Below, one piece after another: positions 1-64,000 of a stretch of DNA of 64,000 nucleotides. How positions within the stretch are numbered: the first letter of the stretch is position 1; the number at the start of each line of letters is the position of its first letter. Both the position numbers and the translations under genes were made by a program. The notes under the pieces are model-generated. The model was given only the letters and a program-made list of their open reading frames with translations. It was not told the DNA's origin and made no database searches. This stretch comes from Malacoraja senta (taxonomy: Eukaryota): positions 11,596,001 through 11,660,000 of the forward strand of contig CM075991.1 of the NCBI GenBank assembly GCA_038087875.1, written 5' to 3'.

Positions 1-1022
1 ACTGTTGGACACTGTTGGACACTGTTGTCACTGTTGGACACTGTTGGACACTGTTGGACACTGTTGTCACTGTTGGACACTGTTGGACACTGTTGGACAC
101 TGTTGGACACTGTTGTCTGTTGGACACTGTTGGACACTGTTGTCACTGTTGGACACTGTTGGACACTGTTGGACACTGTTGGAACTGTTGTCACTGTTGG
201 ACACTGTTGTCACTGTTGGACACTGTTGTCACTGTTGGACACTGTTGGACACTGTTGTCACTGTTGGACACTGTTGTCACTGTTGGACACTGTTGGACAC
301 TGTTGGACACTGTTGTCTGTTGGACACTGTTGGACACTGTTGTCACTGTTGGACACTGTTGGACACTGTTGGACACTGTTGGAACCTGTTGTCACTGTTG
401 GACACCGTTGTCACTGTTGGAAACTGTTGGACACTGTTGGACACTGTTGTCACTGTTGTCACTGTTGGACACTGTTGGACACTGTTGTCACTGTTGGACA
501 CTGTTGGACACTGTTGGACACTGTTGTCTGTTGGATACTGTTGTCTGTTGGACACTGTTGTCACTGTTGGACACTGTTGGACACTGTTGTCACTGTTGGA
601 CACTGTTGGACACTGCTGGACACTGTTGTCTGTTGGATACTGTTGTCTGTTGGACACTGTTGTCACTGTTGGACACTGTTGGACACTGTTGTCACTGTTG
701 GACACTGTTGGACTGTTGTCTGTTGTCACTGTTGGACACTGTTGGACGCTGTTGGACACTGTTGGACACTGTTGGACACTGTTGTCTGTTGGACACTGTT
801 GTCACTGTTGGACACTGTTGGACACTGTTGGACACTGTTGTCACTGTTGGACACTGTTGGACTGTTGTCTGTTGTCACTGTTGGACACTGTTGGACACTG
901 TTGTCACTGTTGGACACTGTTGGACACTGTTGTTCATGGGCACTGTTGGACACTGTTGTCACTGTTGGACACTGTTGTCACTGTTGGACACTGTTGTCAC
1001 TATTGTCACTGTTGGACACTGT
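1..1022. repeat. Tandem satellite of mixed ACTGTTGGAC (10-mer) and ACTGTTGTC (9-mer) units
   Basis: Directly visible tandem array running off the window start; it explains the low-complexity ORFs at 5-1380. Confidence 0.97.
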
Positions 1023-2689
1023 CAGGGGACAACCCCCCCCCCCCCACTGTTATGTTTGCCCCTGGCTCACCAATGACCGATACAATGCTGTTCCAGCCAG
1101 CTATCCATTCTATCCAGCTGAACACAACAGCAGTCTTCATTTAAACAGACTTTTGAACATTTGTCAGACACTGTTGGACACTGTCGGACACTGTTCTCTG
1201 GTTGTAGTGGGATCTAGTTGTTCCTCAGGGCCAGACCACAGCTCTTCCAACCGAGAGAGTAAAATGACAGAGGGAGAAGTAATTGAAAACACCCAGGCAT
1301 TTTATAAATCCCCCATGTCAGTGACTTTCAGCTCCCTCACAGAGATGCGTGGATTTGCCAAGTTATGGATTCAGCTTTAAATAACAGTCAGTACAAATAT
1401 CATAAATTTTAATGCTGCCTTTGAGAAAGTTTTTTTCCGCAAGGCTGCTGGGCTGGAGGTAGATGTTTTTTCAGTCGGGGCAGATGTTTGTACTCAGTCT
1501 GTACCTGACGTGGTGCTTTTGTGATGGCAATCAGTGCATTTATGTGGAGCAAAAGCCTCATAAAAATGTCAGCACTTGAATTACATGATACCATATTTCA
1601 CTATTTTCTATTTTAGTACAATGAGTTACAGCGGCAGAAATGTGTCCCCATTAAAGGTGATTTGATATATTTTCTGCCTTGTTTAGAAGGACATCCATCT
1701 CCTAAGTAATAAAGAAAGTTGGCCTCCATTATTCTTTCTCTCTCCCCCTCCTGTCCGCGGTAATTTATTGCCTTGCAGTCTCTGGGCAGACTTGCACAGC
1801 AAGCAACTAAATAACCTCTAGAAGGTTTGCAATGTGCCGCCTGCTACAGTGTCTGTGCGTTGGGTGTATCGATTGCAGCCGTCTGTAGGAGGGCGGAGAG
1901 GGGGGCAGGGGAGAGTGGAGAGTGTGATCTATTAACTGCTCGGTGAAAGGAATGGCTCGCTACACGCACAGCCTAATGAATCCTGCTCCTCTCACTCTGC
2001 CCATCCCGTGCTGGGGAGAGCGCTGACAGAGCTGTAAGCTGCCCACAGTCCGAAGAAGGGTCTCGATCGACCCGAAACGCCACCCATCCATTCCTTCTCT
2101 CCAGAGATGCTGCCCGTCCCGCTGAGTTACTACTCCAGCTTTTAATGCCTGCAGTTTAAACCGGCATCTGCAGTTCCTTCCTACTACAGGCCCGGATACG
2201 TGGCTCGTAATGCTGGTGCCATCCCCACCCACTGCCCTCTCTCCCCACTGGGTTGGACACTGTTGGACACCGCCAGCCACACACAGATCCGGTGCCTTGG
2301 GGCAGGAGCGTCACAGTGGCGCAGCGGGTAGAACTGCTGCCTCACAGCGCCAGGAACCCGTGTTCGATCCTGACCACGGCTGCTGTCGGTGTGGAGTTTG
2401 CGCGTTCTCTCTGTGGTGAGTTCCTGGAACACGCTGTGATAGTGGTGTTTAAGACACTTTAGGATAGGCAGGTGGATGTGCAGAGAATGGAAGGGTATGG
2501 ATCACGTACAGGCAGCATGTTCAACACACACATTGTGGGCCGAAGGGCCTGTTCTTGTGCTATATTGTTCTATGTTCCACGTTTAACAATCAGGCAGCAG
2601 GGGGGTAAACGGCCAGAGGTTGTCACAGCAGAACAGGAGTGGACGAGAAAGTGGGATAACATGGAACTAGTGTGAATGGTGGGCCGAAG

Positions 2690-2985
2690 GGCCAGTTTAG
2701 AGATACAGCGCCGAAAGTGGCCCTTCGGAGTCCGCGCCGACCCGCGATGCCCGCAGATTAACACTATCCTACACACACCAGGGACAATTGTGTTCACATC
2801 TATAGCAACCGAAGGAACATACAAACCTGCACGTCTTTGGAGTGTGGGACTGAACTGAAGATCTCGGAGAAAACCCACACGGTCCCGGGGAGAAGGTACA
2901 AACTCCGTACAGGCAAGCACCCGTCGTCAGGATCGAACCCGGGTCACTGGCGCTGTGAGGCTGTAGCTCTACCGCTGCGCCAGTG
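2690..2985 (-). mobile_element. tRNA-derived V-SINE (HE1-like)
   Basis: Minus strand has an A box (TGGCGCAGCGG) and a B box (GGTTCGATCC) followed by the body shared with many other copies; boundaries approximate. Confidence 0.8.
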
Positions 2986-3584
2986 GTGGGGGGGGGGGGG
3001 GGGCGGTTATACTGACGGTTACAGGTGGAGGCACAGTGTGGGAAGGATTAGTTGAGAATTGCACTGCGTGCTGGCTGGGTTGCAGACAGCCAAGTGATGT
3101 TTGCTTTTGGCACCGTGCTCTCCCTTTCCCAGAACTGTCATCAGTCACTCTGATGACAGCCCGACAAGAACAGAAATAAGTTATTAATTAGCTGCTTAAA
3201 AAAAAACTGAAGTGAAGGGTATTAACACAGGAAACTATTATTGTAAATTCCCATCTGGGTTACCGCGGACGGCTCCAATTTTATGTCCGATTGGTTTGGG
3301 AACAGCTCCATCCGAAACCGCAAGAAATCGCAGTTGAATTGTGGACGCAGCCCAGACTATCACAAGAAACCAACCTCCTGACTCCAGCTACACATCACGC
3401 TGCCTCGGCAAGGCCAGCAGCATCATCAAGGACGAGTCGCACCCCGGCCACTCCCCTCTTCTCCCCTCTCCCATCGGGCAAATGGTACAGAAGTGTGACA
3501 ATGCACACCTCCAGATTCAGGGACAATTTCTTCCCAGCTGTTATCAGGCAACGGAACCATCCTACCAACAACCAGAGAGCAGTG

Positions 3585-3713
3585 TTTAAGAAGGAACTGC
3601 AGATGCTGGAAAATCGAAGGTAGACAAAAGTGCTGGAGAAACTCAGCGGGTGCAGCAGCATCTATGGAGCGAAGGAAATAGGCAACGTTTCGGGCCGAAC
3701 CCTTCTTCAGACT
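3585..3713 (-). mobile_element. Short Penelope-derived element with minimal hammerhead core
   Basis: Minus strand reads agtCTGAAGAagggttcggcccGAAACGTTgcc; near-identical to the 3' end of the Penelope copy at 55046-55142. Confidence 0.75.
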
Positions 3714-3824
3714 GGCCTACTCCTGGACTCCTGACTCTGAATGGCCTACTCCTGACCTGAAGTATCATCTGTCCATTCCTTCCAAAGATCGAGTCGTACA
3801 TCATGGAAAAAGGCTGATTTGCTC

Positions 3825-4260
3825 CTGATGAAAGAATGGAATGACTGGGCTTATATTCACTGGAATTTAGAAGGATTAGAGGGGATCATAGAAAAATCTA
3901 AAATCATTAAGGGATTGGACAGGCTAGATGCAGGAAACATGTTCCCGATGTTGGGGCAGTCCAGAACCAGGGGGCCACAGTTTAAGAATAAGGGTAGGCC
4001 ATTTAGAACTGAGATGAGGATAAAAAAAATCACCCAGAGAGTTGTGAATTTGTGGAATTCTCTGCCTCAGAAGGCAGTGGAGGCCGATTCACTGGATGCG
4101 TTCAAAGAGAGTTAGATAGAGCTCAGGACTATTGGAATCAAGGGATATGGGGAGAAGGCAGGAACGGGGTACTGATTGTGGATGATCAGCCGTGATCACA
4201 ATGAATGGTGGTGCTGCTTCAAAGGGCTGAATGGCCTACTACTGCACCTATTGTCTATGT
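3825..4260 (+). mobile_element. CR1-type LINE 3' fragment
   Basis: KIIKGLDRLDAGNMFPMLGQSRTRG...TQRVVNLWNSLPQKAVEA is the CR1 ORF2 C-terminus, followed by the shared 3' UTR. Confidence 0.85.
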
Positions 4261-4660
4261 CAAGTCAAGTCACATTTATTTATATAGCACATTTAAAAAA
4301 ACAACTCTCGTTGGCCAAAGTGCTTTACATTTGTTATAAGAATAGCACAACAAAACAAACTACATACATATATACATGTAGCCCTCACTCAGAGGACGCC
4401 AGGAAAGGCTTGGGAGTATAGATACGTCTTTAGTCTTGACTTAAAAGAGTCGATGGAGGGGGAAGTTCTGATGGGAAAGGGGATGCTGTTCCACAGTCTA
4501 GGGGCTGCAACCACAAAGGCCCGGTCGCCCCTGAGCTTATGCCTAGACCGTGGGATATTCGGCAACCCCAAGTCGCCCGATCTGAGGGGCCTGGAGGTGG
4601 AGTGGTGGGTGAGAAGTCTTTTTATGTAGGTGGGGGCAAGCCCATTGAGGCTTTGTAGAC
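4260..4660 (-). mobile_element. L2 LINE 3' fragment
   Basis: GDRAFVVAAPRLWNSIP...FKSRLKTYLY motif and (TTGAC)n tail. Confidence 0.85.
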
Positions 4661-6960
4661 TATGAATCTATGTAACATGCCCAATCTACACTAGTCCCAC
4701 CTGGCCGAGCTTGGCCCGTATCCCTTTAAACTTCTCCTATCCATGCACCTGTCCAAATGTCTCTTAAATGTTGTTATAGTTAGTACCTGCTACAACCATC
4801 TCCTCCTGAAGCACCTTCCATTCACCTACCACCATTTGTGGGGAAAAAAGTTACCCCTCAGGTTCCTATTACATATCATCCTTCCCACCTTCCCTTAACT
4901 CTTGCCTGACTCACTGAGTTCCTCCAGAAGTTAGTTCTTTGCACCAACAGTCCAAAGGCACTGTAACACAATATCAATGGATGTTTTTAAGGCAGAGATA
5001 GATAGATTCCTGATTAGTGTCAGGGGTTTATGGGGAGAAGGCAGGAGAATGGGGTTAGGAGGGAGGGATAGATCAGCCATGATTGAATGGCGGAGCAGAC
5101 TTGATGGGCCGAATGGCCTAAACCCACTCGTATCATTTATGACCTTGTGGAAAACCACCTCAACATTCAGTCTGAAGAATGTTATCGACCCGAAACGTCG
5201 CCTATTCTTTCTCTCCAGAGATGCTGCCTCACCCGCTGAGTTTTCTCCGGCATTTTTTTTTATCTACCTTCAACATTCGGGACATCAGGCTGAATCAGAA
5301 CATGAATTGTGTTTTTAAGAAGGAACTGCAGATGCTGGAAAATCGAAGGTAGACAAAAATGCTGGAGAAACTCAGCGGGTGAGGCAGCATCTATGGAGCG
5401 AAGGAAATAGGCAACGTTTCGGGCCGAACCCCTTCTTCAGACTGGAGGAAATAGGCAACGTTTCGGGCCGAAACCCTTCCGGGTTTCGGCCCGAAACGTT
5501 GCCTATTTCCTTTGCTCCATAGATGCTGCTGCACCCGCTGAGTTTCTCCAGCAATTTGTCCACCCCGCGACATGAATGATATTGGGTCTGTTTGAAGCCG
5601 CGTCAGAATTGTCAATTGGCGCTCCTCTGAAGGTGCAGGGACATGTTGGTGATGGAACTGCGTGCAGCCAGCTGGAGAGAGGTTACAGAGTAATCGCAGT
5701 GGCCTACACATGTTTTAATGGAACCAATTTAACATCCCCAGTGAACAGACGTGGCCAAGGAATCTTGGACGCGGCAAGCTTTGCCGAACGCTGTTTACAT
5801 GGGGAAAGAGAGTGCGATTTAACAAACGTGGTCTTAATTAAGTTAGCTTCATTTTTGCTCCGAGTTTAACACAGCACAGATGCACACAATCAGATGCGGG
5901 CTCCACCCCGGAGCTTGGCTCCCGCTCGCACTCATAAATCACTGTAAGTGAAGCTTGCAACTCGGGGACAGGACAAACAAGGAGGGAAAAGTGGGGCCCC
6001 TCTCCAGTCCAGGGCTACTCTCTCTCTCTTTTTCTCTCTTCCCTTCTCTATCTCTCCCCGGCTGTGGGAAGGGCGGAGGCTGAGGGGTACAAGATCACGA
6101 GGGGAGCACGGATAAGGTGAACACTCGCAGTCTTTCCCCCCCATGGTAGAGGATTCTAAAACTAGAGCGCACAGACTTAAGGTGAAAGGGGAGAGATTTA
6201 ACAGAGACCTCGGGAAACGTTTTCACTCAGAGGGTCGACTGTATCGGGCATGATCTGCCAGAGTAAGTTATAGAAGTGGATACATATAATTGTCTTTTTT
6301 AAAGACATTTGGACAGATATACGGATAGGAAGGGTTTGGATGGATACGGGGCAATTGCAGGCAAATGGGACTAGACCAGAATGCCAACTTGGTCAGCATG
6401 GACAAAGTGGGCCGAAGGGCCTGTTTCTGTGCTGTACGGCGCTATGGCTGCCAAACATCACCGGATTCCACCCCTCCTTGACCAATTTACAGAAGGCCAA
6501 TGAACACACCAGGGATGTAGGAGGAAACCGGAGCACCTTGGGGGAAGGAGATTTTATCCCGGGTAGAACGTGCAAACTCCACACAGACAGCGCCCGAGGT
6601 CATGATCGAACCCGGGTCTCTGGCGCCGTGAGGCCTCGGGCTCAGTGCTGCCCACAACGTGACATCACTGAGGGGAAGCGCCACGTTTCCGGGTTCCAAG
6701 TGGTTTGGCAGAATTTGGATCAAAAGCTTGCCTCTAAATGCACCCCTTGTGTTGGCTGGGTTTGATGTCTATTTCACGGGCGGAAAGTGCTTCACCAATG
6801 CACTTGGGCTCAACCAGCCCGGGATAGACCGTCTGATTTCTCACAATCATAGTCACAGAATGATACAGCGTGGGAACAGGCCCTTCGGCCCCAACTTGCC
6901 CCCACCGGCCAACATGCCCCAGCTATAGTCCCATTCCCCTCCAAACCTGTCCAATCCAAG

Positions 6961-7160
6961 NNNNNNNNNNNNNNNNNNNNNNNNNNNNNNNNNNNNNNNN
7001 NNNNNNNNNNNNNNNNNNNNNNNNNNNNNNNNNNNNNNNNNNNNNNNNNNNNNNNNNNNNNNNNNNNNNNNNNNNNNNNNNNNNNNNNNNNNNNNNNNNN
7101 NNNNNNNNNNNNNNNNNNNNNNNNNNNNNNNNNNNNNNNNNNNNNNNNNNNNNNNNNNNN
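6961..7160. other. Assembly gap (200 N)
   Basis: Run of N. Confidence 1.
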
Positions 7161-10100
7161 AAATGACAGCTTTCCAAGCTCTGCTGATCTGCTGCTGATA
7201 AGAGTGTACCAGCACTGAGTTAGAGCGAGAGAGCAGCGGCAGGTCCATAGCACAGACCCAGCGCTGCCCCAGCTGTGCACCATCCACTCCCTGGATGCTG
7301 CTGCCTGCCTTACCCCGTCTCTGATTAATGACTGCCCACTAACTGCTGAGCTCCACTTTTGTGAAGGGCACTCAGGCTTCCTCACTGAAGGTTACAGCTT
7401 GCTGCAGTCATCTCATGGAAACAGGCTGTTTGGCCCATCATGTCCGTGCTGTCCATAAAGCATCCACTTACATTCATCACATTTTTCCTCTCACATACAT
7501 CAACACCTGACAAAAATAGGTCCTTCGACCCACAATGTCTGTGCCGAACACAATGTCAAATTAAACTAATCGTCTCTGCCTGCATGTGATCCATACCCCT
7601 CCATTCCTTGCATTTCTATGCACCTAAATGTAACTAAAAGCTTCTTAAATGCCACTATTGTATCTGCCTCCACCATCACCCCTGGCAGCATGTTACAGGC
7701 CCCCACCATGTTTCCTCTCACATATATCCTGACAAAAACAGGCCCTTTTTGAGAACTGCGCAAAGTTTTGGACCACATGTGACAGGAAAGTGCTCAAAAC
7801 CAAACCCTGTGGATCCCGGGAGCAACCATTCAAGTTTCAAGCTCATCGGAATAAGTAATGTCTCGGGAGGGATGTGAGGGTGAATGTTGGTGAGGATTGG
7901 CGGAGTCAGGAGACCTACTGCAGGTCAGGGCACTCTCTTCTACCCCAGAGACTTCTCCGTGAACCCCGAGGCATCATAGGAGGCCATTCAGCCACTCAAG
8001 GGCGACATCTCATGATGCCTCCGGGTTAACAGAGGAGTCACTGGGCTAGGTTTAGGTTTAGTTTATTGTCACGTGTGCTGAGGTACAGTAAAAGCTTTTT
8101 TGTTGCCTGCTATAGTCAGCGGAAAGACTATACATGATTACAATCAAGCCGTCCACAGTGTACAGATACAGGATAAAGGAAATAGCATCTAGTGAGGGTC
8201 TCCAGACTCTGACCGGCTGCTTGGGTCACTTGCAGGGCCTCTTACCATGTTCTGACCCCGAAGTCTGGCCTCAGCTTCAAGAGTCAAATGAGTGTTTAAT
8301 TGTCATGTGTACTGACAACGGAACATTGAAATGTTCCCCTTCCCCGCCCCCCCCCCCCCTGCTCCACCTTTGCTGATCTGCAAAACTAGGACAGAGCTGG
8401 AGCAGCAGAATCAGCCACTGTAACCAAGCTGGGAGAATGTCTGCGGTCTGACAGCTCCGTTGTTCTCTCATTATTTTTAGATCTGCTGTGTCAGGAAGAG
8501 GACTGATATTCAACAATCCTTCACCTTCTGCAGGAGAGTCAGCATGGAGAGAGCACGTGAGTCGTGGTTGGATCGATGGCGCGCTGTGTAGAGCTTGCGT
8601 CACCTTAATTACCAGCATCGGGAGCAGTCGAGGCAATTCATCCGCTAATTTTGGGGCTGAGAGAGTTGTCCTATCATACATGGTTGAAGAAGTTGTCTCT
8701 GTATTCTTTGGAGTTCAGAAGAATGAGGAGTGATCTTCTGGAAGGGGTTGAGAGCCTTAGTGAGTTGACAGGGTAAAATGTCGAGATGTTTCCACCAATG
8801 AAAGAAACAGAATGGCGGGACAGAGATAGAAGACGGCAGGGGATGGACAATCTCAACTTCTCAACCCTAGGAAGGTGTGGGAATGAAGTCACTTCCCTTC
8901 ATGATCTTATACACCTCTATAAGATCACCCCTCAGCCTCCTGTACTCCAAGGAATAAAGACCCACCATGTCCAACCTCTCCCTGTAGCTCTGGTTATTGA
9001 ATCTGGGCAACATCCTTGTAAATCTTCTCTGCACTCTCTCCATCCTCATGACATCCATTCTAAAGCAGGGCAGGGGAGGAAATGTGGTAATGTGGGAGGA
9101 AATCAGTGCAGCCAGAGGGTAGAAATCCCAAGGCACACCGGCCTGAAGGACAAAGCGCAGCAAGGGAGACGATGAACTGGTGGATACGATGGTCAGTTCC
9201 TCAATGGACGGTGGACCATGAAACCACCTGATTCAGGCACACCCAAGGTCTGGAGAGCGTTGGAGCTGAACAAACTGATCCAAATCAGGGCAGGAACCAC
9301 GAGGTGCCGACCTCTGACCTAAGATTAGGTTTATGTTTACTACTGTCACAAGTAGCAAGGTACAGTAAAAAGCTGTGTTTTACATGCTATCCAAATAGAA
9401 CTGATATACCATATAGAGATACAAACATGTCAAAGAAAATGTACAATGGGTAGAGCAAAAGAGAAGATACAGAGTGCAGAATATAGTTCTCAGCATTGTA
9501 GCGCATCAGTTCCATAGACAATCTAATGTCCGCAATCGGGTAGAGGTGAATCGACGTGGGAGTGAATAACGTTAGAAAGACCCTCAAAGACCACCATTCA
9601 GTGACTTCCTCTGCCCTTAGCTGAGTAACTCACCAAGTCAGACTGGAGACGCAAGGAATTGCTGGAATCTTGAGCAAAACCCAAAGTGCTGGAAGATCTC
9701 GGCGAGTCAGGCAGCATCTGGGGAGGGAATGGATAGATGAATTTTCAGGTCAGGACCCTTCTTCTGTCTGTTCATTCCCTCCATAGATGCTGTCTGCCCT
9801 GCTGAGTTACTCGAGCTCTTTGTGTCCTTTTTTTGTAAATCAGCATCTGCAGTTCCTTGTTGCTTCATTCACTTTGGTTCTGATTCAGTAATATCAGAAC
9901 CTCAGTACTTTCCCTTTATCAAACAGATAATTCAAAAACTTCACTGGTTGTAACCTCTGTTCTGAAGCATGTAAACATTAGATACCTTGCTTTTCATTGA
10001 CATCATTGCAGCAAAATTACCACATTTTCTATAAAAACACATGCCTGTTGCAATAAAAACTCCCCTGTGGGTTCTGAGTCACACACCAGACCTGCCCCTT

Positions 10101-10214
10101 TCCGGTGTATTTCTCTCAACCTGTGCTGCTGCTGCTGCATATTAGTCCAGGTCAGCCAGACATTGAGGTGTTTCGCAGGGAGACTAGACTCTACACCTTT
10201 TCCTGGCAAAGACA

Positions 10215-10830
10215 ATGCTAGCATTTATTTTAAGAGGGCTAAACAGGGATGCAATGCTGAGGCTCTATAAGGATCTGGTCAGGCCGCATTTGGAGAATTG
10301 TGAGCAATTTTGGGCACCATATCTGAGGAAGGATGTGCTGGCCCTGGAGAGGGTCCAGAGGAGGTTTACAAGAATGATCCCAGGAATGAGTAGGCTAACC
10401 TAGTGATGAGCATTTGATGGCACTGGGCCTGCACTCGCTGGAGTTTAGAAGAATGAAGGGGAACCTCATTGAAACATACCGAATAGTGAAAGACTTGGAT
10501 AGAGTGGATGTGGAGAGGATGGTTCCATTAGTGGGAAAATCTAGGACTAGAGGTTATAGCCTCAGAATTAAAGGGTGTTCCATTAGGAAGATGAGAAGGA
10601 ATTCTTTAGTCAGAGGGTAGCTAATCTATGGAATTCTTTGCCACAGAAAATTGTGGAGGCCCATGTATATGTTTAAGGCAGAGATAGCTAGATTCTTGAT
10701 TAGTACGGTTGTCAGGGGTTATGGGGAGAAGGCAGAAGAATGGAGTTTGAAGGGAGAGATGGATCAGCCATGATTGAATGGCGTAGTAGGCTTGATGGGC
10801 CAAATGGACTAATTCTGCTCCTCTTACTTA
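10215..10830 (+). mobile_element. CR1-type LINE 3' fragment
   Basis: LYKDLVRPHLENCEQFWAPYLRKDVLALERVQRRFTRMIPG motif, disrupted by stops and frameshifts. Confidence 0.85.
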
Positions 10831-11544
10831 ATACCTTAGCCTCCGGCTACCACCCCATGCCTTCTCCAGACGGGCTGGGATCTCATGCCCCAACAGACAG
10901 TCGTATCCTAGTCCCATTGCCACCTCACACCGCCTGCAGTCTGGGTTTTCTGTTATGTTGTCCCACTTTTACATCCATTCCCTACACACTCAGGGCAATT
11001 TACAGAGGACAGGTAACCTACAAACCTGCATGCCTTTGGGATGTGGGAGGAAAACGGAGCACCTGGGGAACACCCATACAGTCACATGGAGAACGTGCAA
11101 ACTCCACACAGACAGCACCCGAGGTCAGAATTGAACCTGGGTCTCCAGTGCCGTGAGGCACGACTCTACCAGCTGCATTACTCCAAGTCTGTTAATGGGA
11201 GACCCACCCCCAGCCCATCCCATTGCCTCTATCAAACCTCCTCCCAACTGCTTCTCTCCGAGGAGAACGTCCACCTTGGACAACCTTTCCATGAACATGA
11301 ATCCCTCATCTTTCGAACAATTTGTGGAATCCCCTCTGCTCCCCTTTCAGGGACTTTCACATCCTTAAAGAGCAGCCATGCACACCGCGAACAATTCCTT
11401 TTCAAATCATTGCCAGTTTCCATATTTACTCATGACCTTTCGGCCCATCAAGTCTCTGCTGGCTCACAGAGAAATCCCATTATCCTACGTACGTTACCTG
11501 CAGGCTATTCATGCCGCATCCCCCTCCTCTCCAATCCCCCTCAC

Positions 11545-11862
11545 CTGGCCCATGGTGGGATGTGGAAACAGCCTGGTCTGTACTCGTAGTGGCCAAAACC
11601 AGGGCTTCACTGAGTCGGGGCAGGAGCTCTGAATGACTCCCAAGGATGTCAGCTGCTCAGCAATGAGATTGCAGCAATCATCCTCTATTGAATCTCTCTG
11701 TCCTCTCCCACACAAGCACCTCTACAAAAGTCTCACTGGCACCAACTTCTCAACTCTGCCATAGTTCCCACTTCCACCGCGGCTCAGAGGAGGCTTGTCT
11801 GCACACCGTGGACACACAGTCATGTGCAGGAGCAAGTCAGAGACTCAAACACACCAGGAAGG
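11545..11862 (-). other. Candidate exon of an unidentified gene, ending in Kozak ATG-GGC-CAG (MGQ) and a donor
   Basis: Acceptor tatttgtctccag at 11863, unique sequence, ending CCCACC ATG GGC CAG|gtgagg; no protein homology recognised. Confidence 0.45.
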
Positions 11863-12129
11863 CTGGAGACAAATAGTCGACAGAAGCAAGAATCTGGTAT
11901 AACAAACAGAGCTCAGCGGGTCGAACACCGTCTCTCCAGGCGAGAGGTGGATGTTCGTTTTTTGGGTCACTCCTGATGGAGGTTCTCAACACGAAGACTC
12001 AACTCGCACCTTTTGCCACCACAGACGTGCTGAGCTCTTCCTGCGTTCTGTTCTTTTAAATCAGAAGGGCTGCCGAGAGAGGAGACTATGTGAGACACTA
12101 GTATCCCTCTCTCTTATACACACAACGCC

Positions 12130-12675
12130 TTTCTCTCTCTGACACACACATATACAGTCACACATACACACTAACACACATACAGTGTCTCTCACACACA
12201 TTGCTCTCACACACATTGTCTCACACACACACAGTATCTTTCACACACAATCTCCCTCTCACACACAACCCCTCCCTCTCACACACACATAAGTGCCCCT
12301 TACTCTCACACACAGTGTCTTTCTCACACATACAGTGTCTCTCACACTCAGTGTCTCTCACACAATGTCTCTCTCACACACACACGAAGTGCCCCTTTCT
12401 CTCACACATACACACTAACACACAGTGTCTCTCCCTCACACACACAGTGTCTCTCCCTCACACACACACACTAACATACAGTGTCTCTCTCACACACACA
12501 CAAAGTGCCCCTTTCTCTCACACACACTAACACACACAGTGTCTCTCCCTCACACACACACAACCCCTCTCTCTCTCACACACACACACTAACACACAGT
12601 GTCTCTCTCTCACACACAATCTCTCTCACACACAGTGTCTCTCCTTCACACACACACACACACAACCCCTCTCCC

Positions 12676-12716
<41 letters not shown>

Positions 12717-13055
12717 CCCCTCTCCCCCCCACACACACACACACACACACACAACCCCTCTCTCCCCCCACACACACACACACACACACACACAACCCCT
12801 CTCTCCCCTCACACACACACACACACACACAACCCCTCTCTCCCCCCCACACACACACACACACACACACAACCCCTCTCTCCCCCCCCACACACACACA
12901 CACACACACACAACCCCTCTCTCCCCCCCACACACACACACACACACACACACACAACCCCTCTCTCCCCCCCCACACACACACATCGTCACACACATGT
13001 ACACACAGTATCAGACATACAATGTCACACATACCCGAGTCCCCCACACACACAT
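12130..13055. repeat. CA-rich compound micro/minisatellite
   Basis: (CA)n blocks separated by AACCCCTCTCTCCCC and AGTGTCTCTC spacers. Confidence 0.95.
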
Positions 13056-13103
13056 GACCTTAACTTCAACTTAACTTGACCTTAACCGTCTGCCCTCACT
13101 CAC

Positions 13104-13245
13104 TTGCACAAGTTGCCGGCCGGCCGGGAGGTGCCCACATGGAGCAGGATCCCGCCTGTCTGTCCGCCCGCCCGCCCGCACTCGACGCCAAGCTTGAAGC
13201 TGCCTGCCTCGGAGCGCGCGCTTCAGCAGCGGCCCAACGGACAAC
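13104..13245 (-). other. Candidate first exon of the unidentified gene (5' end approximate)
   Basis: CpG-rich, lies just downstream (minus sense) of a GC-box/CCAAT cluster and ends in a strong donor CAA|gtgagt at 13103-13098. Confidence 0.55.
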
Positions 13246-13800
13246 CGGCCGGCCCCGCCCCCGGCTAGCCACGCCCCTCCTCGCAGACACGCCCCCTCAT
13301 TGGCAGCCCGCCTCTCCGGCTAGCCACGCCCCTCCTGCTAGCCACGCCCCTCCTCGCAGACACGCCCTCTCATTGGCATCCCGCCTCTCCGGCTCGGCTA
13401 GCCACGCCCCTCCTGCTAACCACGCCCCTCCTCGCAGACACGCCCCCTCATTGACAGCCCGCCTCTCCGGCTAGCCACGCCCCTCCTGCTAGCCACGCCC
13501 CTCCTCGCAGACACGCCCTCTCATTGGCATCCCGCCTCTCCGGCTCGGCTAGCCACGCCCCTCCTGCTAACCACGCCCCTCCTGCTAGCCACCCCCTCCT
13601 GCTAGCCACGCCCCTCATCGCAAACACGCCCCCTCATTGGCAGCCCGCATCTCCGGCCAGCCACGCCCCCTCGTGCTAGCCACGCCCTCCCTTATTGTCA
13701 GCCCCGCCCACTGCCCCGCCTCTCTTGTTGGTCCCGCCCCTCTTGTTAGCCCCACCCCTCCCACAGGCCCTGCCCCTCGTGCTGGCCCCGCCTCCCCCCG
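13245..13800 (-). promoter_or_regulatory. CpG-island promoter built from tandem Sp/KLF (CCACGCCC, CCCCGCCC) and CCAAT modules
   Basis: More than 10 CCACGCCC copies, several CATTGG (CCAAT on minus), GC boxes and an internal 151-bp duplication. Confidence 0.65.
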
Positions 13801-13839
13801 CTTTAATCCCATAATCGTGACCTCGACCACAGTCAAATA

Positions 13840-14095
13840 AATTTGCTCAAAGTTGTGCAAAGCTACTCGTGCAAAGAAAGTTGTGCAAAGCAACCTGTGT
13901 TAAATCGTGCAAATAAACTTGTGCGAAGCAACATGTGCAAAGAAACTTATGCAGAGATGTTTGAAGAAAGTTGCGCAAAGAAACCTGTGCAGAGTTGTGT
14001 GAAGAAAGTTGTGCAAAGCAACGTGCAAATTTCTGCAAATAAACTTGTGCAGAGTCGTGCAAAGAAATTTGTGCAAAGAATATTGTGCAAAGATG
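13840..14095. repeat. Degenerate TTGTGCAAAG tandem repeat
   Basis: Repeated gtgcaa/gtgcag cores with A-rich spacers. Confidence 0.85.
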
Positions 14096-15074
14096 TACAG
14101 AAGGACCCCAGGGTCCAAGTCCTTAACTCCCTGAGAGTGGCAACACAAGTATATAAATGGTAAAGGAGGCACATGGTATGGATGGGTCTTTGAGTGTTAG
14201 AGTGTGATCCAGATTTATAAGATTTTTGTTTGGCCACATTTGGGGTATTGTTTTCTATGGTCGCCAGAGTTTGCAATGAGACCTGATAGGTGTATAAAAT
14301 TATGAGAGGCTTAGGTGGTGGAGGCAGAGTCTAGATCTGAAACTTCGCCGACTCTAATAAACCTGTGCGAGATTAGATTCATGCCTTTAACTCACTCCTG
14401 GCTACCCGATACTCTAAATCCACTGTATCCCTTGATTTGACGATCTGTAAGTCGTTCCTGGGTTGCTGTATAAAACCCTCAGAATCCAATCCTCAGATTC
14501 CAGCCTGACTCTCACTCTTGCCGCTTTATGATATTAACCACTGGGCCAGCCGACAATCCCACAGCTCAGCCACAAACGTCAGCAGAGCTTCTAATGAAGC
14601 TCCTGCTGCAGTACTTGAGTTGACACAGCCACAAGGAAGGACTGAACAGTGTAGGACCTGCACATGGGGAACCTGCAGGTGGTGGTGTTCCCATGTGCAG
14701 GAAAGAACCGCAGATGATGGTTTAAACCAAAGATGGACACAAAAGGCTGAAGTAACTCAGCGGGTAGAGTAGTGTATGTGTGTGTATATATGTATATATA
14801 TATATATATTGTGAGTGTATGTATATATACACACTGAACTTTTCTTTTCTCTCGTTTATCATATCACACCATGTTTACAAATTCTGTTGTGCTGCAGCAA
14901 GTCAAAGATTTCATTGTTCTATCTGGAACACATGACAATAAAACACCCTTGACTCTTGACTCTTGGGCCAGGCAGCTTTTCTCCAGAGATGCTGTCTGAC
15001 CCGCTGAGTTATTCCAGCTTTTTATGTCTATCTTCAGTATTGGTTCCAAGGTGCTCCGTGTATTTGGAGTAATA

Positions 15075-15342
15075 AGGGCCTGTCCCACTTACCCGATTTT
15101 TTCGGCGACTTGCCGGCATAGTCGCAGCAGGTTGCCGAAAATTTAAAAAATGTTGAAAATCCAGCGGCGACCAGAAAAAGGTTGTGGGGTGACGCCTGTT
15201 TGGTGGTGAGTAGTCTCCCAAAGAGTCGTACCTCTCTCTGGTCGCTGCTGGATTCTCCACATTTTGAAAGTTTTCGGCGACCCGCTGCGACTATGACGGG
15301 TGCCAGCAAGTCGCCGGCAATTGCGTAAGTGGGACAGGCCCT
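15075..15342. mobile_element. MITE with 18-bp terminal inverted repeats (PIF/Harbinger-like)
   Basis: AGGGCCTGTCCCACTTAC...GTAAGTGGGACAGGCCCT with a quasi-palindromic interior; TSD not clean in this copy. Confidence 0.8.
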
Positions 15343-15725
15343 AGTCTTGGAGGTTGTGCTGGTAGCCTGGACTGTGCGGTACATGTTATAGCTCAGCCTC
15401 TTCTGGTGGTGAGGTCGTGAGTGTTTCAGTTGTCGTGGACACGCACACCTCCACATTTAGGGACAGTCTCTTCCCAGCTGTTATCAGGCAACTGAACTGC
15501 CCTCTCACCGGCTAGAGTGCAGTCCTGACCTCCCATCTACCTCTTTGAACTATCTTTAATTGAACCTTATAGGACTTGCATTAAATGTTGAGCCCTCTAT
15601 CTGTGCACAGTGGACAACTTGATTGTATTCATGTTCATATGTTCATTCCCTTTGACCTCTCGTTTTCACTCCTTACCCTTCCATATCTCTGTGTCTCTCT
15701 CTCCCCTGACACTAAGTCTGCAGAA

Positions 15726-16325
15726 GTCAAGTCAAGTCACTTTTATTTCTATAGCACATTTACAAAGCAACTCTCGTTGGCCAAAGTGCTTTACATTGGT
15801 ATAAGAATAGTATAAAAAACAACAGTGGTTCATAGATTAAATACAAACATCACTACATACATATAGCCCTCGCTCAGAGGACGTCAAGAAAGGCTTGGGA
15901 GTATAGATAAGTTTTTAGTCTTGACTTAAAGGAGTCGATGGAGGGGGCAGTTCTGATGGGAAGAGGGATGCTGTTCCACAGTCTAGGAGCTGCAACCGCA
16001 AAGGCGCGGTCGCCCCTGAGCTTATGCCTAGACCCCAAGTCGGCCGATCTGAGGGACCTGGAGGTGGTGTGGTGGGTAAGCAGACTTTTGATGTAGGTGG
16101 GGGCTGCAGCGTTTTGGACCAGTTGCAGGCGGGACAGGGAAGATTAGCTGATGCCAGTGTAGAGGGAGTTGCAGTAATCTAGGTGGGAGGAGATAAATAT
16201 GTGGATGATCTTTTCGAGGTCATCAAACTGGAGGAATTGTTTTATTTTAGCTATCGTCCGAAGCTGAAAGAAGCTAGCTTTTACCACGGCATTGACTTGT
16301 TTGTCAAATTTCAGTTCTGAGTCAA
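15726..16325 (-). mobile_element. L2 LINE 3' fragment with internal deletions
   Basis: FFQLRTIAKIKQFLQFDDLEKIIHIFISSHLDYCNSLYTG motif and TTGAC tail. Confidence 0.85.
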
Positions 16326-16793
16326 ATATCAGAAGGGTCTCGACCCGAAACGTCACCCATTCCTTCTCTCCAGAGATGCTGCCTGTCCCGCTGAGTTACT
16401 CCAGCGTTTTGTGTCTATCTTCGATGGGATATTGTCTATGGGATCCCAGAGATGGGATATTACTGGTGGACTCCAAGACAGTAGGATAAGGTTTCCATTG
16501 CCCAATGATTAGGGAGGATGAGTAAATTCCTGGAGACGGAGATATTGGAAACATAGAAAATAGGATGTTTGTTCGATGTTGAGAGGCCTTCAGGGAATGA
16601 AACAGAGAATGGTCAGAGTGTGGTCACAAGCCCGTCCACTGCTCATTTCCCCGTTTTCAGGACGCTCGCTCTGAAGGACGCTCTCTCACTTACGAACCTT
16701 GTCTCAAACGAAACTTGTGATTCATTCTCTGCAACAGCCCTCTCTGACTGCTCGCAGCGTGGAGCGGTGAAGTTCACAAAAACCAGACTGTAC

Positions 16794-16809
16794 AAAGTGA
16801 AACTGAAAC
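16794..16809 (+). promoter_or_regulatory. ISRE/IRF-binding element
   Basis: AAAGTGAAACTGAAAC matches the GAAANNGAAA consensus in unique DNA. Confidence 0.5.
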
Positions 16810-16940
16810 GTACGTGGGAGAGTGTGGCATTGTCGAGTGCCAAAGGCAGCATATAGCATCCACGGTAAAACCAACCTCAATATTGCTGAAACCTCTTCCG
16901 AAATGACGGAGCACTAATGTAACACTATTACATCCACTTC

Positions 16941-16950
16941 TTTCACTTCC
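16941..16950 (-). promoter_or_regulatory. ETS-IRF composite element (EICE)
   Basis: GGAAGTGAAA on minus matches GGAAnnGAAA. Confidence 0.4.
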
Positions 16951-17855
16951 GTTTTTTATTTTTTGTTATCAATGGAATATTAAGCCCTGTCTTTTGAGAA
17001 ATATTCTATTACACCAGGCTTGTTTGGCATAGATGTCATACAGCTATACGGGTCAAAACAGGCCCTTTGGCCCACCATGTCTATCATACCGGGCTAGTCC
17101 CACTTGCCTGTATTTCAATCAATCAATCAATCAATCAATCAATTATAGCACATTTAAAAACAACTCACGTTGACCAGAGTGCTGTACATCAGAGCAGATA
17201 CTAATGTGCTACATACAATGGTACACATACCTAAGAATACATACATTAACTGTTTACAGCGCCCCCTCAGAGGGGCACAAAAAACGCTAGGGAGTAGAAA
17301 TAGGTTTTGAGCCTCGATTTAAAGGAGTCGATGGAGGGGGCAGTTCTGATGAGGAGAGGGCTGCTGTTCCACAGTTTAGGTGCTGCAACCGCAAAAGCTA
17401 TTTGGCTATTTCTGTCTATTTTTACCTGTATATATATATGTCCTAATGTCTTTTAAAAGTCATTATTGTATCCATTTCTATAGCCTCCTGTGGCAGCTCA
17501 TTCCAGATGTGACTTACCTCCGAGCGTGAGGTCCCTTTTAAATCTCGCCCCTCTCATCTTAAGACTACATGTATGTCCTCTAGTCTGAGAATCCTCTACC
17601 ATGGGAATAAGGCTGTGAACATTCCCTTATCCGTGCTCCCCATGATCTTGTACACCTCAATAAGGTCACCCATCAGCTTCCTGCACTACAAAGAAAAAGT
17701 CCTAGACTGTCCAACCTCTCCGGACTGTCAAAGTCGCCACAGCCAGACATAAAAACATGAGCAGTAGCACTACTCAATAACCAAAAGTCTGTAGCCTCCT
17801 TTTGCTCTGGTATTTTAACAGCACCTAAATGTTTTATTCTTAATGTTTTAATGTT

Positions 17856-18370
17856 TGAGGAAGGACATCCTTGTGATTGAGGCAGTGCAGCGTAGGTTCA
17901 CGAGATTGATCCCTGGGATGGCGGGACTGTCATATGAGGAAAGATTGAAAAGGCTAGGCTTGTATTCACTGGAGTTTAGAAGGATGAGGGGGATCTTATA
18001 GAAACATATAAAATTATAAAAGGACTGGACAAGCTAGATGCAGGAAATATGTTCCCAATGTTGGGCGAGTCCAGAACCAGGGGCCACAGTCTTAGAATAA
18101 AGGGGAAGTCATTTAAGACTGAGGTGAGAAAAAACTTTTTCACCCAGAGAGTTGTGAATTTGTGGAATTCCCTGCCACAGAGGAATTGTGGAGGCCGTCA
18201 CTGGATGGATTTAAGAGAGAGTTAAATAGAGCTCTAGGGGCTAGTGGAGTCAAGGGATATGGGGAGAAGGCAGGCACGGGTTATTGATAGGGGACGATCA
18301 GCCATGATCACAATGAATGGCGGTGCTGGCTCGAAGGGCCGAATGGCCTCCTCCTGCTATTTTCTATGTT
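17856..18370 (+). mobile_element. CR1-type LINE 3' fragment
   Basis: Closely similar to the other CR1 3' ends in the window. Confidence 0.85.
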
Positions 18371-18671
18371 TCTATATAATGTTTTATGTTTTATTCTTAA
18401 TTGTTTACTGTATGTCGTGTTGTTTCTTGCGAGCGGAGCACCAAGGCAAATTCCTTGTATGTGTACATACTTGGCCAATAAACTTATTCATTCATTCATT
18501 CCTTATATCTCAAGCCTCCTAACCCAGGAAGACATCCTGGTGAATCTCTTCTGCACCCTTTCTAACGTAATGCCATCCTCCCTATAGCTGAGTGACCAGA
18601 ACTTCACCCAATACTCCAATACCCTCACAAATTACTTGTATATCTGTATCATGATGCCCCAACTATTGTAC

Positions 18672-19255
18672 TCAAGGCAAATCTTTCCACAGCTGCCTGG
18701 AATCCGTCAGGAATCCTGGCGACTGAGCAGGACTGGCAGCTTTCTGTAGACCTGGTGAAACAGCTGAAGTTCCAACAGCACATTGCCACGACCACCCTGA
18801 GGCCAAACATCCTCCTGGTCTCAGAGGCGACAAAAAAACATTGTCTTGTTGGAACTGACAGTACCGTCTGGAGGAGAGGAAGAAGACCAAGTACGAAGAG
18901 CTGGTCATAGACGGCCGTAAACAGGGCTGGAAGGCAAGGTGTATGCCCATCGAGTTTGGCTGCAGAGGTTTTGCAGGGCAATCGCTCTACAAAGCCTTGA
19001 GTGCACTGGGCATCAACGGAATGGAGAGGAGAAGAGCCATCAAGAACACCACAGAGGCAGCGGAGAAGGCCTCGAGATGGCTCTGGATCAGGAGAGAAGG
19101 TCCATGGGGAGGAGCGAATGCCACCTGAACACGTTGTGGTCTGATCAACCACGGCTGGGTCGCCTGGGTGAGGGTGTCTGATGTTGAAAGACCCGAAACA
19201 CCCAATGACCCCCATGTTGCATCACTGATGATGTGTTCAGGAGCATCAAGAGATG
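18672..19255 (+). mobile_element. 3' end of an RLE-type non-LTR retrotransposon (Hero-like), frameshifted
   Basis: Translates to TTLRPNILLVS...RKKTKYEEL...GWKARCMPIEFGCRGFAGQSL...TEAAEKASRWLWIRR, the restriction-like endonuclease C-terminus. Confidence 0.7.
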
Positions 19256-19314
19256 TATTTTTATCAACCAATGATGGGCAGGGCACCAGATGGGATATTT
19301 TCATCCTTAAATTT

Positions 19315-19600
19315 AGTTTAGTTCATAGATACAGCGCGGAAACAGGCCCTTCGGCCCACTGAGTCCGTGCCAGCCAGCGATCCCCATACACTAGCTCTAT
19401 CCAACACACACAAGGGACAATTTACAATTTACAATTTTTACCTACAAACCTGCACATCTTTGGAGTATGGGAGGAACCTGGAGCACCTGGGGAAAACCCA
19501 CGCGGGTCATGGGGAGAATGTACAAGCTCCGTACAGTCAGGATTGAACCCGGGTCTCTGGCGCTGTGACGCTGCAACTCTACCGCTGCGCCACCGTGCCG
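19315..19600 (-). mobile_element. V-SINE (HE1-like), near full length
   Basis: tRNA-like head GGCACGGTGGCGCAGCGG, B box and (AAACT)n tail on minus. Confidence 0.8.
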
Positions 19601-19819
19601 CCCCAAGAATGTAGGAGAGACGTTCAGAAACATGGTCACGTTCTCCACATTGAGGGCTTGCTGGGTAACACACGTAAACACCAAAGGGCCAAACAACTTG
19701 ACCAAAGCACTCACAGCCAAAGTACAGCAGACGCTGTGGAAAATGCTGGAAAAATGCATCCAGTCAGGCAACATCTCGGGATGGAGAAAGAGTTAATGGC
19801 TCAACCGCAGCTCTGACAG

Positions 19820-20424
19820 TTATCTCCTCCCGCCTAGATTACTGCAACTCCCTTTACACTGGCATCAGCCAATCTTCCCTGTCCCGCCTGCAACTGGTCC
19901 AAAACGCCGCAGCGAGACTCCTGACGGGCACCCGAAAAAGGGACCACATCACCCCGATCCTGGCCTCTCTCCACTGGCTCCCTGTGCGGTTCCGTATAAA
20001 CTTCAAGATCCTCCTCCATGTCTACAAAGCCCTCAATGGGCTTGCCCCCACCTACATTAAAAGTCTTCTCACCCACCACTCCACCTCCAGGTCCCTCAGA
20101 TCGGCCGACTTGGGGTTGCTGAATATCCCACAGTCTAGGCATAAGCTCAGGGGCGACCGTGCCTTTGTGGTTGCAGCCCCTAGACTGTGGAACAGCATCC
20201 CCCTTCCCATCAGAACTGCCCCCTCCATCGACTCCTTTAAGTCAAGACTAAAAACGTATCTATACTCCCAAGCCTTTCTTGACATCCTCTGAGCGAGAGC
20301 TATATGTATATATGTATGTAGTTTGTTTGTTTATACTATTCTGATATATAAGCACTTTGGTCAACGAAAGTTGTTTTTTAAATGTGCTATATAAATAAAT
20401 GTGACTTGACTTGACTTGACTTGA
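19820..20424 (+). mobile_element. L2 LINE 3' fragment
   Basis: RINFKILLHVYKALNGLAPTYI...GDRAFVVAAPRLWNS motif and (GACTT)n tail. Confidence 0.9.
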
Positions 20425-20687
20425 CAAAGAGTCACCAATCTGAAACCTAACCAATTCTCTCTCCACAGATGCTGCCCGACCTGCTGAGTCTTTCCAGCGT
20501 TCTCCAGCTTTAGTTCAGATTTCCAGCATCTGCAGGTTTCATTTGATTTTCTTTTACTCTTAGAGAATACAATCATGAGAGGAATCGATCGGGTCGACGC
20601 ACAGAGTCTCTTTGTCCAGAGTTGGGGAATTGAGAACCAGGGGGCCTAGGTGTAAGGTGAAGGGGGTCAGGTAGCATCTCTGGAGAA

Positions 20688-21020
20688 ATTGTTCCCAATG
20701 TTGGGGCAGTCCAGAACAAGGGGTCACAGTTTAAGGATAAAGGGGAAGTCTTTTAGGACTGAGATGAGAAAAACATTTTTTACACAGAGAGTGGTGAATC
20801 TCTGGAATTCTCTGCCACAGAATGTAGTTGAGGCCAGTTCATTGGCTATATTTAAGAGGGAGTTAGATGTGGCCCTTGTGGCTAAAGGGATCAGGGGGTA
20901 TGGAGAGAAGGCAGGTACAGGATACTGAGTTGGATGATCAGACATGATCATATTGAATGGCTGTGCAGGCTCGAAGGGCCGAATGGCCTACTCCTGCACC
21001 TATTTTCTATGTTTCTATGA
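20688..21020 (+). mobile_element. CR1-type LINE 3' fragment
   Basis: MFPMLGQSRTRGHSLRIKG...FFTQRVVNLWNSLP motif. Confidence 0.85.
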
Positions 21021-22635
21021 AAGGAATAGGTGGCGTTTCGGGTCGAGACCCTTCTTCAGACTGAGAGTTCCCCAGTTCTGATGGGAGGGGACTCAAATCT
21101 GATACACCGACATTGTGTGTTTCTCTTTCCACAGATGCTGCCCGACCGACTGAGCTTTTCCAGCATTTCCTGTATTCAGTTCTCACATCTCACATAGCTC
21201 GATGAATTGGGCCATTCCAGGTGCTGCAGAAACATGATGTGTTGCTTGGCCCTGGAGGTTTGTGGCTATTGATAGTGGGGAGATGATTTGATTAGAGGCT
21301 GAGTGAGATGAGAACTCTGTGTAATATATTGGTGAGTTTTACAGTCAAATGATCAATTAACAGGAAATAGCAGAGTGTTGTGGCCCGGAAATGGTTTAGT
21401 TTGCTAAAGATTTTACGCACTTGGTGAGGTGTTGATGTCCATTGCCTCGTCAGACCTGAACATAGTCTGGGGAAACTCAGTTGTGGTTTTATCAGTCCTT
21501 CGAATTAAACATAACATTCATATCTGCTCACACAAATGAATCAAAAAGATCCCGTGAACAATATTTGTGGCTAATATTTGCAACTCAAATAAACAGGTCT
21601 GAAGAAGGGTCTTGACTGGAAACATCACCCGTTCCTTCTCTCTAGAGATGCTGCTTGTCCCGCTGAGTTGCTCCAGCTTTTTGTGTCTATCTTCAGTTTA
21701 AACCAGCATCTGCAGTTCCTTCCTATACAAACAGGTTATCAGGTTCTTTTCACCCTCTTGCTGTGGGATCTTGCCGTGTAAGACCTGCCTGTGCACATGC
21801 TACACAGCAGATGGGAACAGGGTTCAGTTTAGTTTATTGTCACATGTACCGAGGTACAGTGAAAAGCTTTTGTTGCGTGCTAACCAGTCAGCAGAAAGAC
21901 AATACATGATTACAATCAAGCCATTTACAGTGTACAGATACATGATAAGGAAATAACATTTAGCGCAAGGTAAAGCCAGCAAAGTCCGATCAAGAACAGT
22001 CCGAGGGTCACCAAAGAGGTAGATAGTAGTTCAGCACTGCTCTCTGGTTGTGGTAGGATGATTCAGTTGCCTGATAACAGCTGGGAAGAAACTGTCCCTG
22101 AATCTAGAGGTTTAAGAAGGAACTGCAGATGCTGGAAAATCGAAGGTAGACAAAAATGCTGGAGAAACTCAGCGGGTGCAGCAGCATCTATGGAGCGAAG
22201 GAAATAATTTCCTTTGCTCCATAGATGCTGCTGCACCCGCTGAGTTTCTCCAGCATTTTTGTCTACCTGAATGTGCGTTTTCACACTTCTGCACCTCTTG
22301 CCCGATGGGAGAGGGGAGAAGAGGGAGTGACTGATCCTTGATTATTCTGCTGGCCTTTGCCGAGGCAGCGTGAGGTGTAGATGGAGTCGATAGAAGGGAG
22401 GTTGGTTTGTGTGATGGTCTGGGCTGCGTCCACAATTCGCTGCAGTTACGTGTGGTCTTCGATGGAGCTGTTATGAGTCCAGAGAAGTCATTCCAGAGCT
22501 AAACAGGTTTTCCTCGGCAAGATCACCTCCCATTCTTCCTAACGCCAAGGGGTCTCAATCCTATCTTGTTGGGGAAGAAACTGTGCTCTCACCAGGGCAA
22601 GGAGAACCTTCCTCAGACAGAAGACCAACGGCAGT

Positions 22636-23745
22636 ACGATACGATGCAACTTTATTTATCCCAGGAGGGAAATTAATCTGCCAACAGTGATAAACACAAA
22701 ATACATGAAACATGAAATTAAAGTGACGAGTGGAAAGGATTAGGGATGTGCAAAGATTGGGGTGGGGGTGGGTGGGGGGGTGTCAGCCTCAGTCTACCCA
22801 CACGACAGAAGGGGGGGGGAGTTGTACAGTTTGATAGCCACAGGGAAGAAGGATTTCCTGTGGCGTTCTGTGCTGCATCTTGGTGGAACCAGTCTGTTGC
22901 TGAAGGTGCTCCTCAGGTTGACCAGTGTGTCATGGAGGGGGTGAGCTGTATTGTCCAGGACGCTCCGCAGTTTGAGGAGCATCCTCCCCTCCAAGATCCA
23001 CCTCCCATGAATCCAACTAAGCCCCCAGGACGGAGCCAGCCTTCCTGATGAGTTTGTTGATCCTGTTGGTGTCATAGAAACATAGAAACATAGAAAATAG
23101 GTGCAGGAGTAGGCCATTCGGCCATTCGAGCCTGCACCGCCATTCGATATGATCAAGGCTGATCATCCAACTCAGTATCCCATCCCTGCCTTCTCTCCAT
23201 ACCCCCTGATCCCTTTAGCCACAAGGGCCACATCTAACTCCCTTAAATATAGCCAATGAACTGGCCTCAACTACCTTCTGTGGCAGAGAATTCCCCAGAT
23301 TCACCACTCTCTGTGTAAAAAATGATTTTCTCATCTCGGTCCTAAAAGACTTCCCTCTTATCCTTAAACTGTGACCCCTAGTTCTGGACTTCCCCAACGT
23401 CGGGAATAATCTTCCTGAATCTAGCCTGTCCAACCCCTTAAGAATTTTGTACGTTTCTATAAGATCCCCCCTCAATCTTCTAAATTCTAGCGTGTACAAG
23501 CCGAGTCTATCCAGTCTTTCTTCATATGAAAGTCCTGCCATCCCAGGAATCAGTCTGGTGAACCTCCCTGCTCTTATACTCAAATCCTTGAGTATCCACA
23601 GCCTTTGCCCTGCTGCCCCAGCACACGGCAGCGAAGAAGATGGCACTGGCCACCACCGCTTGTTAGAACATCTGCAGCATCTCACTGCAGATGTTGAAGG
23701 AGTGGAGCCTTCTCAAAAACTACCGCCGGCTCTGTCCCTTCTTGT
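22636..23745 (-). mobile_element. Rex1/Babar-like LINE 3' fragment interrupted by a CR1 fragment (~23073-23565)
   Basis: LDNTAHPLHDTL...RLVPPRCSTERHRKSFFPVAIKLYNS on one side and related sequence at 23566-23745; nested CR1 reads FTRLIPGMAGLSYEERLDRLGL. Confidence 0.7.
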
Positions 23746-24954
23746 AGTGGTGGCGATCGATACAATAATGGTGTTTAAGAAGCTTTTGGATAGCCAGGTG
23801 AATATGCGGATAATTGTGGAATGAGAAACACATGCAGGCAGGGGAGATTGGCTGGCATCCTGTTCACCACATACATTGTGGACTGAATGGCCTGTCCCAG
23901 AGCTGTACTATATTCTATGAACAGAAGATTCTGGGATCTGGAGCAAAGCACGAAGCGCTGGAAGAACTCAGTGGGTCAGGCAGCATCTGTGGAAGGAACG
24001 GATGGACAAAATTTTGGGACAGGACAATTTTTTCAATCTATTCCCTCCACAGATGCTGCCTGACCCACTGAGTTCCTCCAGGGTTATTTTGAGCCTTGCA
24101 TTTGATATTTTACTAACAGGAAACATGTTGCTTTTGTTTTTTGCCCCAACACCAATTCTCACTACCTGTAAAAATTTCCACCAGCCTTTATTTTGTATCA
24201 TTTCGTCAAGGTACTTTTTATTATTTTGACGATAATATTTCACCCGAGAAGCCGTTCCCACTGAAATAAGGTGGCAGGCATCATTCTGAGAACCACAAAT
24301 GGAGGCGGGGAAGTACCAAAGATTTCAGCGACTATTTCCAGAGGCTTCCAGGAAACTGTTCTGTGGTGAAGATGATGAAAAACGATTCTTGTAGTACAGT
24401 TGGATACAAACAGGTTCAAAACCAACCCACAAGGCATCACATCCACTTGCCGTCGACCAAAAAGCAACACGCAATGCTGGTTAACACAAGATTTCTAACC
24501 ACTCAACATCCACAGCATTTTCAGCAGGTCTGAAGAAGGGTTTCGACCAGAAACACCACCTACTCCTTTTCTCCAGAGATGTTGCCTGACCGGCTGAGTT
24601 TAGTTTAGTTACTCCAGCATTTAGTGTCTATTGCAAGTCCATGCTTGTTACAGTAATGCATTTCCTCAATTATGTACTGTACTCTCGCAAGCTGGAAATA
24701 ACTTGTCTTTAAAACGGAATTGGGCGTAAATAAATCAAGCTGGGGGGTTAGCCCACTCATCACTGAAACCCTGCCAATTCCAGTCAACTCAACGCATGCA
24801 GCCCTCCTTACTGACGGGACGGGGAAGTGAAAGACGCTTGTGCCAAACAGATTACACAAATATTTATCAAATGCGAGCTGCCACCGGGCTTTTTGGCAAC
24901 AGATGTGCTTGTCAAGTATTTGCAACGAATATCGATTAGCTGGGAATTCCATGT

Positions 24955-25380
24955 CCAAAGGTTGAACAAGATAGGTCTTTATTCTTTGGATCGCAGGTTA
25001 AGGGGGGACTTGATAGAGGTCTTTAAAATTATGAGAGGGATAGACAGAGTTGACGTGGATAAGCTTTTTCCATTGAGAGTAGGGAAGATTCAAACAAGAG
25101 GACATGATTTGAGAATTAAGGGACAAAAGTTTAGGGATAACATGAGGGGGAACTTCTTTACTCAGAGAGTGGTAGCTGTGTGGAATGAGCTTCCAGTGGA
25201 AGTGGTGGAGGCAGGTTCGATTTTATCATTTAAAAATAAATTGGATAGGTATATGGATGGGAAAGGAATGGAGGGTTATGGTCTGAGTGCAGGTAGATTG
25301 GACTAGGTGAAAGTGTTCGGCACGGACTAGAAGGGCCGAGATGGCCTGTTTCCGTGCTGTAATTGTTATATGGTTATATT
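24955..25380 (+). mobile_element. CR1-type LINE 3' fragment (second subfamily)
   Basis: RRLRGDLIEVFKIMRGIDRV...FFTQRVVAVWNELP motif. Confidence 0.85.
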
Positions 25381-25384
25381 AGAT

Positions 25385-26305
25385 TACACCCTCGAGGATA
25401 TAAAGTGTTGGATGGCCCAGAACTTCCTCCAACTAAACGAGAGCAAGTCTGAGGTCATCCTACTCGGCCCCTCGGAATCCATCAAAACGATAGCAGGCAG
25501 CCTTGGAAGCCTTACCCCACTACTCAAACCGCACGTCAAAAACATTGGCGTGATATTTGACTCCGCATAGAAGTTTGACAAACAAGTCAATGCTGTGGTC
25601 AAAGCTAGCTTCTCCCAGCTTCCCACGATAGCTAAAATCAAACCATTCCTCCAATTCGACGACCTTGAAAAGATCATCCACGCATTTATCTCCTCCCGCC
25701 TTGATTACTGCAACTCCCTTTACACTGGCATCAGCCAATCTTCCCTGTCCCGCCTGCAACTGGTCCAAAACACCACAGCGAGACTTCTGACGGGCACCCG
25801 AAAAAGGGACCACATCACCCCGATCCTGGCCTCTCTCCACTGGCTCCCAGTGCGGTTCAGAATCAATTTCAAGCTCCTCCTTTATGTTTACAAAGCCCTT
25901 AACGGGCTTGCCCCCACCTACATCAAAAATCTGCTAACCCACCATTCTACCTCCAGGTCCCTCAGATCGGCCGACTTGGGGTTACTGACCATCCCACGGT
26001 CTAGGCATAAGCTCAGGGGCGACCGCGCTTTTGCTGTTGCAGCTCCTAGACTGTGGAACAGCATCCCTCTTCTCATCAGAACTGCCCCCTCCATCCACTC
26101 CTTTGTCTAGATTTAAAACTTATTTCTACTCACAAGCTTTTCTTGAGGTCCTCTGAGGGAGCGCTGTATGTATGTATTTATGTATGTATTGTTGATCTAT
26201 GTACCACTGTATGTAGCATGTTAGTACCTGCACTGATGTAAAGCACTTTGATCAACCAGAGTTGTTTTTAAATGTGCTATAGAAATAAAATTGACTTGAC
26301 TTGAC
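25385..26305 (+). mobile_element. L2 LINE 3' fragment
   Basis: WMAQNFLQLNESKSEV...ISSRLDYCNSL...HITPILASLHWLPVRFRINFK motif and TTGAC tail. Confidence 0.9.
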
Positions 26306-27019
26306 GTGGAGGTGGAACAGCGCCAGAGACCCGGGTTCGATCCTGATCACGGGTGCTGTCTGTGCAGAGTTTGCACGTTCTCCCCGTGACCGCGTGGGTT
26401 TTCTCCCACATTCCAAAGACATCCAGGATTGTAGGTTGATATAAAATGCTGGAGTAACTCAACCGTCCGGCAACTTCACTCCAGCATGTTGTGTCTGTCT
26501 TCGGTGTAAACCAGCATCTGCAGTTCCTTTCCACAGGTTTGTAGGTTAATTGGCCTCTGTAAACTGTTCCTAGTGTGTAGGATCTCGCTCATGTGCGGGG
26601 ATCGCTGGTCGGCGCATACACGGTGGGCCGAGGGGCCTGTTTCCACGCTGTATCTCTAAACTAAACTAATAAAACATGTCAACATCCAAGAGCACAGCGC
26701 TGTGAATTCATCCCCGTTTACAAGGGCCTTTCAGCTCAGATCCAGGTGAAATCATCCGTGTTAAAGAAGGAACTGCAGATGCTGGAAAATCGAAGGTACA
26801 CAAAAATGCTGGAGAAACTCAGCGGGTGCAGCAGCATCTATGGAGCGAAGGAAACAGGTAACGTTTCGGGCCGAAACCCTTCTTCAGACTTCCGAAATCA
26901 TCCGTACTGCGTCAGTGGGTTTTTCTAATTTTTTGTCGTTTTTAGGAATTTTGCAAACCTATTTTACCGCAGAACACATAACAGAAAATGCTGGAGTAAC
27001 TGAGAGGGTCATGCAGCAT

Positions 27020-27915
27020 ATAGGGAGGTTTCACGGCAGTCGGGTCACGACCCATGACCCGTACTGTTGCTACGCTACGCCAAGTGGAGTACATGCGATG
27101 AACTGCAGGTAAGTACTTACCATTGTTTCCAGCGTAGCGGGCCCGTTAAAACCCGCCGAAATTGTCAATTTTTGCGCTGTAAATAATTATGGAAATCGGG
27201 ATAAGCGTGAGAGACATTTCGCCAACTTCAGAATTCCAAAAGTGAGGAGAAATGACGGTAGATTGAAGCGAGAGCTGAAAGGAACAACAACAGCCAGAGT
27301 GCTTGGCGAACATTGGCCGTTTGCTCACTGCATTTCATCAACCAAGGCATTATTTGTGTTTTTTCTTGATTCCTTTGGCATCTAAAAAGTTTCAGAAGGG
27401 ATAAATCTGGCTGTAAAATTTTAAAATGGCCCCTGGTTCTCAAGTGGGTTTTTACATACAAAAAGAAAACGTCCCTGAAGCAAAATTTACAACCAGATTT
27501 ATCACTTCTGAGACTTTTTAGATACAAAAGGAATCAAGAAAATACCCAAATAATGCCTTACTGTTGATGAAATGCAGTCAGCAAACGCGATAATTCCCAA
27601 TATTTTCAATTCCGATATCTGTACGGCCAATGTTCACCAAGCACTTTAACTGTTGTTGTCCCTTCAGCTCTCGCTTCTCTTTACCTTCATTTCGCTTCAC
27701 TCTTGGAATTCTGAAGTTGGGTACATGTCTCTCACACTTACCCCGACTTCCACAATCTTTGACAGCGAAAAAAATTCTACATTTTGGCGGTTTTTGACAG
27801 GTAGGAAAGTACGAGTTTCTTGCATTAATAACATATACCGGAAGTTACGGATGTCCTCCAGATGGATTGAGCGTCAAGCCCTATGACCCGGTGACCTTAC
27901 GTGCAACCCCCCTAT
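27020..27915. mobile_element. Non-autonomous foldback DNA element
   Basis: 16-bp imperfect TIRs (ATAGGGAGGTTTCACG / CGTGCAACCCCCCTAT), AT on both flanks, long internal inverted repeat; interrupts a Penelope-derived short element. Confidence 0.7.
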
Positions 27916-28444
27916 ATGGAGAACAAGGATAGGCGACGTCTCAGGTCAGGACCTGAAAAAGGGTCCAGACCCAAAACCCATGTGTGCTGCATGGCAAGTT
28001 AAATTTCACTACACCAATTGGTGTATGTTACAATAAATGTCCTTTGTCCTTTGTTTCCCCGAGTTGCTGCCTGTCCCGCGGAGTTACTCCAGCATTTTGT
28101 GTCTTTTTTGTAAATAAAAACATCCGCAGTTCCTTGTTTCTCCATTTAACTTTGTGTCTATCTTCGGTGTAAACCAGCATCTGCAGTTCCTTCCTAAATA
28201 CCACCATCACTCTGCTGACAGAGACTGGACCTCTGCTGCCCCCTGCTGCTGCTTCAGCAAGGCTGTTGAGAGGTTCCCGGAGTCTATTGTCACAAGAGGG
28301 ACCAGTTGGGTCCCCATTCCCCCAATGCAATATTCCACCAAACTGCGCATACACTGTGACGTTTTTATAGTTTAAAATGGTAATAACTTGTAAAATATAA
28401 GATCAATGTGAACGCATCTCCCTCTCCCTCTTCAGTCCCCTATT

Positions 28445-29995
28445 CAAGTCAAGTCAAGAGAGTTTATTGTCATGTGTCCCAGATAGGACAATGAAATTCT
28501 TGCTTTGCTTCAGCACAACAGAACATAGTAGGCATGACTACAAAACAGATCAGTGTGTCCATATACCATTATATAAATATATACACACATGAATAAATAA
28601 ACTGATACGGTGCAAATAAACAGATAATGGGCTAATAATCTTCAGAGATTTGTTTCAGTTGAGTTTAATAGCCTGGGTACACAAAAATGCTGGAGAAACT
28701 CAGCGGGTGCAGCAGCATCTATGGAGCGAAGGAAATAGGCAACGTTTCGGGCCGAAACCCTTCTTCAGACCCCACAGCCATCAGGCTGAGTTTAATAGCC
28801 TGATGGCTGTGGGGAAGTAGCTATTCCTGAACCTGGACGTTGCAGTCTTCAGGCTCCTGTACCTTCTACCTGAAGGTAGCAAGGAGATTAGTGTGTGGCC
28901 AGGATGGTGTGGGTCCTTGATGATGCTGCCAGCCTTTTTGAGGCAGCGACTGCAATAGATCCCCTCGATGGTAGGGAGGTCAGAGCCGATGATGGACTGG
29001 GCAGTGTTTACTACTTTTTGTAGTCTATTCCGCTCCTGGGCGCTCAAGTTGCCGAACCAAGCCACGATGCAACCGGTCAGCATGCTCTCTACTGTGCACC
29101 TGTAGAAGTTAGAGAGAGTCCTCCTTGACAAACCGACTCTCCGTAATCTTCTCAGGAAGTAGAGGCGCTGATGTGCTTTCTTTATAATTGCATCAGTTTT
29201 CTCGGACCAGGAGAGATCTTTAGAAATATGCACGCTCAGGAATTTGAAGCTCTTGACCCTCTCCACCAGTGACCCGTTGATATAAAACGGGACTGTGGGT
29301 CCCCATCCTACCCCTTCCAAAGTCCACAATCAGTTCCTTGGTTTTGTTGGTGTTGAGAGCCAGGTTATTGTGCTGGCACCATTTGGTCAGTCGGTCGATC
29401 TCTCTTCTGTACTCTGACTCGTCCCCATCAATGATACATCCCACAACAGTGGTGTCGTCGGCGAACTTGATGATGGAGTTTGCACTATGTCCGGCTACGC
29501 AGTCATGAGTATAGAGTGAGTACAGCAGGGGGCTGAGCACGCAGCCTTGAGGTGCTCCCGTGCTGATTGTTATCGAGGCTGACACATTTCCACCAATACG
29601 GACAGACTGTGGTCTGTGGATGAGGAAGTCGAGGATCCAATTGCAGAGGGATGCGCAGAGACCCAGATCTGAGAGCTTGGTAACCAGCTTGGAGGGGATT
29701 GATGGTATTAAATGCCGAGCTGTAATCAATGAATAACAGCCTGACATATGGGTTTTTGTTATCCAAGTGGTCCAGAGCGGAGTGGAGAGCCAGCGAGATC
29801 GCATCCACCGTTGATCTGTTGTGGCGGTAGGCAAACGGCAGTGGGTCCAGGTTCTTGTCGAGGTAGGAGTTGATTTGCGCCATTATCAACCTCTCAAAGC
29901 ACTTCATCACCACCGACGTTACTGCCATTGGTCGATAGTCGTTGAGGCACGTCACCTTGCTCTTCTTGGGCACCGGTATAATTGATGCCCTTTTA
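28445..29995 (-). mobile_element. Rex1/Babar-like LINE, 5'-truncated, frameshifted RT
   Basis: [44 protein letters not shown] and KKAHQRLYFLRRL spread over three frames; (CTTGA)n tail. Confidence 0.9.
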
Positions 29996-30652
29996 ATTGA
30001 TTCCCCTCCTCCATTATCCTCCCTCTCCCCTCCCTCCACCAACCCCCCTCTGCTTCCTCCCATCACCCACTCCCTCCCCACCATTACCTCGCCATCCCTC
30101 TTCCTAACCCTATCCTCCTCCATTCCCCTCATCCTCCAGCACTCCCTCCCCCTCCTCTTCACCCTCCCTCTTCTTTCCCCTCACCTCTCCCTCCCACTCA
30201 TTTCCCCTACCCTCAGTCACTCCCCTCCTCCCCCACTCCTCACCTCCCCTCACTCTCCCTCCTCCAGCTTTCCCACTTTCCCTGCAGGCCGCTACAAGTC
30301 CACAAGTAATGGTAGAATTAGGCTATTCGGCCAATTGAGTCTACTCCACCATTCGATTATGGCGGATCCCATTTTCCTGCCTTCTCCCCATAACCCTTGA
30401 CACCCGTTCTAATCAAGAATGTCTATCTCTGCCTTATTAATATCCAGTGACTTGGCCTCCACAACCCTCTGTTCCACATATTAACTACCCTCCTCACCTC
30501 CTTTCTAAAAGAGCGCCCTTTAATTCTGAGGCTATCTGATCACCTCTGAGGCTATGACCACCGCCCCACCGGCCTGTCTGCTCCCCGCACCACCGTCACC
30601 CAGTACACAAACACAGCCACAGAGGCCAAGTGACCAAAAAAAAAGAAATCCT

Positions 30653-30658
30653 TTTATT
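30653..30658 (-). terminator. DBNL: DBNL distal polyadenylation signal (AATAAA)
   Basis: AATAAA on minus followed by U-rich and GU-rich downstream sequence (ctgtggctgtgtttgtgt). Confidence 0.65.
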
Positions 30659-31947
30659 AAAAGCGAGCAGCAAAGACATTAGGCGGGTGTGAGGGTGGGT
30701 GGGTTAGTGAGTGGATGAGTGAGTGAGGATGAGCGGGAGGGTGAGTGTGAGTGAGTGGCGGGAGGGGGGGGGGGGGGGAGTGAAGCAGACAGCCCCATTG
30801 CCCGTGGTGCTGGGACCTTGCCCGCAGGTAGACAATACTTCCAATTCGGCACATGATTGTTTTTTTATTCAAAATAAATCATTAGAGAGAGAAAAAAACA
30901 AAAAAACAGGACAGGGCCGTTGATGCGATATGTGGAAAACCCAGAGACCCCCCCCCCCCCGTCACACACACCTCCCCGACCCGACCATCGACCCAAACTC
31001 AGGGGGCCGCTGTGTCCAGGGGAGCTGACGGAGGCAGCAGCAGTGGGGGGGAGGGGGGGTGGGTGCCTGACGACTGTTGATCCCACCCCCCCTCCCCATC
31101 CCCTTTGCCCCCCTCCCCCGAACAAGTAACAGGTGGAGAACATGCCAAATGCTGGAGTAACACAGCAGGTCAGGCAGCATCTCTAGTCTGAAGGGTCCCG
31201 ACCCCGACCCCGACCCCCACCCATCCGTGGTCTCCAGAGATGCTGCCTGACCCGCTGAGTTACTCCAGCACTCTGCCTTTTTTTCCGTAAACCAGCAATG
31301 CCCTCTTGTTTCCGGGTGGGGTGGGCACAGATTGTGGGAGTGGAGGGGGGAGTGTGGCGGGGTTAGGCACAAGACACTGGGGGGGGTCGGGGGGGAGAAG
31401 TTGCACGTTTGTTGGGTGGTCTGTGGTCCCAGGTGGGTGGGTGGGTGGGGGTTGAGGCTAACAGCCTGGGCTTACCCACCCTGAGCTGGCTGCAGTGCGC
31501 TGTGAGGGAGGAGCTGGTGTCCAGCTCTGGCCTGTCCACCGTTGACGGGCTGGGGGGGAGCAGGCCGGAGGTGGACACACAGCCCCCAGTGCGGCACCAC
31601 CAGGCAGGGGCTCCGGGATCGAACGTCCAGGCCCGATCGCGAGGGAGGGAGGGGGTGGAATGTGTGATGGATGGAATGGTTGGCGGAAAAACACCAAGTG
31701 TACTGGAGGGTGAGGGGTGGCTGAACATTCTCCTGCCCTCCTCATCCCGCCATGTGACTGAGAGCAGAGACCGTTCCTCCCCCTCCCCCCCCCCCCGCGT
31801 TAGAGAACAGACACCACCACTCCTAGCCGTGCCGAACACCGAGACACCGGGAGGGTGAGAGGACGAGAGCTGTAGGCACAGTGTAGCGTTGCGAGTGGTC
31901 AGCGTTGGGCCGGAGCTGGCAGCAGGGTGGGCGGTCAGGGCCGGACA

Positions 31948-32090
31948 CTATCCGGTCAGCAGCTCCACGTAGTTGGCTGGGAACATGCCGAAGGTGCCAT
32001 CGGTCGCGTAGCCCCGCCACCAGCCCTCGTCTATCTGCTCAATGTCCGAGATTATGTCGTCCGGGTCGAAGGAGATCTCCGTGCTGTCAG
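31948..32090 (-). CDS. DBNL: Drebrin-like protein, last coding exon (15): SH3 C-terminal part
   Basis: cag|[55 protein letters not shown], matching the DBNL SH3. Confidence 0.97.
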
Positions 32091-32099
32091 CTGAGTCCG

Positions 32100-32496
32100 C
32101 GAGGGGAGAGGGGAGACAGGAGAGAGGGGAGACGGGAGAGAGGGGAGACGGGAGAGAGGGGAGAAAGAAGAGGGGTGATGGGGAAAGGGAAGGGGGGGGA
32201 CAGGTGGCGGCGGGAGAGGGAGGTGGGGTAGAGGGGGCGGAGAGGGGAGGAGAGAGGGGGTGGCATGGAAAGGGGAAGTGGGTAGTGGGTGACAGAGAGG
32301 AGAGAGGTGGGGAGGGAGGAGAGGGGGTAAGGGGAAGGGAGAGAGGAGGTGGGGGGCGGGGGGAGGAAGGAGAGATGGATTAATGGGGGAGGGGAGAGAT
32401 GGGTTGAGGGGAGAAGGAGTGAGTGGGGAAGGGAGAAATGGGTTGAGGGGGGTGTGGGAGAGGGAGAGAAAGGGAGGGAGACAGGAGGTTGATGAG

Positions 32497-32532
<36 letters not shown>
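32100..32532. repeat. Purine/G-rich low-complexity tract with (GA)n
   Basis: Direct composition. Confidence 0.9.
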
Positions 32533-32535
<3 letters not shown>

Positions 32536-34241
32536 AGCACACCTGAATCTGTTAAACCTGCATTTCTACCTGCGCATTCTATTCTGCATCACTGGCCACA
32601 ACATGTTCTGCACACAACTGTCCACAATTATCCTGGAGTAAAACCATGGGGATAATCTTTTTACTTTCTGTAATCACTGGGTGTTGGGCTTCATGTGTTT
32701 CGAACCAGTTGACAGAAGAGTCAACACTAAAATTGCGAAGTTGGTTATAACAAATTACAGCAGGATCCTATTTCATTCGCACGACAATAAAGGATACTTT
32801 ACTTTATTCAGCTGGGCAAGTGGGCTGAGAAATGTTCAATGGAGTTTAATGCACTGTAAGTGTGCAGTGATACAGTTTAGTCAAACCAGGGCAGGACCAA
32901 CACGGTGAATCGGAGAGGCCTGGAGTGTTGAAGGGCCGAGGGGTCTAGGAGTGCAGGTGTATAGTTCCTTGAAAGTGGCATCACAGGTAGGTGGTCAAGG
33001 TGGCGGCTTTCGGTACATCAGCCTTCATCAATCAGCATATAAGGAAGTTGGGATGCTAGGTTCCAGTTGTACAAGGTGTAGGAGAGGCTGCACCTTTCTG
33101 AGTGCAGGAAACATGTGATCAAGCGACAACTGAGTTGGCAGGGGCAGGGCAAAGAAGGTGCTGGCTCGAAGGGCCAAATGGCCTACTCTTGCACCTATTG
33201 GCACCTGGGGAAAGAAAGGACTGATCCCCTCAGCTGCCTCTCCACACCAGGGTTATCATAGTGCGAACATCACAGTGGCTCACAAGTTACAGGAGTAGAA
33301 AGGCCATTCGGCCCATCGAGTCTACTCCGCCATTCAATCATGGCTGATCTCTGCCACCTAATCCCAGTTTCCTGCCATCTCCCTATAACCCTTGACACCC
33401 GTTCTAATCAAGAGTTTGTCTATCTCTGCTTTATAGTTGTGGAGTGGCAACTGGGAGCAGAGTTGGGGAGGTAGGAACCTCCGGACAAGGCCAGGATGGA
33501 TGTGGGGTGCCATGGAAATGGGCAGTGGGCACTCCCCATCTGCAGGCTCCACCACACAGTGAGCTGCCTTGCCAGTGCTGACTGGCCACTCAGCTGTGCC
33601 CACTCATCCTCAGAGTAGCTCCGACACCAGAGACCCTGCAACTGGTGTTGAATCTCACTGAAGCCCAAGAAAGGTTGGCACCTGGGCAAAGACCTGTGCA
33701 GGTATCAGGTCTGTGTGTTGTGCTTGGGATGCAAGATACCAGCCTATGGAGCGGACTCTTGTCCACACACACACACACACACACACGTCATATGGTCATA
33801 AGGAATAGGAGTACAATTAGGCCATTCGGCCCCTCACATCTGCTCCACCATTCAATCATGTCTGATCTACTGTATCTCTCCCTCCTAACCCCGTTCTTCT
33901 GCCTTCTCCTCCGGTTTTCATGTTTTTTGTTTTTTTTAAATCATGTTTCTTTGGGTGTCTAAATTTTTTGCTAATTAAGTTATTACATCGGATGGAAGTT
34001 GCATATCAAATCTCGTTGTACCTCTGTGCAATGACAATAAAAGATATATTATTATTATATTATATCCTTCGACACCTGTATTAATCAAGAATCTATCTCT
34101 GCCTTAAACACGGACACACAGGATCCAATTTCTCCACAGACTCTGCTCACGTCCACCAGGGACCTCGATGTCTCCTGATTATCTGCAGCTGGCTTATGTG
34201 ACCAATGGCCCTGTTGGTGTAAAGGTGGCAAATAGACCTAC

Positions 34242-34344
34242 CAGCTTGATAGTCGTATAACGCCCTGGCACACAGCCCCTGCACCGGGGTCTCTGTCGCC
34301 TCATAAATGTTCTGATCGTCAGGGAAAGCCACATCCGTCGTGAC
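34242..34344 (-). CDS. DBNL: Drebrin-like protein exon 14 (start of SH3)
   Basis: VTTDVAFPDDQNIYEATETPVQGLCARALYDYQA; AG/GT ends, phase 0-1. Confidence 0.95.
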
Positions 34345-34442
34345 CTGAGGGACAGACTGTGAGAAACAAGACGTGGTCACCTGGGAATGAATTAAACTTT
34401 TCTTCAAGTATTGACCCAGCTCCCATCTGTATGTTCCCTTCA

Positions 34443-34910
34443 CAGAAACATAGAAAATAGGAGGCCATTTGGCCCTTCCGAGCCAGCACCGCCATTCATT
34501 GTGATCATGGCTGATCGTCCCCTATCAATAACCCGTGCCTGCCTTCTCCCCATATCCCTTGACTCCACTAGCCCCTAGAGCTCTATATAACTCTCCCTTA
34601 AATCCATCCAGTGACTTGGCCTCCACAGCCCTCTGTGGCAGGGAATTCCATAAATTCACAACTGTCTGGGTGAAAACGTTTTTTCTCACCTCAGTCTTAA
34701 ATGGCCTCCCTTTTATTCTCCCCTTGGCCTCCACTGCCCTCTGTGGCTCCTGGTTCTGGACTCGCCCAAAATTGGGAACATTTTTCCTGCATCTAGCTTG
34801 TCCAGTCCTTTTATAATTTGATGTTTCTATAAGATTCCCCCTCATCCTTCTAAACTCCGGAGAATACAAGCCTAATCTTTTCAATCTTTCCTCATATGAC
34901 AGTCCCCCAT
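34443..34910 (-). mobile_element. CR1-type LINE 3' fragment
   Basis: RLGLYSPEFRRMRGNLIET...VVNLWNSLPQRAVEA motif. Confidence 0.85.
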
Positions 34911-35131
34911 CCCATCAGCAGCTCTGGCAGAGTATTCCAAATCACAAAGCCCTCGGACAATTCTGCTGCCAATTCCAAACGGCCTCTCGAGTCACTGGCC
35001 CACTGCAAACAGCTTCTCCCATCTGACTCCAGCAAAAGCCCTTCACAATCCAATACCCACGATGTCGGACATTTTGAAAACTATAAGGAAGATGATCAGT
35101 TTTCAATCTGCTTAACCCACAAATTTACTTA

Positions 35132-35532
35132 AGGGCCTGTCCCACTTTCACGACTTAATTCAAAACCTCAAGGACCTAAAAAAAAAATCATGATCGTGGT
35201 AATCTAAGAACTCCTACGACCTTCCACGACTATGTTCACGAACTCCTGTGAGTATGTCTACGAATTCCCACGACTATTTCAATGCCCTCCTTATGAGTAA
35301 AAAGTTGCAATTTCTTTCATCCCGACCATTTTTTAAACTCGTGGACATTTTTTATCAGGCTGGAAAAAACGTCCCGACTTACCTGATGCCCCGAGTACCT
35401 ATGGCTGGCATAACGGGCCGCTACAATATATCTACCAACTCCTACGACCTCCTACGGACATTCTGCGAGTTTGAATCAAGGGGAAAACTCGGGAGAATTC
35501 GTGAATTACCTCGTGAAAGTGGGACAGGCCCT
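35132..35532. mobile_element. MITE, PIF/Harbinger-like, with TTA target-site duplication
   Basis: TTA-AGGGCCTGTCCCACTTTCACGA...TCGTGAAAGTGGGACAGGCCCT-TTA (22-bp perfect TIR). Confidence 0.85.
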
Positions 35533-37229
35533 TTACTGGGGAAGCACGATGGGTTAAATGGCCAACATAAGGATGTTAGTGAGGCAATAAATATATGTGT
35601 TCATGATGTTTACATTCCACAGCACAACTAGTTTAGTTAAAATAAACATTGGGGGTTGTAAACTAAGATGAGGGCAATAAAACTGATCCGGAGTGACTTT
35701 TACTGCACCCGTTTGTTATACAAATGGAAGATAAGGTTAAAGATAACTGGGGTAAGACAAAGATGAAAGGCTACAGAGATATTGATCAATAATTAATTAT
35801 TTCAAAGTAGAATCCACATGTGACCATTGCCCCGTCAGAATATAAAAATGTTGTGGGTGCTGTGGATCTTTGAAACGCTTTGGGTTCTCTCAGAGTGTTT
35901 CCCAGTGCGTACTGTCAAGGCCTTGAATAAGCCAACTTTATCGCAAAACTCATCGCTGTTCTACGAGATGTTTTATTTTGTGTCTGTTCCTCTCTGTGTC
36001 TGTTGCTCTCAGGTGAAACATGAAATTCCCTCCTACAACCTCGATCCAATCTTAGTTTAATTTAGTTTAGAGATATAGCGCGGAAACAGGCCCTTTGGCA
36101 CAACAGGTCCGCGCCGACCAGCGATCCTGCACATTAACACCATCCTACACACATTAGGGACAATTTACATCTACACCCAGCCAATCAACCTACAAACCTG
36201 TACGTCATCTGAAGAGCAACCTCACTGCCTTGGTTAGATAACTGTGTCTAACCAAGCATTCAACTGGGAGAGAGGACGAGTGAGGGTGGCGTGCCAGAGA
36301 CATGGGGTGGCACGGTGGTGCAGTGGTAGAGTGGCTGCCTAACAGCGCCAGAAACCCGGGATCGATCCCGACTATGGGTGCTGACTGTACAGGGTTTGCA
36401 CGTTCTCCCCGTGACAGTGTGGGTTTCCTCCGGGTGCTCCGGTTTCCAGCTGGGGGCGTGGAAGGGCCTGCTTCCACCAGGGGCACCGGGGCAATGGCTG
36501 CCCTGCTGGCAGTCTGTTCGTTTTGTTATTTTTTAGTGTGTTCAATGTCTGTTTTAATGTTCTTACATTTGTTATATGTGGAGGGAGGGGGGGGGAGAGG
36601 ATCGGGGGAAACTTTTTTTCAAGTTCTTACCTTGCCGGAGATGTGATTAATTTTCGGATCACATTCTCCGGGCGCTCTGCAGCCTTCCATCGATGGAGCT
36701 GGAAGCCCCCTCGGACTGACTTTGAGCCCTATCGCAGGGTGCGGACTTAACATCGGAGCTGATCCCTTGCCTGGGATCGCTCCCACCACGGCCACCGTGG
36801 ACTTTACCATCAAACTCGCAGTCGGGAGAGGCTAGTCGGGAGCTCCAACGTCGCGGAAGGTTCGACCAGCCCCAACTCGAGGCTCGATCGTCCAGCGCGG
36901 GGGAGATGACATCCCCTCAGATGCAGGAGCTGATCGCCTCGACGCGGAGGGCCCGAAAGCCGCCGGCTGCGGGAGTCAAGATCTTCCCGTCAACAGAGGC
37001 TCGAGGCCCACGACCGAGGAAGAACTAAGGGAAGGACTTGAACTTTATTTCGTCTTCCATCACAGTGAGGAATGTGGAGGAGTCACTGTGGTGGATGTTC
37101 ATGTTAAAATGTGTTTTCGAGTGATCTGTTGCTTTTAATTGTATGACTGACCTGGCTAATGAAATTCCTCGTATGTTGCAAAACATACTTGTCAAATAAA
37201 GTGTGATTCTGATTTCTAAACTAACTTAC

Positions 37230-37366
37230 CGCGGCGACAGGCTCCGACTTCTGCTGCTCCTCTGCGTTCCCCTCCGCATCCTGATAAATGTCCTCGTGCT
37301 CCACTGTGTCCGAGTGGTGGAACTGCCAGCTGTAGCCTTCTTCACTCTGAACTTGCTCCGCTGGCG
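37230..37366 (-). CDS. DBNL: Drebrin-like protein exon 13 (acidic linker)
   Basis: APAEQVQSEEGYSWQFHHSDTVEHEDIYQDAEGNAEEQQKSEPVAA|gtaagt; phase 1-0 fits its neighbours. Confidence 0.8.
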
Positions 37367-38018
37367 CTGGTTGCCAGAACATGAGCAGAGGGAAAATCAG
37401 GTCAATAGGCAACGAGGGCAGGAATACCCAGCCACTCTCCCACCACCCCCACCACCCACTTGAAAACAGAATACTGGGGAGACTCAAGAGATCAGGCGTG
37501 TGAGCAAGGAGAAACTGAGAACATTCCAGGTCAAAGGTAGACAAAAAATGCTGGAGGAACTCAGCAGGCGAGGCTGCATCCAAGTAGAGAAGGAATAGGC
37601 GACCAGTCTGACTCTGAACACTCTCTCCCCTCTCCCATCAGACAAGAGGTGCAGAAGTGTGAAAACGCACACCTCCAGATTCAGGGGCAGTTTCTTTCCA
37701 GCTGTTATCAGGCAACTGAACCATCCACGAAAGAGCAGTCTGACCCACCAACCACCTCATTGGAGACCCATGGATTATCTTGAATCAGACTTTACCTTGC
37801 ACTAAACATGATACCCTTTCTCCTGTGTCTGTAATCACGTATAATCTTCCCACCGACTGGATAGCACGCAACAAAAAAGATTTTCCGTGTACCTCGGTGC
37901 TCGTGACAATAATAAACCAAATAGAGGTAGATAACGTTCCCTCCCGAACACAGTGCATATCACGTACAGACATACGTGCACAGATCCAGGAGCACAGACA
38001 CCTCAGCTGCTGACTTAC

Positions 38019-38102
38019 CGTTCCAGTCAGTCTGCGGCTCCTCCTTGGGCTCTGCTTCTACCCTCTCGGTTTCACTCTGCGCCTCTGCTGAGGGCTGCAT
38101 GT
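38019..38102 (-). CDS. DBNL: Drebrin-like protein exon 12 (acidic linker, symmetric)
   Basis: tttag|AC...G|gtaagt; DMQPSAEAQSETERVEAEPKEEPQTDWN; 84 bp, phase 1-1. Confidence 0.72.
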
Positions 38103-38879
38103 CTAAATACAAGGTTGGCAAACACAATGATTTCTAATCGTGTGCTGATCTGATGGGATTTGCCAAAGAAGATCAACGATCAGAGATTTACAAAGGGAAG
38201 AGGTGTGTGCGCGTGCGAGCGAGTTCATGCCCGTGTGCGTGTGCATGCGCGCGCGTGTTTGGAAAGGGTTGAAAAGCGACCACCTCTGCTCCTAGCACCC
38301 ACCGAACCAAACTCTATAAATACAATCATTCCCAGGCATGCTGTGTTTAAACTGCATTACCATGGTTACATCGCATAGGTTACATTCTCAACCTCAATTA
38401 TCAAAGTGGAGACAAAGGCCGAAAAATATCTCAAAAATGTGAATTTATAGTGGACCTTTGACAACCCACTGAGCCCTGCCTCTTTGTCGCTTGGAAAGCC
38501 CTCAGCTGGGGGCCGTGCACATCTCTGGTCCCTGTATACCCTGGTTAGAAGCCATGCAGCACTCCACATCACTGTGGCTTCTATACACAGGGGCTCCCTG
38601 GGTTACAAACCACCTGTTTTTTAACGGAAAATTGAACAACAAGCTGGAGGAACTCTGCGGATCAGGCACCATTTCTGAAGAAAAGGAATAGGTGACGTTT
38701 CGGGTCGAGACCCTACTTCAGACTTATGGAAATCCGACTATACCCAAACTCACACTTTATTACCACATTTGCTAAGCAAGTTGTGATAATAATACTACAT
38801 GGTCTCTATTAACCACTGGATACAGTATATTAGTTTAGTTAGAGGTTGGGTTTGGTGAGTATTGGATGAAAATAAAATG

Positions 38880-39185
38880 GGGTGGCACAGTGACGCAGCG
38901 GTAGTTACTGCCTTACAGCGCCAGAGACCCGGGTTAGATCCTGACTGCGGATGCTGTCTGTACGGAGTTTGTACATTCTCCCGTGACCTGTGTGGGTTTT
39001 CTCTGAGATCTTCGGTTTCCTCCCTCACGCCAAAGACGTCTAATTGGCTTGATATAAATGTATAAATATATCAATGTAAAAATGTCCCCAGTGTGTGTAG
39101 GATAGTGTTAATGTGCGGGGATCGCTGGCCGGTGCAGACCTGGTGGGCTGAAGGGCCTGTTTCCGCGCTGTATCTCCAAACTAAA
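38880..39185 (+). mobile_element. V-SINE (HE1-like), near full length
   Basis: tRNA-like head, shared body and AAACT tail. Confidence 0.8.
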
Positions 39186-40214
39186 CAGTATGTAGTTTAC
39201 AGTATGTAGAATGATTGATGTAGAAAATGGACGTTTTCTGACTTGGAGAAATTGGCTACGGACGGTTCCCAGGAATGATACCTGGAAGTAACCCGGTGAC
39301 GATCGGCACTGTGGTTAGACCACATTTGCAGCACCATGCACAGTTCTAGTCTCTCTACTACAGAATGAATCGTAAGATGCTGAAAGGGATTGTGGAATTC
39401 AGAGGTTGTATAACGGCTGGGGTGCTCTGGTTACCACCTTGGTTGGCTCATTGTAATACAATTCCATTTGTTTGGAAGCCCAGAATTATTGGTAATATAA
39501 ATCCAATCAGGGATTCAGGAGAAAAGTCGACCCAGAGAGGTGTGAACTCTCTGCATTCACTCCATGAATTAATAAGCATAAAGCAGATTACATTGAAGGC
39601 AAAGCTTGCTAAGCACGGTAGATGTGGCGATAGGGTGAGATGAAGGGGGACGAGGAGGCGTGTGGACAGTTTCAACTCTGTAGGAAGGAACGGCAGTTGC
39701 TGGTTTAAACCGAAAACAGAGACTAAATGCTGGGGTAACTCAGCGGGACAGGCAGCATCTCTGCAGAGAAGGAATGGGCGGCTTTTCGGGTCGAGACCCT
39801 TCTTCAGACAGATGTCCGAATGACTCTTCTCCAGTCCGAAGAAGGGTCTCGACCCGAAACGTCACCCATTCCTTCTCTCCAGTGATGCTGCCTGTCCCGC
39901 TGAGTTACACCAGCCATTTGTGTGTATCGACAGTTTAAACTCTGGTGGATACGTCTAAGGAAATGTCTGATGCAGAGCGAGTGGTCTGGTTTGTGTGATT
40001 TAGCCCGAGGCTGAGACACAAGTGAGGTCCCACAAGGTCCTGCATTTACAGCATTGCAAGTGACAGCAATACACAACCGTCGGTCTCCGATTACACACAT
40101 CACATGAGAGAGCTCGCGGGTTTAGTAACTAACGTCATGCATCTCATCCCGAACCCTTTGTTGATTGTTTCGCTACCCCAGGCACAGTGAAAACGGAGAA
40201 GAGGCGATGCCAAC

Positions 40215-40307
40215 CTGGGGACTGTGGCTGGGCTGATGAGCGGACAGGCGAGGGAGGGGATTCTAGCTGCTGGCTCCGGGACTGCAGGAAAGGGCTCTTC
40301 AACTTGC
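40215..40307 (-). CDS. DBNL: Drebrin-like protein exon 11 (proline-rich)
   Basis: GKLKSPFLQSRSQQLESPPSPVRSSAQPQSP resembles human GKLRSPFLQ; the donor CAG|gttggc is weak, so the 3' end is less certain. Confidence 0.82.
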
Positions 40308-40524
40308 CTGGCAGAAAAAAGCAGATAAGACACAAGCACGGACACAACAGTGAGCAGCGCTGTCACGACACCGCACAAGGCAACACGGCAGGAGACTCCA
40401 AGCCAGCGGCCGCACGCTGCAGGCCTGCACTGTGAAGGAAGAAGTTAAAAGCAGCACCAATCACCTTCTAGTGTTCAAAATTACACACCAAATAAAAGTC
40501 CACAATATTTGATAAGTCTGATTT

Positions 40525-40815
40525 TTAAGAATAAGGAGTAAGCCATTTAGAACGGAGACGAGGAAACACTTTTTCTCACAGAGAGTAGTGAGTCTGTGGA
40601 ATTCTCTGCCTCAGAGGGCGGTGGAGGCAGGTTCTCTGGATGCTTTCAAGAGAGAGCTAGATAGGGCTCTTAAAAATAGCAGAGTCAGGGGATATGGGGA
40701 GAAGGAAGGAATGGGGTACTGATTGTGGATGATCAGCCATGATCACATTGAATGGCGGTGCTGGCTCGAAGGGCCAAATGGCCTACTCCTGCACCTATTG
40801 TCTATTGTCTATTGA
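40525..40815 (+). mobile_element. CR1-type LINE 3' end
   Basis: Shared CR1 3' UTR and (CTATTGT)n tail. Confidence 0.8.
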
Positions 40816-43104
40816 TGCAAGCTGACCAGATGCAGCAACACTGAGCTTATTACTTTATTAAAATACATAGGGCAGGCCCAATATTTACTGCTGATCTTCA
40901 ATGGCAGCTGGTTCTGGTGGTGATCCACCTTGAATCATGGTGGTCTTTGTTGGGAAGGGGCTCTCACACTGCAGTTATGCAAGCCCAGGGTTTAGACCGG
41001 GCGGACAGTGGAGGAATGGAGATATATTTCGAGGAGTATTGCTTATAGATGGTAGGAGTCGCATGCATCAGCTGTCCTTATCGCCACGCAACCAGGTAAT
41101 GGAGAGGCATAGAGTGACACAGCGTGGAAACAGGCCCTTCGGACCAACTTGCCCACACCAGCCAAAATATCCCAGCGCCACTAGTCCCACCTGCCAGCAT
41201 TTGGTCCATATCCTTCCAAACCTGTCCTATCCATGTACCTAACTGCTTCTTAAATGTTGGGAAAGTCTCAGCCTCAACTACCTCCTCCGGCAGCTCGTTC
41301 CATACACCCACCACCCTTTGTGTGGGAAATGTTACCCCTCAGATTCCTATTAAATCTTTTCCCAAGAGGGAGAGGGGATAAATGAACTTCAGGACAGTGG
41401 ATTGGAAGGGCAGTACCAGCTTGGGTGCCAGTGTTTCAGCCTGAAGGGCTACTTGTGCTTTCAACCCAGCAGAGAGCAGCAAGAAACGTCAGTGCAGGCG
41501 CAAGGAGAGTCTAGAACTAGAGGTCATCTCGTCAGAATTAAAGGACGTTCTTTTAGGAAGGAGGCGAGGAGAAATTTCTTTAATCATAGGGTGGTGAATC
41601 TGTGGAATTCTTTGCCACAGAAGGCTGTAGAGGCCAAGACAATGGATATTTCTACGGCAGAGATAGATTTTTGATTAGTACAGGTGTCAGGGGTTATGGG
41701 GAGAAGGCAGGAGAACGGGGTTCAGAGGGAGAGATAGATCAGCCATGATTGAATGGCGGAGTAGACTTGATGGGCCGAATGGCCTAATTCTACTCCTATT
41801 CCTTACGACGTTAAGGGACAAACGAGGAAAGATTGCGTTGATAACCAGTAAATCTGAAGTAAATGAGGCGCTTGGACATTGCACCAACTAACCAGATAAC
41901 AAGCCAAGTTGCAACCACATCCTGCCTAGTGTCTCAATTGCACGGTGAAATTAGCAGAGCTACAACTGAGTAGTTTAATCTTTTTCCTCCAGCGCAGATA
42001 AGACTCTGTATTTATGGAACGCGGTCATGAGAACAGTGCCATTTGCCGCAGCCCTCAGCCCTGAAGCAAGCAGCTCAGTGCAAATTGCGTTAATGTAACA
42101 GTGCATGACTTGCAAACCTCAGTGTTCTCTGTGCAACAGGACATCCTCGGCAGCTGTGGCGTCAGAGAGCATGAAGCGGGGCAGAAGCCTTTCTAGGTAC
42201 GCTGACGCCCGACTCCATAAGTTTCCAGATCAGTGGTCAAAATATCAAAGACGTATTAAGCTGCTTGTACACAGCGAGATGCACTAGGATGTGAGTGTCG
42301 TTCCAAACAAGAAGGGGTTTAGGTGGGGATAAACCCGTTACCCCTGGTGCAAAGGTGGTCAACGTGACTTTAAGGGAAAACATCCATAAAAATATCCACT
42401 GACATGGCCTCCACACCATTCTGTGGCAAAGATTTCCACAGATTCACCACCCTCTGACTAAAGAAATTTATTCTCATCTCCTTCCTAAAGGAACGTCCTT
42501 TAATTCTGAGGCTGTGACCTCTAGTCCTAGACTCTCCCATGAGTGGAAACATCCTCTCCACATCCACTCTATCCAAGCCTTTCACTATTCGGTACATTTC
42601 AATGAGGTCCCCCCTCATTGTTCTAAACTCCAGCGACTACAGACCCAGTCTCTCAAACACTCATCACATATTATTTAACCCATTCATTCCTGTTCCCTCT
42701 CCATTACCAGGCCTTGTGCTCACACTAATTCACATGGGATCTTGAGGTCTTGACCCGCTCACGCTCCTGGAACAGGAGGGCAGTGGATCTGCTCACTTGT
42801 AGCTAAACACTGCGACAGCAAAAGTTGCTGGACTGTTGCAACTGTGCAGCTCAGGACTGTTGCAACTGTTATCATTACCTTTGCAGCTTTAGTCAACTCA
42901 AACAGCAGGTTGGAACGTTATTCTGGGTCGTGAGGGTTCAGGACTGTACAATGTCACATTCAGGAACTGTAACCACTACACATAGGCTTATCCCTTCTGC
43001 CTATGAAACGTGTTGCATGCATTCAGGCGGTGGGATAGCAGGAGGGGGGGCGGTGGGATAGCGGGGGGGGGGGGGGGGGGGGAGGTCTGGTCCTTCTCCA
43101 TTAC

Positions 43105-43216
43105 CTGGCTGTGTGCTCGCATTGAACAAAGACGGGTCTGCCAACTTGCCACGTTCACGATCCTTGAACAGCTCCTTGGGGTTCATTGATCTCTGGGCGA
43201 TGATTGAAGCTGCCTC
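43105..43216 (-). CDS. DBNL: Drebrin-like protein exon 10
   Basis: EAASIIAQRSMNPKELFKDRERGKLADPSLFNASTQPG resembles human HPREIFKQKER...SPQPG; phase 0-1. Confidence 0.9.
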
Positions 43217-43264
43217 CTGTAGAGAGAGCAGTAGTAAGTGGAGAACGCAGACGTCAGCAAGCAG

Positions 43265-43755
43265 GTGTGTGTGCGTGCGTGCGCCTGTGTGTGTGTGTGT
43301 GCGCCTGTGTGTGTGTGTGCGCGCCTGTGTGTGTGTGTGCGCGCCTGTGTGTGTGCGCGCCTGTGTGTGTGTGTGTGCGCGCCTGTGTGTGTGTGTGTGT
43401 GTGCACGCCTGTGTGTGTGCGCGCCTGTGTGTGTGCGCGCCTGTGTGTGTGTGTGTGTGTGTGTGCGCCTGTGTGTGTGCGCGCCTGTGTGTGTGTGTGT
43501 GTGTGTGTGCGCCTGTGTGTGTGTGTGCGCGCGCCTGTGTGTGTGTGTGTGCGCCTGTGTGTGTGTGTGTGTGTGCGCGCCTGTGTGTGTGTGTGTGCGT
43601 GCGCGTGGTCATGTGTGTGTGTGTGTGTGTGTGCGCCCCTGTGTGTGTGTGTGTGTGTGTGCGCGCGCCTGTGTGTGTGTGTGTGCGTGCGCGTGCTCCT
43701 GTGTGTGTGTGTGTGTGTGCGTGCCTGTGTGTGTGTGTGTGTGCGTGCCATGTGT
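43265..43755. repeat. (GT)n-GCGCCT compound microsatellite
   Basis: Directly visible alternating purine-pyrimidine array. Confidence 0.97.
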
Positions 43756-44245
43756 ATGACTCAGCCTGCCTCCCCACCCTGGCAAGTACCTGCCCATTTA
43801 AACAAAAATACTACCCATGTTTAATCTATGTTCTCTTACGTTCCAGGTTGTAAATAATCTCCTATGGGGCTCTGACATACATTTACAGTCAGTCGGAACA
43901 ACTGAAGGTAGACACAAAATGCTGGAGTAACTCAGTGGGACAGGCAGCATCTCTGGATAGAAGGAATAGGTGACGTTTTGGGTCAAGAGTAAGGTGTGAA
44001 AACAAGACCAATAGAGATAGGGTTCAAGGAGAATGTTAGCTGGGAGAAGGTGACAACAAAGAATTTTAATCTAGGGGACAGTCAGACTGGTTGGAGAACT
44101 AGGAAGGGGGAGGGATGGAGAGAGAGGGAAAGCAATGGCAGTTGCTCCTTGCCATTCAATTCCCTGTGTGTTAAGTACCCCACATCCTCTTTGAATGAAA
44201 GACAGCACTGTAGCCCATGCAGATACATGCTAATGGTCAGCATAC

Positions 44246-44320
44246 CGACGCCTTTTCAATGGACTGGCTTCTCTTGAACCCCTTGCGCATCTCTGCTTGA
44301 TATTCCTGCTCTTGTTCATT
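44246..44320 (-). CDS. DBNL: Drebrin-like protein exon 9
   Basis: ttttgcag|NEQEQEYQAEMRKGFKRSQSIEKAS|gtatg; 75 bp, phase 0-0. Confidence 0.85.
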
Positions 44321-44949
44321 CTGCAAAACAACCCATTCACGCAGTTAGCGGCAGCACAGTACTCGGGACACCCATGAAGGAAACTACTGACAAGCTGCCA
44401 GAGGAGGTAGATGAGGCTGGGACTATCCCAACGTTTAAGAAACAGTTAGACAGGAACATGGACAGGACAGGTTTGGAGGGATATGGACCAAACGCAGGCA
44501 GGTGGGAGTAGGGTAGCTGGGACATGTTGGTCGGCATGGGCAAGTTGGGCCGAAGGGCCTGTTTCCACACTGGATCACTCTATGACTCTAAGCCCTGGGA
44601 GTGCAGGGGATTACTCTGTTCCTAGCCCATCTGGTACCTGTCCTACGAATTTTTAATAAGTGTCAAGAGAATTGTACTCTCTCAGCAGGGCTGCCCCTGC
44701 CCAAGGAGCGTTTCATGGGGCAGCTTAGAGAAATATTCCGTTTTTCTAAGCCACACTCTACCTCACCTTGGGATGATTTACTGAAGAGTGTTAAGGAAGC
44801 ATTAGAAATTTGAATGCAAAACAAAGTTTATATTTTGTACCCTAGCAATGTATTACATGGACTGGCCTTTTCAAGTCAGTCTGACGTTCAGCGCGCACGA
44901 GCTACAGAGAGGGACGTCAACGTTTACAGTTACACAGATGAGTTCTCAC

Positions 44950-45004
44950 CCAGCGCTGTTTCTCATTATCCCTGCTTACAGAGTCTTGTTTCTTCTGGAA
45001 CTGC
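44950..45004 (-). CDS. DBNL: Drebrin-like protein exon 8
   Basis: cgcag|G QFQKKQDSVSRDNEKQRW|gtgag; 55 bp, phase 2-0, which bridges exons 7 and 9. Confidence 0.85.
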
Positions 45005-47194
45005 CTGCGACAGATGGATAAAAACAGAGTGAATTCAAAGATGAATTGAAAATGCAGTCTGTTGAGGGCGTAATCTTTTTATGAATCATTACGGAGGTGT
45101 TCCATAACCCATATTAAACACACCAACACCCAATGCAAGCAAGTTGTACCCAGACCCATGAAGCTGCTCAGACATTGTTAACATTACATAGAAACATGGA
45201 AAATAGGTGCAGGAGGAGGCCATTCGTTGGTATTTTGTTGGTTCACATGCTTGATCAATGGTATTTTATCATTAATGTTTTATTATTATTAATGTTTAGT
45301 GTTTTCTGAGGCATTCGTAACTGTCACTGTATGTCATGTTGTTACTTGTGGGTGGAGCACCAAGGCAAATTCCCTGTATGTGAATACTTGGCCAATAAAC
45401 TTACTTACTTATTTGGCCCTTCGAGCCAGCACCGCCATTTATTGTGATCATGGCTGATCATCCACAATCAGTAACCCGTGCCTGCCTTCTCCCCATATCC
45501 CTTGATTCCACTAGACCCTAGAGCTCTATCTAACTCTCTTTTAAATTCATCCACTGAATAGGCCTCCACCGCCTTCTGGGGCAGAGAATTCCACAAATTC
45601 ACAACTCTCTGGGTGAAAAAAAGTTTTTTTCCATTGTCAGTTTTAAATGGCCTCCCCTTTATTCTTAGACTGTGGCCCCTGATTCTAGACTCCCCCAACG
45701 TTGGGAACATTTTTCCTGCATTACGGCAGGAAACCCACAGTAAGTACAATTATTGTAATATTTGCAACTCCTTAAAACACCAACAGCACAACACTGAGAC
45801 AATAAGCAGGAGTATCAACTTGAAGTAGCGGTCCAAAGTTTATGCTGCATGAAACTACAATCAGGTCATCTAATTTGAGGGAGTTCAAACCAATTCCACA
45901 TAATGTTGGAAGGAACTGCAGATGCTGGTTACACTGTAGACACAAAATGCTGGAGTAATTCAGCGGGACAGGCAGCATCTCTGGAGAGAAGGAAAGGGTG
46001 ACGTTTCAGGTTGAGACATCACCCATTCCTTCTATCCAGAGATGCTGCCTGCCCCGTTGAGTTACTCCATCATTTTGTATCAATCAACTCCACATGGTGT
46101 TTGATGGAGTTGAGGGAGAGGTTTACTCTTTCAAACCTGCCCTAGGGATTTTTAATAGGAAGTGTCCAGAGAGTTTAACTATCTCTTCAGTGCTGCCGCT
46201 CCCCTGCCCTGTGGCTGTTAGATGGGACAGTTTAGAGAGATATTCTGCTGTTTTTAGCCATCCTGTACCTTAGCTTGGGGCAATTTATAAGCACAGTGTG
46301 ATGGAAGCAATACAACATTTGCAACTCATCAGGGTAGATGTTTTAATGAGCACACTGTCGCACACTAGTTGGAAACGACACCATTTCTTCCAGTAAGCCT
46401 CGGAATATACTCTTCTGGGAACAGAATGGCAGGGATTTGCTAACTGAATTCCACTGAAGACCTGTGATCTATGCTTAGCTGAAAGAGACAAAAGTTGAGG
46501 AAGATTACCAGTGCTAGCTCGGGTATTTCAATGTCACTACTTTGGGTTTCCACATCCGAATCAGTCGCACATTAATGGCGTGGTTGCAATGCATCGTGAT
46601 ATAGAGTAAATGCTTCTTCCATATGTAAGACATGGGGCCATTGTAAATAAAAAAATAGATCCAGTAAGGGATTCAAGGCTTATTCACACAGAGGGTGGTG
46701 GGAACATGGAACAAGCTGCCAGAGGAGGTGATAGAGGCAGGTACAGTAATGACATTTAAAAATACACTTGGAAAGGTACATGGTTAGGAAAGATTTGGTG
46801 GAAGCATCATCAAGGACCCACACCATCCTGGCCACACACTCATCTCCCTGCAACCTTCAGGTAGAAGGTACAGGAGCCTGAAGACTGCAATGACCAGGTT
46901 CAGGAATAGCTACTTCCCCACAGCCATCAGGTTATTAAACCTGGCTCGGACAAAACTCTGATCATTAATAACCCATTATCTGTTATCTGCACTTTATCAG
47001 TTTATTTATTCATGTGTGCATATATTTATATTATGGTATATGGACACACTGATCTGATCTGTAGTAAATGCCTACTATGTTCTGTGTGCTGAAGCAAAGC
47101 AAGAATTTCATTGTCCTATCAGGGACACATGACAATAAACTCACTTGAACTTGAACATGGACCAAGTGCAGGTAAGTGGGATTAGCTAGATTAA

Positions 47195-47485
47195 GCACGG
47201 TGGCGCAGCAGTTGAGTTGCTGCCTTACAGACCCGGGTTCGATCCCAACTACGTGTACTTGTCTGTACGGAGTTTGTACGTTCTCCCCGTGACCACGTGG
47301 GTTTTCTCCGAGATCTTCGCTTTCCTCCCACACTCCAAAGACGTGCAGGTTTGCAGGTCAATTGGCTTGGTGTAAATGTAAATTGCCCCTAGTGTGCGTA
47401 GGATAGTGTTAGTGTGCGGGGATCGCTGGTCCTTGCGGACGTGGTGGGGCGAAGGGCCTGTTTCCGCGCTGTATCTCTTCACTAA
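47195..47485 (+). mobile_element. V-SINE (HE1-like)
   Basis: GCACGGTGGCGCAGC A box and GGTTCGATCC B box. Confidence 0.8.
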
Positions 47486-47572
47486 ATAACATGTCCTGCA
47501 GTCCCTGACCCGGTCCGTACCCAAACACAGCACCACTCGGAGAAAGAATGGACACAGGGAAACAACACTCAC

Positions 47573-47724
47573 TTCTGCTGGTCAATCTGACTTGACTTAT
47601 CTCTATATTTCTGCTCCCTCGTCTCAGATTCTCGACGCTCCCTCTCCTTCCGCTCCTGCTCCAAGCCTTCATGTTCTTGTGCCCTCCTCTTCTTGTCTTC
47701 TTCCCTTCGCTTCGCCTCATCTTT
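47573..47724 (-). CDS. DBNL: Drebrin-like protein exon 7 (charged coiled coil)
   Basis: KDEAKRREEDKKRRAQEHEGLEQERKERERRESETREQKYRDKSSQIDQQK; AG/GT ends, phase 0-2. Confidence 0.93.
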
Positions 47725-47924
47725 CTGATGGGAAAGGGACTCGCCGTCAGTGTGGGAATGCGACGTGGAAAATCGGAAACACGCCCCCCCCCAAGTTTCG
47801 ACGATACTCCTGCAGGACCCAACTCTGTGGGGCCAGGAAGCAGCAGTCCCTAGCTCACGGCATGTGGGGAGAGACTGCGGAGAACTGGGGATACAGCAAC
47901 ACACAAGGAATGTGGGGGGAGATT

Positions 47925-48390
47925 ACAGGAATGATACTAGCGATGAGTGGGTTACCACATAATGAGCACATGACGGCACTGGGCCTGTACTCGCTGGAGT
48001 TCAGAAGGATGAGGGGACACCTCGTTGAAACTTACCGAATAGTGAAAGACTTGGATAGAGTGGATGTGGAGAGGATGTTTCCACTAGTGGGAGAGTCTAG
48101 GACTAGAGGTCAAAGCCTCAGAATTAAAGGACGTTCCTTTAGGAAGGAGATGAGGAGGAGATTATTTAGTCAGAGGGCGGTGAATCTGTGGAATTCTTTC
48201 CCACAGAAGGTTGTGGAGGTCGTCAATGGATATATTTAAGGCAGAGATAGATAGATTCTTGATTAGTACGGGTATCAGGGGTTATGGGGAGAAGGCAGGA
48301 GAATGGGGTTACGAGGGAGAGATAGATCATCCCTGATTGAGTGGTGGAGTAGGCTTGATGGGCCAAATAACCTAATTCTGCTCCGATCAC
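47925..48390 (+). mobile_element. CR1-type LINE 3' fragment
   Basis: ALGLYSLEFRRMRGHLVETYRIVKDLDRVDVERMFPLVGESRTRG motif. Confidence 0.85.
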
Positions 48391-49381
48391 CTTTGTACAT
48401 GAAATTGTGCAGGACTGGTGATACAGCAGCACACAAGGAATGGGGGGGGGAGACAGTCGAGGACTGATGATACGGCACCCCGCAATGAGAATGTCCGAGC
48501 TAGTCCAGGGGCAGAGAGTTTGGATCTTCTCCCCACATAGCACACTCTATGTATGGGTGTCAGGGGTTACGGGGAGAGTGAATGAATACTTTATTGTCAC
48601 ATTTGACAAGTCACTGTAAAATTCTTTCCTTGCAAACCCAAGGCATACAAATAGCTGCCCATAAAGGGCACTGACAAAGCTCTGAGCTCAGCAGAAGGCA
48701 GGAGAATGGGGTTGGGAGGGAGAGAATGATCAGCCATGACTGGATGGCGGAGTAGACTTGATGAGCCGAATGGCCTAATTCTGCTCCTATTATTTACAAC
48801 CTTACACCGCTCCTGGGCAGACAGCACGGGTGGCTCAACATCGCTGTCTCAGATCATGAGCAGCATTGATCAACGTTTTTGTGCTTGTCAGCATTTCTAG
48901 CGAGGCTGTCATTTACTGCTCATTCCTCCGTGCTGCACTGATCATTTCTTCAGCGTTGCTGTGATTTCATGCTCACTGACTTGCAAATGGTAGGTCTGGG
49001 CTCAAACAGGCCAAGACCAGGTAGGTACTTTCCTTGAAACACATCCAGAGTCAACTCTGGGATCCTATAACCAAAGGAGTGTTTTGCAGTCAGCTTTATC
49101 TCCATGGGGTCTCACTGTGGACACCCGATTCTCAAAGTGGCGCGGTGGGACTTCAATTGGCAACCTCAGGGTTTAGTCATTTGGACAGGTGGATGGCAGA
49201 TGTAAGCTATAATCGCTGATCACAACTCAACACAACCGGCTGAATGTATCCTTCAAAGGTATCCACTGCCGTAACTGTCACTGTATGTCATGTTGTTACT
49301 TGTGGGCGGAGCACCAAGGCAAATTCCTTGTATGTGAATACTTGGCCAATAAACTTACTTACTTACTTACTAAAGCCTCAC

Positions 49382-49459
49382 CTCCGTTTGTGCCCAGAAA
49401 CCCTCCTTGTTCACGTTTCGGATTTCTGACATTGCATTTGTCTTCTTATAAACTGACCC
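49382..49459 (-). CDS. DBNL: Drebrin-like protein exon 6
   Basis: GSVYKKTNAMSEIRNVNKEGFWAQTE versus human [26 protein letters not shown]; 78 bp. Confidence 0.96.
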
Positions 49460-50657
49460 CTGAGTGGAGAGAGAAGGTAATTAGTGCTGCCTGAAGATTG
49501 TGGCATTCAAATGACAGCAAGATGTGTAGCACGTGTCCTGGGTTGGGAAGGGATAGAATTTGGCCGTGAAACTCGACCTGTCAGAGCACAGCCAGATGCA
49601 ACGATGCTCTGTGGTCACACTGCATGGGCGAGGTGCTTCACAGCAGACACCCAGAATGCACGCAGCTTTCCATTGCTACTGGTAACTTTGCCTGAGGAAG
49701 TGTGCTGCATATGGGACAGGTTTCCCCATTCTAAGGCCCACTCGTGCTATACAATTATATCCTACCTGCGAGGGACAATTTACAGAATCCAATTAGCCTA
49801 CATATCTGCACATCTTTGGAGTTTGGGAGGGAACCGGAGCACTCAGATAAAACCCACACGATCACAGGGAGAACGTACAAACTCCGCACAGACAGCACCT
49901 GTAGTCAAAATTGAACCCGGGTCCCTGGCTCTGTAAGGCAGCAATTGGCTGGGACAGTGTGCCGTCTTGGTCTCTGCTCAGAACCGACAAAATACTTAGG
50001 ATTGAAGATCCCCTGCCGTCCCATCACCACACTGACACAATCCCAAACCACCTGATCACCATTCACATATCCCACCATGTTATTTAGTTTAGAATTTAAG
50101 AGGCAGCCCAGGCTTACAGCCAACGCGGAGAAGAAGCGCTAACTCCATTGCTCCGGGCCGGTGTCCCATCAGTCCAGGGTCACCCCAGACATCTCCAACT
50201 GCCCCCGGACAGAGATGGGACATTCGGGAGGGGACGGGGACGGTCCAGTAGCAATTCAACAGCGCTTGCAGCGCCGGAGACCCGGGTTCGATCCTGACTA
50301 CGGATAAAACGCAGGTCTGCATCCATGCAGCAGCACAGCTGCTGAGAATGTTTATCACGAGTGACCTTTGACAAATCCCATGATTCTTTGCGTTTTTCGG
50401 AATACCAAACTCGCTTATTGTCATATGCACCAGGAACGGATCAGTGAAATTCTTACTTGCTGCAGGTCCATTAATACAATAACAAATATATAATAATCAA
50501 TAATTCAATATTATCAGTAATACTCGGTAGCCAGATGATAATAGTGCAAAGCAAAGCATGCAATGCAACCAGAACAAAGTCCACAGCAGATCGATGCTGA
50601 GGTTGGGCTGTAGGTAGGGTTGTGCAGAGTGCTTCAACAGGCTGATGGTTGACTCAC

Positions 50658-50804
50658 CACAGGTCCCTGCGGGTTGGTATCTTGGTAGCGGGAGCTCTCC
50701 TTGTGGAAGTTGTAGTTGGCACCGGAGGCCTTGGCAATCTTGGCAATGATCTCATCTGGCTCCACATCCTCATCAGCTCGGGCATTGATGGTAACGTGAG
50801 CTCC
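50658..50804 (-). CDS. DBNL: Drebrin-like protein exon 5 (end of ADF-H domain)
   Basis: [49 protein letters not shown]; 147 bp, AG/GT ends. Confidence 0.97.
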
Positions 50805-51690
50805 CTGGGCAGCGGGGGACATTCAACAGGAAAGCATGGTCAAAGATGGTGACTAATGTCATTCCCTTATCCGAAAAAGAGCACCAGGGATAAACCAGGA
50901 AACTAACAGGCTGGTCAGCCTTACAAGAAGGAGGAAATGAATGGAAAACATTATTGGGAACCAATGATGTAGGTTAATGGGCTTCTGTAAATTATCCCTA
51001 GCGGGTAGGACAGAATCGACCTTCACTTGGAAAGGCTGAGACTGATTAGAAGTCAACACAAAGCTAGACACAACACGCTGGAGTAACTCAGCAGGTTAGG
51101 CAGCATCTCTGGGGAGAAGGAACGGGTGACATTTCGGGTTGAGACAGATTTAGACAGGAACCTGGATAGGACAGGTTTCGAGATATATATGGACCAAATG
51201 AAGACAGGTGAGAATAGTAAATATGGGGCATGTTGGTCAGTGTGAGCAAGTTGGGCCGAAGGGCCTGTTTTTAAGCTGAATAATCTATGCCTTTCTGTTT
51301 CCACGACTCTATAATCTATGCCTTTATGACTGTGGTCTCTGGAAGGTAGGATTAAGTACAAATAGCCCAGAGGGTTGCTGGATGGGAACTAGTTTCCGAG
51401 ACAAGGTGGGGCTTGGACATGGAGGGAACCGGATACAAGGCTGAGGATTCCTAAGTCAAAGCCACACTGGATTAGGATCGAAGGCATCTCAGCGAGCAGC
51501 GGGGTGGTGGGGAAATGGGATTTAGTGCAAAATAGGATGTGGGCAGCAACATTGTTAACTGGCTCAAGAGTACAGTGGGTGTCAGGTGTGGGAAGCCGGC
51601 CAGAACAGCATAGTCTGGAGGGTAAGACGTGGCTGATGGTTTCGGCAACCGGTGGGTTGGGGAAGGAGAGTGTGGAGAACTTGACCTTAC

Positions 51691-51765
51691 CTTCAGAAAG
51701 TTGCCCATAGTGCTGACATGATTGGCACACAGCCCTTTCCTGGCATCCTTCACTCCTTCGCCAGT
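51691..51765 (-). CDS. DBNL: Drebrin-like protein exon 4 (ADF-H domain)
   Basis: [25 protein letters not shown]; 75 bp, AG/GT ends. Confidence 0.97.
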
Positions 51766-52295
51766 CTAAAGACAAAGGGTCAGGTAACTAGACATGCATC
51801 TGCCGATAAACAGTCATAGTCTCTGAACTCAAACAATTGTAGCTTTATCCAGCTTACATTCCTCAGCACAGAGTTTTAAAGAGCATAGCTCTGCAGAAAC
51901 AACAGGACCTGCAGGATTTTGCTGGAGATGAACATTTTACCATGGTGAAATACTCAAATATTGGGGAATATAGATTAGGAGCAAGAAGGGACACATCCTT
52001 TCTTGGCTGCAGGATTGCCAAAACTGGTCTCAGGTTCTCGAACAGCAGAAGAGGGAAATAACTGGATGTGGGAACCATGTATCGCCAGGCTGCCTCCACT
52101 AATCAAACTACTCAGCTATGTTGTCTCTCTCTCTCTCTGAGCTCACCCTGAAACAATGGTGCAGTGTTAAGCTTTCACAGAGTGGTAAACACACAGTGCC
52201 TGCAGAAGGGAGGAGCATGATCAAGTACGGCACTCCCAAGGGTGTGGAGAGTGGTCAATGAACAGTAACTCACCCACACACAGATCAACACTTAC

Positions 52296-52408
52296 CCAGT
52301 TAATCAACACACACTTGGGCAACCCCGAATTGGGGTCTTTCACTCGGCAGAAAGCGTACATCACTTTCCCACTGTTCATTTCTTCCACCATTTCTTCCAG
52401 ACCTCCAT
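52296..52408 (-). CDS. DBNL: Drebrin-like protein exon 3 (ADF-H domain)
   Basis: [38 protein letters not shown]; 113 bp, phase 1-0. Confidence 0.98.
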
Positions 52409-54128
52409 CTGAAAATGCCAATGTCATAGGTCATCAGAATAATCACAGCAGGAAAACAGGGGTTGTGCTAGTGTAAGCTTGACCAGCTTACAACCCAGCG
52501 GTATGAGTCTTGACTTCTCTAACGCCAAGTAACCCTTGCTTTCCCTCTCTCCCCCAACCTAGAACTCCGACTAGTTTCACTTTCCTCCTGATTAATTTGA
52601 CTGTTTGTGTGCCTCGTTGTCACCTTCCCCTCCGCTAACAATGAACCATTCTAAATATCACTGAACATCGTCTGCTTTGATCTGTCATTTTCACACCTTA
52701 CCCTTCCATATCCCCAGTCTCCCTGTCCCCTGACTCTTAGTCTGAAGAAGGGTCCCGACCCAAAACATCACCCATATGCTGCTCTCCAGAAATGCTGTCT
52801 GTCCCGCTGAGTTACTCCAGCATTTTGTGTCTATCTTCAGTTATGGTGAAAGGGTGTTATTCTGTCTGGAGTGTGCAACCAGTAGAATTCCAACGGGATC
52901 AGTGCTGGGACCTCTATTGCTTGTGATATATATAGACGACTTGGACGTAAATGTAAATGTAGATGGGTTGATTAGTGAGCTTGCAGACGAGACTAAAGTT
53001 TGTGGAGATGCGGACAGTGTGGAAGGCTACAAAAGTATACAACAGGATATAGATCAAAGATAGACTCAAAATGCTGGAGTAACTCAGCGGGACCGGCAGC
53101 ACATCTGGAGAGAAGGAATGGGTGACGTTTCGGGTCGGGATCCTCCTTCAGGATATAGATCAGCTACGGATATGGCAGATGAGAGATGAATCTGAGCATG
53201 TGTGAGGTGTTGCACTTTGGGAGGCGAATGCAAGGGGAAAGGACACAGTTAATGGTAAAACCCTGAAAAGCATTGATGTAGAGAGATATCTTGGGTTCCA
53301 AGTTCACAGTTTCCTGAAAGTGGCAACACAAACTGATAGAGTGGTAAAGGTGACTTATGGTATGCGTAACTTCATCCTTTGGAGGAGTAGGAAAGAACTG
53401 CAGGTGCTGGTTTAAATCGAAGGTAGACACAAATGCTGGAGTAACTCAGCAGGACAGGCAGCATCTATGGAGAGAAGGAATGGGTGACGTTTCGGGTCAG
53501 GACGTTTCGGTCCAAGAAGGGTCTCAACCCAAAAAGTCACCCATTCCTCTTCTCCAGAGATGCTGCCTGTTACTCCAGCATGTTGTGTCTATCTTCATCC
53601 TATGGGACACTGACTATGATAGTCATGAAGTCACGTTGCAGCTTTATAGGGCTTTTAGGTCGCATTAGAGTATTGTGATCAGTTCGGGTTGGTCCATTAC
53701 AGGAAGGATGTGGAAGATTTGGAGAGGGTGCAAAAGAGGTTTACAAGAATGCTGCCGGGATTAGAGGGCATTCGCTATAAGGAGAATGGAACACTAAGTA
53801 CTGAAGTAACTCAGCAGGTCAGGCAGCATCTCTAGAAGACATCCTGGGGTAAGTACAGGTGATGTTTCGGGTTGGGACCCTTCTTCAGATAGCTATGAAG
53901 AGAGAGGGAGAATGTACAAACTCCGTACAGAAAGCACCTGTCATCTCTGGCGCTGTAAGGCAGCAACTCTACCGCTGCACTGCTATACATTTACTTCTCC
54001 ATATGAGAACAATTCACATCGAGAAGGGAAGGTACGGCAACTCAATCAATTCTGCACCACATCAATGCAATCAAGATCACTTACTACGGATAAAATGCCA
54101 CTTAACAGTGTGTTTGAGTGATGCTCAC

Positions 54129-54184
54129 CTCCAGTTCCCGCCACCCGCAAGTCATTGCTGTTGCCCTCATATGTAAACAGTGCC
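54129..54184 (-). CDS. DBNL: Drebrin-like protein exon 2 (ADF-H domain)
   Basis: gttgcag|G ALFTYEGNSNDLRVAGTG G|gtgagc; 56 bp, phase 2-1. Confidence 0.97.
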
Positions 54185-55045
54185 CTGCAACAACAAAAAA
54201 ACAAGGTGTTTTAGACTATCTCAGGGTACTGTACAAAAAGCACTGGAATCAACAGGAAATAACCAGAAACTGCAGTTCTTTCTCCATACAGCCTATCTAA
54301 ATTTCTTTTAAATGCTCGTAGGGGTACTAACCACACAACCTAGTATAGGTATTAACTTCTTAAAGTTAATGCTTAAGGAACTGCTTAAAGTTCAACAAGT
54401 GTTTGTAAGCTATGAGATGGAGGTCAGATTGCAAACCGGCTTCACAAGGTCAGTCAAAGGCACTGGACTACCAATATGCACTTCAAAATACAGAAGGCCC
54501 GCAGTGCACATGGAAAACTACTTCCTTTTATGAAGCTTTGTGACCTTCCAAGGCCACGTAAACATTAGTTCCTCCTTTAAGTTTCAAGTCATTAAAGTGA
54601 ACTGCATCACAAAGCTGCTTTTCCTCGACCCGAAACGTCGCTGATTCCTTCCTTCGCTCCGTAGATGCTGCCTCAGCCGCTGAGTTTTCTCCAGCATTTT
54701 TGTCTACCTTCGATCTTTCCAGCATCTGCAGTTCTTTCCAATAGATTAAACATTCTTCCATTAAATAAAGAGGCCAGCGTTGTAGACACTTGAACGGATC
54801 TCACCAATGCCCGATGAGGCAGAGGAACAGCAGGGCAGTGGGACTGACTGCATTACTCTTGCCGAGTGCCAGCACAAACTATACGGGCCAAATGGCCTCC
54901 ATGCCACAATTTTCCAATTCTAAGCAATGGAGGGAAATATTGCTGCGTGAAACTGGATTGCACCAATCCACAGAATCAAGGGTAGTGGGGGAAGTGTATG
55001 GAAAGGAAGAGGATTACAGTTCAAGCCAAGTTCTATTATTGTGCA

Positions 55046-56066
55046 GGTACACAAAAATGCTGGGGAAACTCAGCGGGTGCAGCAGCATCTATGGAGCGAA
55101 GGAAATAGGCAACGTTTCGGGCCGAAACCCTTCTTCAGACTGATTGGGGGTGGGGGAGAAGAAAAAGAAAAAAGGCGGAGGAGGAGCCCGAGGCTGGGGG
55201 ATGGGAGGAGACAACCAGAGGGATGATGAAGAGGAGGGGACAGCAAAGGGTTAGCAGAGTTGGGAGAATTCGATGTTCATGCCCCCAGGATGTAGACTGC
55301 CCAAGCGGAATATGAGGTGCTGTTCCTCCAATTTCCGGTGTTGCTCGCTGTGGCCATGGAGGAGACCCAGGACAGAGAGGTCAGATACGGAATGGGAAGG
55401 GGAGTTGAAGTGCTGAGCCACCGGGAGGTCAGGTAGGTTATTGCGGACCGACCGGAGGTGTTCGGCGAAACGATCGCCAAGCCTCCGCTTGGTCTCACCA
55501 ATGTAGATCAGCTGACATCTAGAGCAGCGGATGCAATAGATGAGGTTGGAGTAGATGCAGGTGAACCTCTGTCGCACCTGGAACGACTGCTTGGGTCCTT
55601 GAATGGAATCGAGGGGGGAGGTGAAGGGACAAGTGTTGCATCTCTTGCGGTTGCAAGGGAAAAGTAACCGGGGAGGGGGTGGTACGGGAGGGAAGGGAAG
55701 AAATTGACAAGGGAGTTACGGAGGGAGCGGTCTTTGCGGAAGGCAGACATGGGGGGAGATGGGAAGATGTGGCGAGTGGTGGGGTCACGTTGGAGGTGGC
55801 GAAACTGACGGAGGATCACTTGTTGTATGTGACGGCTGGTGGGATGAAAGGTGAGGACTAGGGGGACTCTGCCCTTGTTGTGAGTGGGGGAATGGGGAGA
55901 GAGAGCAGTGTTGCGGGGTATGGCAGAGACCCTGGTGCGAGCCTCATCTATGGTGGAGGAGGGGAACCCCCGTTCCCTGAAGAATGAGGACATTTCGGAT
56001 GCCCTGGTGTGGAACGCCTCATCCTGGGAGCAGATGCGGCGTAGACGGAGGAATTGAGAGTGGGGA
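55046..56066 (-). mobile_element. 5'-truncated Penelope-like element (RT C-terminal region, GIY-YIG endonuclease, 3' region with hammerhead core)
   Basis: SQFLRLRRICS...GFP..., NLIYCIRCSRCQLIYIGETKRRLGDRFAEH...EEQHLIFRLGSLHPGGMN; flanked by a 14-bp direct repeat TCTATTATTGTGCA. Confidence 0.92.
55108..55142 (-). ncRNA. Minimal type I hammerhead ribozyme motif
   Basis: cagt-CTGAAGA-a-GGGT-TTCG-GCCC-GAAA-C-GTT-gcc: intact core, stem II with a UUCG loop, palindromic ACGU in place of stem III. Confidence 0.7.
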
Positions 56067-57283
56067 TCTATTATTGTGCAACCTTGTAACACAAAACACC
56101 AACAGGCTTCCGTGTAGATAACACACAGAACAAGTAATTCAACATTTTTAGCAGCGAGAATCTACTGCTTGTTCGGCAGCCCCTGAGGCGTGTGAATAAA
56201 CACTCCATCTCTGTGGGTTCTAAGGTGTCTGGTGAGGCCAATGCGGAACCACCGGGCCCGATTACAGGCGAGGGTTAGTGGACTTCAGAGACATAGCGTG
56301 GAAACAGGCCCTTCAGCCCGAGTTCACGCCAACATACGTGGTTGTTCAAGGGGAGGGACGTCGGTTTGCGTGCCGATCTAGTCAAAGGCAATGGCTGAAG
56401 GCCCTGGAGGAGCCTGGGGCTCACCAGGATCGGGAATTGCTCCAGTAGACTGAGCACAGGCAGACTGGACTTTGCACTGTGGAAATGATGCCAAAAACAT
56501 GGCCGCTCCCGCATGTGTAAACATGTAAAAGAAAATTTCACACTGCAGTTACATATGTGACATACAAAGCATCACTGAACAGCTTCTTCCCTTCTTATCA
56601 GGCTTCTGAATAGCTCTTTCACATGGGAGGGGAGTGTCAGATTCACAGTGACACCATTACGGATATTGGACTTTGTCTACGGAACTGATGCGCTACAATG
56701 CTGCAAACTATATCCTGCACCATGTATCTTTGCTCTATCTATTGCACTTGAGTTTAGCTTGATATATTTGTGTATAGTATTCTCTATTCTGTTTGGATAG
56801 CATGTAAGACAAAGGTTTTTCCTGGGTACATGAGATAACAATAAACCTAAAGAGTTATTTTCATGGGTTTGATTAGTCCTTTTCACCTTTAATGCCTACG
56901 TGTGAGACACCATCAAAAATATTTAAACAATGCTTCACAAGTTCAACTTCGAAACCTGGATATGTTTTAACTTGCATGCTAAGCATGAATCATCAGACCT
57001 ATGTTTGTTGAAAGTATAAATCAAAAACCCATAACACTTACCCAGCATTTTGTATCTATCTCCAGTGTAAACCAGCATTTGCAGTTCCTTCCGACATCTT
57101 ATCTATCAGTATTGGTTGATTATTGTCACAAGCACCGATACAGTGAAATAACTTTGTTTTGCGTTTTATCCGCTGGCAACATCTGTACAAAGTTTCTCAA
57201 TAAACTTATTTACGGGTTGAACGTGGAACTTGCTCCACTGGGGGTGGTTAAGACCAGCAAACACTCAAGAAGCAACCGGATAA

Positions 57284-57525
57284 AGGGCCTGAACCACTTA
57301 CTCAATATTTTCCGGCGACTTGCCGGCATCCGTCAAAGTCGCAGCAGGTCACTGAAATTTTTCAAAATGAAAAATCCAAAAGGAACGACTCTTTGGGCGA
57401 CTACTCACGACCAAACAGGCGTCACCCCGCGACATGTCGTGAGTAGTCGCCCAAAGAGTCTTACCTTTTCTGGTCGCCGCTGGATTTTCAACATTTTGAG
57501 AATTATCGGTGACCTGCTGCGACTC
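57284..57525. mobile_element. Truncated, degenerate copy of the AGGGCC-TIR MITE
   Basis: AGGGCCTGAACCACTTAC start; interior (ggcgacttgccggcat...gtcgcagcaggt) resembles 15075-15342. Confidence 0.7.
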
Positions 57526-59449
57526 AGACACTGCGAGCAGGACACATTCATGAAGAGTGCTTAAGTGTTGCAAGACTTGTTTAAGAGAAAGGACTCAAAG
57601 AGGTATGAGACGTTGCTCAGTTCGGGTAACACAAGGTCGAGGGCAGCATTTTGAATTTAAAGGTCTTATATTATAGCTAGATAGAATTAAAACAACAGAT
57701 AAACTGTGCACATGCTGATCTGCTGAATTATGTGACTATTGCACTGGTTCCGTATTCACTGCCCTTCTTCCCATTGCTATGTGTTCCTGTAAGTTCCTTA
57801 TTTCAGAAATACCTTGCTAAACTGCATATGATCACATGACTTTTCAAACATATCAAATTCTAAGTTTTGCAGATCAATATAGAGTTCACTCCAATAGAAC
57901 AGCAATCACAGAATCCACCATTATTTCTCTTCCCTCCCTGTGTTGTTCTATTGTACGGCTCACTTCACACACATTCTTTCTCAGCATATCAGCAATACAA
58001 GGTACATTCAATCTTCTCCTCTGACAATTGTCCACGGTCCATTGTCTAACTACAGACAACACTGTCGTTTGTTCCAGGGTACAAAGCACATGAAATGCCA
58101 CCAAATGCCCTTACAAGTCATTCACCTTCCTGACAGTTTTCCATATTAATTCATCTGTACTGGTTCTAAAACCTGGGAACTCCCTGTACAATAGCTCTGT
58201 GTAAAAATCTTCAGATAATGGTTCAAGACAGCTCGCCAACATCTTCTCAAGGGCTTGGCCCTGCAAGGACAGTACTGAGGAAGTATCATCCTAGGGTAAT
58301 TGCTCAACTCACCACCTCTGGAAACCCCTTTATATCTTAAACCCAGGATTGAATAAGAAAAGATCACGCAAGTCAGATCAATCCCACATTATCAAGGATT
58401 TTTTTAAATTTCCAATCTAAATCCAAATATTAATATGGAGAATCCAAAATCTACAGTAACACATTTTCAGATTAGAGACACAGAGAAATGTTAACAGAAC
58501 ACTTGGTAGCCTGCTTACTTATTAGTCATCCAGTTACATATCACTCGCGTAACACTCCTAATTACAATACTTCATCACTGCACCCCAACCTCCATCTCCA
58601 AATGCCAGATCAGAGACATCTTACAATTCACACAGAATAGTTACAACCGAGAATGGTTACAAGCATACACGTTAACATGGATGCTCTGATTCTTGTTTCC
58701 AGAACTGATTGGTTTGTGCTTTATTCCTGCACCCATATTTTTGAGTAATATTTGCAATTTTCTGGACACCAGACACCACCCCTGAAGCCACAGATGTTTG
58801 GAAACATGTAGCCAGCACCTCTGCAATTACCTTCAGCAATATAGATAGGGTGCATCAGTCTCATCTGCACCAGGTGATTCGTCCATTTTAAGTGCAGACT
58901 GCTAGACCTCTTTGTTAACTAACTTTTAGCCCATTCAGAATCTCAACTATATTTTCCTCTGCCGTCGCAGGGTAAACACTATCACACAGACTGCCTAGCA
59001 AGTCGTTCAGTATCTCCTTTGTCCCCATGAATGCATTTGCTTTTCACTGTCACTTCAACCCTGCCTCTTATAGACCTGTCATGCGCACAGTCCTACAGAA
59101 TTACTGGATTTCCCTTATTCTTGCTGAACAACTTCTCTCAAGTCCTTTGCCGCAATCTCCTTATTTTACTTCGCTTCTGAAACTTCCATAAATAGGTTGG
59201 TTCACATACATTAACAATCCGACATATTTTATATGCTCCACCTTATTCTCTTGCTGTGGTAATCTAGGAAGTTCTGCTAATAGTTTATGTACCCTCTCTC
59301 TCAAGGGAAGTACCTAAACCACAACCAAAACTTATGAACATAAAAGCTATGAATGTGAGTAGGCCCTTGGCCTTTCAATCCTGCCACATTAGTCATTGAC
59401 ATTATGGCCTTGTTTGGTAGGGAAACCAAAACTGTATTCACCATCTACA

Positions 59450-59770
59450 AAAGAGATTCCACCCCTAGATATGCTTTTCCTCATTCCTCCCCTTCAGAGA
59501 GGAAGGGCTGCTCATAAGGACTGTTCCCTTAGCAACTCTGTGGTTCAATCTTCCGTTCCCATCAACCACCCCACACGGATGTCTCCCTTGCAACTACAAG
59601 CAATGCCACAGTTGTCCTTTCACCTCTTCCCCCCCCCCGCCCCACCCCCCACCGTACGCGGACACAGAATTTTCATCTTCCAGAATTTTCACTTGCACTA
59701 CCAATCTAACACTGCATTCAATGTTCACAATGCTGTCTCCTCTGCACAGGAGGAACCAGAGGCAGGATGG
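59450..59770 (+). mobile_element. Old degenerate Penelope fragment
   Basis: Patchy similarity to the reverse complement of 55480-55780. Confidence 0.5.
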
Positions 59771-60035
59771 GACAGGGTGATCACATCTGCTCTCCCGCAG
59801 GAGGGAGGGTGGCAGTCAAATCCAGGGTGGAGGGGGAAGAGCGCGATCGCATCTCCCCAGGATGGGAGAGGGTTGGTCACATCTTCTCCAAGGCAGTCAC
59901 ATCCAGGGTGGAGGGGGTGGCCATATCCCTCCAGGGGGTGGAGGATAGAGTGGGCAACAGGCCCCCAGGGAAGGGTAGTGGGGGGGGGGGGGGGCGACAA
60001 AGCCCCCAGGGTGGGGGGAGTCGGTAAACTCCATC

Positions 60036-60235
60036 NNNNNNNNNNNNNNNNNNNNNNNNNNNNNNNNNNNNNNNNNNNNNNNNNNNNNNNNNNNNNNNNN
60101 NNNNNNNNNNNNNNNNNNNNNNNNNNNNNNNNNNNNNNNNNNNNNNNNNNNNNNNNNNNNNNNNNNNNNNNNNNNNNNNNNNNNNNNNNNNNNNNNNNNN
60201 NNNNNNNNNNNNNNNNNNNNNNNNNNNNNNNNNNN
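60036..60235. other. Assembly gap (200 N)
   Basis: Run of N. Confidence 1.
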
Positions 60236-60658
60236 TTTACGAACTTATGCGTTTGGTTAGTTTAGAGATACAGCATGCAAACAGGCCCTTCGGCCCACCG
60301 AGTCCATGCTGACCAGTCCCTCACACCAGAGACAATTTACAGAAGCCAATTAACCTACAAACCCGCACGTCTTTGGGATGTGGGAGGAAACCGGAGCACC
60401 CGGAGGAAACCCACGCGGTCACAGGGAGAACGTGCAAACTCCACACAGACAGCACCCGAGGTCAGGATCGAACTCGGGACAGCAGCTCTACCCGCTGTGC
60501 CACCCTGTTATAGAGTTATTCAGAACATCGACAGGCCTTCAGGCAAGGGTGAGAGGAGGCAGCGGGGAGAGGGGGGTTGTTAGTGTGAGGGAGGGGCAGG
60601 GAACACACAAGGCCCGTTCACCATCACACACAGTGCACACTAACACACACTGACCCAC

Positions 60659-60738
60659 CATTCGGTGAAGATATCTTGGGTCCTCCTGTGCATCGTGTGT
60701 CTCCGAATCCAGTCCTGGTGTCTCCGTGATGTGCCGGT
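60659..60738 (-). CDS. SORBS3: Candidate vinexin-like exon after the SoHo domain
   Basis: ctctgtccacag|AC...ATG|gtgggt; DRHITETPGLDSETHDAQEDPRYLHRM; its phase-1 start fits the upstream exons, but I recognise no homology. Confidence 0.5.
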
Positions 60739-60914
60739 CTGTGGACAGAGGGAGACGTGAGCCGGGCCCCAGGGTGGCGACCACTGACCCACTGACCCTG
60801 GGGCCAGCAGTGCCGTGTGGGTCAGAGGCTGTGTGACCGCCGTGGACTCCTGACATGAGGACACACGGGGAGTGGACACTGTCACTTACAGGACTGACCG
60901 TCACGCGGGGGGCC

Positions 60915-61432
60915 GTACACGAGGGTCAGTTACACGAGGGTCAGTTACACCAGGGTCAGTTACACCAGGGTCAGTTACACCAGGGTCAGTTACACCAGGG
61001 TCAGTTACACGAGGGTCTGTTACACCAGGGTCTGTTACACCAGGGTCAGTTACACCAGAGTCAGTTACACCAGGGTCAGTTACACTAGGGTCAGTTACAC
61101 CAGGGTCAGTTACACGGGGGTCAGTTACACGAGGGTCTGTTACACCAGGGTCAGTTACACCAGGGTCAGTTACATGAGGGTCAGTTACACCAGGGTCTGT
61201 TACACCAGGGTCAGTTTACACCAGGGTCAGTTACACGAGGGTCTGTTACACCAGGGTCAGTTACACCAGGGTCAGTTACACCAGGGTCAGTTACACCAGG
61301 GTCTGTTACAACCAGGGTCAGTTACACCAGGGTCAGTTACACCAGGGTCTGTTACACCAGGGTCAGTTACACCAGGGTCAGTTACACGAGGGTCTGTTAC
61401 ACCAGGGTCTGTTACACCAGGGTCAGTTACAC
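60915..61432. repeat. 15-bp minisatellite (CCAGGGTCAGTTACA)n
   Basis: Directly visible tandem array. Confidence 0.97.
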
Positions 61433-61470
61433 GCTGGGAACGGCCAGCAATAAGTGAGTGTGTAACGTAC

Positions 61471-61512
61471 CGTGCTGTGTGTCGGTGACATCGGTTACAT
61501 CAGACTCCGTGC
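61471..61512 (-). CDS. SORBS3: Candidate 42-bp symmetric exon of the vinexin-like gene
   Basis: gttccctcacag|GC...G|gtacgt; GTESDVTDVTDTQH; phase 1-1. Confidence 0.5.
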
Positions 61513-61635
61513 CTGTGAGGGAACAACACACGTTTACCGCAAATCCCGGCACCACTGACACGATCCCCACCCCCACAGCAATTCCACACCATCCCAACTA
61601 CCACAGCATTCCTATTCCCACAGTATACCCACCCC

Positions 61636-61895
61636 CACACCTGTCCCCTCCCCCACCTGTCCCCCCCACTTGTCCCCCCCACCTGTCCCCACCCTCCCCC
61701 ACCTGTCCCCCCTCCCCCACTGGTCCCACTCCCCCACCGACCCCCCTCCCCCACCTGTCCCCCTCCCCCTCCTGTCCCCTCCCCCACCTGCCCCCCTCCC
61801 CCACCTGTCCCCCTCCCCCTCCTGTCCCCTCCCCCACCTGTCCCCCCTCCCCCACCTGTCCCCCTCCCCCACCTGTCCCCATCCCCTCCACACCT
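61636..61895. repeat. C-rich minisatellite (CCCCACCTGTCCCCT-like)
   Basis: Directly visible. Confidence 0.9.
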
Positions 61896-61916
61896 GTGGC
61901 CCAGGTGAGCAGTTAC

Positions 61917-61980
61917 CTGTGGGTTTGTAGTGGATCTGGCTGAACATTTTCCTGTACCAGTCCCGTGGTTTGTCCACACT
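61917..61980 (-). CDS. SORBS3: Vinexin-like SoHo domain, second exon
   Basis: SVDKPRDWYRKMFSQIHYKPT resembles vinexin SVDRPKDWYRRMFQQIHRK; AG/GT ends. SORBS family is secure, the paralogue less so. Confidence 0.82.
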
Positions 61981-62779
61981 CTGGCAGCGGGGGGGAAGGG
62001 TGAGTCCAGGGGGGGGAGGGGGAGAGGGAGGGGAGAGGGAGGGGGAGGGGGAGAGGAAGGGGGAGGTGGGAGGGGGAGGGGGAGGGGAGAGATGGAGAGA
62101 AGAGAGAGGAAGATAAGCAGAGATAGGAAGGGGAGGGGGAGGGGGAGGGGGAGGGGGAGGGGAGGGGGTGGGAGAACCAGAGGCCGGGATTCAGAGAGGG
62201 AGGGGTGAGGGGGGAGGGAGTGCGGGAATGAGGGACCAAGAAATGGTGAGTGCAAGGGGAGAGGGAGATGGGAGAGAGGAACATGGGGAGAGACATAGGG
62301 AGAGTTAGAACTCATGGTCCATTCTCACTCCATGACCCCCCCCCCCCCTCCCACCCAACCCCCTCCCCGGTCCACCCTTCCCCCACCCTCCCTTCTCCCA
62401 CAATTCACCCTCACCCCCTCTCCATCCCTCTCCCCTAACCCAAGTAAAACAAAACTGAACCAAAACAATGGTGAACCCACTTCTTCCCCGCTGTTATCAG
62501 GCTTCTGGACGGTCCTTCCATAAGCTGGGGTACTGTCCTATTCACTTCTACCCCATTGCGGACATTGGACATTGTCTGTGGGACTGATGTGCTACAACGC
62601 TGAGAACTATATTCTGCACTGTGTATCTTCCCCTTTGCTCTTCCTGTTGAACTGGAGTTTGACTGGATTGTGTTAATGTGTGGTCTGTCTGATCTGTTTG
62701 GACAGCGTGTATAGCAAAGCTTTTCCTGTACCTCGGTACACGTGACGGTAATAAACCTGGTGAGGGTCTGAGCATATCA

Positions 62780-63050
62780 GTGTCGTGTGTCACGCGTGTC
62801 GTATGTCACCCGTGTCATATGTCACCGTGTCGTATGTCACCCGTGTCGTATGTCACCCATGTCGTATGTCACCAGTGTCATATGTCATGCATGTCGTATG
62901 TCACCGGTGTCATATGTCCACCCGTGTCGTATGTCACCGTGTCGTATGTCACCAGTGTCATATGTCATGCATGTCGTATGTCACCCGTGTCGTATGTCAC
63001 CCGTGTCGTATGTCACCCGTGTCGTATGTCACCCTTGTCATATGTCACCC
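62780..63050. repeat. ~16-bp minisatellite (GTGTCGTATGTCACCC)n
   Basis: Directly visible. Confidence 0.95.
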
Positions 63051-63085
63051 ATGTTCTCCGTCACGCTAGTCACGCCACCACTCAC

Positions 63086-63179
63086 CGGTCGGGAGGCGAT
63101 GGGCATGCCAGCTTCATCCGTGGGCCCAGCCCCGTCATATTTCACCCGATCCTCTCCAGTGTGGACGTCTTTGCCTTGC
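63086..63179 (-). CDS. SORBS3: Vinexin-like SoHo domain, first exon (acceptor uncertain; may extend to 63227)
   Basis: RVKYDGAGPTDEAGMPIASRP|gtgagt resembles vinexin WVKYEGIGPVDESGMPIAPRS. Confidence 0.8.
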
Positions 63180-63541
63180 CTACGGCCCCGGTGGCCAGAC
63201 CCATGAGGGGCGAGTGGGGTGGGGTCCCTAGACCTCAATCATCAATAAATCAATAAATCAAAGACTTTATTGTCATTCAAAAAGACACCAACAAATGCAG
63301 TCTGAACGAAATGTCGTTGCATCTGGCTCACCGTGCAGATAAAATAACAAAAGGATATAATAGATAAAAAAGATAAATAGATAATGGTGGCACCACATTA
63401 GATGGAATTCAAGTCTGGTGGCTCGGGGAAGAAGCTGTTGCAAAACCTGGCCGTTCTGCACCTTATACAACGGAGCCCGGCATCAACAGAATTCCCTCCG
63501 CACCCCCTCCCCAAACATCTCCGCACCGTCTAGAGGGAGCT

Positions 63542-63577
<36 letters not shown>

Positions 63578-64000
63578 AAACCCCCCTCAGCTCACAGCCC
63601 CAACCCACACAAGGATATGTGTCGGGGGTTACGAGGGAGAAGGCAGGAGAATGGGGTGGACAGGAAAGATAGATCAGCCATGACTCGATGGGCCCGAATG
63701 GCCTAATTCTGCTCTTATCACTTGTGAACATTGGAGTAGCGGTAGGCCACTCAGGCCCCTCTATGCTGCCCCACCATTCTGGGTCTGACACTGAGATAGG
63801 AAGGGTAAGGTGTGAGACCAAGACATCAAAGGAGATGCAGGTCCAGGCAATGCAGAGTAGATCACTGCCAGCTGGGAGAAGCTGACAACAAAGCGGACAG
63901 AGATAAAGTTTAATCAGGGGTCAGTCAGACTGGTCGGAGAACTGGGAATGGGGTGGGTTGGAGAAGGAGGGAAAGCAAGGGTTACGAAGTTAGAGAAGTC

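Follow-up and report, generated by a model that had tools for sequence, protein, structure and literature searches.

The stretch of skate DNA analysed here (64,000 nucleotides of Malacoraja senta, hereafter the window) carries the gene DBNL, a truncated copy of a Penelope element, and a short repeat of 100-130 bp that shares the end of that element and is scattered over both strands (Table 1). DBNL was traced by homolog alignment. Its exon 1 was not found when the window was searched in six frames; positions 54184-64000 are therefore read as intron 1, and the Penelope copy as intronic and in sense orientation. Two coding segments (44246-44320 and 40216-40311) are each absent from one skate homolog, which suggests, from the alignments, that they are alternative exons; this observation on missing segments is indexed at 34153-34353 and 31951-32094 (minus strand). 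A search for another gene in positions 1-31,900, in which the longest 139 of 339 stop-free stretches were scanned (less six that had been scanned before or were repetitive), returned a single sub-threshold Pfam match. The remainder includes a frameshifted LINE reverse-transcriptase fragment (Pfam RVT_1; 28784-30180, minus strand), which ends beside the short copy at 28675-28770 and has the AATAAA-like signals past DBNL on its upstream side. Tandem minisatellites with units of about 10, 15 and 16 bp (1-970, 60856-61490, and 62775-63080) and four N gaps totalling 400 bases are also present.

Table 1. Features of the DBNL locus, the Penelope copy and the hammerhead-headed repeats, in order of position.
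Feature	Position	Strand	Basis or remark
Solo young (B) copy with tail	3584..3713	-	core 3684-3710 intact
Composite insertion	5313..5559	.	tailed full copy (core 5413-5440, minus), 35-nt partial tandem, inverted tail-less copy (plus)
Head-to-head pair, oldest C type, both arms tailed	9645..9858	.	profile search
Head-to-head pair, one arm tailed, both arms without core	22111..22270	.	profile search
Head-to-head pair, one arm tailed	23917..24099	.	profile search
Head-to-head pair, one arm tailed	26427..26532	.	profile search
Solo young copy with tail (~26761-26793)	26761..26890	-	core 26860-26887 intact; 12-bp duplication
Solo young copy without tail	28675..28770	-	core 28741-28768 intact
Head-to-head pair, partial tail on one arm	31140..31299	.	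profile search
DBNL, 14 coding segments (residues 29-521 of skate-like homolog)	31951..54183	-	homolog alignment
Head-to-head pair, near-full A copies, both cores mutated, one arm tailed	39678..39937	.	profile search
Head-to-head pair, one arm tailed	45905..46084	.	profile search
Older copy, core mutated at position 9	53043..53151	-	14-bp duplication
Head-to-head pair, one arm tailed	53388..53597	.	profile search
Older (A) copy, DBNL intron, sense	53790..53889	-	core bases 53861-53888 intact, palindrome broken
14-bp target-site duplication, 3' copy	55032..55045	.	
pLTR end of Penelope copy, short form without tail	55045..55142	-	95-99% identity to young solo copies
Stem I arms, 2 bp only	55109..55140	-	55140-55139 pairing with 55109-55110
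Intact minimal type I hammerhead core	55111..55138	-	pattern search; covariation in relatives
Pyrimidine-rich 3' UTR, ending CAG right before core	55143..55253	-	~110 nt
Cys-rich linker and GIY-YIG endonuclease	55254..55655	-	Pfam GIY-YIG E 1.2e-4; 77% to Leucoraja protein
C-terminal RT region (thumb)	55656..56066	-	tblastn frames -1 and -3
14-bp target-site duplication, 5' copy	56067..56080	.	

The Penelope copy (about 55045-56065) is 5'-truncated, lacks the RT core and has a one-base frameshift near 55,700; no full-length element lies within the 64-kb window. It displays the EN-plus trait of a C-terminal GIY-YIG domain after the RT, and the copies in the window show the traits of Penelope pLTRs: a hammerhead, an optional tail, inverted copies, and short target duplications. 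The best relatives of the GIY-YIG ORF are skate proteins (77% in Leucoraja, 73% in Rhinoraja), followed by proteins of rays, sharks and marine invertebrates. The linker before GIY-YIG matches the CX2-5CxxC motif that PMC8557442 gives for Neptune and Nematis. We call the element Neptune-like, a placement by linker and protein relatives rather than by an RT tree. A much older second Penelope fragment, consisting of linker and GIY-YIG, is found at 59493-59787 on the plus strand; no hammerhead was seen between it and the following gap. Among the annotated proteins of skates, rays and sharks, several (P0001, P0002, P0007, P0008, and P0013) are chimeras ending in the nuclease domain of the element, such as a receptor-transporting protein 3-like entry in Rhinoraja and Heptranchias; these may be either annotation artefacts or exonised copies. 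A zebra shark protein (P0006) continues through a pyrimidine-rich tail, and its next residues are compatible with an in-frame core, an indirect observation to which we give no weight as proof.

On the sense strand of the element the hammerhead core lies 116 nt past the GIY-YIG stop, which confirms its placement 3' of this ORF by an initial annotation of the window. It consists of CUGAAGA, a bulged A, a stem II of 4 bp (three G-C and one U-G) closed by a UUCG loop, GAAA, CG, and UU, with the predicted cut after 55111. Stem I of the skate copies is 2 bp only (G-C, then U-G or U-A); the two outer stem I columns are paired in about half of the alignment rows. The five intact cores listed in the initial annotation were all recovered at their places on the minus strand, each with the core bases, a stem II of 3-4 bp and the CG palindrome. 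In a sixth copy (53861-53888) no catalytic core base is changed and the helix III palindrome alone is gone, so that the conserved core (CUGANGA, GAAA, UH) is complete in five copies and its bases are intact in one more. With a 27-nt degenerate pattern and at most 3 mismatches we obtained 13 matches in the 64-kb window against none in 100 shuffles; nine of the 11 sites previously reported as mutated are among the 13, and the other two (near 2047 and 21595) emerged in a profile search. The Rfam models produced no hammerhead: there were no gathering matches across the 64-kb window, and none of the five weak matches in 54950-55250 at E up to 10 is a hammerhead. Together the core elements, found in five copies as had been claimed, support the assignment to a minimal type I hammerhead, with helix III shrunk to a palindrome.

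Relatives of the nuclease were collected in a metagenome scan, which yielded 67 loci, 64 of them with at least 130 nt of downstream DNA. A search for the core by sequence only, at most 700 nt 3' of GIY-YIG and with no pairing required, found a match in 30 of these 64 distant loci (the denominator includes the 34 loci without one), and none on the opposite strand. Of the 17 distinct motifs, taken unfiltered, 15 form both inner stem I pairs (mean 6.7 and maximum 12 after shuffling), 16 form stem II, and 14 have the palindrome. The inner stem I pairs vary (A-U, U-A, U-G and C-G at one; C-G, G-C, A-U and U-A at the other). In an alignment of 21 rows (8 from the window, 13 from outside), stem II with G10.1-C11.1 and the preceding bulged base has 96% of cells paired, and the covariation score is 0.62 against 0.21 for shuffled and at most 0.12 for slid alignments; 13 of the 21 rows had passed a pairing filter (22 of 60 loci), so that the pair counts lean towards structure, and the rows are related and thus not independent events. 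The CG palindrome of the five intact copies appears once as TA among the relatives. One relative (L040:1935-1967) combines a 7-bp stem II with TA in place of CG, a compensatory change in helix III. The covariation proposed for stems I and II is thus seen across relatives, and the sense-only motif in 30 of 64 loci and the compensatory stem changes show that the ribozyme is selected in active elements. Inside the window core conservation, which the initial annotation had named as a point of refutation, is slightly better than that of the rest but not significantly so (p 0.08-0.35): in the A copies 17 of 183 core sites are changed against 277 of 2053 elsewhere (p 0.11), and between the A and B consensus 0 of 11 against 12 of 81 (p 0.35). 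This is expected of copies that decay after insertion. Viral contigs gave six candidate protein relatives, none of them confirmed, and no motif matches; prokaryote genomes likewise gave no motif matches.

The profile search, built from 17 natural copies, found 50 copies or fragments of the repeat in the window (24 plus, 26 minus), covering 4,426 bp or 7%; the same search of the reversed window found none. The count is about three times the 16 sites given earlier and bears out the description of the repeat as high-copy. Six of the 20 largest direct-repeat families in the window are this Penelope-end repeat. The core stands at its head when the repeat is read on the ribozyme strand, and not at its end as had been stated. 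Young copies are 95-99% identical to the last 100 bases of the element and older ones about 76-85%, in agreement with the proposed derivation from Penelope. Three age classes of short copies were distinguished: A (older), B (young), and C (oldest). At the other end the copies fall in two groups, with 3' ends about 65 and about 100 nt beyond the predicted cut site, the gap between them being a tail of about 35 bp. In the tailed copies, 26761-26890 among them, the tail pairs with the best-kept internal block in a helix of 9-12 bp that encloses the short 3' end. By its predicted fold this helix is a candidate protein-binding or RT-start structure; z-scores from whole-copy folding gave no significant value.

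Neighbouring copies are strongly biased in orientation. Among the 13 neighbour pairs within 60 bp, ten are head-to-head, two tandem and one tail-to-tail (p 1e-4 for the head-to-head excess, against 0.25). Exactly one arm is tailed in eight of the nine head-to-head pairs that have both 3' ends (p 0.02); the tenth (3713/3750), with one 3' end missing, may represent two unrelated insertions. Contigs of related species contain strand-switch joints between 55128-55141 and 55097-55101, and a five-base self-complementary match is present in the joint region. Target duplications range from 8 to 16 bp. Of 38 insertion units, 15 have one of at least 8 bp (random sites: 12.5%) and 4 have one of at least 12 bp (random sites: 3.8%); in the other 23 no duplication reaches 8 bp. 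The composite insertion at 5313-5559 is flanked by 8 bp, and the copy at 28675-28770 by 16 bp with 16 extra bases at its 5' junction.

The 5' edge of the repeat is sharp. Of 31 matches, 14 start in the 8 nt just upstream of the core, and no match starts beyond that distance; three begin within 4 nt of the cut site, and none on it. In the profile search 18 of the 50 copies extend to model position 5 or lower. Upstream sequence is shared by the ORF-bearing copy alone, and its 3' UTR tract is common to no short copy in the window. Such a boundary counts against random 5' truncation, which does not predict it. As the 5' ends lie at the edge of the core and not at the cut site, the template was uncut, and something ended the cDNA there. 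The same edge is seen in RNA reads of a related species (polyA run X24; 10,707 reads aligned, 6% of the run; runs X19-X23, of small share, do not enter these figures), in which depth drops 58-fold, partly due to the fast-diverging pyrimidine tract, and 446 and 414 loose ends run into mixed flanks at 55140 and 55141. At the 3' end the reads divide: 1,925 pass into the tail at 55045 and 423 into mixed flanks at 55046. Over the repeat the two strands have equal depth (2471 sense, 2696 antisense). Over the coding part, the direction that would be antisense in most stranded libraries has 2.3 times the depth of the other. Of all reads, 90% continue into unrelated sequence. A pile-up of starts or ends was looked for in the 10,707 polyA reads, the initial annotation having proposed RNA ends after the cut triplet, and none was found at that site or anywhere else, in fragmented libraries that show cut ends poorly. 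The missing pile-up, equal strands and run-on reads look like those of passengers in host RNA, within what a library of this type can show.

Energy models point the same way. In the two copies folded, the minimum-energy fold is better than the hammerhead by 6.1 and 7.3 kcal/mol, and the pairing probability of stem I is about 0 in a model that leaves aside tertiary contacts and dimers; the hammerhead fold is disfavoured because the core purines pair with the pyrimidine run just downstream or with the tail. Helix III, being a dimer-forming palindrome, needs a second copy, the resulting duplex is worth only about -3.5 kcal/mol, and the intact cores on the same strand are 1.7-26 kb apart. The minimal hammerhead reported in PMC4209133 did not cut alone and cut weakly as a dimer; that of the anole element, as reported in PMC11167929, cut only with protein, left no RNA ends at the site, and its cutting was dispensable for insertion. 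Self-cleavage of lone genomic copies is accordingly doubtful in these models, and intact ones would be unlikely to cut at a meaningful rate. The 35-nt partial tandem at 5446-5479 allows a type III-like cis hammerhead with a 5-bp helix III to be drawn. As an active site, this cis double hammerhead (5413-5463, minus strand) was rejected, its fold being 8-20 kcal/mol worse than the best one; the inverted neighbour also masks it in a long hairpin.

We consider it probable that the repeat is the pLTR end of a Neptune-like skate Penelope, inserted alone by the RT and GIY-YIG nuclease of the element, and that the lone copies are passengers. The short piece would have been inserted on its own thousands of times. 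The nuclease would nick the target DNA, which would leave the 8-16 bp duplications observed, and RT would start at an internal position of the RNA, either about 65 or about 100 nt 3' of the cut site; these two internal start sites, of a kind known in vitro for an anole element, are suggested by the two classes of 3' ends. RT would then copy through the uncut hammerhead and usually end on reaching the 5' edge of the hammerhead or short of it. If both nicked strands serve as primers, or if priming is by fold-back, two cDNAs may be joined head to head, one tailed and one without tail; the pattern is observed and the cause conjectural. The hammerhead, judging from published tests of its relatives, would cut only as a dimer through its ACGU palindrome, probably with element protein. 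The lone genomic copies would be passengers, most of them decayed.

Other readings of the motif and of its repeat carry less weight. That the motif is a chance hairpin, no ribozyme-shaped element existing at all, could appeal to the silence of Rfam and to the weak core signal within the window (p 0.11 and p 0.35), but distant animals share an unchanged core with compensatory changes in its stems, at a fixed position 3' of GIY-YIG and with no antisense matches; this makes a chance hairpin scarcely conceivable, and the unfiltered core search in distant loci refutes it. The initial annotation had favoured a SINE/retrozyme-like self-cleaving family. An independent non-autonomous family of this kind would make a short RNA of its own, cleave it as a dimer, circularise it and be mobilised in trans. 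The very high copy number and defined length, a short form whose depth in reads and contigs is 5-13 times that of the ORF, the three age classes, and the vertebrate pLTR-derived retrozymes reported in bioRxiv 10.64898/2026.07.22.740005 (one chondrichthyan included) would all suit such a family. The window nevertheless holds no tandem run of complete units, and the repeat has no tRNA head; there is no sense excess and there are no discrete ends in polyA RNA (a selection that would miss circles), the 5' ends do not cluster at the cut site, and the young short copies are indistinct from the end of the ORF-bearing copy. A SINE was rejected on zero ARAGORN genes and zero Rfam matches in the window, the head of the repeat being the hammerhead, and a retrozyme on the lack of two complete tandem units in the window, where the 35-nt partial tandem at 5446-5479 is the only one. 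The anatomy is instead that of a truncated Penelope, and we regard an independent family as improbable.

What ends the cDNA at the core admits a further reading, which refines and does not replace insertion of the pLTR end by the element's own enzymes: RT, starting at an internal site of the 5' pLTR, might run off at an RNA start or splice junction at the 5' edge of the hammerhead, much like a strong-stop product. The sharp 5' pile-up in window copies and reads fits, as does the pyrimidine tract with CAG adjoining the core, and the Penelope intron of D. virilis is reported to have its 3' end where helix I begins (PMC4209133), at a distance of 121 nt from the start site (PMC2377424). Against this, no splice joint is among the RNA joints listed, AG just before the core occurs in only one of 17 distant motifs, 534 RNA reads continue at 55144 into the purine-rich plus-strand tract and represent copies that keep the 3' UTR, most short copies keep an AG that a spliced template would not need, and an RT that stalls where the pyrimidine tract begins would leave an edge of this kind too. 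We therefore rate the run-off reading as less likely than not. A splice acceptor before the core was dropped as a general feature, on the one relative in 17 and the lack of a joint among those listed. The invertebrate loci include about three solo hammerhead-headed copies (L012, L021, and L067), too few for testing the 5' edge. Within DBNL ten copies are minus (sense) and six plus (antisense), and the claim that minus-strand copies are transcribed in its pre-mRNA stands for one intact core (55111-55138, sense, in intron 1); the other four lie outside, beyond both the DBNL stop (by 3.2-28 kb) and the AATAAA signals at 30869 and 30658. That this one copy cuts or regulates DBNL pre-mRNA, for instance by pairing in trans with another copy, might be argued from its intact, sense and intronic core and from family RNA abundant enough to supply partners. 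The insertion is young and frameshifted, however, flanks in another species have one flat depth on both sides (which suggests an empty site there), the DBNL introns hold no second intact palindromic core, the helix III duplex is as weak as stated above, and sense copies are neither depleted nor enriched; we rate such regulation as very unlikely. The pair at 31140-31299 lies between the DBNL stop, from which it is 0.7-0.8 kb distant, and the first AATAAA, so it may belong to the DBNL 3' UTR and form an mRNA hairpin.

The published work offers close parallels. Minimal hammerheads are described in metazoan Penelope pLTRs, including fish Neptune elements (Cervera and De la Pena 2014, PMC4209133). 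The skate motif shares with them the type I core, the bulge before stem II, G10.1-C11.1, the palindromic 15.2-16.2, the pLTR position, and the occurrence mostly as single motifs with some opposite-strand neighbours. Its 2-bp stem I differs from the 4-5 bp of the main published families, D. virilis also having 2 bp, and five intact cores in one selected 64-kb window, a density that does not stand for the genome, compare with about 9,000 per genome in Xenopus and about 4,000 in coelacanth; cartilaginous fish are not named among the hosts in the available text of that paper. Inverted 5' copies, an optional tail of 30-40 bp on one end, duplications of 8-10 bp, and solo pLTRs are known from Penelope anatomy (PMC3846280, PMC8557442). 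Neptune elements (Craig 2021, PMC8557442; Arkhipova 2013, PMC3846280) are matched here in a C-terminal GIY-YIG preceded by a CxxxxCxxC linker, strong 5' truncation, head-to-head copies, a tail on one end, target duplications (8-16 bp in the skate), and solo pLTRs. Unlike in those accounts, solo ends here far outnumber coding pieces and have a sharp edge at the hammerhead. In the anole Poseidon element PAc, RT starts 85-92 nt past the cut site, two sites define the tail, and both strands are nicked and extended (Frangieh 2024, PMC11167929). The skate copies are alike in their two 3' ends with tail and in the absence of RNA ends at the cut site; the element belongs to a different clade, its copies end about 65 and about 100 nt past the cut site, and no start codon is evident at stem II. 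Retrozymes consist of tandem units, each with its own hammerhead, and give rise to circular RNAs (Cervera and De la Pena 2020, PMC7229834; Li 2026, bioRxiv 10.64898/2026.07.22.740005). The skate repeat resembles these in being short, non-coding, pLTR-related and dispersed as monomers with a type I hammerhead, and differs in that the window has no tandem array and its neighbours are inverted. No description of the skate family was found in the literature searched, which lay mostly outside subscription journals, Repbase, Dfam and the 2014 supplements; the families from one chondrichthyan that are listed with bioRxiv 10.64898/2026.07.22.740005 may include a relative.

The known association of minimal hammerheads with Penelope terminal repeats is hereby extended to a skate family, and a repeat covering 7% of the window receives its right label. 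An intact sense core in the intron of a conserved gene fits a motif that is silent without a partner and the element protein. It is possible, though we would not favour it, that the short form is a 100-130 bp run-off mini-Penelope at more than ten times the density implied by published vertebrate counts; the ends and joints of such copies would then map RT start, RT stop and two-strand priming in vivo. The copies are a natural record of Penelope insertion that agrees with the in vitro results on the anole element. Its components, namely the pair of 3' end classes, tails confined to one arm, joints of head-to-head type and the abrupt 5' edge, could be counted genome-wide.
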